DNA of 63,116 bases, counting the filler, from Stramenopiles sp. TOSAG23-2 (Eukaryota), in the NCBI GenBank assembly GCA_900128395.1. It is 8 parts of 8 records of this genome, joined end to end, with 100 filler letters (N's around TTAATTAATTAA, not from the genome) between each part and the next. Parts side by side here need not be neighbours in the genome. Positions count along the whole stretch, not along the records: positions 35,113 to 46,689 come from LT649917.1; 7 more parts are not named here. One strand, written 5' to 3'. The notes beneath the pieces were generated by a model. It saw nothing but the letters and a program-made list of their open reading frames with translations. It did not search any database and was not told where the DNA came from. The translations under genes and the position numbers were made by a program. This document shows positions 1 to 63,116 of this stretch, piece after piece. Position 1 is the first letter of the stretch; every line of letters begins with the position of its first letter.

Positions 1-519
1 GACACAAAGGGGGTTATCTTATAGAGTACTAATAAAGGTACTTAAATCTACATATACTCTCCTATGTCACCCGGGCAGTTTTGCTCACAGGCCCCATTGG
101 GTAGTCTCCCTGGTTCTCCTTAATAATAATATGATGAAGGTCAACTTAAGTACATATTATTAGTATACTTTTAAATAAATATATAGGGTAAAATAAGACG
201 CAATAGCATTGGTTGGCTTGCGCTCAGAATTCCTAATTCTGGGGCTGTACTTTAACTTGTTTTTTTGCTCTACTAGTGTGGCCACAGTCCCACCAGCAGT
301 GTGTATATTGTATATATTAAATATCAATAATAGTTCGTGATATATATATACAATTCTCTTTGTGTACGTTGACCATTGAAAACTCAAACAGAGTACAGAT
401 AATATCATCATTTGGTATATATTTAAAGCACATTGCACTGATATTTGTTTATTTATTTTTTTTATTTATTCTGTCTATCACCCTCAAAAACATACAATTC
501 CATTAGACAAATCATTATC

Positions 520-2266
520 ATGCCACGAAAAAAAAAACATCAGCAATATATTGTAGGTAAAACAAAACAAAAAACTATACCAACACTTGATTATGGCAAA
601 AATTATTTAAATTTATCTAATTTTTCAAAAGAGTGGGTGAATGTAATACTAGATTTACAAATAAAAGATGATATAAAAGTTGTGTATTTAAATAAGGACG
701 ATCCGAGTGGTGGTGGTAAAAGCGGTCCTAGGTTATTGCAATTGACATTTACTGATGGTGATGCCCAGCGTTTAGGAATTGAAAAAGAATATATTATTAA
801 ACATTGTGACTCTCGGCAATTATGGATGGACGAATTTAAAGGCCGTATTACAAGATGTGTTATGTTAAAATTATTGCCCATGATACTTCCTGATGCTGAT
901 TTTACATCATATGGAATGGCAGAGCGTGAATTTGATTATTTTGAAGATTTCAATAATACAAATGGACGATATGTCCAAAATGGCGAATTGAAATTAAAAC
1001 ATCCAAAAGTTTTAAAGAATTTAAAAGATTGGCAAGGTAAACCAAAATCGTTGTTCAAAACTTTTTTCGGTTTTATACCGTATAGTTCAACTGCATTAAT
1101 TTTAGAAAAAATGGATGTAAGCAAAGGTTGGCATAAAACTTCAAGAGAGCCATTTAATCAAATTCCAAAAGATATTTTGTACAAAATTGCTGAAGTAGTT
1201 GGTCAATTTCATGGAAGTCATTTTAAACGAAAAGAATTGGCTACTTCTATTGATTACCGTTCTCCATGGTATAATTTTATTGGTGCTAATTTATCATTTC
1301 TTGATGCAGAGTATAAAAAGCATGCAAAAGATTCCAAATTTGGGAATTGTATGTTGACAAATAATTTTGTGAAATTTCGAGATGAAGGCAGGCTTTTTCT
1401 ATATAAGATTCCAGAAAAGGAACATCCTCGGCCAAAATGGTTTTATGAAAAAGAATGCTTAACAGCTGTATATTCAGATTTGTATGTTGAATTTTCAAAA
1501 GTATTAGAAATTGGTTTTTCCAAGATACTTCAAAAAGATATGAAACGAATCAGGAAAAACAAAGAAACCTTTCTTCATGGTATGTTAAATTATAGTATGA
1601 CGTAGTATAGATAAAGAAACTCTCCTCTAACACATGTCATTATTTCATACTTTACGTTTTCTAGGTGATTGTCATGGAGCTAATATATTTCATAAACGTA
1701 ACGATGATGATTCTTCAATTGATGTATCATTTGTTGATTTTCAAAATACTGGACCTGGACCAAGTGCACAAGAAGCATATTATATGTTAATGATAAGCAG
1801 CTCTTTAACCGGTAAATATGAAGATGAAGTAGCATATTTTAAATATTTTTATGAGCAAGTTGAAATTGGTTTGGCTAGAAATAGTAATAAGGAGATAGAG
1901 TTATGGACATTTGAAGAATTTTTCGATGATGCAACACTCTGTATGTTGATTCAAATGCGATATTTTTCACTTTTAGTAACAGTATCTAAAGCACCTGGGG
2001 AAAAAGTACCACAACTTATAACATTGGCCGATGAACCGTTAAGTAATAGGGTTGATAAAAAATTGCAATTACAAAGAAGGCAAAATGCTCTGAAGGATAT
2101 GGAAGAGTGGTCAAAAACAATGAATTCTTGGTACACTCGATTTGTTGAATATATGTCAAAATCGAATTCAAAATATATTATAAATTTGTTCGATCATTAT
2201 GTTGAATGTGGTGGTAAATCAAGAGAAGATATTTTAGCGGAGTATGGTAGTACGCGTAATGCATAG
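520..2266 (+). CDS. Choline/ecdysteroid-kinase-like (EcKL/APH-fold) phosphotransferase; exons 520-1579 and 1665-2266
   Basis: Removing intron 1580-1664 (GTATGT...CTAAC...CTAG) joins ORFs 445..1605 and 1634..2266. This rebuilds the catalytic motif FLHGDCHGAN, followed by VDFQ. First ATG is at 520. Confidence 0.8.
1580..1664 (+). other. Spliceosomal intron (85 nt, phase 1)
   Basis: GTATGT donor, CTAAC at 1627-1631, pyrimidine tract, TAG acceptor. Splicing restores the HGD motif. Confidence 0.85.
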
Positions 2267-2627
2267 CAGCAACAGTAAATTGTTGGTGATTAAACCGAGG
2301 GGCAAGTGCGTAGTATGGTCAAATTTATGCCCGAAACCCGAGACCACCATTAATATTTTTTGCATTTGACCCATCATGTGATTATAAAATACTCTCTGGT
2401 TTCATATAAAAATATTCGTATCATATATGTCATAATTATTTATATTTTTAGAAATCAAATATTACATATATATTTATTTAAAATATAATATTTTTTTTAA
2501 TTAATATTTTTTGATTTTATTTTATATATATAAAAAATTCTCTTATTTATATACATATGAGTGTGTTTTTCTCTTTACTCAATATGTTTATATATATAAA
2601 TTTTAAAAACGAAAGTCCATTCCGTAA

Positions 2628-5600
2628 TCACCTCCTCCTTCTCCTTCCTCTCTTCTTCTTGCCACCTTTTTTACCCCTTTTATTCGCTTTTCTTACATTT
2701 TTTGCATCTATTACTTTCCATTGGAAGACGCAACGATCACCACCACCAGTACTGATTACATTCGAATCGTCATGTAAAAATCGAACGTTGGTGACATGAC
2801 TACTATGGCCTTTGCTTACTCGGCCAACAGCATTTCCGTTACTACAAGGATATCTAAACAATGACACTTTTCCAGAATCATCCCCAGTGACTAATAACGG
2901 CTTATCTCTTGAATGGCTTCTATCGACTGCATTGATATCAGTACCATCCTGGCCAGCTTGCCATATACCTTGGACAGGCCATCCTAAAACGCACGTCCAT
3001 GTACCCCATTTAACATCGCGCAAAGCAGATGCTTTGCCATTCCGTTTACCAGTAGTTGTATCCCAAAACAACAATTCATATGCACCACAATTACTTTGTA
3101 ACCATTTACACTCATTTGTCTTCTCATCATAACTAAAATCAATATGCGTGATGTATGAACTATGGCCTTTTAAAACAGCATATTGATTGTATGTTTTTCT
3201 ATTAAATAAATAAATGCGGTTATCATGACTACTAACTCCTAATATTTTTCCATTTTTACTGTATTTTAAATCTTCAATCCATTCCTTCGTAACACTTATT
3301 TTCTTAAGTGGTTTTGATAAATTGTTTGAATCATATATGATTACATTGCCACTTGTAGTTCCAACAGCAATCTGGCTGCCACTTTCAGGGGCATACGTAA
3401 CCGCACGTGCTTTGCACTCTAATTTTGCAACACAAAGTAATCGGCAATGAACCGAGTCCCAACGTCTAATCGTGGAATCGTCTCCAACAGTTACAAATTC
3501 ACATTGGTCTGGATGGCATTCTAGACCCCAGGTTTCACCTGCAAAATGGCCATGTACTACACGTGTTACACTTGCACTTCCATCTTCGCAACCATCGAAT
3601 GGAATGTGAAATATTTCTGCAGACTTGACGCCGACTAAAATGTGACTATGTCTTGCATCTAAACTATGAATAGCGCAATCCATTGGGCCTTTAGGCACTA
3701 CACCTTTAATTGAATCTAAGGAATTCATATCAAACTTCAATGTTGGCGTTAATGTACGGTCCCATAGAAAGATTTTGCCATCTTTCCCACCACTTAAAAC
3801 ACCATTGCCCATGGTTACATTTAATGTCACAAGTGCGAGGATCGGGCCTTTGTGCACTCCTTTTCGTAAATCTTGACAATTGCGCCCTTGCCATAGATAC
3901 AATGATCCATCTTTTTGCCCAGTGACTGTATTCGCCCCCAACGCAGCAACTGCCAACACTGTTTGGATTTTACCTTTCGGTTTAAACAATCCATTTTTGC
4001 CACTAATTTTACGCTCCGACATTGTCCAAAATTTTACATGCTTGACACCAGCAGTCACAATATCCATCTCCGTTTTAAAGCAAATTGCTTGTACCTTGTT
4101 TTGATGCCCTTTCGAATTGGCGACCATGCTACCTGAATCCCCATCGTAGATGGCAATGCTATGGTCGCCGTCACGCCCAACAGTGGCTAACATTGCACCA
4201 GTTGGACTCCAAGCCAACAACTCAATGCCAAAACGATGGAATCCAACAATTTCAAGCAAAACATTCGTGCTATGTACATCCCATACGAATATCTTTGGTC
4301 TGCGCCCAATTTCACCAGTAGCAACACGATTGCCGGCAGGGTGCATTGCCATACACAAAATATCGTCTGTATGGGCTAAATTAAAGTGTTGCTGTTGCTC
4401 ACCTTTTTTTCTTGATCCTTTCTTTCCAAAATTATTTACAACGCCTGCAGCGGCTGCAAAATAAACTATTTCACCTGGGGAGCTCGAATAGAAGGCAGCG
4501 TCCCGTCTATGCGCACTGAATCCATAAATGTTCTCCAACACTAACTCTTTCCCAGGTTCGTCTGCATCCTCCGGTCCTTCTTGCCATTTGCTTGGGGCTA
4601 CAATGGCGCCTAACCACGGTTTCACTGCCATAAACTCATCACCTCCACCGATCTCTGCGAATGGGTCGATTTCATCATCGTCATCCTCAGAATCTTCGGT
4701 TTCACTGCCAGAAGAATCGCCATTGCGTTGCTGCGACTGTTCTAGTTTTAACTGTTCTTGATGATCATAATCAGTCTTCCATAAAAAGATACAATTATCT
4801 GAGCCACCAGTTGATACGACATATTCATCCTTATCACTGAAAAATATATTTGTCACGTGCGATGCGTGCCCACGATAATTTTTGGATTGAGCTTTATTTG
4901 ATACACATGGCCATCGAAATAACTTAACACGGCCAAAATCATCGGCAGTGGCGCATAATTTTTTGTTTCTACTGCGTGCAACCGCATTTATATCGGTTCC
5001 ATCCGCGCATGGCGGCCAAATACCTTGAACGTTCCATCCCAAAGGCATCGTAAATGTATTCCAAGTTATATCTTTCAATGTGGAAACTCGTGTTACGTGT
5101 TTTGCGTGGAAATATGGTGTTCCTCGTCCTTTTTTTTTAACCAAATTACTCGGATGTAAATCCCAGAAAAGAAGCTCATACCCACCGCAAGTTGACATTA
5201 AGTACCGGCTATCGAAAGACTCGTACCACTGGGTAATTTCCCGTTTGTCATCGGTACCCTTGTTTTCCCTCTCAAACTTTACTAAATCTTCATCATAACA
5301 ATGCATTCCGCCGTAAACTCTGGTTCTTTCAGCTTCGTTTGACTTATTTGTGTCGTATTTGTGATCGCCCACATCTTTCTTCCAAATTGGATCCTGTCTT
5401 TTATATTCCTCTTCTTTACCCGAACTAAAGTCTAAATGCGTAATGTAACTACTATGTTTGGCACATACACAGTAAAGTTCATAACGGCCTTCTGCTCCTC
5501 CTTTAGTGTTATCGTTGTCTGTCTCGGTTTCCCATTCCTTCTTCCCTTTTCTTCTATATACGTAAATTTTATTATCGTGGGATCCAACAGCGAGGAAATT

Positions 5601-8600
5601 TCCTTTTTGTGAATATTTCATATCTTGGATCCATTCTTTTGGGAAATGTTTGCCTTTTTTGTAACGATCTTTAGGCTCTACTATTACATCCTTTTCCATA
5701 CTCACTCCGGTTTGAATTTTCGTTGCATCTATCCGTTCAACAAAGCGACGTAGACCGTCATTCCAAATTTCAACTGTTCCATCATCTATGCCAAATGCAA
5801 CATGCCCCTCTTGCATTTCTACTCGCGCAACTTTAGAGCTTCCTTTAGAATCATTGCCCATTCTTGGAGGAGAGAATGCACAAGCACGTGCTTTTCCTTT
5901 CGTCGCCAACGACTGTTTCGTATCTAAATTGAACGTCATCCACATCTTTGGCTTGATTTTTGACAAATTAATATGACTGTTTAATGTCACCTGAACACAT
6001 TTCGATGGTGTTTTATCATTGGTTTCTCCTCCTTGTTTTGTTTCGTCCTCCGTTTTTGCGTTATCATCCCCCTCTGGCAATTTAATCGGTACTGGTGGGT
6101 CTACTATTTTAATAGATTTTACATATGTATTTTCTGGTACACCTTTTCCACATATTTTTAGAGTGTTTAAACTGATGCACTCGCCATCACTTTTTGTAAG
6201 ATTAAATGCTTTAGCAAATGCTTCATCTGTTTCCATTTCCTCCCATTGTTTACTTTGTTCAGCAGTGCCTCTCCTATACTCGAATCCAGTGCAAACTGTG
6301 GAAAAATAAATGACTGTATCAACAGCATCCTTCGCTTCTACATTTACTTGTGTGTTTCCTTCTGTCTTTTCCTCTTCTTTCTTCTCAGTATTCTCACCAC
6401 CATCACCTGTTTCCGTTGCTGTTACTTTTTCAATTTTTGGTGAACCGTTTTGTACTTGCAATACTTTACCACACGCAGGTAATGGCACTGTTTGGCTTCC
6501 TTCTATGCCAAGCTTTACTGCCCTAATGCATGTTCTGTCTTTCAGATCCCATAAACGAGCGGTCCCATCGTCGCCGCAAGTCATGAACCGTGGTTTCTTT
6601 TGATGCATTGATAATCCCCATAGTTCTCCGACGTAATGACCTTGGCATACTACCGTGACAGGTAAAGGAGATGATTTGGATGTATGATACTTGTCTTTCT
6701 CATCCTTTGCGTTATCTTTCTGAAATATAGAGTCGCTCTTTTTCCCTTTACCTGCATCAATCAAATCACCGCTCGCTTGATACTTTTTGAATGCATTTTT
6801 GAGTCGCTTAGAATAATAATCTAAATCTTGCCACATTTCAAATCCAGCCAACTCTTCCGACAGTCCTAATAATTGATCATAAGTGTTTCCTTTTTTTTGG
6901 TTTAATGCCTCGTTAACTTTCTTCTCAATTGACTTATTTATGTTTTCACAAATTTCTTTTTTCAATGCCTCGGTCGTTTTTTGCCCTTTCACACGTGGTG
7001 GCTGGCAATCTGCTTCGTAAACGGAACTGCATTTTGTACCGATCAATAATTTTCCATCTTTGTAACAGAGACTACGAAGTTCGGATTTAATAGGACCATC
7101 TACGTGTGGTCCTTTTGGTCGTGCAGAGTCAAAAGAGTTAAACATCCATGCATGGCTGCTAGGGCCTACTTCTAAATCTATTGTAAATAGGCACACAAGG
7201 GGCCTTTTGTATAGAATTGACCTATATTTACATTGGAACATTTCTATACGCTTCGAATTGGGCTGGCCTAGCATCTTAGACTTACTTGCATTATATTCTT
7301 TTTTTGCTTTCTTGTAAGCTTTTGCTTCCTTTGCAGCTTGTTCTAGATCGTAACAACGGTTAGCTTCCCAAATTTTAATTTTGCCTTGTTTGTCTCCTGT
7401 AAAAAATGCATCGTTATGCGAGTACATAGCTGTTACTGCAGATTTTGCATTTGCTTTGACATGTGCTCTTTCAACTGTCTCTAATTTATAATTGTTCCAT
7501 ATGTACAATGCACCATCCATCATACCAGTGACATATCGGCTTTCAAGTTTGGCATCGCCAGGTTTACTTAACTTAAATGATCCAATACAAAGCGCCGTTT
7601 GTATTAAATTCTTTTTTCCGTTTGACCTCTTCTTACGCATTTTTTTCGTGGTACCACCTCTGCTTCCATACTCAACTTGATCTAATTCATCTGATATAAC
7701 TGTTGGTATAGTACCATAGATGCCTTTTTGACACTTCAACGTGCTGCCTTTGATGGTCCAAAATTTGACATGGTTAACACCACATGTAATGACAGTTTGA
7801 TCATCTATTCCAAATTCGACACACAAAACCTTGTTTTTAGCTGATTTACACGATGCAATTAAATGGTTCTCTTGCCATGCATATATAGCTATACTAAAAT
7901 CATTGTCTAAACCAACCGATACCAGCTTGTCACCTTTACCACCGCTAAATGCAAGTAGCGGTACACCACGCTTATGAAAACCTTGTATGATAGTGACTGC
8001 CAATAAACTTTCATTGTCCCAGCAAATGATTTTGGGTGTTCGGCCAATTTCACCAGTCGCGACAACCTTCCCTTGTGGGTGTACAGCTAGACTGATGACA
8101 TCGTCTGTATGTAAATTGAAAAATCGCTGTTCACGTTTATTCGATACAATACCTAACGCGGCAGCAGGATAAACCATATCCCCCTTTGCAGTGTAACGCA
8201 AATTGTTTCTACAATCAAACGCCCTGTATCCATGGACCCATGCTAGTTCCATATCACAATCAGGGGCACTTGTTGATACCTTCTTTTTGTCAAATGACTT
8301 TGGTTTCATCACACTGATTGTTCCCAGCCACGGTTTAACAGCCATAAATTCATCTCCTCCGCCTTGTTGGAACAATTCTGCTAAATCTTCATGTCCACCA
8401 TCTTCATTTGCTGCTTCTTGCAACTCGGTGCGTGTTAAATCGTGGCCAAGCTCGTTTTCAAGATCACTATGCATATCTTCATCAGCACTTGCAATTTCAA
8501 TTTCTTCTTGCTCCTCATATTCGCACCTCCATTGAAATACGCACCTATCCATCCCACCTGTACTTATAACATGCCTATCGCCAAATGCAAATCGCACGTT

Positions 8601-11324
8601 GGTTACATGTGCCGCATGTCCTTCGTACGTTTTATAGGCGATTTCTGGATCAACCGCTGGGTAGCGAAACAATTTGACCCGGCTAAAATCGTCTGACGTA
8701 ACCAATAAATCCCCGGAAGTTGATCGGCATACAGAATTGATATCCGTGCCATCCGCGCCTGCTGGCCAAATGGCTTGAACAGGCCAACCAAGTGTGCATG
8801 TCCACGTGGCCCATTGCACATCTCGCATTTTAGTCGAGCTAGTAATTTGATTACCACCAACATCCCAGTAAAGTAATTCGTATGCGCCGCAATTACTTTG
8901 TAAATATTTGGAATCAATACTGAAATCCAAATGGGTAATATAGCTACTATGACCTTTACAAATTGCTCGTTTACTATACGTGTCTTTAATAGTATTGTAC
9001 AAGTATATCCTATTGTCATGGGAGCCAAATGCTAGTAATTTGCCATTTGGGGAATATTTAATTGTCCCACCCCACTTTTTCGCATCACCTTTAATAACTT
9101 TAAAGGCTTTCCATGCCGCGCGATCCCCAGCTGGAAGATTTGCTACGGAATGAGTCGTGTGGGCATTAGGGTCCGTATCCCCATCCAAAATTACAATCCA
9201 TCCGCCAGGTTTTTTAGGATCGTTCCCTGCATCTAATGCAACTGCTAGACGTTTCCCATCTGGGGAGAATGCACATGCTTTTGCCTTGTTTTTAAATGCG
9301 CGTACACCCCTTTGTCGTCGGTATTCGATATCCCATAGTCGTACGGTCCCATCATCACCACATGTAGCAAACCGATTTTTATGAGGATGTACTGCTAAGC
9401 CACAAACTTCGCCTTTAAAATGACTGCGCATCAGACGGTAGACGTATGTATCCTCTCCGCTGCCTTTCTCCTCGTTAGGCAGTTCGATGCATATAATTTC
9501 GCCAGCTCGTGTGCCGACTAAAATTGTATTTTCGCTTTTCGATGCACTGGTACCCATGCAAACGCTGTTGATGCGTGCATTCAAACTACCCATCTCCGTT
9601 CCGCCGATGGATTGTGGCTGACCAACGCATTGCATATTGGTATTCCAAACTTTTACAGTGGCATCTTGTCCACCAGTTAATATACCATCTTTCCACCAAT
9701 ACATTGCTGTTACAGCATTTCGTCCACCACCACCATGTGCTCGGGATATAACGTGTTTCACTTTATGCCCTTCGAATTGGTACAAGGATCCATCAGCACA
9801 TCCAACAACTAGATCATTGCCACAGAAACCCATACATGGATATGGTTGTATCTTTCCCTTCTTCCCGATAATACCACGTTTACAAGTCAATGCTTTGCCA
9901 TTTTTCGTGAAGAATTTAATGAATTTCATTCCACAAATGACCAGCGTTTTCCCATTGGGGGTATATTCACATGCTAAAACTTTGTTTTTGTCACCCTTAC
10001 CAGACGCAACTAAAATTTTTCGTCTCCAATCATATATTGCAATGGAATGATCATCATCCAATCCAATGGAGGCTAAACGATCCCCACGTTGATTAAACGT
10101 TAGTAAACTTACACCACGGCGATGGAACCCACTTAATTTAGCTTTCGTGTTAAAATCAGCAGTTTTTCCACCTCTGCTTAACGGATCCCAGACGTGTATT
10201 CCTGGATTTTTCCCGATTTGCCCAGTCGCTACCAAATCTAAATCTGGATGAATTGCCATGGATATAATATCATCAGTGTGTCCATGATAAAAACGTTGCG
10301 TATGTGTTTTACGATCATAGACAACACCTAATGCAGCAGCAAAATATACGATGTTTCCATCCTGGGTATAACGTAAATTATTTCGAGCTTGCTGTGCGGA
10401 AAATCCATGAACCCATTCCAACACTAAACTTGCATCTGGGACATCAACCGAAGTTCGAGGCAAATCCGTTGGTTCTTTAATTGTCCCAAGCCATGGTTTC
10501 ACTGCCATAAATTCATCTCCACCTGAGCCTTCGCCAGCCAACATTTTAATCAATTGCGTGTTGGCAACTTCTAATGCCTCCGACGCTTCCGTAGCTTGAA
10601 GCGCTCTTTCATGTACACCCAAATGTTCTTCATCTAGATCAGAATCATCCTCTGATGTTGCTTCCGGTGCACTCTCGTCGTCTGATTCTTCCCGTGTTGC
10701 ATTGACAAGAGCGCGGCTACTCATTTTTTCCAGTGCATTTAATACTTCTCTGGTTCCATTAGCCCACTCGGTAAACTGTGGGAAAGATAAAGCAGGTGTT
10801 TCATCTGGATCTAAACTGGAACTTTCTTTTGCAGAGTTCAATGCCAATTCCGCTAAACCTTCGAATTCTTCATCTTCTGGTACTTCACGTTCCCCCATAA
10901 ATTTCAACAATCCAACAACGCAAGATCTCATCATTAATACTAACTCTTCAAAACATAACGAACCATTAACGTTAAAATCAACAAGTTCAAAACAAAACCT
11001 ACTTTTGTCATCAAAACTACCTTTGCAACATTGTGCAACGGCAGCGATAAATTCCAGCGCATCGATACGACCATTACTATCTTCATCTAGCACAGCAAAT
11101 ACCTCCTCAAAACGTTGCACATCGGTTTTAAACGCTAGTAACGCTTCAAACTGCGATTTGACCAAACCATATCCAGTTGGATTTTTCAAAAAACGATGGT
11201 GTAACGTACGTACATCTTTAATAGTCCATGACGCAAATTGTCTGCAATAGGTTACTAATGGTCCCGTATTTTTATCTGCAGAGGATATTTTTTCATTCAA
11301 TATTCTCGAAGTTGATTTTCCCAT
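2628..11324 (-). CDS. EML6: EML5/EML6-like microtubule-associated protein: N-terminal EF-hands plus three HELP/WD40 (TAPE) units, 2898 aa, intronless
   Basis: Three HELP-like segments (LEWVHGF, LAWVHGY, LENIYGF), repeated HSSYITHLDFS and TCxLGWPVQxIW...DGTDIN signatures, and EF-hand loops DEDSNGRID and DFNVNGSLC. Confidence 0.9.
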   Translation of the reverse strand: MGKSTSRILNEKISSADKNTGPLVTYCRQFASWTIKDVRTLHHRFLKNPTGYGLVKSQFEALLAFKTDVQRFEEVFAVLDEDSNGRIDALEFIAAVAQCCKGSFDDKSRFCFELVDFNVNGSLCFEELVLMMRSCVVGLLKFMGEREVPEDEEFEGLAELALNSAKESSSLDPDETPALSFPQFTEWANGTREVLNALEKMSSRALVNATREESDDESAPEATSEDDSDLDEEHLGVHERALQATEASEALEVANTQLIKMLAGEGSGGDEFMAVKPWLGTIKEPTDLPRTSVDVPDASLVLEWVHGFSAQQARNNLRYTQDGNIVYFAAALGVVYDRKTHTQRFYHGHTDDIISMAIHPDLDLVATGQIGKNPGIHVWDPLSRGGKTADFNTKAKLSGFHRRGVSLLTFNQRGDRLASIGLDDDHSIAIYDWRRKILVASGKGDKNKVLACEYTPNGKTLVICGMKFIKFFTKNGKALTCKRGIIGKKGKIQPYPCMGFCGNDLVVGCADGSLYQFEGHKVKHVISRAHGGGGRNAVTAMYWWKDGILTGGQDATVKVWNTNMQCVGQPQSIGGTEMGSLNARINSVCMGTSASKSENTILVGTRAGEIICIELPNEEKGSGEDTYVYRLMRSHFKGEVCGLAVHPHKNRFATCGDDGTVRLWDIEYRRQRGVRAFKNKAKACAFSPDGKRLAVALDAGNDPKKPGGWIVILDGDTDPNAHTTHSVANLPAGDRAAWKAFKVIKGDAKKWGGTIKYSPNGKLLAFGSHDNRIYLYNTIKDTYSKRAICKGHSSYITHLDFSIDSKYLQSNCGAYELLYWDVGGNQITSSTKMRDVQWATWTCTLGWPVQAIWPAGADGTDINSVCRSTSGDLLVTSDDFSRVKLFRYPAVDPEIAYKTYEGHAAHVTNVRFAFGDRHVISTGGMDRCVFQWRCEYEEQEEIEIASADEDMHSDLENELGHDLTRTELQEAANEDGGHEDLAELFQQGGGDEFMAVKPWLGTISVMKPKSFDKKKVSTSAPDCDMELAWVHGYRAFDCRNNLRYTAKGDMVYPAAALGIVSNKREQRFFNLHTDDVISLAVHPQGKVVATGEIGRTPKIICWDNESLLAVTIIQGFHKRGVPLLAFSGGKGDKLVSVGLDNDFSIAIYAWQENHLIASCKSAKNKVLCVEFGIDDQTVITCGVNHVKFWTIKGSTLKCQKGIYGTIPTVISDELDQVEYGSRGGTTKKMRKKRSNGKKNLIQTALCIGSFKLSKPGDAKLESRYVTGMMDGALYIWNNYKLETVERAHVKANAKSAVTAMYSHNDAFFTGDKQGKIKIWEANRCYDLEQAAKEAKAYKKAKKEYNASKSKMLGQPNSKRIEMFQCKYRSILYKRPLVCLFTIDLEVGPSSHAWMFNSFDSARPKGPHVDGPIKSELRSLCYKDGKLLIGTKCSSVYEADCQPPRVKGQKTTEALKKEICENINKSIEKKVNEALNQKKGNTYDQLLGLSEELAGFEMWQDLDYYSKRLKNAFKKYQASGDLIDAGKGKKSDSIFQKDNAKDEKDKYHTSKSSPLPVTVVCQGHYVGELWGLSMHQKKPRFMTCGDDGTARLWDLKDRTCIRAVKLGIEGSQTVPLPACGKVLQVQNGSPKIEKVTATETGDGGENTEKKEEEKTEGNTQVNVEAKDAVDTVIYFSTVCTGFEYRRGTAEQSKQWEEMETDEAFAKAFNLTKSDGECISLNTLKICGKGVPENTYVKSIKIVDPPVPIKLPEGDDNAKTEDETKQGGETNDKTPSKCVQVTLNSHINLSKIKPKMWMTFNLDTKQSLATKGKARACAFSPPRMGNDSKGSSKVARVEMQEGHVAFGIDDGTVEIWNDGLRRFVERIDATKIQTGVSMEKDVIVEPKDRYKKGKHFPKEWIQDMKYSQKGNFLAVGSHDNKIYVYRRKGKKEWETETDNDNTKGGAEGRYELYCVCAKHSSYITHLDFSSGKEEEYKRQDPIWKKDVGDHKYDTNKSNEAERTRVYGGMHCYDEDLVKFERENKGTDDKREITQWYESFDSRYLMSTCGGYELLFWDLHPSNLVKKKGRGTPYFHAKHVTRVSTLKDITWNTFTMPLGWNVQGIWPPCADGTDINAVARSRNKKLCATADDFGRVKLFRWPCVSNKAQSKNYRGHASHVTNIFFSDKDEYVVSTGGSDNCIFLWKTDYDHQEQLKLEQSQQRNGDSSGSETEDSEDDDDEIDPFAEIGGGDEFMAVKPWLGAIVAPSKWQEGPEDADEPGKELVLENIYGFSAHRRDAAFYSSSPGEIVYFAAAAGVVNNFGKKGSRKKGEQQQHFNLAHTDDILCMAMHPAGNRVATGEIGRRPKIFVWDVHSTNVLLEIVGFHRFGIELLAWSPTGAMLATVGRDGDHSIAIYDGDSGSMVANSKGHQNKVQAICFKTEMDIVTAGVKHVKFWTMSERKISGKNGLFKPKGKIQTVLAVAALGANTVTGQKDGSLYLWQGRNCQDLRKGVHKGPILALVTLNVTMGNGVLSGGKDGKIFLWDRTLTPTLKFDMNSLDSIKGVVPKGPMDCAIHSLDARHSHILVGVKSAEIFHIPFDGCEDGSASVTRVVHGHFAGETWGLECHPDQCEFVTVGDDSTIRRWDSVHCRLLCVAKLECKARAVTYAPESGSQIAVGTTSGNVIIYDSNNLSKPLKKISVTKEWIEDLKYSKNGKILGVSSHDNRIYLFNRKTYNQYAVLKGHSSYITHIDFSYDEKTNECKWLQSNCGAYELLFWDTTTGKRNGKASALRDVKWGTWTCVLGWPVQGIWQAGQDGTDINAVDRSHSRDKPLLVTGDDSGKVSLFRYPCSNGNAVGRVSKGHSSHVTNVRFLHDDSNVISTGGGDRCVFQWKVIDAKNVRKANKRGKKGGKKKRGRRRRR

Positions 11325-11623
11325 GTTTCTCGATCTCTGCTCTCTATTTGTATATACCTATATATATATATTTATATATATATACATATACTTTTCAATT
11401 TCGATTGATATATAATGGTTGTTTTGTGTTTGTTACCCTGTCATCTCTCTTTTTATCAAATAAATATGTATAATAAATATATATCAAAACGATATATTTT
11501 TGATTCTTCTTAATGCTGTGTAGTGCTATTGGTTGAGTGCACGGTTTTGATTTTTTTACCTGATTTTTTAGATCTAACATATTTGAAAATATAAATAAGA
11601 ACACGAATTTGGTAAGTGTAGAT

Positions 11624-11723
11624 NNNNNNNNNNNNNNNNNNNNNNNNNNNNNNNNNNNNNNNNNNNNTTAATTAATTAANNNNNNNNNNNNNNNNNNNNN
11701 NNNNNNNNNNNNNNNNNNNNNNN
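11624..11723. other. Artificial contig linker
   Basis: 44 N + TTAATTAATTAA (stops in all six frames) + 44 N; identical at seven sites. Confidence 0.97.
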
Positions 11724-12091
11724 AGGGCGTGTACCACCCACCTTGATATGTGCCTACTATTTATTTTAAAATTAGCATCGACACAAGGGCGTGTACCACT
11801 TAATGATATGTAGATATTATTTAAGTGATGGTGTGTCTATGGTAACAGAAACAAGTGGTACACGGACTGGTACACTAGACTCTGAGTACGAGAATATTGG
11901 GATTATACCTATCTTTTTCGTCCTGCACTGGTTATTGGGTCCCTGGTCTATCCTCCCCAAAGCAAAAGGTGCCAAAGTTGCCAAACTGGCAAACTTCCAA
12001 ACTCCAATCGAACAACACTCTTATATTCCAACAATATCACACAAGAACAACGACCCCTTCCAACAACAACCTACACAACAATTTCATTATA

Positions 12092-12895
12092 ATGGCTAAA
12101 TCATCTAACATCCAAGCAGTATTCTTTGATGCAGGAAGGACCATATGGAATCGTGGTGGACAAAAAGACATTCATGAACCAGATCCACCAGAATTTGTTG
12201 AATATTGCCAACAATTTGGATTGGAAACAAACCAAATGATGATGGGACTTTGTATGCAAGCAACATTTGGAAATCCAAAAGCATTACGTGGACAAGTTGG
12301 TGGTGATGATTTCTTATATGATTCAACATATTTTCAAAATGAAGTGTTCCCAAAAGCTGATGAAAATATAGTAAAATTAATTAAAAATAATCAATTGTTA
12401 CCTTTAATTGATATTATGGCAATGGCACAATCTAGCTCTAGATTAGTTAGGCCTATTATTAATTTAATTGAAAGGTTACGTACCCCACCAGCAACATATA
12501 AAGAACGTGTAAAAATTGGTATTATTTCTGATAATATTGATTTTGGTTTTGAACATCCATATGTAATGTTTAGTCGGAAAGAAAATGATAATTTTGAATC
12601 AATACAACATCTATTTGATGATGTTGTGAATAGTTGTGAAATAGATATGTGTAAAGCAACTAATGCAGTTGGTATGTTAAAATTGGCCTGTGAAAGAATA
12701 AATGTCTCTCCAGAAAATTGTATTTTTATTGATGATTTACCTCACAATATTGAAAAAGCAAGAGAAATAGGTATGACAGGATTTGTTATTGATGTGAATG
12801 ATAAAACAAATGTAGATAATATTGTTAAATCTGTTGAATATTTATGTTATGGAATCAAGGAAAGTGGAATTAGTGAGACAAGAAGCAAGTTGTAA
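12092..12895 (+). CDS. HAD-superfamily hydrolase (sEH N-terminal/ACAD10-like phosphatase)
   Basis: Motif I AVFFDAGRT, motif II IISDN, and motif III/IV K...PENCIFIDDLPHNIEKAREIGM. First in-frame ATG is at 12092. Confidence 0.8.
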   Translation: MAKSSNIQAVFFDAGRTIWNRGGQKDIHEPDPPEFVEYCQQFGLETNQMMMGLCMQATFGNPKALRGQVGGDDFLYDSTYFQNEVFPKADENIVKLIKNNQLLPLIDIMAMAQSSSRLVRPIINLIERLRTPPATYKERVKIGIISDNIDFGFEHPYVMFSRKENDNFESIQHLFDDVVNSCEIDMCKATNAVGMLKLACERINVSPENCIFIDDLPHNIEKAREIGMTGFVIDVNDKTNVDNIVKSVEYLCYGIKESGISETRSKL

Positions 12896-13084
12896 AAATG
12901 TAAAAACTACGTATTGTAAAAATAATAAAAAAATATTATTTTTTTTTAAATAACACTGATAAATAAATCAAAAAAGGTATCTAAGATAAATTGTGTCTGT
13001 ATAAAAATTGTTTTAAACCTCTCTCTCTCGCTACACACACACACACACCCTTCCAAATATAATATATATATTATATATTAATTT

Positions 13085-13903
13085 TCAATAATCAACAGCA
13101 AATGGTGTTACCAATTGTGTTCTCATTTTATGTAAATCAGATGTTGATTTAGATTGATATGGTTGCTTTCGATAATGATATTTTCCCCAATTATCGTTTC
13201 TTCTTCTTGCAGTACGTCCTTCTTCATCACGTTCTGTTTCTGCTAATTTATACCATCCACCTCTTGCTGTTTGTATATAATTATCATTTCGTCTTCGACT
13301 TGGTACTTGATAATCTTGATTTACATGTGAGCCATAATCATTTCGTCTCCTAGCGGTTCTATTATTGTTGCCAGATTTATCATTACCATTGGATTGAATT
13401 AATGAATACATATTAGATGGATTTGTTAATTTATCATAATATCCACTTTGTGATAATTTATTTCGTTTATATTTACGACCTTCTAAATTTTTATCCAACC
13501 ATCTCGTCTTCCAATTATTTGATAATGGATCGTTTGCAAAATTTTGATCATATAATGCTTCTGTTCCAACTATATTAGATCTATTTCCTAAAATAGTCTT
13601 ATCTTTTTCACTTCGACTACTGTTACTATTATTTCTTTCATCATATTTCATTACTTTATTAATATTATTAATTCCTGTAACTAATTGATATGTATCCCAT
13701 TTCGTTGATGTACCAGCTGGAATTTCTTCATGTTTTTTTAATGTTCCATTTTTCAATTCGAAATTACGCCTTTCTAAATCTTGTGCACGCTCCGCTTCAC
13801 GGCGTTTTAACGGCGATAATTTGTCAGGACTAAGTTTAGCAATACCAAGTCTTCCATCATCATGTGCTAAAAATCCAGGTTGACTTAAATATGCTTTTCC
13901 ATT
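13085..13903 (-). CDS. Hypothetical hydrophilic protein; start codon uncertain
   Basis: Frame is open for 273 codons up to an in-frame TGA at 13906-13904. It has three RRRND repeats and ends TPFAVDY. No in-frame ATG near the 5' end, so an upstream exon or an indel is likely. Confidence 0.55.
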   Translation of the reverse strand, partial: NGKAYLSQPGFLAHDDGRLGIAKLSPDKLSPLKRREAERAQDLERRNFELKNGTLKKHEEIPAGTSTKWDTYQLVTGINNINKVMKYDERNNSNSSRSEKDKTILGNRSNIVGTEALYDQNFANDPLSNNWKTRWLDKNLEGRKYKRNKLSQSGYYDKLTNPSNMYSLIQSNGNDKSGNNNRTARRRNDYGSHVNQDYQVPSRRRNDNYIQTARGGWYKLAETERDEEGRTARRRNDNWGKYHYRKQPYQSKSTSDLHKMRTQLVTPFAVDY

Positions 13904-14655
13904 TCACGTGTATGTTTTTAAATAATAATAATGATATGTACAATTTTTTATATCTATCTACACGTTCCCTATACAAAATGAACGATGTATTTACAATATG
14001 TACATATAGATGTATACATCCGCCATGTCCAAATTGAATATATATATATATATATATGTCCTGTATCAAAAATAATAACAGCTCTTTTACCAACGATCAC
14101 TTTTAACTTTTTTTGAACCTGATGTGGAACCTTAATTTCCTTTTTTAAACTTTCCTATGTACAGTATTCACCTGCTATAGTGGTAATATACACTACATAG
14201 CATGGTAATGGTATTACTATATATTATATTTATTTTGGTCACTTCGTACTTATTCTATACTAAATATTATAATATATTCTATCAAACATTTACAATGAAA
14301 AAATTCGAATGAAGTCAGAAAATGATATGGAAAGTGTTTATTTTATTGTAAAATTTTTTAGTTTGTATGTCTATATGTCTATATATCTTGTTTGCTATAT
14401 ATACCTGGTACCTTTTTTAGGTAGGTGTAGAGGTAGAGGCCGAAAATGGAGGAGATCGCGAGATCGCTCAGTATCGATATGCATATATGGAACAATAAAT
14501 ATAGTCCAATTCGCCAAAGAGCCACAAGAGATCACATTTGCATTTAATATACGTTCAAAAGGTGTGGGAAAAGCAATAGTATTTGTGTGTAGGAATGCAA
14601 ATGGTATCTAGAGTATTAGTAGAGTAGGAAGAGGTATTTGGGGATTTAAACACTT

Positions 14656-14725
14656 GAGTGTGTGTAGAAAAAAATAAAAAATGTTTTTAAGAGTGTGTGT
14701 AGAAAAAAATAAAAAATGTTTTTAA
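14656..14725. repeat. 35-bp perfect tandem duplication
   Basis: GAGTGTGTGTAGAAAAAAATAAAAAATGTTTTTAA occurs at 14656-14690 and 14691-14725. Confidence 0.9.
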
Positions 14726-14966
14726 TACACACACACCATTTTTTATGATACCTGGTATTCGTACTCTCTTTTTTTTCACGTAAAAAATACTGCTTTTGTG
14801 TATTACATATACTTTTCAATATTTTAATTGTTGTCTCTCTAGATATGATATGTTGTGTATTAAAAAAGCTAAAATTAATTAACTACGTGACACACTCAGA
14901 GTATTACATATATAAAACTTTTGATAATTTGTTTGCTTCTACTTGAATCAATAATACGTATATAAA

Positions 14967-16571
14967 TCATTCCCCTTTCTTCTTATTATTATCACCATTA
15001 CCATTGCCATCAACCTTTCGTTTTTCAAGTAAATTTAAATTCTCCGCACAACGTTTAGCACTTGTATGTAAAAATCGTGAAGAACCGTATACAACATATT
15101 TAACATAATCTTTATCTTGTAAATGTTTTTGACAAATAGCACATCTTCGACCACGTTTATGTGAACGTTGTTTCATTTTTTTCTTGACTTTATACCATTG
15201 CATACTTTTATTATATTCACTATGACCTCTATTGCCTTTCTTTCTTTCACCTTGCTCTGCAGAACTAATATTTGCACGATTCACATATGTACGAACAATA
15301 AAACCATTTTTATTATTATTATTATTATCTTGTTTGCTTGGAATATTTACTTTTTTTAACCAAAATCCTTCAGCATCAACCATAATATGTGTTTTCTCAT
15401 CTTCTTTACCTAATTGTTTCCATACATTTAATGCAATTTCACTAGTAGGTAATTGTATTTTGATAGAATATCGATTATTATTTGCATTTTTTGATGATCC
15501 ATTATTATTATTACTATTATTGTTGTTGTTATCATTATTATTATCTACATTGTTACTACTTGTATCTACTCTGGATGATACTAACCAATTTAAATTATAA
15601 AATTCTTGAATTTTATTTTCTACATCTTCATCATCTATCGTATCATCTTTCATATAAAATTTCTTCAATTCATTTGTAACCACTATTTTTAATAATTTAT
15701 ATGCTTCATCACGATGTGATTCTAAAATAGAAAAAACTTGCAATGTAGAATACCATGGTGCAAATTCCAATGGTATCCATTTTTTACGTGGTTCACATTC
15801 TTTTAATAATTTTATTTCATTTACAACTAGTTTCAATGCAGAAATTGCATCTTCTACACTACTATGACCTTGATTACCTTCTTGTACTTTTAAATTTAAT
15901 ACATGTTGCATAACAAGTTTTAAACCAACATTTTTAAATGGTACACCAACATAGGAAAATAAATATGCTGTATCAATTAAACAATGGTTTTTAACGAATG
16001 GTATTACCTTGGTTGCTTTTAAATCATTTATCAAAGCATGGCCAACTAAATATACATTTGCACCAGCTAAATGTCTTCCAAGATCAATAAATAAAGATTG
16101 TGCTTCTATGAAACTTTTAATTTCATTATTTTCACGTTTCATATTTAATAATTCTTCCGATATACCAGATACATTTGTTCGATAATCAACAACTTCTTCA
16201 CCTGGTTCAACATATACATCAAGTACAGTATTATATGTTGGTATTTCATTTTCTTCTGCGTTATAAATTAATTCTACAACACTAAGACGTGCTAATTGTC
16301 GTTTATTCGTAACTGTTTCTATTGTTTCCACATCAACGCCTAATATACGACCAGGTGCAGAACGTATATATTCAGTATTTTCCCCAATAGTTTTCCATCC
16401 ATTAATATTTTGCTTTGCATTTGTATAAAAATGTTTATCAATACGAAATGCTATATGTCGTACACATTCATTCGCAAGTGTTTCAAATAAGGATATGATA
16501 CTAGGTGATATGACATTTGGTATATTAATTTTTTGTTTCTTACGTTTTGGTTCCATTGATAAGGATGTCAT
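14967..16571 (-). CDS. DEDDh 3'-5' RNA exonuclease (REX1/REXO1-like)
   Basis: Exo motifs LGVDVETI, LVGHALINDLKA, IDTA and GHSSVEDAISAL. ATG at 16571; a possible upstream exon could join via the acceptor near 16629. Confidence 0.85.
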   Translation of the reverse strand: MTSLSMEPKRKKQKINIPNVISPSIISLFETLANECVRHIAFRIDKHFYTNAKQNINGWKTIGENTEYIRSAPGRILGVDVETIETVTNKRQLARLSVVELIYNAEENEIPTYNTVLDVYVEPGEEVVDYRTNVSGISEELLNMKRENNEIKSFIEAQSLFIDLGRHLAGANVYLVGHALINDLKATKVIPFVKNHCLIDTAYLFSYVGVPFKNVGLKLVMQHVLNLKVQEGNQGHSSVEDAISALKLVVNEIKLLKECEPRKKWIPLEFAPWYSTLQVFSILESHRDEAYKLLKIVVTNELKKFYMKDDTIDDEDVENKIQEFYNLNWLVSSRVDTSSNNVDNNNDNNNNNSNNNNGSSKNANNNRYSIKIQLPTSEIALNVWKQLGKEDEKTHIMVDAEGFWLKKVNIPSKQDNNNNNKNGFIVRTYVNRANISSAEQGERKKGNRGHSEYNKSMQWYKVKKKMKQRSHKRGRRCAICQKHLQDKDYVKYVVYGSSRFLHTSAKRCAENLNLLEKRKVDGNGNGDNNKKKGE

Positions 16572-17729
16572 CTTTTGTTGTCGTTTGTTATTTTCTTCCT
16601 TCCTCAATTCCTTCTTTTTACAACTTTCCTATATAGAGTATAGTCAGATGTCAAAAATTTAAAATAAATTAATTAATAAATTACTGTAATATAATATATA
16701 TACCTACTGTATCTATTCAAATTGTATCGGTTGTTGATACAATTTTATCCAATCTAATCGTCGTATTATTATTATTATTACTATAATTATCACTACAAAA
16801 GAATATTTAATATTTTATATTTTAATATATATATATGTTTTCATATTTCACATCATCTTACTCTATCCATCTCCCAGATCTCTTTACCATCTATAATTTA
16901 ATTTCTTTCTGTTTCTGGTTCAATTTTTTCTTCCTCAATCATCTCCGCCATCCATTCTAAATTCGCGATTTTTACACGTTTTGCAATGCTGTGTGCCTGT
17001 ATTATATTTTATAAAATCGATGACCTTATGTAAAAATAAGACGGATGAAAACCTCAGGTGAGGTACACATAAGTATAGATTTAGTATACCATAAATACAT
17101 ATTTATATAGGATAATATCACAATAAAATCGGATATTCTATAGATATTTTTCATCCAAATTAACAAATTATAACCTTGCCAGATTGTTGGTCATTTTTGG
17201 ATTTTATGTATTTTATGATCTCCTCAAGATCAACCTATCAAATATCTATCTAGTATACTAAATATGTACTTATTTGAACGATTATTAGAATTATTGATTT
17301 TGCATTTTGCATTTCGCCATGGTTTCATTTTTTGCCAGATTGCCAGATTGGTGCATTCTCTGTGGCATTCGGCATTCTTGCATTTTTTTGGTGGATTTCT
17401 GGATTTATTATAGAGATTAAGATGAGAGCATCATTGCATGCCCGCATGATTGGTTAATTTATTATTGTAAATTTTTTATAATTGTTGATTGAATTTATAA
17501 TAAATGTATGTGCCATCAGTGTGTGTGTATTGGCAATTCGGTATAGATACTCGTAGATCAACAAACAATATTATTTGTTGTTTGGAAAGTATTATTATCA
17601 GTTAGACGTTGGTATATATATATTATTTCGGAACCACGACATTATTTTGGGATTTAAAATACGATTTATTTTGTTCCAGTAAAATTTCACATTGTTTTTT
17701 TTAGTATAATAATAATTGTAATATAGATA

Positions 17730-19853
17730 ATGAAACAATTTTTGAAATTAAAATGTAGAATAAAATTTCAAATTTTTATGATATCAATAATAATAATAAT
17801 AATACCATTTTTGATCACAAACGCACATGCATTAGCGCAGGAAACTACAACATCTCCCGTATCAACGTCATCATCATCAACAACAACAAGCCAAGATGAG
17901 AATAAAAATATCGCCTCCTCAACAAACGCAACAACATTAAAAGAAAAGAATAATCCATCATCGTCATCATCACCACCACCATTATATAAATTAAACATTA
18001 CTTCTTCCGATGGGTTGATTGGTCAAATACAAATAAACATGACAAATGGTACTGAACCAGTTGATGTTGTACATCAATTTTGTTTATCGCATGATTTACC
18101 TTTATCGAAACGACGGGAAATTTTAACAGTTGTCTGTTCAACTATCGCATGTCATCGATTACGTCCTATATTATATGTAAAGAAAATATATACAAATCCA
18201 TTATCAAAAAATAATAACGAGCAACCTGAATTAATTGGTACAGTACGAATAGTAGAAGGTCAAGAACCTGTTGATGTTATTACCAAATTTTACAAATCGC
18301 ATGATATGAAATTATCAATGAATGATGGACAACGTCAAAAAGATGTAGAAAGTGTATGTAAAGAAATAACATGTTCCAGACTTCATCCTATTATCTATAC
18401 AAAAACAATTGTATGGGATGGACAAGTATTGGATGATATTACCATTATGGAAACTCAAGAACCAGCAGATGCAGTACATGCATTTGCAGAGAAATTCTCT
18501 TTGCCATTACATGTTAGGCATAGTATGTTAAATCATGCTTGTACAAAAGTACAATGTTCAATACGACAGCCATTAAAACCTGGGCCGATGTATTCCATGG
18601 AAGATGCGGAATTGCAAATAAATGCACCTTTAAACGAAAGCTTAGTGCTAGGACCTACATTAATTGTAAAATATTCACTTATTATTTATGATAAAGAAAA
18701 ATTTGAAGCACAAGGCCATGCAATACACAGTTGTTTTCATGTTTTAAATTCAATGGATGAAATTGTTAGTCGTAATTATCAACCAGGAGTATCATGTCCA
18801 AATGTTTATCCACCAATTTTATATGGTATTAAGGATGGAGAATATACATTGGAAGGATGGTTAACAGATACCCCAGATCCAACACGAATGTTAACAGAGA
18901 AAACAAGAATAAAATTTCGTATGATGGATTTAGGTTCCAATAATGATGATAATGATGACAATTTGTATCCAAAATATAGAAAAAGTGATTATATATCAAA
19001 TGAAAATGAATATAAAACTGGTATAAAATTAGCAAATAAAATACGCAGCAGTGCAAAGAAAACAACAGTACATGATGTATTGGCAAGTATGCTACAAGCT
19101 GAATGGCCAAATGTTGCAGATCGCATGCAATTATCAGAAGTACATAATAAAAATATTGTACGTATGATAGAAAAACCTGATTTAAATAATGATATGGAAA
19201 ATATAATTCGTGGTTCAATGCATAGCTTTCATTTGCCATTATTAGTCATGACGCCGACAAATACTGTTTGGTATAAAATTGAAAATATAGATGTATTGGA
19301 TTTATATGGATTAAAATCATTAAATGGTAAGAATTGGATGACAGATGGTGCTGTAAATGGATGCCAAGCAATTGAGAAAAATTGGCATGCTATATATGAA
19401 AAATATTGTCGAACTGAACGAAATAGCCCAACTTCCTCTGCGGAGCATAAACCATCTTCTGTAATATTGTCTATGGTACGGAATGAAAAAGTATTCAATG
19501 GTATGCCTCGTAGTGCTGTTATAGTTGGCCAAAGTTTCGATTCGTATATGAGTGAAATGACAGTATGGGATGGGAACCATCGTTTAGTAGCATTGTTTGG
19601 AAAAGCATATATGAAAGCTAAAGGTTTAACATGTTTTAACAAGAAACAAAAAAATAATTGGGTTTTAAAAGATTCAAAATTAACATTATATATTGGATTG
19701 TCAAAAGAATTTCAATTGCCAAAAGGTCAAGGATCTTTATTTTGTAGATTAAAGGAACAAGATGAGACACAACAACGTGTACCTTTAGATGTTAGTGAAT
19801 ATACAAGAAAATTGATACATGTAAAAATTGCCAAGGAGCAAAATGGATTGTGA
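17730..19853 (+). CDS. Secreted or membrane-anchored protein with three Cys-containing repeats and a C-terminal ParB/Srx-like motif
   Basis: Hydrophobic N-terminus ending NAHALA, a Ser/Thr-rich linker, three EPxDxV...F...C...C.R..P repeats, and VWDGNHRLVAL near the C-terminus. Confidence 0.7.
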   Translation: MKQFLKLKCRIKFQIFMISIIIIIIPFLITNAHALAQETTTSPVSTSSSSTTTSQDENKNIASSTNATTLKEKNNPSSSSSPPPLYKLNITSSDGLIGQIQINMTNGTEPVDVVHQFCLSHDLPLSKRREILTVVCSTIACHRLRPILYVKKIYTNPLSKNNNEQPELIGTVRIVEGQEPVDVITKFYKSHDMKLSMNDGQRQKDVESVCKEITCSRLHPIIYTKTIVWDGQVLDDITIMETQEPADAVHAFAEKFSLPLHVRHSMLNHACTKVQCSIRQPLKPGPMYSMEDAELQINAPLNESLVLGPTLIVKYSLIIYDKEKFEAQGHAIHSCFHVLNSMDEIVSRNYQPGVSCPNVYPPILYGIKDGEYTLEGWLTDTPDPTRMLTEKTRIKFRMMDLGSNNDDNDDNLYPKYRKSDYISNENEYKTGIKLANKIRSSAKKTTVHDVLASMLQAEWPNVADRMQLSEVHNKNIVRMIEKPDLNNDMENIIRGSMHSFHLPLLVMTPTNTVWYKIENIDVLDLYGLKSLNGKNWMTDGAVNGCQAIEKNWHAIYEKYCRTERNSPTSSAEHKPSSVILSMVRNEKVFNGMPRSAVIVGQSFDSYMSEMTVWDGNHRLVALFGKAYMKAKGLTCFNKKQKNNWVLKDSKLTLYIGLSKEFQLPKGQGSLFCRLKEQDETQQRVPLDVSEYTRKLIHVKIAKEQNGL

Positions 19854-20143
19854 TAAATAATAATACGTACGAATAATAAAAAAAGTGTGTGTGTATGTGG
19901 CAAGAGAAGAGATATTTTTTGTATTTTTGTACGAGATATTATATATATATATATATTGCCTTTAAAATTTAAATTTAAATTGGCTGTAAAAACTAATCTA
20001 TATGATAATCCAACTATGCATAATTATCACACACTGAAAAAATTAAAAAAAAAATACGAGCTCGCTCGTACACGCGTATTAAAATTTTTATATAAAAATA
20101 CGCGCACATTATAGAGTTCGAATTAAATCAACCTGCAGAAAAT

Positions 20144-21013
20144 TTAATCAAAACATGTATTATTATTTATACAAAAATCTTTGTAATTTAATCCAATTGA
20201 TTGTGCTACTTCTGCAACTTGAATTGATGCAGTTGAACTTAATGTTGGTTTTCTTGCCAATACAAATGCAGTTGTATAATTTCCTTGCATTGTTGAACCA
20301 CATACGTATAGGAAAATAAATGGTTCTTTTTCTGCACTTGCATCTTTTACAACCATGTATGGTTCCATGTAATCCATTCCAAACATGGTACCAATATTAT
20401 ACAATGCACCAAAACCACCATCTGTTCGTATCGACATTTCACTAGTAACTGACATTAATGCAGGTTTATCATTTATATCTGGCATAGACCAATTACTTTG
20501 AAAATGCACGGCTGTATCATTATTATTGAAAAATCTTGCTCGTTGACATCCAAAGCATTCCAAAGGCTCGCCTAAACGCCATGCACGTACTTTGTACCAA
20601 ATGCCATTTAAATCTTTCATATTAAAATTTGGATCTCCTTTAATCTTTCCATTTGGCATAATACTTGACATTTCACATTTTGGATATCTAGTATCATTTC
20701 GTACAATAGGTGAACATTTATGTTCTTGGATGACACAGTGTAAGAAATTGTCACGTTTTTTATTATCAGGTGTCATACATTTATATGGATATAATGGATC
20801 AGTTGGTTTTAACGTTCCCATACAAGGTCCCATTTTTTCCAAATTAGCTGCACATACAGAATCTTTCAAACATTCAAATAAAGGTGATAAACAATTTCTA
20901 ACTACGCATGTTGAAGTACATACAGGTTGTAACCATTTTGGGCATTGAAGCCCATATGTTTGTGAGGAGATGGATAATAATAATACCAAAAACTTAATTA
21001 ATTTCATCATCAT
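20144..21013 (-). CDS. Violaxanthin de-epoxidase-like (VDE-family) lipocalin with signal peptide
   Basis: Cys-rich domain CVVRNC...ECLKDSVCAANL and lipocalin SCR1 NFNMKDLNGIWY. Also CFGCQ, GALYN and FIFLYVCG...Y..AFV, in the same order as in plant VDE. Confidence 0.7.
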   Translation of the reverse strand: MMMKLIKFLVLLLSISSQTYGLQCPKWLQPVCTSTCVVRNCLSPLFECLKDSVCAANLEKMGPCMGTLKPTDPLYPYKCMTPDNKKRDNFLHCVIQEHKCSPIVRNDTRYPKCEMSSIMPNGKIKGDPNFNMKDLNGIWYKVRAWRLGEPLECFGCQRARFFNNNDTAVHFQSNWSMPDINDKPALMSVTSEMSIRTDGGFGALYNIGTMFGMDYMEPYMVVKDASAEKEPFIFLYVCGSTMQGNYTTAFVLARKPTLSSTASIQVAEVAQSIGLNYKDFCINNNTCFD

Positions 21014-21561
21014 TATTAAAATTTCTAATATTTCTTTATTATTTCTAATATAATTTAATTAATTTTTGTATACTACTATAATACAAATATTTCCAATAGT
21101 TTCAAAATAGAAAATATCATACAATATTACATTCGAAGTAAACAAACTGAGATTATAATCATTTTTTTTGTAAAAGGTTATTCATTTTTTTCATTTTTCA
21201 ACTTGAATTTTTGTATGTATTTTTTAATTTTTTGTGGTAGTGCAACAACTCCAAGTTTAAGTGTGTTTTAGTTTCGAATTTAAGGAAATTGGAATATCGT
21301 TTCTTCCCTTGGTGGAAAATCTTTGTCTAATACCTTAACCTTTGTCTAATTTTAAATTTAAATTACATGAGTATACCAGGTATTCTAATTCATATAGGAA
21401 AAGATTATACTAAACACTACATTTATCAACAACCCCCACATGATCCCACATGTTTATAAAAATACAGCTCTCTATCTCCCCCAAGAGATAAGTAAAATGT
21501 AAGGTGATGAAAGTGTGCAGGAGGATTTCAAATAGTTGTATCCACTATATATATATAAAAC

Positions 21562-23328
21562 ATGAGTGGATATAAATTAAACATGAGCGATAACGATGAA
21601 AGCAATATTACTAGAGAAAAAGTAATGAAAGAAGATGATGTTTTTTGGAAACGAATGAAAAATATGTATTTTGATCAAATTCCATATACTGTAAATAATG
21701 AGAAAAATAAAAGATTAACACCAAAAATATGTAAATCAGTTGAATGGCTACGAGAAAATGTACCTGCATTGAAAAATATTATTAGCTTTGAGACGAAAAA
21801 TTTAGGCGATGATGTTGAAGGTCGTGAATTCCTAACTAATGGTGGTGGAGCAGCAAGTGTGGAAACTAGTAGATTAATATTTAAATATAAAGATCCAGAC
21901 GCAAGCGACAACGGTCCGACCTCCGTAATTTTTAAATATACGTCTTTAGGAAAACTAGCAGATGAGTTCAATGTTGGCTGGATAACTCGTAATATTCTAT
22001 ACAGACCAATTTTGAATATTGTATTGAATCGTTTAAATTATTGGAAAAAATATGATTTCATGAATAAATCCGACTTTAACAGTATTTTTCGTAAAATGTG
22101 GGTCAGTTCTTTCATGTTGTCCTATAGCGAATCTCTTTTTTATTCGAACAAAATTGGCTTTAAAGAACATCATCAATTTACACCAAAATCATATTATTCA
22201 GCATGTTATTGTGAGAAAAGAGGAATGTTACAATCAGATGGGAAATTCAATGTATTTAATAATTATTATTCAAATGGATTACCAGATATTGTCGCCCTTG
22301 TCATACTGGAAGATATAAAAGGATTTACCAGTGCACCCGGCCCAACCCAAGCGAAATCTGGTATCCATTACAATGTTTATGAAGCTTGTGCCAAAACACT
22401 AGCTCGGTTTCATGCTGTAGCATGGGGTAAAGCAACTGAAGCAGCTGCTAACATGAGTTGTTATACTGGTTCTTTCACCATGTATCTTTTTCAAGGAGTG
22501 GCTTTTCCAAATGGTATTGGCAACTTTATTCGTTGTGATATTGATGAAATTGCTAAGTTATGTGCAGAGGATGACAATATGCTTCCAATCATGCAAAATA
22601 ATGAAGTGAAAACAGTGTTGAAAAATTTACAAAAAGTATTTTCATCCAAAAATAATGCAATTCTAAGATTTCAATGGAAATTGCGATTAGGACAAATACA
22701 ACCAGATACAATTATTCATGGAGATCCACATTTATGGAATTTTTTATGGAAGCGGAAAGACAATGTATCTGGCAATATCGAAATTGATGAGGTAAAAATG
22801 ATTGATTTTCAATTACTTTCCGTCGGATTAGGTGGATGGGATTTGGCATATATGACAGAAATTGATTTGAAAACGTTTGACAGTTACGAAAAACGATTAC
22901 AATTATTAAAAGTATATCATGAAACATTAGAAACAGAGCTTGTAAAATATGGTAATGAAAAAAACGATGGGTTAACTAGCAAGGAGAGGTATGAAAAAAT
23001 AGAAAAAGATTTTACTTTTAGCTGGATAGTTTTTCAACTGTTTTTTGCACCAAGTTTAGCATTTTTAGGAAGTTATAAAAAGGAACGCAAAAAAACTTTA
23101 AAACGTGCTAAAATGAAAAAAGGAAATTGGATACAATATTTACAAAAAGAAAATGCAGAGAAAATTGCAAGATTTCAAAACGGGGATAAAAAAGTATTTA
23201 AAGACAATAGTAAATATGCCGAGGCTTTGTATGTATCCAATGGAAATTTGCAAATTACAGTTACTAATGGTTTGAAACAATTTGTAGAGATATGGAATAT
23301 GCATCCTGAATATTTTGGCGATGAATGA
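21562..23328 (+). CDS. Choline/ecdysteroid-kinase-like phosphotransferase; paralog of 520-2266
   Basis: LARFHA, IIHGDPHLWNF, MIDFQ and WDLAY motifs. Confidence 0.8.
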   Translation: MSGYKLNMSDNDESNITREKVMKEDDVFWKRMKNMYFDQIPYTVNNEKNKRLTPKICKSVEWLRENVPALKNIISFETKNLGDDVEGREFLTNGGGAASVETSRLIFKYKDPDASDNGPTSVIFKYTSLGKLADEFNVGWITRNILYRPILNIVLNRLNYWKKYDFMNKSDFNSIFRKMWVSSFMLSYSESLFYSNKIGFKEHHQFTPKSYYSACYCEKRGMLQSDGKFNVFNNYYSNGLPDIVALVILEDIKGFTSAPGPTQAKSGIHYNVYEACAKTLARFHAVAWGKATEAAANMSCYTGSFTMYLFQGVAFPNGIGNFIRCDIDEIAKLCAEDDNMLPIMQNNEVKTVLKNLQKVFSSKNNAILRFQWKLRLGQIQPDTIIHGDPHLWNFLWKRKDNVSGNIEIDEVKMIDFQLLSVGLGGWDLAYMTEIDLKTFDSYEKRLQLLKVYHETLETELVKYGNEKNDGLTSKERYEKIEKDFTFSWIVFQLFFAPSLAFLGSYKKERKKTLKRAKMKKGNWIQYLQKENAEKIARFQNGDKKVFKDNSKYAEALYVSNGNLQITVTNGLKQFVEIWNMHPEYFGDE

Positions 23329-23331
23329 TAT

Positions 23332-23431
23332 NNNNNNNNNNNNNNNNNNNNNNNNNNNNNNNNNNNNNNNNNNNNTTAATTAATTAANNNNNNNNNNNNN
23401 NNNNNNNNNNNNNNNNNNNNNNNNNNNNNNN
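23332..23431. other. Artificial contig linker
   Basis: 44N-TTAATTAATTAA-44N. Confidence 0.97.
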
Positions 23432-23432
23432 C

Positions 23433-24410
23433 CATGTTGAAGTTGTAAATGCATTATTAAACAAAGAATCAATTGCATTAAATCAACCAGAAACCGATAA
23501 TGGGCAAACGCCACTGTATATTGCTAGCAAAAAAGGCCATGTTGAAGTTGTAAATGCATTATTAGGCAAAGAATCAATTGCATTAAATCAAGAAACAACT
23601 GATAATGGGCGAACGCCATTTTATATTGCATGTGAACATGGCCATGTTAAAGTTGTAAATGCATTATTAAACAAAGAATCAATTGCATTAAATCAAGAAA
23701 CAACTGATAGTGGGCGAACGCCACTTTATATTGCATGTGACCAAGGACATGTTGAAGTTGTAAATGCATTATTAAACAAAGAATCAATTGCATTAAATCA
23801 ACCAGAAAATGATAATGGGCAAACGCCACTATATATTGCTAGCAAAAAAGGCCATGTTAAAGTTGTAAATGCATTATTAAACTTAGAAAAAATTGCATTA
23901 AATCAAGAAACAACTGATAATGGGAAAAAAACGCCACTTTATATTGCATGTGAACAAGGACATGTTGAAGTTGTAAATGCATTATTAAACAAAGAATCAA
24001 TAGATATAAATAAAAGATCAAACAAACGTTTAACCGGTTGGACATCACTTTATATTGCAAGCAAAAAAGGCCATGTTGAAGTTGTAAATGCATTATTAAA
24101 TAAAAAATCAATTGATATTAATATAGAAACAGAATCGGGCTTTAGTTATGATACACGTAATGGGCAAACGCCACTTTATATTGCAAGCAAAGAAGGCCAT
24201 GTTGATGTAGTAAATGTATTACTGAAACAAGATAAAATTGATTTTAATAAAACAACACCGAAAGGGAAGACACCACTTTATATTGCATGTGAACATGGAC
24301 ATGTGGCAGTTGTAAAGGCATTGATCCGTCAAAAATCAATTAATGTGAATCAAGTACTAAGTAAAGGCAAGTCAGTAATTGACATTGCAAAGGAGAAAGG
24401 GCATAAAGTA
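23433..24410 (+). repeat. Tandem ankyrin-coding repeats, mostly 105-nt units
   Basis: The His codon of the GH motif lies at 23433, 23538, 23643, 23748, 23853, 23961, 24072, 24198, 24300 and 24402. Confidence 0.9.
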
Positions 24411-25100
24411 TTAGTAGAATACTTTGAGAGTCTTTTTGGTACATGTTTAGTCACATTGGAAGGGCATTCAAATACTGTCTATTCAGTTGTGTACAATCAT
24501 GATAGTACAAAAGTATTATCAGGATCGGATGACAAGACAATTAAAGAATGGGATTTAAGTACAGGTATATGTTTAGTCACACTGGAAGGGCATTCACGTA
24601 GTGTCTATTCAGTTGCATACAATCATGATAGTACAAAAGTAATATCCGGATCGGATGACAAGACAATTAAAGAATGGGATTTACGTACAGGTACATGTTT
24701 AGTCACATTGGAAGGGCATTCAAGTCATGTCTATTCAGTTGCATACAATCATGATAGTACAAAAGTAATATCAGGATCGGATGACAGTACAATTAAAGAA
24801 TGGGATTTACATACAGGTACATGTTTAGTCTCATTGAGAGGGCATTCAAGTGGTGTCAATTCAGTTGCATACAATCATGATAGTACAAAAATAATTTCAG
24901 CATTGGTTGACTATACAATTAAAGAATGGGATTTAAGTACAGGTACATGTTTAGTCACATTGAGAGGGCATTCAAGTGGTGTCAATTCAGTTGCATACAA
25001 TCATGATAGTACAAAAATAATATCAGGATCGTGTGATGATAAAATTAAAGAATGGGAGAAGAGAATGTTTACCATAGAAAATATTGATGATGTTAATTAG
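23433..25100 (+). CDS. Ankyrin-repeat plus WD40-repeat protein, 5'-truncated at contig edge
   Basis: One open frame runs from 23433 (HVEVVNALL...) through 24303 to TAG at 25100. It has at least 9 ankyrin repeats (TPLYIA...GHVEVVNALL) followed by 5 WD40 repeats. Confidence 0.9.
   Translation, partial: HVEVVNALLNKESIALNQPETDNGQTPLYIASKKGHVEVVNALLGKESIALNQETTDNGRTPFYIACEHGHVKVVNALLNKESIALNQETTDSGRTPLYIACDQGHVEVVNALLNKESIALNQPENDNGQTPLYIASKKGHVKVVNALLNLEKIALNQETTDNGKKTPLYIACEQGHVEVVNALLNKESIDINKRSNKRLTGWTSLYIASKKGHVEVVNALLNKKSIDINIETESGFSYDTRNGQTPLYIASKEGHVDVVNVLLKQDKIDFNKTTPKGKTPLYIACEHGHVAVVKALIRQKSINVNQVLSKGKSVIDIAKEKGHKVLVEYFESLFGTCLVTLEGHSNTVYSVVYNHDSTKVLSGSDDKTIKEWDLSTGICLVTLEGHSRSVYSVAYNHDSTKVISGSDDKTIKEWDLRTGTCLVTLEGHSSHVYSVAYNHDSTKVISGSDDSTIKEWDLHTGTCLVSLRGHSSGVNSVAYNHDSTKIISALVDYTIKEWDLSTGTCLVTLRGHSSGVNSVAYNHDSTKIISGSCDDKIKEWEKRMFTIENIDDVN
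24438..25054 (+). repeat. Five near-identical 126-nt WD40-coding repeats
   Basis: GTCLVTLEGHS..V.SVAYNHDSTK...SGS.D.TIKEWDL units start at 24438, 24564, 24690, 24816 and 24942. Confidence 0.92.
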
Positions 25101-25546
25101 TGAATTGGATTAGTGAATTCTATTATTTGTACATTCCAGATGATATCCACCGGGTCAGTTCTAATTGTGGTGGTCGTTTCTGAGGGTATTAATATCTACC
25201 AAATAATGTTTCTGAGTGGTATTAATATCTACCAAATAAATATTGCAAGTTGTTTAAGAAGAAATTGTGCTGTTGCTTTGTTTTTAAACAAAGTGATGAA
25301 AGTGAGAATTGTACGTTGAGATGAATGTGGATGCATTTGATTGTGATAATGCTACAAGTGGCATTGATGATGTCAATCATGTTAGTGGTGGTGTTGAGTA
25401 CCATCAGTTGTGAAACATCGTTGTTTAGCTTAAGTTTAATTCATAGAAGTATCAACAAAGATAATTTAAATATAAAATATTGGAAGATGTTTAAACTGAA
25501 ATTGTGTTGTTGGTTTGTTGATAACAGAAGTGATAAAAGTGCTACA

Positions 25547-25568
25547 GTTAGGGTTAGGGTTAGGGTTA
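25547..25568 (+). repeat. Interstitial telomeric repeat G(TTAGGG)3TTA
   Basis: GTTAGGGTTAGGGTTAGGGTTA read directly from the sequence. Confidence 0.85.
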
Positions 25569-25845
25569 ATGTTCTACGACCAATTTGGTCGGATATTTTA
25601 CCAATCAATGGTGTTGTAAAGAATTCAACTAAGGCTGACATAGTTGCATACCGTGATAAGTTTTTAACAGCATTAACAGGGCTTCCGCTTAAACGAGTAA
25701 CTAAATTTGGCCCAACGTTGGCAAGCAAAACACCATTCATAACTAGGCAAAACACACCGCGGCTAATTACTTTCATCAATTTTTTTATTTTTTCTACATT
25801 TTGTGCCTCCTCCGCATTTTCTAATTAGGATTGCGTAGCTGACAT
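25569..25845 (-). pseudogene. Truncated MFS transporter (TetA/MFSD14-like N-terminus)
   Basis: ATG at 25845, in-frame TAA at codon 7 (25827-25825), two hydrophobic segments, then MFS motif A PLIGKISDQIGRR. The frame then runs straight into (TAACCC)3. Confidence 0.7.
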
Positions 25846-26627
25846 TTTATATATTATTGTATCTTATTATTATTAACTATTATCAAAAATTATCCTGTTG
25901 ATTGATTAATAGTACTATATCTATCTCTGTATAGTATATTTTTTGTCCACCACACGCATCTCTGTTGGACATAAAACTGTGACTTGTGACGCACCACTTT
26001 CACCACATCTCACATATATTCACACATAGGAATAAGTTATAATAAGTACTCGTATACTTACAGTACTGTAGAGCTAGCTAGCAGGCTAGCTAGCCCAGGG
26101 CTACCACCGTGGCCTGGGATACCTACCACATAAAGTATGATAAATACGACACCAGGTGCAGCATAACCGTTCCACTGTTGCTAGAATTTATCTTTTAATA
26201 GAAAACTCTTTCTTTTTTGGAGGAGTAGAGGAGTCTAGGTACCAGAACTATTTTTTTAATTAATGAATAAATATATACTTTCACGACGACGTACAGGATT
26301 GAGAAAAAAAATAGTGGTTTGGTGCTGTGTGTATGTGTGTATTAATAATATTATATTGTTTTTTTGTCTTATTTGAATGGTGGTAATCTGTTCTGGCAAT
26401 CCAGCAATCATCCAGCAATTGTTTTTTTTTTAAAAAAAGGCTGCTGGAAAATAACCATCAAAAATCTCCCGCCATGCTATCCCCATGCTACCAGTCCTGA
26501 TCTTTGGTACAGAAGGAGTACTATACCTGAGGGCGTAGTGTGTGGCCGTTTTAAGTATAATTTGGCTATTTCTTTTCATTGTAGGATGCTAACACCATGT
26601 TAATTAGTACCCCAAGCTACGTAAAAC

Positions 26628-26784
26628 GTAAAAACCTTATGTTAACTCACAGGCTACCATTTGGTGAGACCATTTGGGGCTCTATACCGTATCTATTCGA
26701 ATCCGGTGCATCATCCAAAAGATCCCAATAAAGGTAAAAACCTTATGTTAACTCACAGGCTACCATTTGGTGAGACCATTTGGG
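26628..26784. repeat. 51-bp perfect direct repeat, two copies, 55-bp spacer
   Basis: GTAAAAACCTTATGTTAACTCACAGGCTACCATTTGGTGAGACCATTTGGG at 26628-26678 and 26734-26784. Confidence 0.9.
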
Positions 26785-27107
26785 TGCTGATACTCAACCC
26801 TTCTCGGAAAAAAAAAATTAAGATTCCTCTATAATTATAGATTTTAGCTTTTTTTTTTTTACTTCTGTTTTTTTTTGCTACCACAACACTAGTATCAAAC
26901 ACCATAGTGCCTATAAAGTCGTAGTGTAAACAGCAAACGAGATATTTTAAAAATAAAGCTGAAGTTAGCTTTCCAGCTTTCCATACCTTCAGTAGTGTCA
27001 AACACCATGGTGCCTATGAAGTCGTGGTAATGCCGTAGTATATGATACTTAGATAAATTTTAAAATAAATATGAGTTATAAATATGAAAAATAAACAACA
27101 TGTCCTC

Positions 27108-30100
27108 TCAACAACCCCTATTGCCACCACGCCTCGAAGCCTTTGCCAACAACCGGCGACGGCTTGTCTCTGGCAACCCCGAATGCTTGATATTGTACGA
27201 GACATACTCTCCATCCCCAACAAGCATTAACGATCCCTTCGACGTCTTAAACACCATCGTCTCCGTTCTTGATCCCGTGCGGGTCAAACATGCGCACAGA
27301 GAGGGAGATGCCTCGCATGAAAAACGAAGCTTCCCGTTCGATGCCGTGACGCCATGAAAAAGGTCTTTTGCATCGCCAATGTCGAAGCATGTGCCAGTTG
27401 CTTTCGCTTTCCACGCTTCCAACTCACCAGACAAATCAAACGAATCACTCTCCGATACCTCCAACAAGCTTGTGCCACTGGTTTGTGAATTCTTCACGTC
27501 ACCCTCGTTCACGTCGTGACCAATTTTTAATGTATTTGTACGGGTTGGACTCGTATATTGTGTACCTTCCAAGATAAAATTGTACAATTCAAACTCAAAC
27601 ACGTTGCCAGTAAGCGTCATTTTGAACGACAGGGGTTGGTCTACCCAGTGGTGGTTTAGCTCGGTCAACGAACAGCCATTTTTACGACATTCGAAATAAT
27701 CTTTCGTATCTTGACAGCATTGATGCTTGTCGGAATACATTTGCAAACCAACTTCGGTTCGAGGCAAGTAGTTTCTATTGGCACACTTATCGTTAATTTC
27801 ATGTTTCAAATACGGAGATTCTTTGTCCAGCTGTGCAATCATCACCCATTCGCCGTTGAGATGTTGTAGTGACACGTCGTTCCCTTTGAACAGTGGTGAG
27901 GTGCACTTGTCGGTGACACGGAATTTAGCGGTGGATGCCAACGCACGCTTGAAAGCAGCATCACGTCCGATATCCTTGTCTAAGAAAATCATGGCCATGT
28001 TGACGACAGTTGGATTTGCCAAATCTAAGTTGTACTCGGTGCAAAACTCGTCTTGCATTTGNNNNNNNNNNNNNNNNNNNNNNNNNNNNNNNNNNNNNNN
28101 NNNNNNNNNNNNNNNNNNNNNNNNNNNNNNNNNNNNNNNNNNNNNNNNNNNNNNNNNNNNNNNNNNNNNNNNNNNNNNNNNNNNNNNNNNNNNNNNNNNN
28201 NNNNNNNNNNNNNNNNNNNNNNNNNNNNNNNNNNNNNNNNNNNNNNNNNNNNNNNNNNNNNNNNNNNNNNNNNNNNNNNNNNNNNNNNNNNNNNNNNNNN
28301 NNNNNNNNNNNNNNNNNNNNNNNNNNNNNNNNNNNNNNNNNNNNNNNNNNNNNNNNNNNNNNNNNNNNNNNNNNNNNNNNNNNNNNNNNNNNNNNNNNNN
28401 NNNNNNNNNNNNNNNNNNNNNNNNNNNNNNNNNNNNNNNNNNNNNNNNNNNNNNNNNNNNNNNNNNNNNNNNNNNNNNNNNNNNNNNNNNNNNNNNNNNN
28501 NNNNNNNNNNNNNNNNNNNNNNNNNNNNNNNNNNNNNNNNNNNNNNNNNNNNNNNNNNNNNNNNNNNNNNNNNNNNNNNNNNNNNNNNNNNNNNNNNNNN
28601 NNNNNNNNNNNNNNNNNNNNNNNNNNNNNNNNNNNNNNNNNNNNNNNNNNNNNNNNNNNNNNNNNNNNNNNNNNNNNNNNNNNNNNNNNNNNNNNNNNNN
28701 NNNNNNNNNNNNNNNNNNNNNNNNNNNNNNNNNNNNNNNNNNNNNNNNNNNNNNNNNNNNNNNNNNNNNNNNNNNNNNNNNNNNNNNNNNNNNNNNNNNN
28801 NNNNNNNNNNNNNNNNNNNNNNNNNNNNNNNNNNNNNNNNNNNNNNNNNNNNNNNNNNNNNNNNNNNNNNNNNNNNNNNNNNNNNNNNNNNNNNNNNNNN
28901 NNNNNNNNNNNNNNNNNNNNNNNNNNNNNNNNNNNNNNNNNAGAAAATCATGGCCATGTTGACAACAGTTGGATTTGCCAAATCTAAGTTGTACTCGGTG
29001 CAAAACTCGTCTTGCATTTGTGTTAATGTTTTTTGGTTGCGAAACTTGATCGACTTGTCTAGGTGTGGGCAGGTTTGATGCTCCAACTTAGCAATTTTGG
29101 ATTCTAGTTTGGAGTTTTGTAATTTTACCTGACTCTTCATTTGGGTATTCAGTTTCGATTCTAGTTTGGAGTTTTGTGCTTTTAGTTGGTTATTTTGGCT
29201 ATTGATTTTTGATTCTAGCTTTGAGTTTTGTGCATTTAGTTTTGATTCTAGTTTGGAGTTTTGATTCGTCATAAACGTATGTACATTTTCCTCAACCTTA
29301 GTTTCCACATTCTTCAACATGGAACCATCAACTACACCAGCGGCCCCGGTCGCACCTCTTTCACCGTCAACACCGCGTGGCGCATGAAATTCAACCCAGT
29401 TCCCTGATTTCAAATCTAGATATGGCAACTTTGTTGCAACAAATTGTTTTTTCTCTGCTACGTACATGGAATCATGGTTGTCCTTGCTTGATTTTGAAAA
29501 AACATAATCACCATGATGATACGTTTCTCCAGTTATAAACTGTTTTAATGTTAAACCAGTACCGTCATTACCACGTTCTCCTTTTAGGCCTTGAGCACCA
29601 CGTTCCCCTTTTACACCTTGAGCACCAGCCTCGCCGTTTATCCCTGTTGCTCCACGTTCACCTTTCGGTCCACTTTTCCCTTCTCTACCTTTTTCGCCAC
29701 GTTCACCTTTTTGTCCCACCATCGAACCTTTTGCTTTTTCCACCATTTTGTTGACATATTCAATCATATCCACGTGGTGCTCCACTTTTATTCCAGCGAC
29801 ATGACTTAACACAGATGACGTGCAAATATCTTGGGGGCCATCCACTGCCGCGGACAAGCTTTCTTTACTACCAACATGTGCTCCTTGCTCGTGCAAACGA
29901 CTATACAACGTCACTTTACAATCTTTTGGAACACGTATACCTTTCAACCCATTCACACGCACAACGGATTTTGATGGTTTGTATACATTACTTGACCGTG
30001 TATGAAAATCACAAGTGTCGTACGTCTCTACTCCAGCACACAGTGGCACATCGTTCCATAGCAAACGCCGTCTTCTTTGTTGTTTCTCTGTCATCGCACT

Positions 30101-32902
30101 CAAATCGTTTCCTTTAAACAGCTCTTTAAATCGCATATGGAACGAATGAAACATGTGATGGTACGAGTGAAACAACTGACACATTTGCATTTCCGTGTTG
30201 TGTGGAGATGCGAATACACGCGGTCCACACAAGTTGATCTTTGAAAACATGGTTTCCACGTGTTTATCTAGCTTGCTCGTGCCATGTGGAAAACTTGTTG
30301 ACAAAGCTTTCTCCATGCCTTTGCGAACTAGACTTTTTTTGCCCAACAAATTATCTATTTCACCCCATAGATTTTCTTTCGTGGCATTTCCTCCTTGTGC
30401 CATTGCAAACGGGATCATATCGATTTGCTGGATTCCTTTGGGCGCTTTGCAATCACCGGGAATCGTTGCACAGCATATGTTTGGCCAAAAGTCTTTCGAT
30501 GTTTTGTTCACTTTGTATTCTCTCAACGTCTCATCAAACGCTTTACGAAACACACAATACGCATTGACTATGTGATCGCGATTGATATTCAAACAGTTGA
30601 CATCATCATCTTCATCGCTCATCGAAACTGCTGGAAAGACGATTATTGCATGTTTTTTTGTTTTTGTATCCACATGTTTCTGGCGTTCACAATACGAGAG
30701 CTGGAGATTCTTGTCATGTTTTCGCGCATTGTACTGTGCAATGATATCGTTTTGTGTCCACTCCCGTTGCAAATGGGCGCGTGCATTTTGAGACATAGCA
30801 GTTGCTTTGATCACTTTGCCTTGGGTATCTCGAACGTCCGTAATTTGCTTGACTTGCTCGGCTGATACTTTCTTTAAACGATGTACTTCCTTTTCAACAA
30901 GTGGATCCACGCATGTCATTGTATCTTTTCTTGCCACCAAGTTGGAGGAGCAAGTAGTGCATTGGACTTGACCACCGATTGACACTTGGTTGTCTTTGCA
31001 ACGATAACACGGTGTTCCCCTGCCTGTGTTGCCAAAATTACGAGGGCAATTGTCATAAACAAATGCATTGTTTTTGTTACATTGACCTGAGCCATCATGT
31101 CCAAAACATTCTATTTTACCCTTTGACGTCAGACCACAGTTAGTATTCTGAAACGAACTTACACTGACAAATACTCCATCCCCAGCCGATTTTGGATTTA
31201 TTGCTTCATTAATTTGAAGTTGGTCATTGGCACCAAAACACTCGATCTTTCCATTGGACGTTAGTCCGCACGTATGATACGTGCCAACAGATACGTTTGT
31301 AAACACACCACCTTGCGACGGTCCTTTTGGCATGTATTTATTGCATTGGCGCGCATGATCTTTTCCAAAGCATTCAATTTTTCCTTTGCTGGTTACACCA
31401 CAGTTATGGTATGTTCCTACAGCTATATCAACAAATACACCATCCTTTGCCTTTCGTGGCATTTTATAGTTACTTTGTTTATTGCTACCACTTCCAAACC
31501 TATCGTCGCCAAAACATTCTATTTCGCCGGTAGCAAGCAAGCCACATGTATTCAACCCGCCTGCTTTCATCATGGTAAATTTACCATGCTGTGCTCTTTT
31601 AGGTTTCTCCCCGTTTGAGCACCCAAAAATGTTTCCTCCCCGGCATTCTATGACTCCATTTGATGTTAAGCCACACACGTGATCGACACCTCCACTTACG
31701 CTTACAAACGTCCCACCACTTTTTGTAGTAATAGGCGATCCATAATCCTTTGCTCCGAAACACTCTATGGCACCTTTGGATGTTACCCCGCAGGTAAACT
31801 GAAAAGCAGCAGCAACATCTTCAAATACACCTTCTCTAGCACTTTTTACTTTGCCACCGTTCGATTCACCACGCGCGTTACCACCCCAACACTCAATTTG
31901 ACCATTTAATGATAAACCGCACGAATGGTATGTTCCGCTACTTGTTTTTTTGAACTCATAAAATCCCTCATTTGTGACTTTTAGGCTTCCGCCGTTTGAT
32001 TCACCGTTACCGTTTGAACCAAAACATTCAATTTTTCCGTTTGATGTTAAACCACAGGTATGCTTTGAACCAGCAGAAACATGTATAAAATGCCCCTCTT
32101 TAGCATGTTTTACTTTACCGCCATTCGATTGACCGTGGCTATCTGAATACATGCAACGTATGTTCCCTTTAGGTGTTAACCCGCAAATATGATAAAATCC
32201 CGCACTAATTTGCGTAAATATGCCGTTTGGTTTCAATTTCAAATCATTCTTAGTAGCAATATTCTGAATAAAACCCGTCGAGTTTAAACCAAACGTCATA
32301 TAACCAGATACACTAACGCTTTTGAAACCACCATTCGTTATAATTGGTTTTCCACCGTTTGTTTGACCGTGATGGTTGTCTCCAGTGCACTTTATCACAC
32401 CAGTCGCCAACATTCCGCAAACGAAACCATACGTCGTGCTTACTTGCACGAATATATCGCTAATACCGCACAAATCCCCACATTGAAGATATCCTTGACA
32501 CTCAATTTTTCCTTTAGAGGTTACACCGCAAGTACCATAATGGCCAGAACTTATTTGCGTGAACGCTCCTTCAGTCGCGTGCCACCTATGTCTTAATTTA
32601 CCAAAGTAAACTTTACCAAAGCATTCAACGCCTCCCTTCGAATTCAAACCACAAGTGTGAGTACTCCCTGTACTCACCTGCGTAAACACTCCCTCCGAGG
32701 CTACTCTTGGTTTGAAACCATTACACTGTCCGAACTTGTCACTCCCAAAGCATTCGATTTTACCCTTCACGGTTAAACCGCATGTATGACTACCACCGGC
32801 ACTAACGTTGACGAAAACAGGTGGTAATACCGTGCTCGCTGAGACAAGTGTGAAAACAGAGGCCAATATTGTCACCCACACACTCAACACAAACTTTCTC
32901 AT
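27108..32902 (-). CDS. Large secreted modular protein, ~1611 aa if the gap is closed: 14 RCC1/BLIP-II repeats, Cys-rich segment, core domain, crystallin-like segment, collagen, coiled coil, C-terminal domain
   Basis: Signal peptide MRKFVLSVWVTILASVFTLVSA, 14 FxxVSxGxxHTCGL...IECFG repeats, ~17 Gly-X-Y triplets and NSKLESK heptads. The 79 bp on each side of the N gap (27983-28061 and 28942-29020) match with 1 mismatch, and merging them gives a 4836-nt in-frame CDS. Confidence 0.8.
28062..28941. other. Scaffold gap (880 N) with duplicated flanks
   Basis: N run flanked on both sides by the same 79-bp sequence. Confidence 0.9.
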
Positions 32903-33268
32903 TATATAAATTGCAATGGTTCTTCTGAAAGTTAGTTATCAAGAATATTTCTATGGCAAAGTTGGTAATAATATGTAATAGAAACGCGCCGGGTTGTTAT
33001 GAAGTTGCACTACACCGTAAATTCTCGTCTCTCGTTTCTGATTGTACTATTTTCTACTTTCTTCTATTTTTTCAATTGACACAGTTACTGTTGCCCTTTT
33101 ATTTAATAATTAGTATTGGCTTTTTATTTTTTTCCTCCCTTTTTTTTGTGTACGAGGAGAGAGGAGAGTTTCCTCGTTATAGAGGTAAAAATCATTCTGC
33201 TATGATCTACACCTGTTACAATACAATGACTTATACTTGTGTTTCTGTGATAAATTTTCAATACAAAG

Positions 33269-35011
33269 TTAGTTAAATAGACACTCCTTGCTCCATTTTA
33301 AAAGGAGTGTAGCGACAGTATAGACGAATAGCATAGCGGTGGTTTCCTGAGTACACCTCGTGGTAATGCCGTAGTATGGAATATGTGGTACTGGGATAAA
33401 TGTTAAAATAAAATATAAGTTAAATATGAAATATGAAACACTCCTCTCAACAACCCCTATTGCCACCACGCCTCGAAGCCTTTGCCAACAACCGGCGACT
33501 AATGTATTCTTATCATGAAACTTCATGGACTTGTCTAGGTGTGGGCAGGTTGATTGCTCGTGTTTTTTTATTTGATTGATTTTGGATTCTAGTTTTGACT
33601 CTAGTTTGGAGTTTTGTACTTTTAGTTTATGCTTCACTTGAGCATTCAGTTTGGACTCTAATTTTGAATTTCGGATCTTCGCTTGGTTATCGATTTTGGA
33701 TTCTAGGATTGACACTCTAGACTTTAGTTTTGATAGCTTCGATTTAAATTTTGGCCTCTTTTTTTTCTTTCTCCTTACGTTCTTTCTCCTCTTTTTTCTC
33801 TTAACATTATCCGAGCGAATTCTAGCCGATCTGCGCTTAGACAATGCACTTTCCATAGTTTCTAGCAGCGAGTCATGATTTTCCACATTCGCATACGGTT
33901 TTTTCATTGTCAACTCGCTCAAATCGTTTCCTTTAAATAATTCTTTAAACCGCGTGTGGAACGAATGAAACATGTGATGGTACGAATGAAACAACTGACA
34001 CATTTGCATTTCCGTGTTTTGCGGAGAAGCAAATACACGTGGGCCGCACAAATTAATCTTTGAAAACATGGTCTCCAAATGCTTATCCAGTTTGGTTGTG
34101 CCGTGTGATGATATTGCAGCCTCCATGCCTTTTCGAACAAGACTTTCTTTACCTAACAAATCGTGAATTTCACCCCAAAGATGATCTTTTGTTGCATTTC
34201 CTCCTTGTGCCATTGCAAACGGGATCATATCAATTTGTTGGATTCCATCTCGAGCTTTACAATCACCGGGAATAGTTCCACAGCATATGTTCGGCCAGAA
34301 ATCTTTCGATGTTTTCTTCACATTGTGTTCTTTCAACGTTTCATCAAATGTTTTACGAAATACGCAATATGCATTGACAATGTGATCGCGATTGATATTC
34401 AAACAGTTGATATCGTCATCTTCATCGCTCATCGAAACTGCTGGAAAGACTATCATAGCATGTTGATTTTTCTTTGTATCTGCATGCTTCTGGCGTTCAC
34501 AGTCAGAGAGCTGGATATTCTTGTCATATTGTCGCGCATTGTACTGTGCGATGATGTCGTTTTGTGTCCATTCGCGTTGCAAATGGGCGCGTGCATTTTG
34601 AGACATGGCAGTTGCTTTGATCACTTTGCCTTGGGTATCTCGAACGTCGGTAATTTGCTTGATTTGCTCGGATGTAATATGTTTCAATTCATCCACCATT
34701 TTTTGCACATTTGGATCGAAACATTTTGTTCGTTTCGCATCTGTTTTAAATGGTCGTACACATGGTTGGCAGTTTGCTCTACTTCCAGCACCACCTGCGG
34801 AGTATGTATTGATTGGGCATTTGAGGCATGCTTTTCGTCTGCAGATGCATTTCTTACTATTACTACATTGTGTTGTTGATTTTGTGTCGTCATTCCACCA
34901 ATATGTATTACCACCACTAAAATAATAACATCCAGGTGGAACAATCGAATAACTCACTCGGCCTCCAAATCCTTTATTTTTATCAATATTATTCTCCCTA
35001 TTATATTCAGC
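33269..35011 (-). CDS. Tandem paralog of the 27108-32902 gene; 5'-truncated, with an apparent frameshifting loss of the C-terminal domain (possible pseudogene or misassembly)
   Basis: Shares the core QITDVRDTQGKVIKATAMSQNARAHLQREW...FKELFKGNDLS and CPHLDKS. At 33500/33499 it jumps to the last codons of paralog 1 (33442-33499 = 27103-27160) out of frame. Confidence 0.75.
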   Translation of the reverse strand, partial: AEYNRENNIDKNKGFGGRVSYSIVPPGCYYFSGGNTYWWNDDTKSTTQCSNSKKCICRRKACLKCPINTYSAGGAGSRANCQPCVRPFKTDAKRTKCFDPNVQKMVDELKHITSEQIKQITDVRDTQGKVIKATAMSQNARAHLQREWTQNDIIAQYNARQYDKNIQLSDCERQKHADTKKNQHAMIVFPAVSMSDEDDDINCLNINRDHIVNAYCVFRKTFDETLKEHNVKKTSKDFWPNICCGTIPGDCKARDGIQQIDMIPFAMAQGGNATKDHLWGEIHDLLGKESLVRKGMEAAISSHGTTKLDKHLETMFSKINLCGPRVFASPQNTEMQMCQLFHSYHHMFHSFHTRFKELFKGNDLSELTMKKPYANVENHDSLLETMESALSKRRSARIRSDNVKRKKRRKNVRRKKKKRPKFKSKLSKLKSRVSILESKIDNQAKIRNSKLESKLNAQVKHKLKVQNSKLESKLESKINQIKKHEQSTCPHLDKSMKFHDKNTLVAGCWQRLRGVVAIGVVERSVSYFIFNLYFILTFIPVPHIPYYGITTRCTQETTAMLFVYTVATLLLKWSKECLFN

Positions 35012-35012
35012 T

Positions 35013-35112
35013 NNNNNNNNNNNNNNNNNNNNNNNNNNNNNNNNNNNNNNNNNNNNTTAATTAATTAANNNNNNNNNNNNNNNNNNNNNNNNNNNNNNNN
35101 NNNNNNNNNNNN
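35013..35112. other. Artificial contig linker
   Basis: 44N-TTAATTAATTAA-44N. Confidence 0.97.
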
Positions 35113-35879
35113 ATCTTTTATCTGAGTGCCTGATTTTGCATTCTTTCAAATTTTATTATCTTTTTTTGTTCCTGAATACATTATACATTATATATACACA
35201 TCTTGGAGGCCGTTTTAGTTTTATGTCTAATCTCTAAACTCTAAAAAACAAAAAGAATTCTTTTTGCTCTAAGGCGTAGAGTACACGCGAAGTTTCGTTT
35301 GCAAAGACCCTTAAAGTTTGCGAAGTCTGTATGGTAATGCCATTATAATAAAACCTTATTTTCTCCAGTTTTTTAATCAATTTTTGCACATTATTTTAGT
35401 CTATAGTAAACAGTGTTATTTTATTTTTCAAACCGGTTTTAAAACCGGTTTGTAATTTTAGTCCTTTTTTCAGTGCTATTTACATAGTAGCCAATTTGAG
35501 ACCGTGTCTGTGTACGGAAGGCCTAAATTGGAGCAGCAGCACAGCACGCCCTATATAAAACGATTTAATTAATAACACTACCAAAACGTTCTTAACATAG
35601 AAATAGCAGGCAATGCATCATCAACTTAAATCGAACAGAATGGAACAGGCATGGGCTGGTATTATTTTACAATATTGATAAACACTTAAACCACATGTAT
35701 TAGTATCATCAATAATCACGTACATATATAAATATGTTGATACATAATAGAGTTTTATAAATATTATGAAACGATAGAAAAGTTCCGAATTACCTCTATT
35801 ATTGATAAGTATAGACCAAACTATATAAAATAGATAAATTTTCGTATTATACTTATTATTTTGATAATTTTTTTTCCTA

Positions 35880-38800
35880 ATGACTTCATCAAAAAATCAA
35901 AAAATGGAGAAAGATGCGAAAGTATTATTTGCTGTACAAATGGTATATAATCATCCTTGTAAACTTTTGACTTTTTCATTTCTAATAGCCATCACTTGTT
36001 CCGTATTGTCTTTAGGCTACATAGATTTAGCAAATCCGAGAGCAGGTTTGAGACTACGAGACCATATTACAGCAGAACGCAGTGATGCATGGTTATTAGC
36101 CATGTTTGAACTAAGGGATCAATATAAGGAAATTCCACGACGTCATTCAGAGAGGACGCAAGTTTTTTCTCCTCTAGAGCTTACGTATGCTGCCGACTGG
36201 TGGGAAGCTGATACATCAAATGATAATCCAAACCAAGTTAGTCTGGGCAACAAAAATGTTTTAACTGTTGAAAATATACAAAGAATTGCAAAGTTTGAGG
36301 ATAGTATTTTATTAGATGAAGAATACGAGAAATATTGTTTAATAGAGAAAGGGAAAAGCACGTGCGCACCAGTCAGAAGTGTTATTCCATATTTAAGAGA
36401 CGCAAAGACGCAAGGTATGTAATATTTACTTATTATTGCCATAAAGAACATTTGCTACCCAGTCTCTACACTATACATCTCTCGTCTCACCTTGCTTCAG
36501 CCCATAGTCAGAAAATTTTAAGCAAGCACTTGCTAACATATCAACTTTATATATATACGTATTTTTTTTCTTTCTATTGTACTGATAGCGGAGCTGGATA
36601 AAGCAATAGTAGATTTCAAAACCAAATATGCGAATAAAAACGAGAATCCATTTTCACAGGATGCAAGTTGGTTTTTTGAATACGAAGATACTAAAGAACT
36701 CCAATTAGAACTAAAGAATAAAACAACCAGCTATGCCATTAGAAGTCAAATTAGATTTGGTATGCCATATGCAACATATTTAAATGAAGATGATAGAAGA
36801 AATGAACAAATCAAGTTGCATTATAAACCATACCTAAGATCCTTAGAAAAGAAAGCATTGGATTTCCATACCGAGTTAAAGAAGGAATACGATGGGAAAA
36901 AATGGGATAGAACAAAAGAATCGAACTTGCAAGTATTTTATATTTTGTCAGAAACGTTTTGGGATGTAGTTATTGGCATTTTGTTTTCCGATTTCAGCTG
37001 TATTATCGGTAGTATCATCATGGTGCTAATTATATTGATAGCACATACACGTTCATTATTTCTAGGAGTAATGGGATTGATACAAGTATTATTCTCCTTT
37101 CCAGTATGCTTCTTCTTCTACCGTTTAGTGTTTGGAATTAAATTATTTGGCGTCTTACAAATAATTAGTATGTTTATCATTTTGGGCATAGGTGCTGATG
37201 ATGTATTTATAATAAGCGACGCGTTGCATCAAAGTAAAATTGTTGCAGAATGCCAAGGCAATAAATTAAAACGCTTAAATTTTGCTGTAACACGAGCAGT
37301 TGAAACTATGTTAACGACAAGCCTTACGGGTGCATTAGCATTTGGCAGCACAATGGTATCTGTTATTCCAGCAATTAGATATTTTGGTGTTTTTACAAGT
37401 ACCTTGGTGTTAGTTAATTTTGCTCTTTGCTGTACGTTTTATCTATCTAGTTTAACCATATGGTTGCATTATATGGAAGATAAATCATACAGAAAATTTT
37501 GGAAACTTGGTACTACCACAACTAGTAGTAATTCAAATACCGATGACAGTCGCCCTAACAGCGACAACGAAGTAGAAATGACCGTACAAAATCCTCAGTT
37601 ACGCAAAGGTATCACGGCAGGGGGGAACGATGCACTTGCACCCACGATTCTAACCGATGATGCTCAAAAATCACAAAAGAAACAAAGACGCGGTACTCGA
37701 CGAAAGAAACGAAGGGCATCTTTAGTATCTTCAGAAAATTTAAGAACAATATCTGATCGCCCGATTGAATTAGTATTTCACGATTATATCGCGCCATTTA
37801 TTGTAAGGTTTTGGAAAATCATTCTCGTGATATCAGGTATTCTTTTCATTAGCATGACTATTGCATCAAGCTTCATAAAAGTGGAGGAAGAACAGGTTTA
37901 TTTTCAAAAAAATCATAGAATAGAACGCAAATTTTCTATTGATCAAAGTACATTTTCAGCAAAAAAATCTGCCAGTTCACGGTTTCGCGTAGTTTGGGGG
38001 ATTAATGATGAAAATCCAATAGATAGGACAGGAACTGATGAAACTGATCAATGGGATTTAGGAACGATTAATTATTTCGCAAACTTTGATTTTAGCGACG
38101 AAAAATCACAATTGGCCATATTTAATCTTTGTAAGGATATGAATAAGAACGCATTGAAATTAGGCATTAAAAGGCGTGATTATAATGAAGAAATTGCTGA
38201 TATTGAATGCTTCATGTCTGGATTTAAGAATTGGAGAATCGGTAGAAATGTTAGCTTCCCAGCTCCTAAATCTGAGTTTGTGGAAGAGTTGAGCGAGTTC
38301 ATGAGGAGACCGGTGGGGAGTAAATATGGAGGACAAGTTGGTTTTCTTACAAAACAGAAGAAGGTATCTATAAAATTTGCATGGATTGAAGCAAGATCAC
38401 TATATAACCAAAACGATGATATCACGTTGAAGCAGAAGGTAATGAATGAATGGTATACGTTTTTAAAAAATCATAAATCTACCACTCTAGGATCACCATA
38501 CGTTACGGGTGGTGACTTTGATATTTTTGGCTTGTAAGTAAAATTCCATCGCGCCCATATATTCTTGTTCAACCCTATCTCTACTATGATGAAATATATA
38601 TTTCTGTTGTTCATCAAATATAACTAACATGTATGTATATTTCTATATCCAAACCTTTCAGCTTTATGTACACCGTATCCCAACTTTTATTTGTCAGTGG
38701 TGCTATATGGTCAATCGTTATCAGTAGCTCTTTTGCATTTTTAATGGTATTGTTGTTTACAAAGAATATTCGCGTGGCGTTGTTTTCTTTGATGACAATT

Positions 38801-40693
38801 GCTATGATCGTCGTCGGTGTAATTGGGTGTAATGTCCTGCTTGGAGGCACATTAGGTTCAGCTCGTTCGGTTTGCATTACTATCCTAGTTGGATTTTCAG
38901 TTGATTACACGGTTCATCTTGCAGTGGCATATGTGCACAGTAAAAAAAGTACGACACCAGAGCGTGTGATTGATGCATTATCAGCAATGGGTGTTTCAGT
39001 GACTGCTGCCGCAGTTTCGACATTTACATCATCATTGTTTTTATTTGCAGCTACACTCGCATTCTTTTTACAATTTGGAATTTTTATGGCTTTAGCCGTT
39101 GCATGGGCATATTTGTGTGGAACTTTTGTGTTTATGTCTCTTCTATGTGGATTTGGCCCATTGCCAGAAACTAATTACAGCGATTTAAAGCGTTGTTTTG
39201 GTAATACCAAGAAACAAATGGATACCGGAGATAAAGGCTTAAACAATGGCATGAATGTAGCCACTAGCAATGATATATCACTTGAAACCAATAAAACGCA
39301 AAAAGTAAGCAAAAAGATAGAAGTTCGTTTAACATCCTGCTTGTGCGTTGGATTGGTATTGGCATTATTTATAATGATTTCTGTATTTTACAGCATTGAA
39401 AGTGGAAAGAGAGTGGAAGATGAAGATATAGAATTAAAAACCGATGAAAGTTATTATATACCAGAATCTATCACATCTTTAAAAGTAAATGAATGGACAG
39501 AAATAAGACCAAAAGGCAACACTAAGTGTGCTCGTGGTACGCCTTTTGCCTTCTTTGTGAAGCGAGGGAAATCTTTAGATAAAGTTATTGTTGAATTCAT
39601 GGGCGGTGGAGCATGTTGGTCGAAAGAAACGTGTGGTTTACAAACAGCTATTTTCTCTGAAACAGCGGAATCAGCAAGGCAAATGTTTCGAGATTTACCA
39701 CCTTCTGTTGCCGTAGATGGCAAAGAAAATAAAACAGGTGAATCTGAATATCTATTTCCCTATCGTGGATTTGTAGAAAAAGGTTCAGTATTTGAAGATT
39801 ATACTCACATATTTGTTCCATATTGCACTGGTGACTTACATTGGGGAAACAATGCTATTCAATACACTAAGGATTTAAAAATCTACCATTACGGTGGTGT
39901 TAACGCAAATAGTGCGATGGAATTTTTATACAATCGTTTCCCAGCACCTCCAAAATCTATTTTTGTCACTGGTTGCTCAGCAGGGGCATATGGTAGCATG
40001 GTATGGGCTGCTAAAATTATGAAACATTATGAGGCAATTTCGTCCAATACAGCAGTCGTACAATTTGGTGATAGCGGTATGGGTGTTATTGCGGGAAATC
40101 TTGGGTTGACTTTGCTTTACAATGTTACAAAGTATTTCCCATTTGAAATATTACCGCATAATAATCTGAACAATACCAATAATTATACCTATGATATAAA
40201 TGCCGTTGCAACTGGTGATTTTGGATCTTTAACGATGCCGATGTTATATGAATTTGCAGCTTTACGATATCCTGATCAAAAGTTTAGCCAATTTAGTACA
40301 GCATATGATTGGAACCAAGCATTTTTCCTAAAAGCGATGATAAGTGGAGGCGCAGCAACATTACAAGACAAATATATTTGGAATAGTCAAATGCAAATGC
40401 TATATAGCCCAAACAGTACTTTATCAAACGTCAATAATTATTACGAATTTCTCGCTGAAGGGGATTATCATTGCGTCATTTGGACCAATCGATATTGGGA
40501 TACATATGGTTATGATAAGAAAACAAATAATCTACAAAACAAGATCTATCTAAATAAATGGATTGAAAATTTATTGTTAAGTACTACAAGTCCAAGCAAC
40601 TCTGTCGGTTGCATTAAAGAAGCTTGTAAAATCGAATTAGATGTATTAAGTATTGAAGAAAAAGAGTCGTTGCCAAGTAATTTCTTTGATTGA
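35880..40693 (+). CDS. Dispatched/Patched-family RND (sterol-sensing domain) transporter fused to a C-terminal Notum/pectin-acetylesterase-family hydrolase; exons 35880-36414, 36589-38533, 38662-40693 (~1503 aa)
   Basis: Two phase-compatible GT-AG introns join three ORFs into 4512 nt. RND motifs are GIGADD (TM4) and GFSVDY (TM10). After an extra TM come GGGACW, FVPYCTGDLHWG, VTGCSAGAYGS, AYDWNQ and GDYHC. Confidence 0.85.
36415..36588 (+). other. Spliceosomal intron (174 nt, phase 1)
   Basis: GTATGT donor, CTAAC at 36533-36537, TAG acceptor; restores frame into the 36762 ORF. Confidence 0.8.
38534..38661 (+). other. Spliceosomal intron (128 nt, phase 2)
   Basis: GTAAGT donor, CTAAC at 38624-38628, TTTCAG acceptor; TT+C keeps the frame. 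Confidence 0.85.
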
Positions 40694-41200
40694 GACTCTT
40701 TATATCAAAAAGAAAAAACACGTTTTAAAAAATATATGTATACGATAGAGAGGATTCTGTTACTTTATTCTGATGTCGGAAAGAGTCTGACGACGCAGAC
40801 TAATTCTGATGTGTATATGCTAATAAATACCTTATATATTGAAGATAAGTGGAAGCTTATACACTTCTAATTTATACCACAAGTATACTCTTTAGTGACA
40901 ATATTGTGCTATTTGCTATACCTGGTAATTAAAGATTTTTTTTACATAGATTAAGGGAAGAAGATTATTGTTCGAAGAACGCACGAACGGAGACGAATTC
41001 ACATTTGTAGTAAAATAATAATATATCTAAATACTAATAATTGAAATGGTAAATGTTAGTTACAATATCCCATCGTCTATACTGACACTGTTTTCCTATT
41101 ACCCTTCTCTGGACACCATACATCTTCCAGGTCCAAATCTACGTTTTCCCAGGAAGACCTACTAATATCCCGTCCACCATTCATTAATAATAAACAAAAA

Positions 41201-43579
41201 ATGGATGATAAAAGATATATCGCACCATCAACTATTGTCCAAAGTGATACAAATGAGAATGAATCATATTCGATACCACAAATTGCAACGTTAATTGAAC
41301 AACGACAAAAATTCCGTTCAACTCAAGAATGGGAAGAAGCCGATAATATACGAACACAGCTGGAAAATATGGGTTTTTCTGTCCAGGACTCGTGTAGTGG
41401 TGTCACCTCTTTAGGAAAACAGGAGACGAAAAAGTATGTAGATAGTAAAAAAGGGGATATCGGTGCTGATATTCGTCGTTTAACTAAGAAAAGAAATTTC
41501 TTACAATTGAAACATCTGTTGGAAACATCAGAGGAATATCGCAACAAAATAAACGACGGGAATATTAATGATAAGACTGCGTTGCATATAGCATGTCAAT
41601 GGTGTAGTACTGAAATGGTTGAATTATTAATTCAATATGGAGCGGATGTAAATAAGTTGGCAAGTAGAGGCCAATCGCCATTATGTTTTGCAATTTCCAA
41701 AAAGCGCTATTCTACTGTAAAATATTTACTTGAAAAATGTAAAGCAAGCTGTAAATTAAAAACTGTCTTGCTGGAAACTCCGGCAACTATGGCAAAACTT
41801 ACATGCCATGATCGTCAAGATATTGTTAATATGGTTATAGCAAGGGAAAAAGAAGAAGATGAACAAGGTGTTGAATGGATTGATTATACTAATAATGAAA
41901 AAGCAATTAAATTTCAAGTACAACATGCTATAAATTGTAAAAATTGCCAAGCAAAAATTTTAATTGCCAGAAGAAATTGTAAGGAAGATTGTATTAGTGA
42001 AAAATCATCGGAGACGACATTGCCATGGATTATCGACTATGAAAAATATCGATTAAAAGAGGAAGAAAAGATGAGACAATATGAAAGAAGAAAAGAAGAA
42101 AATAAGAAAACGGAAAATATCGAAGCACAAAAATTGTCATTGATAAGGAACAAATCATTGAATGATTGGCTTCATGATACTTTCACCAGCAATAATACTA
42201 ATAATGTTGATAGTAGTAGTAATAAAACATTTTTTGACGATAGTATAATCAGAAAAGCATTAGTCTATAGAATGAGTTTGACTGGTAAAGCTGTTGGACG
42301 AAATCAAAAAAAAGCATATCAAAATTTACAACATGAATTTGATACCGTTTTTCAGTCCAATAATTTGAACGACAAAAAGAGGAATAATATTTTATTATGT
42401 GAAATGTTGCAATCTTTGAATAATATCTCTTCCATTCAAGAAACAATAATCGCGGTAAATGAGTTAGATAATAAACTCAATGCTTGCACCTCAGTAAGAG
42501 CTGCAAGAAAATTACAGCGTAATATTTTGAAATTGATTATGAATTACTATTCCAATGATGATTTAAATTCAAAATCACAAGTCTTGAAATATTTAGAAGA
42601 AATTTACTTGCCTCGTTTTTCTCCTGAATATAAGAAGATAATAGAAAAATATATTCAAAAAGATAAAAATAAAAATAGTACTAGTAACAACAATAATAAT
42701 AAGTTGAAGCAATTGGGTAATTGTGAGGAGAAGACGAGCAGCAATAATACCCCTTACCTCACATGGTTACATTTATTCCCATCTTTGTCAAAAACATATA
42801 AAGAGATACCTTTACCAAAGCAATATACACGCAAATTTGAAGGAATACACCCGACGATCACTAATTTTTTAGATTTAAGACTTATTTATGATAATAATAA
42901 TGAGAATAAATTAGATGATATGGTGAATAATACTACTAATAATAATCATATTGCACCTAATAATGCAACAGCTGTTGCCATTAATAATGTATTTTGGATC
43001 AATACTCTTGAAAGAATGGAATGGATGGAGCATTATTTTAAAAAATTACATGATACAATACTGAATAATAATTTTATTCATGTTGGTGTTGATTCAGAAT
43101 TTAGTAATTCTCGTAAAGATGGTTGTGCTGTAATTCAAATTGCAGTTAATAATATTGTATTTTGCATCGATACTTTTAAGATTTCAGAAAAGCTCTATTT
43201 GAAAGAAATACAGTTTTTAAAATATTTATTTGAAACGAAAGTATTTTTAAAGATTGTATTTGCATTTCGAAATGATTGGAAAGAACTATATAAATTTTCG
43301 AAGGAAATGATAGCTAAAGATAATTGCAAATCATTTGTTGATATACAAGATGTAATGATGAATGTGAAATTATTCAATGATTTAATTGAAATTGATAATA
43401 AAAATCAACCTGGATTAAGTGACGTTGTTAAAATATTTTTGAAGTATCCATTGGATAAACGGGAGCAATGTAGTAATTGGGAAACACGGCCATTATCGCG
43501 TCTTCAAATGATATATGCAGCAATTGATGCAGTTGTATTGTTGGATGTTTTTCATGCAATGTATTTAATGTACGTATGA
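41201..43579 (+). CDS. DEDDy 3'-5' exonuclease (Mut-7/EXD3-like) with an N-terminal CysRS-anticodon-like helical domain and ankyrin repeats
   Basis: LIEQRQKFRSTQEWEEADNIRTQLENMGFSVQD; ankyrin TALHIACQW...LLIQYGADVN; exonuclease VGVDSEF, GLSDVV and LDKREQCSNWETRPLSRLQMIYAAIDA. Confidence 0.82.
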   Translation: MDDKRYIAPSTIVQSDTNENESYSIPQIATLIEQRQKFRSTQEWEEADNIRTQLENMGFSVQDSCSGVTSLGKQETKKYVDSKKGDIGADIRRLTKKRNFLQLKHLLETSEEYRNKINDGNINDKTALHIACQWCSTEMVELLIQYGADVNKLASRGQSPLCFAISKKRYSTVKYLLEKCKASCKLKTVLLETPATMAKLTCHDRQDIVNMVIAREKEEDEQGVEWIDYTNNEKAIKFQVQHAINCKNCQAKILIARRNCKEDCISEKSSETTLPWIIDYEKYRLKEEEKMRQYERRKEENKKTENIEAQKLSLIRNKSLNDWLHDTFTSNNTNNVDSSSNKTFFDDSIIRKALVYRMSLTGKAVGRNQKKAYQNLQHEFDTVFQSNNLNDKKRNNILLCEMLQSLNNISSIQETIIAVNELDNKLNACTSVRAARKLQRNILKLIMNYYSNDDLNSKSQVLKYLEEIYLPRFSPEYKKIIEKYIQKDKNKNSTSNNNNNKLKQLGNCEEKTSSNNTPYLTWLHLFPSLSKTYKEIPLPKQYTRKFEGIHPTITNFLDLRLIYDNNNENKLDDMVNNTTNNNHIAPNNATAVAINNVFWINTLERMEWMEHYFKKLHDTILNNNFIHVGVDSEFSNSRKDGCAVIQIAVNNIVFCIDTFKISEKLYLKEIQFLKYLFETKVFLKIVFAFRNDWKELYKFSKEMIAKDNCKSFVDIQDVMMNVKLFNDLIEIDNKNQPGLSDVVKIFLKYPLDKREQCSNWETRPLSRLQMIYAAIDAVVLLDVFHAMYLMYV

Positions 43580-43629
43580 TATACGTTCATAGCAAAAAAA
43601 ATAAAATATATGATACAAACTCTCGTATG

Positions 43630-44369
43630 NNNNNNNNNNNNNNNNNNNNNNNNNNNNNNNNNNNNNNNNNNNNNNNNNNNNNNNNNNNNNNNNNNNNNNN
43701 NNNNNNNNNNNNNNNNNNNNNNNNNNNNNNNNNNNNNNNNNNNNNNNNNNNNNNNNNNNNNNNNNNNNNNNNNNNNNNNNNNNNNNNNNNNNNNNNNNNN
43801 NNNNNNNNNNNNNNNNNNNNNNNNNNNNNNNNNNNNNNNNNNNNNNNNNNNNNNNNNNNNNNNNNNNNNNNNNNNNNNNNNNNNNNNNNNNNNNNNNNNN
43901 NNNNNNNNNNNNNNNNNNNNNNNNNNNNNNNNNNNNNNNNNNNNNNNNNNNNNNNNNNNNNNNNNNNNNNNNNNNNNNNNNNNNNNNNNNNNNNNNNNNN
44001 NNNNNNNNNNNNNNNNNNNNNNNNNNNNNNNNNNNNNNNNNNNNNNNNNNNNNNNNNNNNNNNNNNNNNNNNNNNNNNNNNNNNNNNNNNNNNNNNNNNN
44101 NNNNNNNNNNNNNNNNNNNNNNNNNNNNNNNNNNNNNNNNNNNNNNNNNNNNNNNNNNNNNNNNNNNNNNNNNNNNNNNNNNNNNNNNNNNNNNNNNNNN
44201 NNNNNNNNNNNNNNNNNNNNNNNNNNNNNNNNNNNNNNNNNNNNNNNNNNNNNNNNNNNNNNNNNNNNNNNNNNNNNNNNNNNNNNNNNNNNNNNNNNNN
44301 NNNNNNNNNNNNNNNNNNNNNNNNNNNNNNNNNNNNNNNNNNNNNNNNNNNNNNNNNNNNNNNNNNNNN
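43630..44369. other. Scaffold gap (740 N)
   Basis: N run. Confidence 0.95.
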
Positions 44370-44801
44370 ATTATTAACATTATTTTGTAAATTATCCACG
44401 GTGTCTTTATTTTCGTTGTTATTACCATCTCCATTTTCACTAGCAAGAAAAATGGATGTTTTATCTAAAGTTTTTTTCAATTGTTTTACTTGGTCACTAT
44501 TTAATATATGTTCAACAGAATGTGTTACACGTCCAACAGCACCAGTTGCTGTTTCATATCCTTCAGTAGCACATGATACAATGACAAAATCATTACGTTT
44601 CACCCATATCAACTTTCTAAATTTTGTTGGTAAGCGCGCAAGCGCCTTTTCGCCATGTGACGTTAATATTTCAAAAATATTACCACCATGGCTTTGACCA
44701 ACTTGTGCATATACTTCACCTTCATTTGGTACACGTTCTGAATCAGTAAAATCTTGTGTAACATGTTTTCGATATTTAGTACGTCTTTTAGCACCAGACA
44801 T
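44370..44801 (-). CDS. EIF1AD: eIF1A-domain RNA-binding protein; 3' end lost in the gap
   Basis: MSGAKRRTKYRKHV, GGNIFEI and LARLPTKFRKLIWVKRNDFVIV are characteristic of EIF1AD. Confidence 0.88.
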
Positions 44802-45547
44802 TGTATATATACGTGTGTGTGTGTGTGTATCTGAATACGTGTATGTATGCGTATGCGTCTTCAAACAAAACAAAAATTAAAAACTCTCCAAATATGAATG
44901 GAATAAAAGATGCTTTTCTAAAAATCAAACAAAACTATTTACAAAAAATTAATTGATGCCATCTGATGCCATCCATCTCCTTCTTAATTATTAATTTGGT
45001 AATATAATATATATATGCGCGCTGGATTGGCAACATTGGCACATTGTGCGATTGGAAAAAATAAAAAATTAAAATGATTTGAGTTTATTTAAGGTTGTGC
45101 AGTTGCTGTGCTTGCTGGCTGCCAGGGCTGCGGGCTTGCCAGCTTCATGATGTCTGGATGTGAATTGTAGACGTGTCTCGAACACCTTAATTATCTGCTA
45201 GCATATACACACCATTAGTGCTGCTAATTCCTTCTACGTATAGGATGTGCGTGCGTTTGTGCCAGAAATGCTGGAAATGATCGATCGATCATCAAAATAC
45301 CGCGCGCAGGCCGCAGCAGGAGGAGGAGTTTTTAAGACAACAACACTAAATTCACTATAAAGCAGTTATAATTATTATATAACATATATATATTAATTTT
45401 ATTAATATATAATATCATATATTTATTTTGTAATGTGTATGTTAATACTACAAGCCGGGCTAATAGAAACATAATTCTTCGAATAAGTAAAAGCTTTGTT
45501 TTTTCATAGTTACAACGGGAAAAAAAAAAAAAAGTTTTGCCAGATTG

Positions 45548-46426
45548 ATGATACAAAACAGAATTGTTCCTGCACAAAATAATAATAATATGCAACAATA
45601 TAATAATAATAATGTTGGAACTATTCCACCACAGGCAACGATGGTATATGGGATACCGTTGCCACCTACTGCATCTACGGCTGAAATACGATTAGTGCGT
45701 ACAGTCATGCGCTTATCGGCAATCATGGCACTCGTTGCGATTATACAACAAGTTACGTTAATGGCAACAGGTCAATTTCAAGCACAAAATACGTTATCTA
45801 TCATTGTGTCTTTAATGGTTCCTGCTTGTGGATGGTATGGTGCAAAAGAACGTAATAAATTCTTTTTGCAAATTTTTTCTTGTATGAATTGGTGCAATGC
45901 GCTTGTATTTGGCCTTGAATTTATAAGCGTATTAATGTTTTTTGATTTTGAATATCATGAATGTCTAAAGTGCCAAGAGGCTAAAGCAAGGGCTGTTAAA
46001 AATGCTCAAAACTATACGAACAATTGTAAAATAGATTGGCAAAATAGTGAAGATAAAGAATTGGATCCAACTAATTGCGATCAATATAGAAGTGGCGCTG
46101 GTGTAGTATTGATATTAATTATATGGTTTGCATTGATTATATTTTATTCTTACAATGGAATATTATCGTCTCGATTGTCAAATATGGATGTATTCGTTTC
46201 AAGTCGTGTACATGCTGGTCCACATGGTCAAGTTGCCACACAACAACAAATGATTCAAATGGTTCCTCAAAATTATGCTGGTGCTGGTGCTTACAGTAAC
46301 GGTAGAAATCTAAATCCACCACAATTAGGAAATGTAATAATCGTACAAGAACCCCCGTCTCAGCAGCAGCAACAACAACAACGAATGCAACAAATGGGTA
46401 TTATTCAACAACCACGGGTGAAGTAG
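45548..46426 (+). CDS. Hypothetical ~4-TM membrane protein with a Cys-rich loop and Q-rich tail
   Basis: Four hydrophobic segments, VPACGWYGAK motif, and four Cys in the TM3-TM4 loop. Confidence 0.7.
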   Translation: MIQNRIVPAQNNNNMQQYNNNNVGTIPPQATMVYGIPLPPTASTAEIRLVRTVMRLSAIMALVAIIQQVTLMATGQFQAQNTLSIIVSLMVPACGWYGAKERNKFFLQIFSCMNWCNALVFGLEFISVLMFFDFEYHECLKCQEAKARAVKNAQNYTNNCKIDWQNSEDKELDPTNCDQYRSGAGVVLILIIWFALIIFYSYNGILSSRLSNMDVFVSSRVHAGPHGQVATQQQMIQMVPQNYAGAGAYSNGRNLNPPQLGNVIIVQEPPSQQQQQQQRMQQMGIIQQPRVK

Positions 46427-46689
46427 TAGATAGATAACATATTTATGAGAGAGAGAGAGAGAGAGAGAGATGTAAGATTCGCACGCGTGTGTTTCTAGGG
46501 GGTTCTTTTGGAAATAAATATAAAAAAACAAGAAAAAAATATTATTATTTATTTTATAAATACTAGTCGTACAATAACTTGTACCCCGGTACAATTTATT
46601 CTCCGCCTTCCTATAATGATGTTCGTTTTTCATCAACTGCTACGAGTAGTTGATACCATCTATTTACCTTCATTGGTTTTCTCTATTAT

Positions 46690-46789
46690 NNNNNNNNNNN
46701 NNNNNNNNNNNNNNNNNNNNNNNNNNNNNNNNNTTAATTAATTAANNNNNNNNNNNNNNNNNNNNNNNNNNNNNNNNNNNNNNNNNNNN
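46690..46789. other. Artificial contig linker
   Basis: 44N-TTAATTAATTAA-44N. Confidence 0.97.
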
Positions 46790-47247
46790 TATTTGATGAT
46801 TATTTTTATATGATAATAATTCCTGAAATGTTATTGATTTTTTTGAGGCAAAATATCGCCATCACATCGCCATCAATTAAAACTCTGCCTAAGGCTGGGA
46901 GACCACCCAACTCTCAACATCATATTTTTTTGGCCATTCATCATCCCACAGTACAGTGGATCAGCAAAAAAGAGCCAGAAGCGCCAACAACAAACATGAA
47001 TGAAGAATTTTTTAAAAATATAGATATGTGCATATATCATATACAGTGAGTGTGTAAAGTAAATATTATATTATTAGGTAAAATAATACTTAGATAAGAA
47101 CGTTTAACAGTACAAAGAATTATATAATATATATATATATTTAATAATAATACATTGTAGTATATAGATAGGTATACAAAAAAGTTTTACTGGCGAAGAA
47201 CAAATTATATATTATATATATATATATATAAGTCAATTTGAAAGAAA

Positions 47248-49338
47248 ATGCCACCAAAAAAGAAGAAAGGACACGCACGTAAAGGCGGTAAAGATGACGC
47301 GACGTTAACTAGGATTGCCATCATAAGCAGTGAGAAGTGTAAGCCAAAAAAATGCAAACAGGAATGTAAAAAGTATTGTCCAGTAGTGCGCATGGGAAAA
47401 ATTTGCATCGAAGTGGCACCAACTTCTAAAATCGCATGGGTGAGTGAAGAACTGTGTATTGGTTGTGGTATATGTGTCAAGAAATGCCCTTTCAATGCAG
47501 TATCTATTATCAACCTCCCAAAAAATCTACAAGCTGAGACAACTCATAGATATGGACCAAATTCTTTCAAGCTTCATAGATTGCCGTCGCCTAGACCCGG
47601 TCAAGTTCTAGGGCTTGTTGGGACAAACGGTATCGGAAAAAGTACAGCCTTGAAAATCTTGGCTGGTAAACTTAAACCTAACCTTGGTAGGTTCGATAAT
47701 CCACCAGACTGGCAAGAGATTCTTAAATATTTTAGAGGATCTGAACTTCAGAATTATTTCACTAAAATATTGGAAGATAATATAAAATGTGTTATGAAAC
47801 CACAGTGGGTTGATCATATACCGCGAGCTATTAAAGGGCAAGTTGGAAAAATTCTCCGTAGCAAAGATAAACGTGGTTCAATCGATAAAGTTCTTGAATA
47901 CCTTGATTTAAAACATCTTGAAAACCGTGAAAGTAAGTTATTATTATATATCTATACACACACACTTAAAACGTATATAGTCTTATAGCACCAATACCCT
48001 TCGCTCTACAAACAAAATGCAAGGACTAACATTTCTTGGATTAATTTAGTTGCCTATCTGTCTGGTGGCGAACTTCAACGTTTTGCAATTGCCGTCGTAT
48101 CTGTTCAAGATGCAGACATGTATATGTTTGATGAGCCTACTAGTTATTTGGATGTAAAACAACGATTGCAGGCTGGCGTAGTTATTCGGGAACTTCTTGG
48201 TGAAAATTGGGATGATCCAGAAGCGAAAGTGGATGATTCGAAACAAAAAGCAAAATATGTCATTGTAGTAGAACACGATCTTGCTGTGTTAGATTATTTA
48301 TCAGATTACATATGCTGTCTTTATGGTAAACCTGGTGGGTATGGTGTTGTTACCATGCCTTTCAGTGTAAGAGATGGAATAAATATCTTCCTTGCTGGAT
48401 TTATTCCAACTGAAAATTTGAGATTTCGCGATACCGGGCTTAGTTTCAAAGTACAATCAGTAACAGACCATTCTTCCAAGAAAAGCAGTAAGCAAGAGGC
48501 TGGGAAAAAACCAGTAGAGATAGGAACGACTACATATCCGAGCATGACCAAAACAATGGTATCAAAGAAGAAAAAATCAAAATTTATTTTGCATGTAAAG
48601 GAGGGTTCCTTTAAAGAAGGTGAGATTATTGTATTACTAGGGGAAAACGGTTGTGGAAAAACGACATTTATACGCATGTTAGCTGGCATACAAAAAGCTG
48701 ATGGTGCTGATGGGGAGGATGCAGATTCAAAATCAAAAGGCGTCCCTGAGCTACACGTCAGTTACAAGCCCCAAAAAATTCAGCCGAAATTCAGAGGCAC
48801 AGTTCGTGAATTGCTACAAAATAAAATACGAAAAGCTATGGCACATACACAATTTCAAACAGATGTTATGAAACCAATGTCTATTGAACCAATCATTGAT
48901 AACGAAGTTAAGACCTTGTCTGGTGGGGAATTGCAACGGGTGGCAATAACATTATCGTTAGGTGTGCCAGCTCAAGTATATCTAATTGATGAACCTTCGG
49001 CATATTTGGACTCTGAACAGCGTATTACTGCTGCTAAAGTCATTAAGCGATATATCATTAATGCAAAGAAGACGGCATTTATAGTAGAGCACGATTTTAT
49101 CATGGCCACATATTTAGCAGACAGAGTAGTAGTTTATACAGGACAACCAGGGATTGAATGTACTGCTGGCAACCCAACAAATTTACTTCAAGGCATGAAT
49201 CAATTTTTAAAGCAGCTAAATGTAACATTTAGACGAGATCCAACAAATTTCCGTCCAAGGATTAATAAATTAAATTCTCAAAAAGATAAAGAGCAAAAAG
49301 CTAAAGGTGCATATTTTTTCTTGGATTCAGAGACTTAA
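47248..49338 (+). CDS. ABCE1: ABCE1/RLI1 ribosome recycling ATPase; exons 47248-47932 and 48050-49338
   Basis: Fe-S motifs [15 protein letters not shown] and [12 protein letters not shown], Walker A GTNGIGKS and GENGCGKT, and LSGGELQR twice. Intron 47933-48049 restores the frame. Confidence 0.97.
47933..48049 (+). other. Spliceosomal intron (117 nt, phase 1)
   Basis: GTAAGT donor, GACTAAC branch site, TTTAG acceptor. Confidence 0.9.
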
Positions 49339-50245
49339 TGTTTGGTGTAAGAATTTTGTGATATTTTTGGGGAAATATTTTCTTATTACATCATTTTAAA
49401 TATATATATATATATATGATATGCATATTAAACATGTGTATATATATATATATAATATTTACCGAACGCGTACAAATCTTGTTGCGAATACGTATATAAT
49501 AATAATATAAGTACGAAGCGTCCGTATGATACTCGTATGAGATCAGGTGTATATTTTAATTTTTAAAAATAATATAATACTTCGTATAAGTAAAGCTAAT
49601 ATGCATTAAAAAAAATAAAAAAAATACACGCGTATATTTTATATTTAAAATAATACGTAATAAAAATAAGTAAAAAATCTCCTCCTTTTTTTTTGATAAA
49701 ATAATAATGATGTGTTTAAAATCTCTAATATAAAAGTTGATGGTTAAAATCTAAGTTAATCATATATATATATCATATCATATATATATATATGCATATA
49801 TATTATACGAATTCGTAATAATTTTACTCGTGTAAAATATATATGCTTTGCTCAATATTTGATAAAAGTACGAGTAAATATATAAATGACATCATATAAT
49901 ATATATAAATGCATATTTATTGAATACGAACTTCGTATACGTCGTATCATATTTAAAAAATAATATTTTTATTTCATATCGTGTGTGTAAGGATTTTAAA
50001 AAAATAAAAAAATGTATCATAGGATGTGTGCGTAAAATTAAAAATTTTACACGCACACAAAAGCAATTCGAATATTTTTTTCTTACGAGACACCTCTTAT
50101 AATTTTCGTACAGGTATTATTCACACTCACACTACAACATTATTTTTAATTAAACAAACAAACACACACACACACACACGCACAAGGAATTACACACTGC
50201 ACCAAAACTATTTTTTTTTTGTCTCTCTATTGCAGCAGGATTTTT

Positions 50246-53200
50246 TTATTTTTTTTCTTCCTCGTCTATAAATGAAACGAAATTCTCAATATTTTCAAAC
50301 ATTTCTATTTGTGGTTTCTTCCATAAAAAGTCTATAGATTTTTTTGAAGAATTTAATTTTAACAACAATCTATTATTGCGCAAATGAGCCCTTATGTTTT
50401 GTACACATTTCATTCCTTCATTGTTATATGACATTTCTAATACAGCTGTAGCTTTTTCCAAAACTTCCGATAAATCCAATGGGGTCCTTAAATGATCAAT
50501 TTCATATGCTAAAGAGTCTAACAATGCTTTTGATACAGTTAAACCTGGCCATCCATACTTCTGCTGCTTCAATTTGCCAAAATCAGCACTGTTTTGATAT
50601 TTTGTATAATTGCGTTTTCTTTTTCGCTTCAATTTCCAAGTCTCTAATAAAGCAAATGCTTCCTCGGTGTCTCTGTTCGTAGCAAACACATATGCTGCAC
50701 TTATGTAACCTTTGTCAGTCGGTATCATTCCTTTGCTTGATAATTCTTCCAAAATTGACCTCGTGGTTTTAATATCTACAACTCTTGCAGCACCTTCCAA
50801 GAGTAAGGATAAAGTAGACGCGCCAGGTTTTAAATTTGCATCTTTTGTCTCTTTCATTTTTTCAACAACTCGTTTTGCTTTTGCCAATTCTTGGCAGCGC
50901 ACAAGACCAAATAAATATGCTTCGTATGTAAACACGTCCATTTGCAATCCATTTTCTGGACTTTTCAGCTCTTTGTGCATCGTTTCGAGAAGTTTTAAAT
51001 GTTTTGCTCTACCGGCACCGTAAAATAAGTTTGTAAATGTTTTTAAATTTGGTCGAATTCCATTTTTTTTCATGGAACCAAAAATATACATAGCTCCATC
51101 AATATCAACGCTAAATATCTTGGACGATTTTGAAGCATTTGATGCGTCTATCTTATCAATTGTATTACTACTAGCACTTTTCGGGGTACAATATGATTTA
51201 ATGACATTATTGTACAAATCTATAGAAATTTTGATATTTCGACGTTCCATTTCATGTATAATCTTTTTACACCCTGGTAAATAATTCACTTCGATACATG
51301 CATGCAAGACAAGGGTGTATAAGTCATCCCCTGGGCGGATGCCTTGCCTTTTCATTTCAATTAATAATTGACATGTTTTTTCTGCATCACCACTATCTTT
51401 GTAGGCATTTGTTAAGGCTATCCAGGATTCTCTTGTTACTGGCATTCCTAATCGTACCATTTTGTCAAAAATTTCTTGTGAGAATCGAGGCCTTTTGGCA
51501 CGACCACTTGCAGAAATTAATTCATGAAAACAGTCTTGGGGTGGTAATAAATTGCTTTTCAGGCAAATGTAAAGCACCCGCCTTGCCGATTTCAGTTGTG
51601 GGGGATAAGCTCTGCACAACGTTTTGATTAAATCAGTCATTGCTTTAACATTGACAGTCTCTTTCTTTGCGGCAACAGATTTGCCTTTATTATGCCCTTT
51701 TGCAGCTAGCCGAAGTCTCGTTTTAATATTATCTATGTCCATTGTTGAAGATCCTAAATTTACTTTGAGGTTTTTTCCAGCAGGTGCATTTTTCGGAATT
51801 AATGCCGCCTCGACTAATTCCTGAACCATTTCATTGGCTCTATCTGTATTTCCAATGCGAACATAAGCACTTATTAAGGAACCATGGCATTCTCCCAGTA
51901 ATGTAATCCCAAAAGTTTTCATAATTTCAACAATGTTTAAAGCTTCATCAATATGCAATCCTCTACAAAATGCAGTTACTAATTTGGAACAGGACTCTGA
52001 TAAGGACGGGATGGAAGAGGTACTGTTTTGTTTCTTTGGAAAATGTTTCCGGAATGACTTTCTTCTATCGTTATGTGAATTAGACGAAATTTCCTCCCAG
52101 TTCGTTTTTTTGAGTGTTTCATTTGCAACATTTAATGGGTCTAAGAATTCAACCGCTTTCAGTTTATTATCATCTAAAATAATTAAATCATCATTATCAT
52201 CATCTCCATTTTTATGATCTTCATTAGTATAAATAAATTTGTCTAACAAGACACAACCATATACTATACTACTTAATGAATATTGATCATGTTCCACATT
52301 ATTTTCGATCAACAAGTTATTTAACTCTACGAAACTATCCACTGAAGCCACAGATGCAAAAGTCAATATTGCAAAACCTATTGTCTTCGAAGAGACTGAA
52401 TTTGCATCCTCTTTGATTTTTTCCAATACAAATGTCTGTGCCACTTCAACAGATTTACTTGCATATGCCCCTTCCAATAAAATTTCGAAAGTCTTAAAAT
52501 TAGTAGATGTACCGACTTCCTCCATGTATTTGACAATTGAAACTGCTTCTACCATGTTAAACCGTTTGCAATGCGCATCAATCAAAGCATTGTACACAGA
52601 TACATCTACTGATACCCCAGAGCGTTTAATTGATTCGAAATGTTCTACAGCTAAATCAATTTTATTTGCCTTGACACATGCATTTAGCAATATTGATTGA
52701 CTTCGGGGATTTGGTTTGACGTCGAATACACGATGCATACGTGCACTAAATTTGAAAGCCTCATCAGGACTGTTTTTTCCTTTGTCTCCAAAATATACTA
52801 AAAATGTATTTACATCTAAAATACTCGGAATATCATTTGCAACGGCATGTATATCATTTGATGTCCTTTTTGTTGCATTTAAGTATTCTTTCTCCATGTG
52901 TTTCACTAACTCTAATGCATTTTTCCATTGCTTTGTATACAGATACCCAGATAATAAAAAACGTTTTAAACCAATATTTTCATTTCCCAAAACATTTTCA
53001 ATTTTATCTAAATAGATTTGCTCCGATTCTAAGTTTTGTTTTTCCTTGATCATTTTTTTAAGCATAGTCTCGCAAAACGTTTCATTTGCTTCTTTTCTAC
53101 CAAAAAATCCAATTTCTTTACTTTTCATTTCTTCAATTTCTTTTATCGCTTCATTAATTTTATCATTTTTGCATAGTGCATTTACCATAAGTGTATGATC

Positions 53201-55459
53201 CTTGATGATAAATTTTAAACGTGCTTTTAACATTTCCTTCTTTATAAAATACATGCCATCAATATCGTTTGTATGGTATTTAGCCAATAAAAGCGAACGA
53301 TACGCTCCAGCTCTACATGGGATACCTAACCGTTGCATTTCTTGTAGAATTTGATACGCTAACGTAATTTCTCCAATTCTTGAAAACATAGAAGACAATG
53401 AGTCATATACAATTTCATTCGGTATAACACCAGATCGTTTCATTTGCACTATAACTTTACGGGCAAACTGAACACAAGGATTTTTCTCCTTTAATTCAAT
53501 TTTAAATGTGTTCTCATTTTTCTCAGCCAAATATTCAAACATGTCTAACGCGGACTGTATTGGGGGTTTTTCGCCATGAAGCCGGCATGACGAAAATATT
53601 TGTAATGCCATTTCAGTGTCATTGCATAACAAACTTATTTGAATGGCGATTGTTATTATGTCCGCAGTTGGCCATACACGTTCTCTTTTCATTTGTTTCA
53701 ACATTTCGAACGTATCGATTGGAAATTGTCTTAAACTTCGTTGTAAGATTCGCTTGCCGATGAATGGAGTGTTTGGGTCTTTCAGCTGATTTATTGTATT
53801 ATGACAGGTTTCTTTCATAGAGTCCAAGTTTCGTATAAATGATTTCATTTCATCAGATGCAATATTTTCTTGTGATGCTTTTGCTAAATTTAACATGCGT
53901 TTTTCAAAACTTGCACCCACTTTTTTGTCTACTATTTTTGTTTCTTGCGATAAATCTTCTACTACATCTTTGTTATTGGTACCCTCGATACTTGAAATTG
54001 GAGAAGCTTTGGTGGAAGAACTACTTTCAGTTTCTAGTGTATATTTCCAAAAATCTAAACCTCCATCATTGTATCCAATAGATATCATATCAGTATGCTT
54101 ACTTGTGCTTGTTGATATTGACGTTGGTACTCCGCTATTTCCTGGTTTTAGCATATGTAAAACTTCCCCGGTATCCATGGATACAGCAACAGTACGATGC
54201 ACAGATCCATATTTTTTTGAGTTTGAGCCTGAAATTATTAAAGACCGGATGCCGTGGTCTGGACTGTACATTATTTTCGAAAGTTGAATATCTTCGATAT
54301 GATCATGAAGGTCCTCATTTGTCTTTGAATTGTTTATATCAACATAATTTAATTCCCGTATCTTTAAACCCATGCGAAGGTCATGTACAACCATTATATC
54401 TAAGTTTGAGCGATGTCCACTGGTATGAGATGAAGTGAAATTTGTTATTGCATTTGTAAATGGATGGAAACTTTCTCGTTTTTTTCTATTGGGAATAGCG
54501 TGAAGTTTTACTGCGATATTCAACGACGCGCGTCTTAAACGGTGGCTTACTGTTTTTGCAAGTTTTTGTCCTAATATTGGTTTTAAATTTTTTGTTGATT
54601 TTGATTGTACGTGGGCAGATCGAAGAAGGTCATGTTTGTATTTTCCATTGTTGCCAAGTTTATCAAGCGTTATGTCGTTATCATTATCATATTCTAAAGA
54701 GTTGTAATTATAATGAGATATTCCAGTACTATATATGACTCCATTGTCATGCACAACTTCTCCCACTGGGCTACGGTGACCTTCCATTATTTGTATACAA
54801 GGATCAGGTAGCCTGGTATCCCATAATCGGATTGTTTTGTCTAATGATGAGGACAAAAGTATCGTACGACTAGGCCCCCATGAATTAAGAACTTTAGTCG
54901 ATGTTACGGTGTCTGTATGGCTTCGTAATATCCGTGCACAGTCTCCAAATTCCCGTTGCCACACGCGTATTGTGGGTTCTCTTTGTCGGGATATTGTCTC
55001 CCGGCTTGAGCTGATAAGCAGCTCTTCAAAAATTATCATATTGTTTACATTATCTACTTTGCGATCATGACCTCTTTTCCCTAAAGAATTTGAATTTCTA
55101 AACGTCGTACAAATACTCCCAGTTAACAAATCAAAGCAACGAATTAAACCACCTTTAGTTCCAGTATAAAGTCTACCCGCACCATCGTCTTCAAAACTGG
55201 CTGAAAGACACTGTACAGGATCGTTTATTCCTCCTGAAATTGCTGTAGAAGTAAAATACTCAAAGACACATTCATTTTGATACGAATCCCAACATTGTAT
55301 ATGGCCATCGGAAGATACAGAAAATAAATATTGATCTTTTAGGGTTCTATTTTTTGCAACTTTGCCAGGAATAACTCCACAACCAATACAATCAACAACT
55401 GCCGAATCGTGTCCAAACTCAGGGGAAACAGATAAAAATGTTTTTCGACTTGTGTTCAT
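50246..55459 (-). CDS. WD40-repeat plus pentatricopeptide-repeat (PPR) protein
   Basis: N-terminal WD40 (GHDSAV...CWD, SHTDTV...SSSLDKTIRLWD) followed by many PPR motifs, e.g. YNALIDAHCKRFNMVEAVSIVKYMEE and MKKNGIRPNLKTFTNL. ATG at 55459. Confidence 0.85.
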   Translation of the reverse strand: MNTSRKTFLSVSPEFGHDSAVVDCIGCGVIPGKVAKNRTLKDQYLFSVSSDGHIQCWDSYQNECVFEYFTSTAISGGINDPVQCLSASFEDDGAGRLYTGTKGGLIRCFDLLTGSICTTFRNSNSLGKRGHDRKVDNVNNMIIFEELLISSSRETISRQREPTIRVWQREFGDCARILRSHTDTVTSTKVLNSWGPSRTILLSSSLDKTIRLWDTRLPDPCIQIMEGHRSPVGEVVHDNGVIYSTGISHYNYNSLEYDNDNDITLDKLGNNGKYKHDLLRSAHVQSKSTKNLKPILGQKLAKTVSHRLRRASLNIAVKLHAIPNRKKRESFHPFTNAITNFTSSHTSGHRSNLDIMVVHDLRMGLKIRELNYVDINNSKTNEDLHDHIEDIQLSKIMYSPDHGIRSLIISGSNSKKYGSVHRTVAVSMDTGEVLHMLKPGNSGVPTSISTSTSKHTDMISIGYNDGGLDFWKYTLETESSSSTKASPISSIEGTNNKDVVEDLSQETKIVDKKVGASFEKRMLNLAKASQENIASDEMKSFIRNLDSMKETCHNTINQLKDPNTPFIGKRILQRSLRQFPIDTFEMLKQMKRERVWPTADIITIAIQISLLCNDTEMALQIFSSCRLHGEKPPIQSALDMFEYLAEKNENTFKIELKEKNPCVQFARKVIVQMKRSGVIPNEIVYDSLSSMFSRIGEITLAYQILQEMQRLGIPCRAGAYRSLLLAKYHTNDIDGMYFIKKEMLKARLKFIIKDHTLMVNALCKNDKINEAIKEIEEMKSKEIGFFGRKEANETFCETMLKKMIKEKQNLESEQIYLDKIENVLGNENIGLKRFLLSGYLYTKQWKNALELVKHMEKEYLNATKRTSNDIHAVANDIPSILDVNTFLVYFGDKGKNSPDEAFKFSARMHRVFDVKPNPRSQSILLNACVKANKIDLAVEHFESIKRSGVSVDVSVYNALIDAHCKRFNMVEAVSIVKYMEEVGTSTNFKTFEILLEGAYASKSVEVAQTFVLEKIKEDANSVSSKTIGFAILTFASVASVDSFVELNNLLIENNVEHDQYSLSSIVYGCVLLDKFIYTNEDHKNGDDDNDDLIILDDNKLKAVEFLDPLNVANETLKKTNWEEISSNSHNDRRKSFRKHFPKKQNSTSSIPSLSESCSKLVTAFCRGLHIDEALNIVEIMKTFGITLLGECHGSLISAYVRIGNTDRANEMVQELVEAALIPKNAPAGKNLKVNLGSSTMDIDNIKTRLRLAAKGHNKGKSVAAKKETVNVKAMTDLIKTLCRAYPPQLKSARRVLYICLKSNLLPPQDCFHELISASGRAKRPRFSQEIFDKMVRLGMPVTRESWIALTNAYKDSGDAEKTCQLLIEMKRQGIRPGDDLYTLVLHACIEVNYLPGCKKIIHEMERRNIKISIDLYNNVIKSYCTPKSASSNTIDKIDASNASKSSKIFSVDIDGAMYIFGSMKKNGIRPNLKTFTNLFYGAGRAKHLKLLETMHKELKSPENGLQMDVFTYEAYLFGLVRCQELAKAKRVVEKMKETKDANLKPGASTLSLLLEGAARVVDIKTTRSILEELSSKGMIPTDKGYISAAYVFATNRDTEEAFALLETWKLKRKRKRNYTKYQNSADFGKLKQQKYGWPGLTVSKALLDSLAYEIDHLRTPLDLSEVLEKATAVLEMSYNNEGMKCVQNIRAHLRNNRLLLKLNSSKKSIDFLWKKPQIEMFENIENFVSFIDEEEKK

Positions 55460-56252
55460 TGTGTTGAAAGTCTGGTTCTCATTGCGAGTAAAGTAATATA
55501 AAAAAAAGGAGGTGGACAAAGATATTTATATCAAGTTATATATGTATGCGTATTTGTGTGTGATAATATTTTATCTAGAGAGATAGTTTACAGTCTCGAC
55601 ACAACCGTTATTAATCTTCTCTTATTTATATTATAGTGCTATATATTATTATAAAAATTATAATAATAATGGTGGTGGTGCAATGAAGAATATATTACCT
55701 GGTAAATTATTATTATTGTAACAACAATAGACTACCGGTAGTCGACTACGACGACTACGACGACTACGACTACTTATAGGTAGTATTATACTAAATATAT
55801 TATTTTTAAAAAAATGATAAAAGATAAAAGTACGTTTTATTTAATAGTCTGGTGTAGTCGGTAGTGTTATATATTTAATATTTTAATACTCCTATTTATA
55901 TTATAGTATCATGTTGTATGTTGTTCAGGTTTTAGGTGTTGTTTTTTAGGTTGCTTCTTATCTTGAATAGCAGTTAGTCTGATAGTCTGCATCGTCAGAC
56001 TCTCTTTCTCGAAAGAAAGAGTTATTATAGCTACTATTGCAGGCTGGGCAGGCCCAGCAGGCCCAACAGGCGGCTTCCAAAAATAAAAAAATATAGCCAG
56101 AGAGAAAGATATGGTATTTTTTTTACATTTTTTATTTAAAAAAATTTAAATTGTATCATATATATATATATCTTTACAAACTTTGTAAAACCAGTTTATA
56201 GAGGACAATACAGAGAAAGTCAAAATTATTTGGAAAATGTACATATCATACA

Positions 56253-57849
56253 TCATGCATCATATGTATTTTTTTGAACCAAAATCTCTTCTACCTTGCC
56301 TTCAGCTAATTTCAACGATTGCCCAAGTACTTTTTTTGCATTTGTATGTATAATTTGGACTAATACTAAATCACTTGGATCAACAGATGTAGAAACATAA
56401 TCTTCATACCATGTCATGGATTGTTTTAAATGAGAAACTATACTTTTCCATGATCTTTCTTCTTGATTCAAAGTTATCATCACTTCGCCATTGGCAAAGT
56501 TGTTTAATTGGTCTGTACATTTACCTTTTTGCATTTCCTTTAAACGTGCCAACCAAATCCATGTTGATGGAAATGGATGAGTGGTTGAAGCTGGGAATGC
56601 TAATGTTGGAGACATTGGTAATCCAATACTTTCTACAGCTTTTGAAAATGCAAAAAAGCATTCATCATCATCGACTGCACCCTCTTCGCTGCCTTTAATG
56701 GCATCCACATCGATAGTATTATCATTGTTTTCGTTATATACACGAAGTTGATAATACAATATATCCCTTTGTTGCATGATGTATAATAAAACCATTAGTA
56801 TAAAGTTAGAATATTATTTGTTGTGAAAACATTTTTGGTATCGTATAGAGTGACACTTACGTTTCCATTGGATCTCGATCTTGCGGGATGAATCCGTAAT
56901 AAAATAAATAATGAAGCAATTCTCCCTCTTGGTGGTATTTAAAACGTAATTCCTCCCCGGCTAGAAGTTTCCTACTTGCTCTAGCGCATACATATTTGTT
57001 CGTGGGATTTTCGTCATCTTTCTCCACGGTTATATATACGGTTGCTGATTCTGCTTCGGCATGATTTAACAAATCAAAAACGGGTACTAATCCAGGATTA
57101 TTTATTTCTTCTTTCGCCTTATTTTCATTTTTTGTCCTAATAACCAAATCCACTGTGCGTGAATTAGTAATCCCAAATGCCCAATATAACCAATTGTCAT
57201 TTTTAGTCAATGATTCCAAGCAAGTTGCTGGAAACAGCCCTGGATACAAATTATGCAACTTGGCTATTTCTTCTATTAAAAACATACGCATAGCATCTTC
57301 TTCTTTATTCAATCTATCAATATAACTTTGTAACATCGGTGTAAATAAAGGTCCGAACGAATCAATCTTAGATTTACTCCAGTACAATGGAAGGTACTGT
57401 TTGAAAGATCCTATAGATGGTAACGTTGCAAGGTATGCCTTATAAAGTGATGATGCAACATTAGAAAACGATATGTGAAGTAGTAGTAAAAATTGCTTTT
57501 TTAATTCATTTTCTGTTTCATAAATTCTTGTTTCATTATTTTTCTCATTGTTATTGCTATGATTCAGCAACAAAGTGTCAAATGCATTTGCAGTTATCGA
57601 AGAGTATGTAGGAATTTTGATAACCAACTCATCTTGATTTACATCTTGTTTTAATCTAAGAGAACGGCTACGATCTTCCCCCGTTTCTCCTGCAGTTACC
57701 GATACAAAATCGAAATTACAAAAAACATTATTCTCGTCTACTGCCGTCAATAATGTTTGGACGAGACTCTTTTCATTTATCACATCAGAGGATAATAATG
57801 GAGATGTAGGCACGGTTTTTCCAGTTGATGATGATGCAAATGTAGTCAT
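56253..57849 (-). CDS. SET-domain protein-lysine methyltransferase (Rubisco LSMT/SETD-like); exons 57849-56861 and 56766-56253
   Basis: YLATLP, WAFGITNSR, LVPVFDLLNH and GEELRFKY...LFYYGF motifs. Intron 56860-56767 (GTAAGT...CTAAC...AAG) keeps the frame. Confidence 0.82.
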
Positions 57850-58365
57850 TAAATGTTTCGTTTTCCTTTTGCTTTTATAGGGTAGATATTGTGTGAAGAT
57901 CTATGTAATAATATAAAGACAATATATATATATATTAAACAAATTGTATCGTGTATAGTTCTATATTGTCCACTATATATTATATAATATTGCAACTTAA
58001 TAATACTATCAAGTAGTTTGAATTAATAAAAGAAGAAGAGAAAAAGAGAGAAGAAGAGGAGCACCCAGAGCTGGAGAGCCAGCCCAGCCAGAGCACAACA
58101 AGAAGAAGAATTATTTTTTTATAAGTAAGAGGAGCGAAGCGACGAATATTAATAGTATAATATGGTAAAACCACCAAACTAAAACCATCAGCAAACTAAA
58201 ACAGGGCCAGCTGGCCGGCCCAGCCGGCTGGCAAAGATGCTGCTATTTTTTTAGTTCGAAATTTTAAAAATGTCTATTTCATCAGGGAGTTCTCCCTGAT
58301 TTCATAAACATATGCATATATATATAAGATAACAATCAAATTAAAAGTATTGTAGAATAACTCCG

Positions 58366-58465
58366 NNNNNNNNNNNNNNNNNNNNNNNNNNNNNNNNNNN
58401 NNNNNNNNNTTAATTAATTAANNNNNNNNNNNNNNNNNNNNNNNNNNNNNNNNNNNNNNNNNNNN
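58366..58465. other. Artificial contig linker
   Basis: 44N-TTAATTAATTAA-44N. Confidence 0.97.
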
Positions 58466-59949
58466 GTAGTATACCATTTGTTGGACTTGTTGATTTTGAT
58501 GATAATTTGATTAATGATCCAGTAGACAATGAAGTTCCATTATTACGAATATCAATCGCAGTACCATCAGTAAGTCCATCAGCTTCGATCGATATTAATT
58601 TACCATTTGTAGCATCATTGGATTGTATACGTAGTATACCATTTGTTGGACTTGTTGATTTTGATGATAATTTGATTAATGATCCTTGATGATAATTTGA
58701 TTAATGATCCGGTTGATAAGTCGGTACCATCATTCTTAATATCAATTGCAGTACCATCATTTAATCCATTTGCTTCAATTGATATTAATTTACCATTTGT
58801 AGCATCATTGGATTCCATACGTAATATACCATTTGTTGGACTTGTTGATTTTGATGTTAATTTAACCAATGACCCACTTGATAAAGCATTACTTTTTACA
58901 TGAATTCCAGTACCATGTTCTAAACTATTTGCTGATATATCAATTAATGTACCTCCAGTTTGGTATTCAGCATTAATATTTAATACTTTACCACCCAAAC
59001 GAGACATTTGGCAGTTACCAGCACTACTAAATGGGGTATTTGTTGCATTGAAAATATCACTCCCTACAGAATATGTACTTGTATCAACATATGATAACTC
59101 AATAAATCCATGTGTATCATACTCGCAAAATGTATCATTACTATTTGTACAATCATCTCCTACAACATAACTTAATGTGCGATTTGATGCTGGACAATCC
59201 AATAAACGTGCACATGTGTAAACATTTTCTATTGCAGATGATGTTGTTGTTGTAGCAGCTCCCGTTGTGGTAGTTGTGGTACTAGGTGCACCCGTTCTGT
59301 CGTTGTTGCTGCTGCTGTTGCTGATGATGTTGTTGTACCGGATACAGTACTATCTGCACATGGTATGCTACAACTATGTTTTTTAGTTACATTTGATGTT
59401 TTTACTGTAATCATAAATTCATCAGCTGTATTCTTTTTATAACCATCACAATTTTCAAGATTTATTTTGTCATACAAATTCACTTCACCAAATACAGCTT
59501 TTGTTACTAAAAGTTTACCAACATTATCAACAATCATTTCAATGTTTTGACTACTCATAGATGACATCATCTTTGATCCATCGTTTGTAGTTAATACTAA
59601 TGCAGCTCCAGACGTTAATGCATCACCTTCGATTTTCATTACTTCACCATTTGTCATACTTGATGCATCAATAGCAACTGGATTATGTGCTAATTTTGAC
59701 GTTGTTTTCAAATTTAATAGTTTACCGGTTGTTAATTTTTCATTATTAATCATTTCAATACCTGTACCTTTACTTAATTTTTGAGTTTCAATAACAAGAC
59801 CTTTACCATCACTCATATCATTTGCAATTACTTTAATAAGTCCATTATTACCTGCATCAGTACCACTTGCTTTGGATGTTACTTTAATTAATGATCCGGT
59901 TGATAACTCAGTACCATCATTGTTAATATCAATTGCAGTACCATCAGTA
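58466..59949 (-). CDS. Internal fragment of a large repetitive beta-solenoid/adhesin-like protein, with two apparent frameshifts
   Basis: 165-nt (55-aa) repeats GSLIKLSSKSTSPTNGILR...NGKLISIEA.GL.DGTAIDI and a Thr-rich linker. Frame breaks near 59297 and at the 25-nt duplication 58661-58710. Confidence 0.65.
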
Positions 59950-60049
59950 NNNNNNNNNNNNNNNNNNNNNNNNNNNNNNNNNNNNNNNNNNNNTTAATTA
60001 ATTAANNNNNNNNNNNNNNNNNNNNNNNNNNNNNNNNNNNNNNNNNNNN
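59950..60049. other. Artificial contig linker
   Basis: 44N-TTAATTAATTAA-44N. Confidence 0.97.
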
Positions 60050-60430
60050 TGTAAATGTGATAAAGTAAAATCTACTGAAGATTTTAATCAAGATCAAATA
60101 TCATACTCGTGTATGATATCATATATCATATATGATAGTATAAATGCGCGCGTGTAATTCATATACAGGACGTATTTGTTAAAATATATAAGTCGTGTAT
60201 ATAGAGGGGGTATATTTTTTTATACAAACCGTATCGTAAAACATATCATTCATTCAAATCATTTAATATTACGTAATATTTTACGCGACGAGGATATAAA
60301 CTTTTTTAGAGTGAATTATCCTTATCTCTATCATACCCTCCGGAAGAATTTTTCCCTTTTTTTTTTAATTCAATAGCCGTTCATCATATGATATGCCATA
60401 TATATATATCATACTTGTAATTATTCACTA

Positions 60431-61531
60431 TTATTGTTTTAGGTTTTTCTTTGCTTCTGCTTCCATAGCTGCTTTCTTTTTTGCTTCCGCTTCCATTAAA
60501 ATGTCCTGTCTAACTTTTGCGGTTAATTTTTTTTTCTCTTTAATATTATCTTCATTAACTTTTGTATATGAATTTATTTTATGAAGTATCTTTTCTAACT
60601 CTTTCTTCAACATGTCTAAGTCTTCTTGACTACTATTCAATAAACTTTCCTGTTTGCGATGTTTGCGTTGTCTTTGTTGTGCATAAATTTTCGATACATT
60701 TTCATTGTATTTCTTGTATATTTTTTGATATTCGGGATCATTTTGCAGCTTTTTATCTCCAGCAACTTCAAAAATTGTGTTTGCAGTATCAGCACGTTTA
60801 CGAGCATTATTATGTAAAACTGATGAGTTTCGTGTCTTCACGCGTGATTGACGACGATTGACCGCAACATCGACAGAATGTCTAATATTTTTTGCAATAG
60901 TCTCAACACTTAATGATGATAAGTCCAAATCCATCTGCGTTTGTGCTGCAAATAACTCTTCCGCTAATGCTTCTGGGTTATCTTTTCCTATTTCAAAAAC
61001 AAAATCAACCAATTTTTTTCCATTATTATTATCTGGTAGATTCAGTTTAATTTTAACTTTCCCACCACCTCTTTTCTTCTTCTTTTTCACATTCACCTCT
61101 CCGTTTGAATTATTGCTGTTGTTGTTATTTTTGCTATCTAATGGTGGCGTTGGCGTGTTAAGCCCGTCATATTTATCTAGCCTTACGACACTGCTATTAT
61201 TATTATTACTATTATTATTATTATTAGTATTATTAGTATTATTATCATATTTTGATATCAACTTTTGCTTTTTGTTTCCTTTTGTCCCTTTTGGTGTTGT
61301 TGTGGAAGCGATATAGCTCATCTCCATAAACTGTGTAACAGGATCTTCATTGATACTACTGTCAATATTATTTATAATATCATCCACCGTTACACTACCT
61401 TTTATATTTCTTTTACGTTTCTTTATCTTTGTATTTTGTGTTTTCTTTATTTCACTTTTCCTACTTGCTTTTGCCTTCACCTTTCGCTTTTGAGCATTTT
61501 TGTTACGTTTTGTCAATGTATGCCAACGATT
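60431..61531 (-). CDS. 3' part of a protein with a WNK/OSR1 CCT-like domain and C-terminal coiled coil; 5'-truncated
   Basis: Frame is open to the contig edge. VKIKLNL...VDFVFEIGKDNPEALAEEL...IAKNIRHSV resembles the WNK CCT-like domain. Confidence 0.55.
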   Translation of the reverse strand, partial: NRWHTLTKRNKNAQKRKVKAKASRKSEIKKTQNTKIKKRKRNIKGSVTVDDIINNIDSSINEDPVTQFMEMSYIASTTTPKGTKGNKKQKLISKYDNNTNNTNNNNNSNNNNSSVVRLDKYDGLNTPTPPLDSKNNNNSNNSNGEVNVKKKKKRGGGKVKIKLNLPDNNNGKKLVDFVFEIGKDNPEALAEELFAAQTQMDLDLSSLSVETIAKNIRHSVDVAVNRRQSRVKTRNSSVLHNNARKRADTANTIFEVAGDKKLQNDPEYQKIYKKYNENVSKIYAQQRQRKHRKQESLLNSSQEDLDMLKKELEKILHKINSYTKVNEDNIKEKKKLTAKVRQDILMEAEAKKKAAMEAEAKKNLKQ

Positions 61532-61533
61532 TT

Positions 61534-61633
61534 NNNNNNNNNNNNNNNNNNNNNNNNNNNNNNNNNNNNNNNNNNNNTTAATTAATTAANNNNNNNNNNN
61601 NNNNNNNNNNNNNNNNNNNNNNNNNNNNNNNNN
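61534..61633. other. Artificial contig linker
   Basis: 44N-TTAATTAATTAA-44N. Confidence 0.97.
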
Positions 61634-61635
61634 CT

Positions 61636-63116
61636 TTGATTCAATCCGCATCTACGCAATTAAGAGCATTAGATGCCTTCCTTGAAAATGCCCTTGACTC
61701 AATACAAATTCAAATAGTATCACTTGAAGAATTGCAACATGTAATGTCTCAACTTGAAGCACTAAGGAAACTAGAAGCAACAATTGATGGACAATTGTTA
61801 CCAATGATTGAAACAACAGAGATTTTGAAACGTTTAAATATTTCTGGATATCGAAATTTAGACTATCATTTACAGAAAACGCTAGCATTGTGGCAAAAGT
61901 TACAAGACGTTTCAGAAGATACCGTAGAAGAATTGTCCAAAATACAAGTAAAATATAAGCAAGAGTTAATATCAAAGATTAAAGAAGTGAAAGAAAATTG
62001 TAAAAGATTTGAAAATGATTGGAGAAATGCAGGACCAACTGTTGGTACAAATGATCCTAGGCTTGTATTAAGGAGGCTGATTAATTTTAGAACTACATTT
62101 GATACTTTACAAAACAAAATAGATTCTATTCAAAGTGGACAGAAGTTATTCGGTATCGATATGCTGCGATTAGAAAACTTTTACACAATTGGAAAAACAA
62201 TTGCAATCTTAGAAAGTCTGTTAAGTATCTGGCAAGTTCTTGAGAAAACTCTTTCTAAATTCGACAATACTACATGGATGGAGTTTAATGTAAGCTATTT
62301 AAATGAGCAAGTAACAAAATTAAAGGACGAATTAAATGACAGTGTAAATGAAGCTAAACATATGACTATATATTTAGAAATGCAAAAGAAGCTAAACATA
62401 TATATAAGGAAAATCCCAACATTAGAATTACTAAAAAGCAAGAATTTACAAATACGTCATTGGATAATGTTTGAACAAAAGTTTAAAGTCAGATTACTAA
62501 AGTCTGAGAATATAGATGCATTTGCTATGATATGGGATGCAAAAGAAGTTATACATTTAAATATTGAAGACGAATTAGCATATATAGCATCCTTGGATCA
62601 GATGGCTAGATACGAACAAATAATAGAGCTAGAACTAAAATCAGTGGAACAAACTTGGATTGACAAGAAGATAATGCTTATTAATGATGGCGGTTCGTTA
62701 CTGCTTGAAGAAATGAATGTACTTGCTATATCCGAAAAGATCGAGGAGTCGTTAATTTCTTTAGTAAAACATGCATCAAGTGTTTATTCTTTCACTTTTA
62801 AAACTGAACTAAAAGAATGGATCGACCAATTAAATGTTGCGAATGAAAATTTGAAAATTTGGTTGTCTGTACAAAATCTTTATGTGCGCTTGAATTCACT
62901 ATTTCAAAATGCTGATTTAGTCGATAGTCTGCCACATGCTGCAAAGTTATTTTCTAATATTACCAAAGTTTGGGCACGTTTGATGAAGCATGCAGGAGAC
63001 AACTCTAATGTTCTTGCCTTATGTGGAGCTGGATCTATGGTAATAGAACAGGTACTTCCCTATGCAGAAGTTGAGTTAAACAAGTGCTTGAAAACATCAA
63101 AATCATATTTATTGAA
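61636..63116 (+). CDS. Axonemal dynein heavy chain internal fragment (tail/DHC_N2, outer-arm gamma/DNAH5-like); missing from the ORF track
   Basis: Frame is open across the contig and includes LQIRHW, LKSVEQTW and EWIDQL...WLSVQNLYVRLNSLF...LPHAAKLFSNITKVWARLM. Confidence 0.8.
   Translation, partial: MIQSASTQLRALDAFLENALDSIQIQIVSLEELQHVMSQLEALRKLEATIDGQLLPMIETTEILKRLNISGYRNLDYHLQKTLALWQKLQDVSEDTVEELSKIQVKYKQELISKIKEVKENCKRFENDWRNAGPTVGTNDPRLVLRRLINFRTTFDTLQNKIDSIQSGQKLFGIDMLRLENFYTIGKTIAILESLLSIWQVLEKTLSKFDNTTWMEFNVSYLNEQVTKLKDELNDSVNEAKHMTIYLEMQKKLNIYIRKIPTLELLKSKNLQIRHWIMFEQKFKVRLLKSENIDAFAMIWDAKEVIHLNIEDELAYIASLDQMARYEQIIELELKSVEQTWIDKKIMLINDGGSLLLEEMNVLAISEKIEESLISLVKHASSVYSFTFKTELKEWIDQLNVANENLKIWLSVQNLYVRLNSLFQNADLVDSLPHAAKLFSNITKVWARLMKHAGDNSNVLALCGAGSMVIEQVLPYAEVELNKCLKTSKSYLL

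Follow-up and report, generated by a model that had tools for sequence, protein, structure and literature searches.

A Dispatched-type RND transporter carrying a C-terminal PAE/Notum-family esterase domain, predicted to be exoplasmic, encoded by an expressed, intron-containing gene of an uncultured marine protist

Dispatched releases lipid-modified Hedgehog and requires SCUBE2, NOTUM is the animal palmitoleoyl-protein (Wnt) carboxylesterase, and the plant members of the PAE family act on acetylated polysaccharide. Pairs in which a transporter and an exoplasmic acyl-ester enzyme act sequentially are known: lysosomal acid lipase and NPC1, in which the ester is cleaved and the sterol is then moved, MmpL3 and antigen 85, and the AT3-SGNH O-acetyltransferases. 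In animals, Hog/Hint domains attach a sterol through an ester bond. We know of no Hedgehog ligand in protists such as the one considered here, and, to our knowledge, pectin is not a component of these organisms. Hog-domain (Hog/Hint) proteins are described as widespread in protists in the available part of PMC2362128, and furin cleavage of the Dispatched ectodomain 1 is described in that of PMC8630017.

The window analysed here, i.e., the whole stretch of 63,116 nucleotides from Stramenopiles sp. TOSAG23-2, filler included, holds at 35880-40693 a single genuine gene, spliced and expressed, that belongs to an uncultured marine protist. An ORF scan gave three ORFs on the same strand (35868-36422, 36537-38537 and 38624-40693), and removal of two introns, both GT-AG, joins them into a single CDS of 4512 nt, coding for 1503 aa, whose sole stop is the TGA at 40691-40693. 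The gene contains no N runs, the nearest being at 35013-35056 and 35069-35112. An earlier note on this DNA had proposed two canonical introns and a ~1503-aa ORF, and these were borne out by the ORF and splice-site check and by spliced RNA contigs; the exon 3 frame confirmed that the RND and esterase parts lie in the same exon with no stop in between. The four motifs and the candidate triad (GCSAG, YDWNQ and GDYHC) were all found where that note had placed them, and the extra hydrophobic helix, put at ~39330-39400, was located at 39341-39397. The features are as follows.

35880..36414, + strand: exon 1, ending in phase 1; TM1 and the beginning of exoplasmic domain 1
35967-36023, + strand: TM1, from hydropathy
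36415..36588, + strand: intron 1, 174 nt, GTATGT...AG; CTAAC branch-like site at 36533; absent from RNA contigs in 4/4 runs
36589..38533, + strand: exon 2; remainder of exoplasmic domain 1, TM2-6 (SSD), cytoplasmic loop, TM7 and the greater part of exoplasmic domain 2
36978..37460, + strand: sterol-sensing domain, TM2-TM6, aa 309-469; PF12349, PF02460 and Dispatched-1 match
37185-37202, + strand: GIGADD (TM4), aa 378-383; Asp382 and Asp383
37461-37817, + strand: basic cytoplasmic loop ahead of TM7
37818..37874, + strand: TM7, aa 589-607, from hydropathy
38534..38661, + strand: intron 2, 128 nt, GTAAGT...AG; CTAAC at 38624; absent from RNA contigs in 4/4 runs
38662..40693, + strand: exon 3, one uninterrupted frame; TM8-12, linker, TM13, esterase and stop TGA
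38702..39163, + strand: TM8-TM12, aa 841-994; Dispatched-1 match
38891-38908, + strand: GFSVDY (TM10), aa 904-909; Asp908
39164..39340, + strand: linker rich in Lys/Arg, aa 995-1053; taken to be cytoplasmic
39341..39397, + strand: TM13, aa 1054-1072; mean hydropathy 2.62, the top value in the protein
39398..40690, + strand: PAE/Notum-family alpha/beta-hydrolase domain, aa 1073-1503; from PF03283, model and motifs
39602-39619, + strand: GGGACW, from motif scan
39818-39835, + strand: PYCTGD, from motif scan
39977-39979, + strand: Ser1266 (GCSAG), candidate nucleophile
40070-40072, + strand: Asp1297 (GDSGMG), key site
40307-40309, + strand: Asp1376 (AYDWNQ), candidate triad Asp
40469-40471, + strand: His1430 (GDYHC), candidate triad His

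Public gene callers split this gene: the protein P0210 (686 aa) matches just the exon 3 ORF, at 100% identity, and carries PF03283 as its sole annotation. Among 24 sequencing runs listed, 20 hold the stretch (13 studies); six of these are RNA, and four of the six were examined. Both splice joints were present in spliced metatranscriptome contigs of all four (4 studies; 2 polyA-selected), and in two of them a single contig leads from the RND part through TM13 into the esterase. The RNA contigs are unbroken from TM7/TM8 to the 3' UTR: record 4 of run X16 spans 37401-38533 plus 38662-40758, and record 10 of X18 spans 38417-39500. The RNA check over both introns and over the RND/esterase junction, suggested in the earlier note, returned continuous transcripts with the introns removed.

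One point of the earlier description calls for correction, the start. In the three runs that cover the site (X15, X16 and X19), position 35882 is A (G>A, changing ATG to ATA) and a 7-nt deletion is found at 35892, so that ATG 35880 is probably not the start; ATG 35904-35906 (Met9), which agrees with the N-terminus of the homologue P0002 in the alignment, is likelier. The same window also carries a violaxanthin de-epoxidase-type gene. This gene points to an alga as the host, which is probably one, and may be a mixotroph; the idea that the protein acts on prey-derived esters in a food vacuole found no support.

In the exon 2 product both Pfam families expected for the transporter scored above cut-off, namely PF12349 Sterol-sensing (E 1.4e-13, 51.5 bits, cut-off 22.3) and PF02460 Patched (E 1.3e-9, 38.4 bits, cut-off 23). 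Dispatched-1 was the best solved-structure match to both TM halves (2.5e-19 for the first, and 4.6e-19 for the second, over aa 12-166 of the exon 3 product), compared with NPC1 (1e-7 and 2e-5) and PTCH1 (1e-5 and 2e-6). The hydropathy scan gave a 1+5 / 1+5 layout (TM1, a loop of ~260 aa, TM2-6, TM7, a loop of ~230 aa, TM8-12), whose second repeat aligns with TM8-12 of DISP1. The nearest unfused RND relatives, from Mytilus, Saccostrea and the diatom Seminavis, are annotated as Dispatched-like and share 23-26% identity. No sequence matches to Dispatched were found outside the TM helices, and the ectodomains, therefore, cannot be called Dispatched-like. The DD pair of TM4 and the Asp of TM10 are each present in 19/19 family rows covering them, and align with DISP1 residues at which PDB 7rph and 7rpj diverge; D571, D572 and D1049 of DISP1 are given as Na+ ligands required for Hedgehog release in the accessible part of bioRxiv 10.1101/2020.09.05.284026. 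Since all three aspartates of this Na+ site are kept, transport is most likely driven by an ion gradient, and the RND core would most likely be a mover of a membrane lipid or of a lipid-anchored molecule.

The exon 3 product matched PF03283 PAE, as anticipated, above cut-off (E 2.6e-15, 56.8 bits, cut-off 26.6); the match is confined to positions 22-187 of the 355 in the profile, as the C-terminal half is too divergent for the model. The structure model of the esterase domain (pLDDT 89.1, pTM 0.91) was closest, by VIA-align, to Drosophila Notum (Z 30.7, 317 residues, rmsd 3.3) and human Notum (Z 29.3), with alignments covering model residues 31-415, and all other hydrolases had Z ≤13.0; the best 50 Foldseek matches were all Notum. 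By plain sequence Notum was reached with E 0.003, and by the family profile with 6e-17. In the model the proposed Ser, Asp and His sit after strands b5, b7 and b8, the canonical positions, and the motifs that hold them, GCSAG, AYDWNQ and YHC, correspond to the triad motifs of plant PAE/Notum (GCSxG, NxayDxxQ and HCQ) as reported in the available part of PMC5465549. The three residues are at least 90% conserved in 70 fused and stand-alone relatives. An active exoplasmic esterase is predicted with good confidence.

Hydropathy revealed 13 hydrophobic segments in the protein. A segment at the place of TM13 was found by script in 18/20 family members, and by inspection in the two others, and in 18 of 19 members the stretch preceding TM13 has a more positive net charge than the one following it, a bias which argues for the esterase and the RND loops sharing one side of the membrane. 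An exoplasmic location also fits the conserved cysteines (four invariant in a 70-row alignment; eight conserved ones in the domain of the window protein) and the five N-x-S/T sites. It is predicted, from hydropathy and charge bias only, that TM13 returns the chain across the membrane and leaves the esterase on the extracellular or luminal face together with the RND loops, in agreement with the 13 TM and the orientation of the original proposal.

Judged by sequence, the fusion is conserved in many protists. A domain scan of 169 database proteins gave at least 24 with both the RND and the esterase parts. The same architecture was found in 15/17 homologue matches, i.e., 15 full-length homologues from other organisms with the same order of parts, and in 5/5 more distant long proteins; the 6 best matches to the RND half of the window protein were all fused. 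The fusion occurs in the dinoflagellate Durusdinium trenchii, under the automatic name 'Protein dispatched homolog 1', and in the labyrinthulid Hondaea fermentalgiana, as 'Pectin acetylesterase 3'. In a tree of 135 rows, 22/23 RND-linked esterase domains fell in one group, weakly supported (SH-like 87). The claim that no example of this architecture had been described holds for the literature, where our searches on the fusion found none, but the architecture is not unique: public protein sets already contain it, with names assigned automatically. Of the 20 fused proteins aligned, 16 have an intact triad (the window protein and 15 others). The other four (P0079, P0120, P0131 and P0149) form a divergent subclade in which the GCSAG Ser, the Q of DxxQ and the C of HC are replaced, whereas TM13 and the RND aspartates are retained; as these proteins without nucleophile keep the fusion, catalysis is not what preserves it everywhere.

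Among 120 listed stand-alone matches of the esterase, the rows named by organism were all bacterial (14/14), 13 of them from Myxococcota, with 31-35% identity over 84-95% of the domain and E from 1e-57 to 1e-48. The term 'Notum-like' is thus correct for family and fold, but among the matches listed the closest stand-alone relatives are these bacterial proteins, and orthology with NOTUM was rejected because they are much closer than Notum. These stand-alone relatives are uncharacterised bacterial proteins, and the plant PAEs act on polysaccharide, so that homology does not by itself point to a lipid substrate. Fusions of the esterase clade to partners that have nothing to do with lipid transport occur as well: an M1 peptidase, a C39 peptidase plus a YdjC-like domain (P0044) and an AT3 acyltransferase (Acyl_transf_3, P0137). 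P0017, an ABCA-type ABC transporter, has a domain of the esterase family inserted within its ectodomain, an independent link of this family to lipid transport.

That a single chain indeed combines an RND/SSD transporter, TM13 and a PAE/Notum-family esterase, in this order, we regard as nearly certain. As an explanation of the whole, a 13-TM Dispatched-type RND transporter with a tethered PAE/Notum-family (CE13-type) esterase and substrate hand-over has, in our opinion, somewhat better than an even chance; functional coupling of the two halves, taken by itself, falls slightly short of one. As we infer substrate class, transport direction, activity, topology and coupling, the RND core would lift an ester-bearing lipid from the outer leaflet via its ectodomains, and the tethered esterase would then cleave the ester. 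What is cut might be an acyl ester, steryl or other, an acylated glycolipid, or a protein bearing a lipid modification. The order could also be reversed, with the esterase acting first and the RND core inserting the freed sterol or lipid into the membrane. Either would be in the spirit of the one-chain 'transport-and-deacylate machine' put forward in the earlier note. A more specific version, which we hold to be a long shot, is a one-chain release machine in which the Dispatched-type core would extract a sterol or acyl anchor from the outer leaflet and the esterase cut the ester, so that a lipid-anchored surface or secreted protein is shed. If this were true, 'Dispatched' and 'Notum' chemistry would have been linked in unicellular eukaryotes, predating animal Hedgehog and Wnt signalling.

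Other explanations have to be weighed against hand-over. The two halves might be independent modules, with a cell-surface O-acetyl/glycan esterase, like the plant PAEs, merely anchored and delivered by an unrelated transporter. The family is indeed defined by pectin acetylesterases, and all the plant-type triad motifs listed in the available part of PMC5465549 are present; moreover, partners of the glycan-acetylation type occur in the esterase clade (Acyl_transf_3 in P0137, YdjC-like in P0044), and the nearest stand-alone relatives among the matches listed are secreted-type bacterial enzymes of ~365-390 aa. Nevertheless, a 12-TM ion-coupled transporter would be an unusually costly anchor, its ion-site aspartates are conserved in every fused protein covering them, no unfused protein is among the 6 best RND-half matches, and the ABCA-type lipid transporter P0017 has the same domain in its ectodomain, so that we consider independent modules rather unlikely, although a reading to be taken seriously.

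It is clearly improbable that the PAE domain serves mainly as an ectodomain that binds a ligand or lipid without catalysis, a built-in partner that accepts cargo from the transporter or donates it, with hydrolysis secondary or absent. The four of 20 proteins that lost the GCSAG Ser while keeping fusion, TM13 and RND aspartates would suit such a role; against it, the window protein and 15 others retain Ser, Asp, His and GGG(A)CW, and the conservation of the triad extends over fused and stand-alone relatives alike. As for an artefact, either a chimeric assembly or a mis-joined model of two genes, the assemblies behind the window are small and may have been amplified, and the splitting of the gene by public callers might be read in the same sense; we give this virtually no credence. 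TM8-12, TM13 and the esterase lie within one uninterrupted exon, the junction is covered by unbroken spliced RNA contigs from independent studies, and the full-length homologues from other organisms have identical part order; shared exon and RNA contigs rule out a chimeric assembly.

Compared with the known systems, the window protein resembles Dispatched-1, the top match of both TM halves, in the 1+5 / 1+5 layout with two large exoplasmic loops and in the three intramembrane Asp of TM4 and TM10, Na+ ligands in DISP1; it differs in adding a 13th TM and a C-terminal esterase. With NOTUM it shares the Pfam family PF03283, a fold match far above that of other hydrolases (Z 30.7/29.3 against ≤13.0), the nucleophile Ser, which aligns with that of the Notum GSSAG, and an Asp in a DxxQ motif, comparable to Asp340/Gln343 of Notum in the accessible part of PMC5465549. 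However, identity is 13-17%, sequence similarity is detectable over the N-terminal half only, and NOTUM is soluble and secreted, whereas the domain of the window protein is tethered to a transporter by TM13. The GCSxG, NxayDxxQ and HCQ motifs of the plant pectin acetylesterases (CAZy CE13), as far as the available source describes them, are recognisable as GCSAG, AYDWNQ and YHC, but the plant enzymes are soluble cell-wall proteins, and no plant PAE is among the 120 listed best stand-alone matches. Among the matches listed, the named stand-alone relatives that come closest are 'pectin acetylesterase-family hydrolases' of myxobacteria (Sorangium, Sandaracinus and others); these are known by name only, and are single-domain proteins of that same ~365-390 aa without transporter. 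The sequential pairs mentioned at the outset suggest a mechanism, by analogy and not as evidence for it: they too place a membrane lipid or acyl carrier beside an outer-face acyl-ester enzyme of alpha/beta- or SGNH-type. Those pairs are separate polypeptides, AT3-SGNH being a single-chain fusion, and their hydrolases are all of unrelated families, whereas the window protein is one chain.

The coding sequence of the gene was made up of three open reading frames joined across two introns, all on the + strand, as follows:

35868-36422, + strand: ORF 1, from the ORF scan
36415-36588, + strand: intron 1, 174 nt, with GTATGT...AG ends
36537-38537, + strand: ORF 2, from the ORF scan
38534-38661, + strand: intron 2, 128 nt, with GTAAGT...AG ends
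38624-40693, + strand: ORF 3, from the ORF scan

A CTAAC branch-like site was found in both introns, about 35-55 nt upstream of the acceptor, and no N run overlaps the gene. Read from the first in-frame ATG at 35880, the spliced coding sequence is 4512 nt long and specifies a protein of 1503 aa; its single stop codon, TGA, lies at 40691-40693. The ORFs, the splice ends and the RNA contigs described below all agree with the earlier note, in which the removal of two canonical introns left one ORF of this length; the motifs that it listed were, without exception, exactly where it had placed them.

The stretch carrying the gene was present in 20 of the 24 listed runs, belonging to 13 studies (mostly marine metagenomes, and six metatranscriptomes); the window may derive from three small runs among them. 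RNA contigs from four of the six metatranscriptome runs (X15, X16, X18 and X19; four studies, two polyA-selected) were compared with the window, and in all four both introns were cut out exactly at the predicted GT..AG joints. The contigs included a 3341 nt one from X16 (record 4), in which 37401-38533 is joined to 38662-40758, so that it starts upstream of TM7, takes in TM8-12, the linker, TM13 and all of the esterase, and reaches the 3' UTR; one from X18 (record 10), spanning 38417-39500; and one from X15 (record 1), in which all three exons are joined. Moreover, since a single unbroken exon encodes the esterase together with TM8-12 and TM13, the fusion stands independently of the gene model. 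As the RNA is spliced and continuous across both introns and across the junction of the RND and esterase parts, with no break, a chimeric assembly can in practice be ruled out, and we leave next to no probability to the fusion being an artefact. The contigs from X15 and X16 follow the window as far as 40758 and beyond it run into different sequence, which could reflect differences between strains in the 3' UTR or the use of an alternative 3' end.

The same contigs bear on the start codon, for which ATG 35880 had been proposed. In all three runs covering this site (X15, X16 and X19), position 35882 is A, changing ATG to ATA, and 7 nt are absent at 35892; the window strain thus differs from the common environmental alleles around 35880-35906. 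Because of these two changes, the true, conserved start is probably not ATG 35880 but ATG 35904 (Met9), where the N-terminus of the homologue P0002 also matches.

For the transporter half, the product of exon 2 matched the Pfam families Sterol-sensing (1.4e-13) and Patched (1.3e-9); the esterase matched PAE (56.8 bits, with a cut-off of 26.6). Among solved structures, the best match for both transmembrane halves was Dispatched-1 (2.5e-19 for TM2-6 and 4.6e-19 for TM8-12), with weaker values for NPC1 (about 1e-7 and 2e-5) and PTCH1 (about 1e-5 and 2e-6), while the HAE3, NPC1 and Patched models of NCBIfam all remained below threshold on the RND part. By hydropathy, the helices are arranged as in RND proteins: a loop of some 260 aa separates TM1 from TM2-6, a basic cytoplasmic loop leads on to TM7, and a loop of some 230 aa lies between TM7 and TM8-12. 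The two ectodomains had no sequence match to known structures. In the alignment with DISP1, the TM4 motif GIGADD and the TM10 motif GFSVDY fall on the positions that differ between PDB 7rph and its variant 7rpj. These positions are D571, D572 and D1049, which according to a preprint bind three Na+ ions and are needed for the release of Hedgehog (bioRxiv 10.1101/2020.09.05.284026). The three corresponding aspartates (DD of TM4 and D of TM10) are kept in every covering row of the 20-row alignment of RND-esterase fusions.

For the esterase half, an AlphaFold2 model was built on an alignment of 70 esterase-domain sequences and reached a pLDDT of 89.1 and a pTM of 0.91. The best 50 matches of this model in a Foldseek search of the PDB were all Notum (E about 1e-13), and in a structural search against representatives Drosophila Notum scored Z 30.7 (317 residues, rmsd 3.3) and human Notum 29.3, with non-Notum hydrolases at Z 13.0 or below; in NCBIfam, a PHA-depolymerase match was at chance level. 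In the model, Ser1266 forms the nucleophile elbow after b5, Asp1376 follows b7 and His1430 follows b8, within the motifs GCSAG, AYDWNQ and YHC, respectively. These match the plant PAE motifs GCSxG, NxayDxxQ and HCQ which, according to the published description, hold the triad, the Asp/Gln pair being that of Notum Asp340/Gln343 (PMC5465549). Since the three residues both follow the proper strands and sit in PAE/Notum motifs, the Ser/Asp/His triad put forward previously can be accepted as correct. Asp1297, in GDSGMG, was also considered as the catalytic acid, being invariant in the 70-row alignment, and was rejected: it ends b6, whereas Asp1376 follows b7 within the DxxQ motif that holds Notum Asp340. 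Because of this position, and because the motif around it is conserved in Notum too, Asp1297 is probably structural.

The two halves are connected by a Lys/Arg-rich linker (aa 995-1053) and by TM13 (aa 1054-1072, 39341-39397), the 19-residue stretch with the highest hydrophobicity in the protein. RND proteins have a cytoplasmic end behind TM12, and a thirteenth helix crossing the membrane would therefore place the esterase on the exoplasmic side. Several features of the family support this topology. A lone hydrophobic segment at the place of TM13 was found by script in 18 of the 20 family members, and by inspection in P0001 and P0004. Of 19 members, 18 have a more positive net charge ahead of TM13 than behind it; the lone miss is a mis-picked helix. 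The esterase domain contains 8 cysteines, four of them invariant across the 70 relatives, and 5 N-x-S/T sites. Thus, of the earlier claim of an extra helix that exposes the esterase, the helix itself was confirmed, and the exoplasmic location is what the charge bias and the cysteines suggest.

The architecture is shared by other proteins: a domain scan of 169 database proteins gave 24 with both parts. When the product of exon 3 was compared with longer proteins, 15 of the 17 matches (1268-2357 aa, 33-53% identity) carried Sterol-sensing/Patched and PAE in the order seen here, and all five more remote long proteins retrieved with the esterase domain had the same architecture. A query with only the RND half gave fusions as its best six matches, followed by Dispatched-like proteins that are not fused, from molluscs and a diatom (23-26% identity). 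In a 135-row tree of the esterase domain, made by FastTree only and leaving out P0017 by a length filter, 22 of the 23 RND-linked domains fell in one group (SH-like 87, with weak basal support), P0097 being the one that groups elsewhere. Gene fragments probably account for three "stand-alone" rows inside this group; P0020, for one, lies on a 1586-nt contig. A single origin of the fusion would be compatible with this tree.

The esterase domain has 2576 relatives at E of 1e-3 or below among 1.84 billion cluster representatives, most of them stand-alone proteins of 350-450 aa. Among the best 120 near-length matches listed, all 14 rows with a named organism were bacterial, 13 of them Myxococcota (31-35% identity); by sequence, Notum lies much further away (E 0.003). 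As bacterial relatives are so much closer, the term "Notum-like" holds for family and fold (Z 30.7), but not for orthology.

Public annotation shows one side of these proteins at a time. A dinoflagellate fusion from Durusdinium trenchii is automatically named "Protein dispatched homolog 1", and a labyrinthulid one from Hondaea fermentalgiana "Pectin acetylesterase 3". These two are the named hosts, as the cluster entries of 20 family proteins carried generic names or no name. The database protein P0210 (686 aa) equals window 38633-40690, starting inside intron 2, and is therefore exon 3 called as a protein of its own; its cluster of 128 member sequences has PF03283 as sole annotation, and the transporter half is invisible in the entry, so that gene callers conceal the fusion. 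Split gene calls and one-sided automatic names make the architecture easy to overlook. In agreement with the view that no example had been described, no paper on the fusion was found in the full-text literature covered (main texts outside subscription journals), and the main texts of PMC12223298 (Phytophthora SSD proteins), PMC5447177 (Halocafeteria NPC1-like) and PMC12221091 (Aurantiochytrium proteome) mention neither an acetylesterase nor this fusion. Each part is of a known family, and databases already contain the fused proteins; the combination of the parts appears undescribed.

The window is eukaryotic, AT-rich and gene-dense. Besides a PPR protein, an RCC1/collagen-repeat protein and a dynein heavy chain fragment, it contains:

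2631-11357, - strand: EML-type ORF, a single ORF of 2909 aa with repeated double beta-propellers and HELP motifs, unusually long for this family
20147-21058, - strand: violaxanthin de-epoxidase lipocalin ORF (PF07137, 1.9e-32)
41060-43576, + strand: ankyrin repeats with a 3'-5' exonuclease (PF01612), Mut-7/WRN-exonuclease-like, immediately downstream of the fusion gene

The violaxanthin de-epoxidase-type gene suggests a host that is a photosynthetic or mixotrophic flagellate, or alga-derived, and the earlier idea of an action on prey-derived esters in a food vacuole found no support. Seven pairs of 44-N runs with 12 bases between them (11624-11723, 23332-23431, 35013-35112, 46690-46789, 58366-58465, 59950-60049 and 61534-61633) look like masking or scaffold gaps. 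Longer N runs occur at 28062-28941 (880 nt) and 43630-44369 (740 nt); ORFs and low GC values spanning N runs are artefacts.

We regard the fused architecture as close to certain, and an active, exoplasmic esterase as a likely prediction. The best-supported mechanism is that an RND core driven by an ion gradient would move lipid, while a catalytically competent esterase would be held on the same membrane face as the RND loops, the two acting one after the other on a single ester-bearing lipid or lipid-anchored molecule. The order could be export then cleavage, or cleavage then insertion, and candidate substrates would include a steryl or other acyl ester, an acylated glycolipid or a lipidated protein. 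This functional coupling is proposed tentatively, at somewhat less than an even chance. Docking predictions of the two ectodomains of the fused homologue P0001 with its esterase, made without a family alignment, scored 0.30, 0.32 and 0.25 with the mark at 0.34, and count neither way.

Further fusions of the esterase family bear on how the two halves may be related:

P0017, a metagenome protein of 1758 aa: esterase at about 499-882, in the large exoplasmic loop of an ABCA-type transporter (ABC2_membrane_3 and ABC_tran)
P0137: member of the esterase clade following an AT3 (Acyl_transf_3) membrane acyltransferase
P0044: clade member with a C39-like peptidase and a YdjC-like domain
P0069: clade member following an M1 peptidase

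The ABCA case is a second, independent tie of the esterase family to a class of lipid transporters. The AT3 and YdjC fusions point towards glycan acetyl chemistry, as would fit a pair of independent modules in which the transporter merely anchors a glycan O-acetyl esterase, a possibility that we consider rather unlikely. We give still less credit to a mainly non-catalytic, binding role of the domain in general, in view of the complete triad described here. Such a role does have a counterpart in four of the 20 aligned RND fusions (P0079, P0120, P0131 and P0149), where the nucleophile serine is replaced (GTDTG, GTGSG, GTGAG and GTQYG in place of GCSAG) and DxxQ has also lost its Q and HC its C, whereas TM13, the Asp and His of the triad and the RND aspartates are retained. 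The domain of these proteins looks like a pseudo-esterase ectodomain and, as the serine is lost yet the fusion kept, would have to work in that branch without classical catalysis.

Such a fusion offers a concrete, testable handle on the role of Dispatched-like transporters outside animals, on that of the large share of the PAE family that is neither plant nor animal, and on the processing of sterol or acyl esters at the surface of marine protists or in their lysosomes. Animals have Dispatched and Notum as two distinct proteins, each of which handles lipid-modified morphogens. In the gene described here, members of both families form one chain, which is expressed in the ocean and conserved in many protist sequences. 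This gives a hint that one and the same molecule can be acted on by an RND lipid mover and by a PAE-family deacylase.
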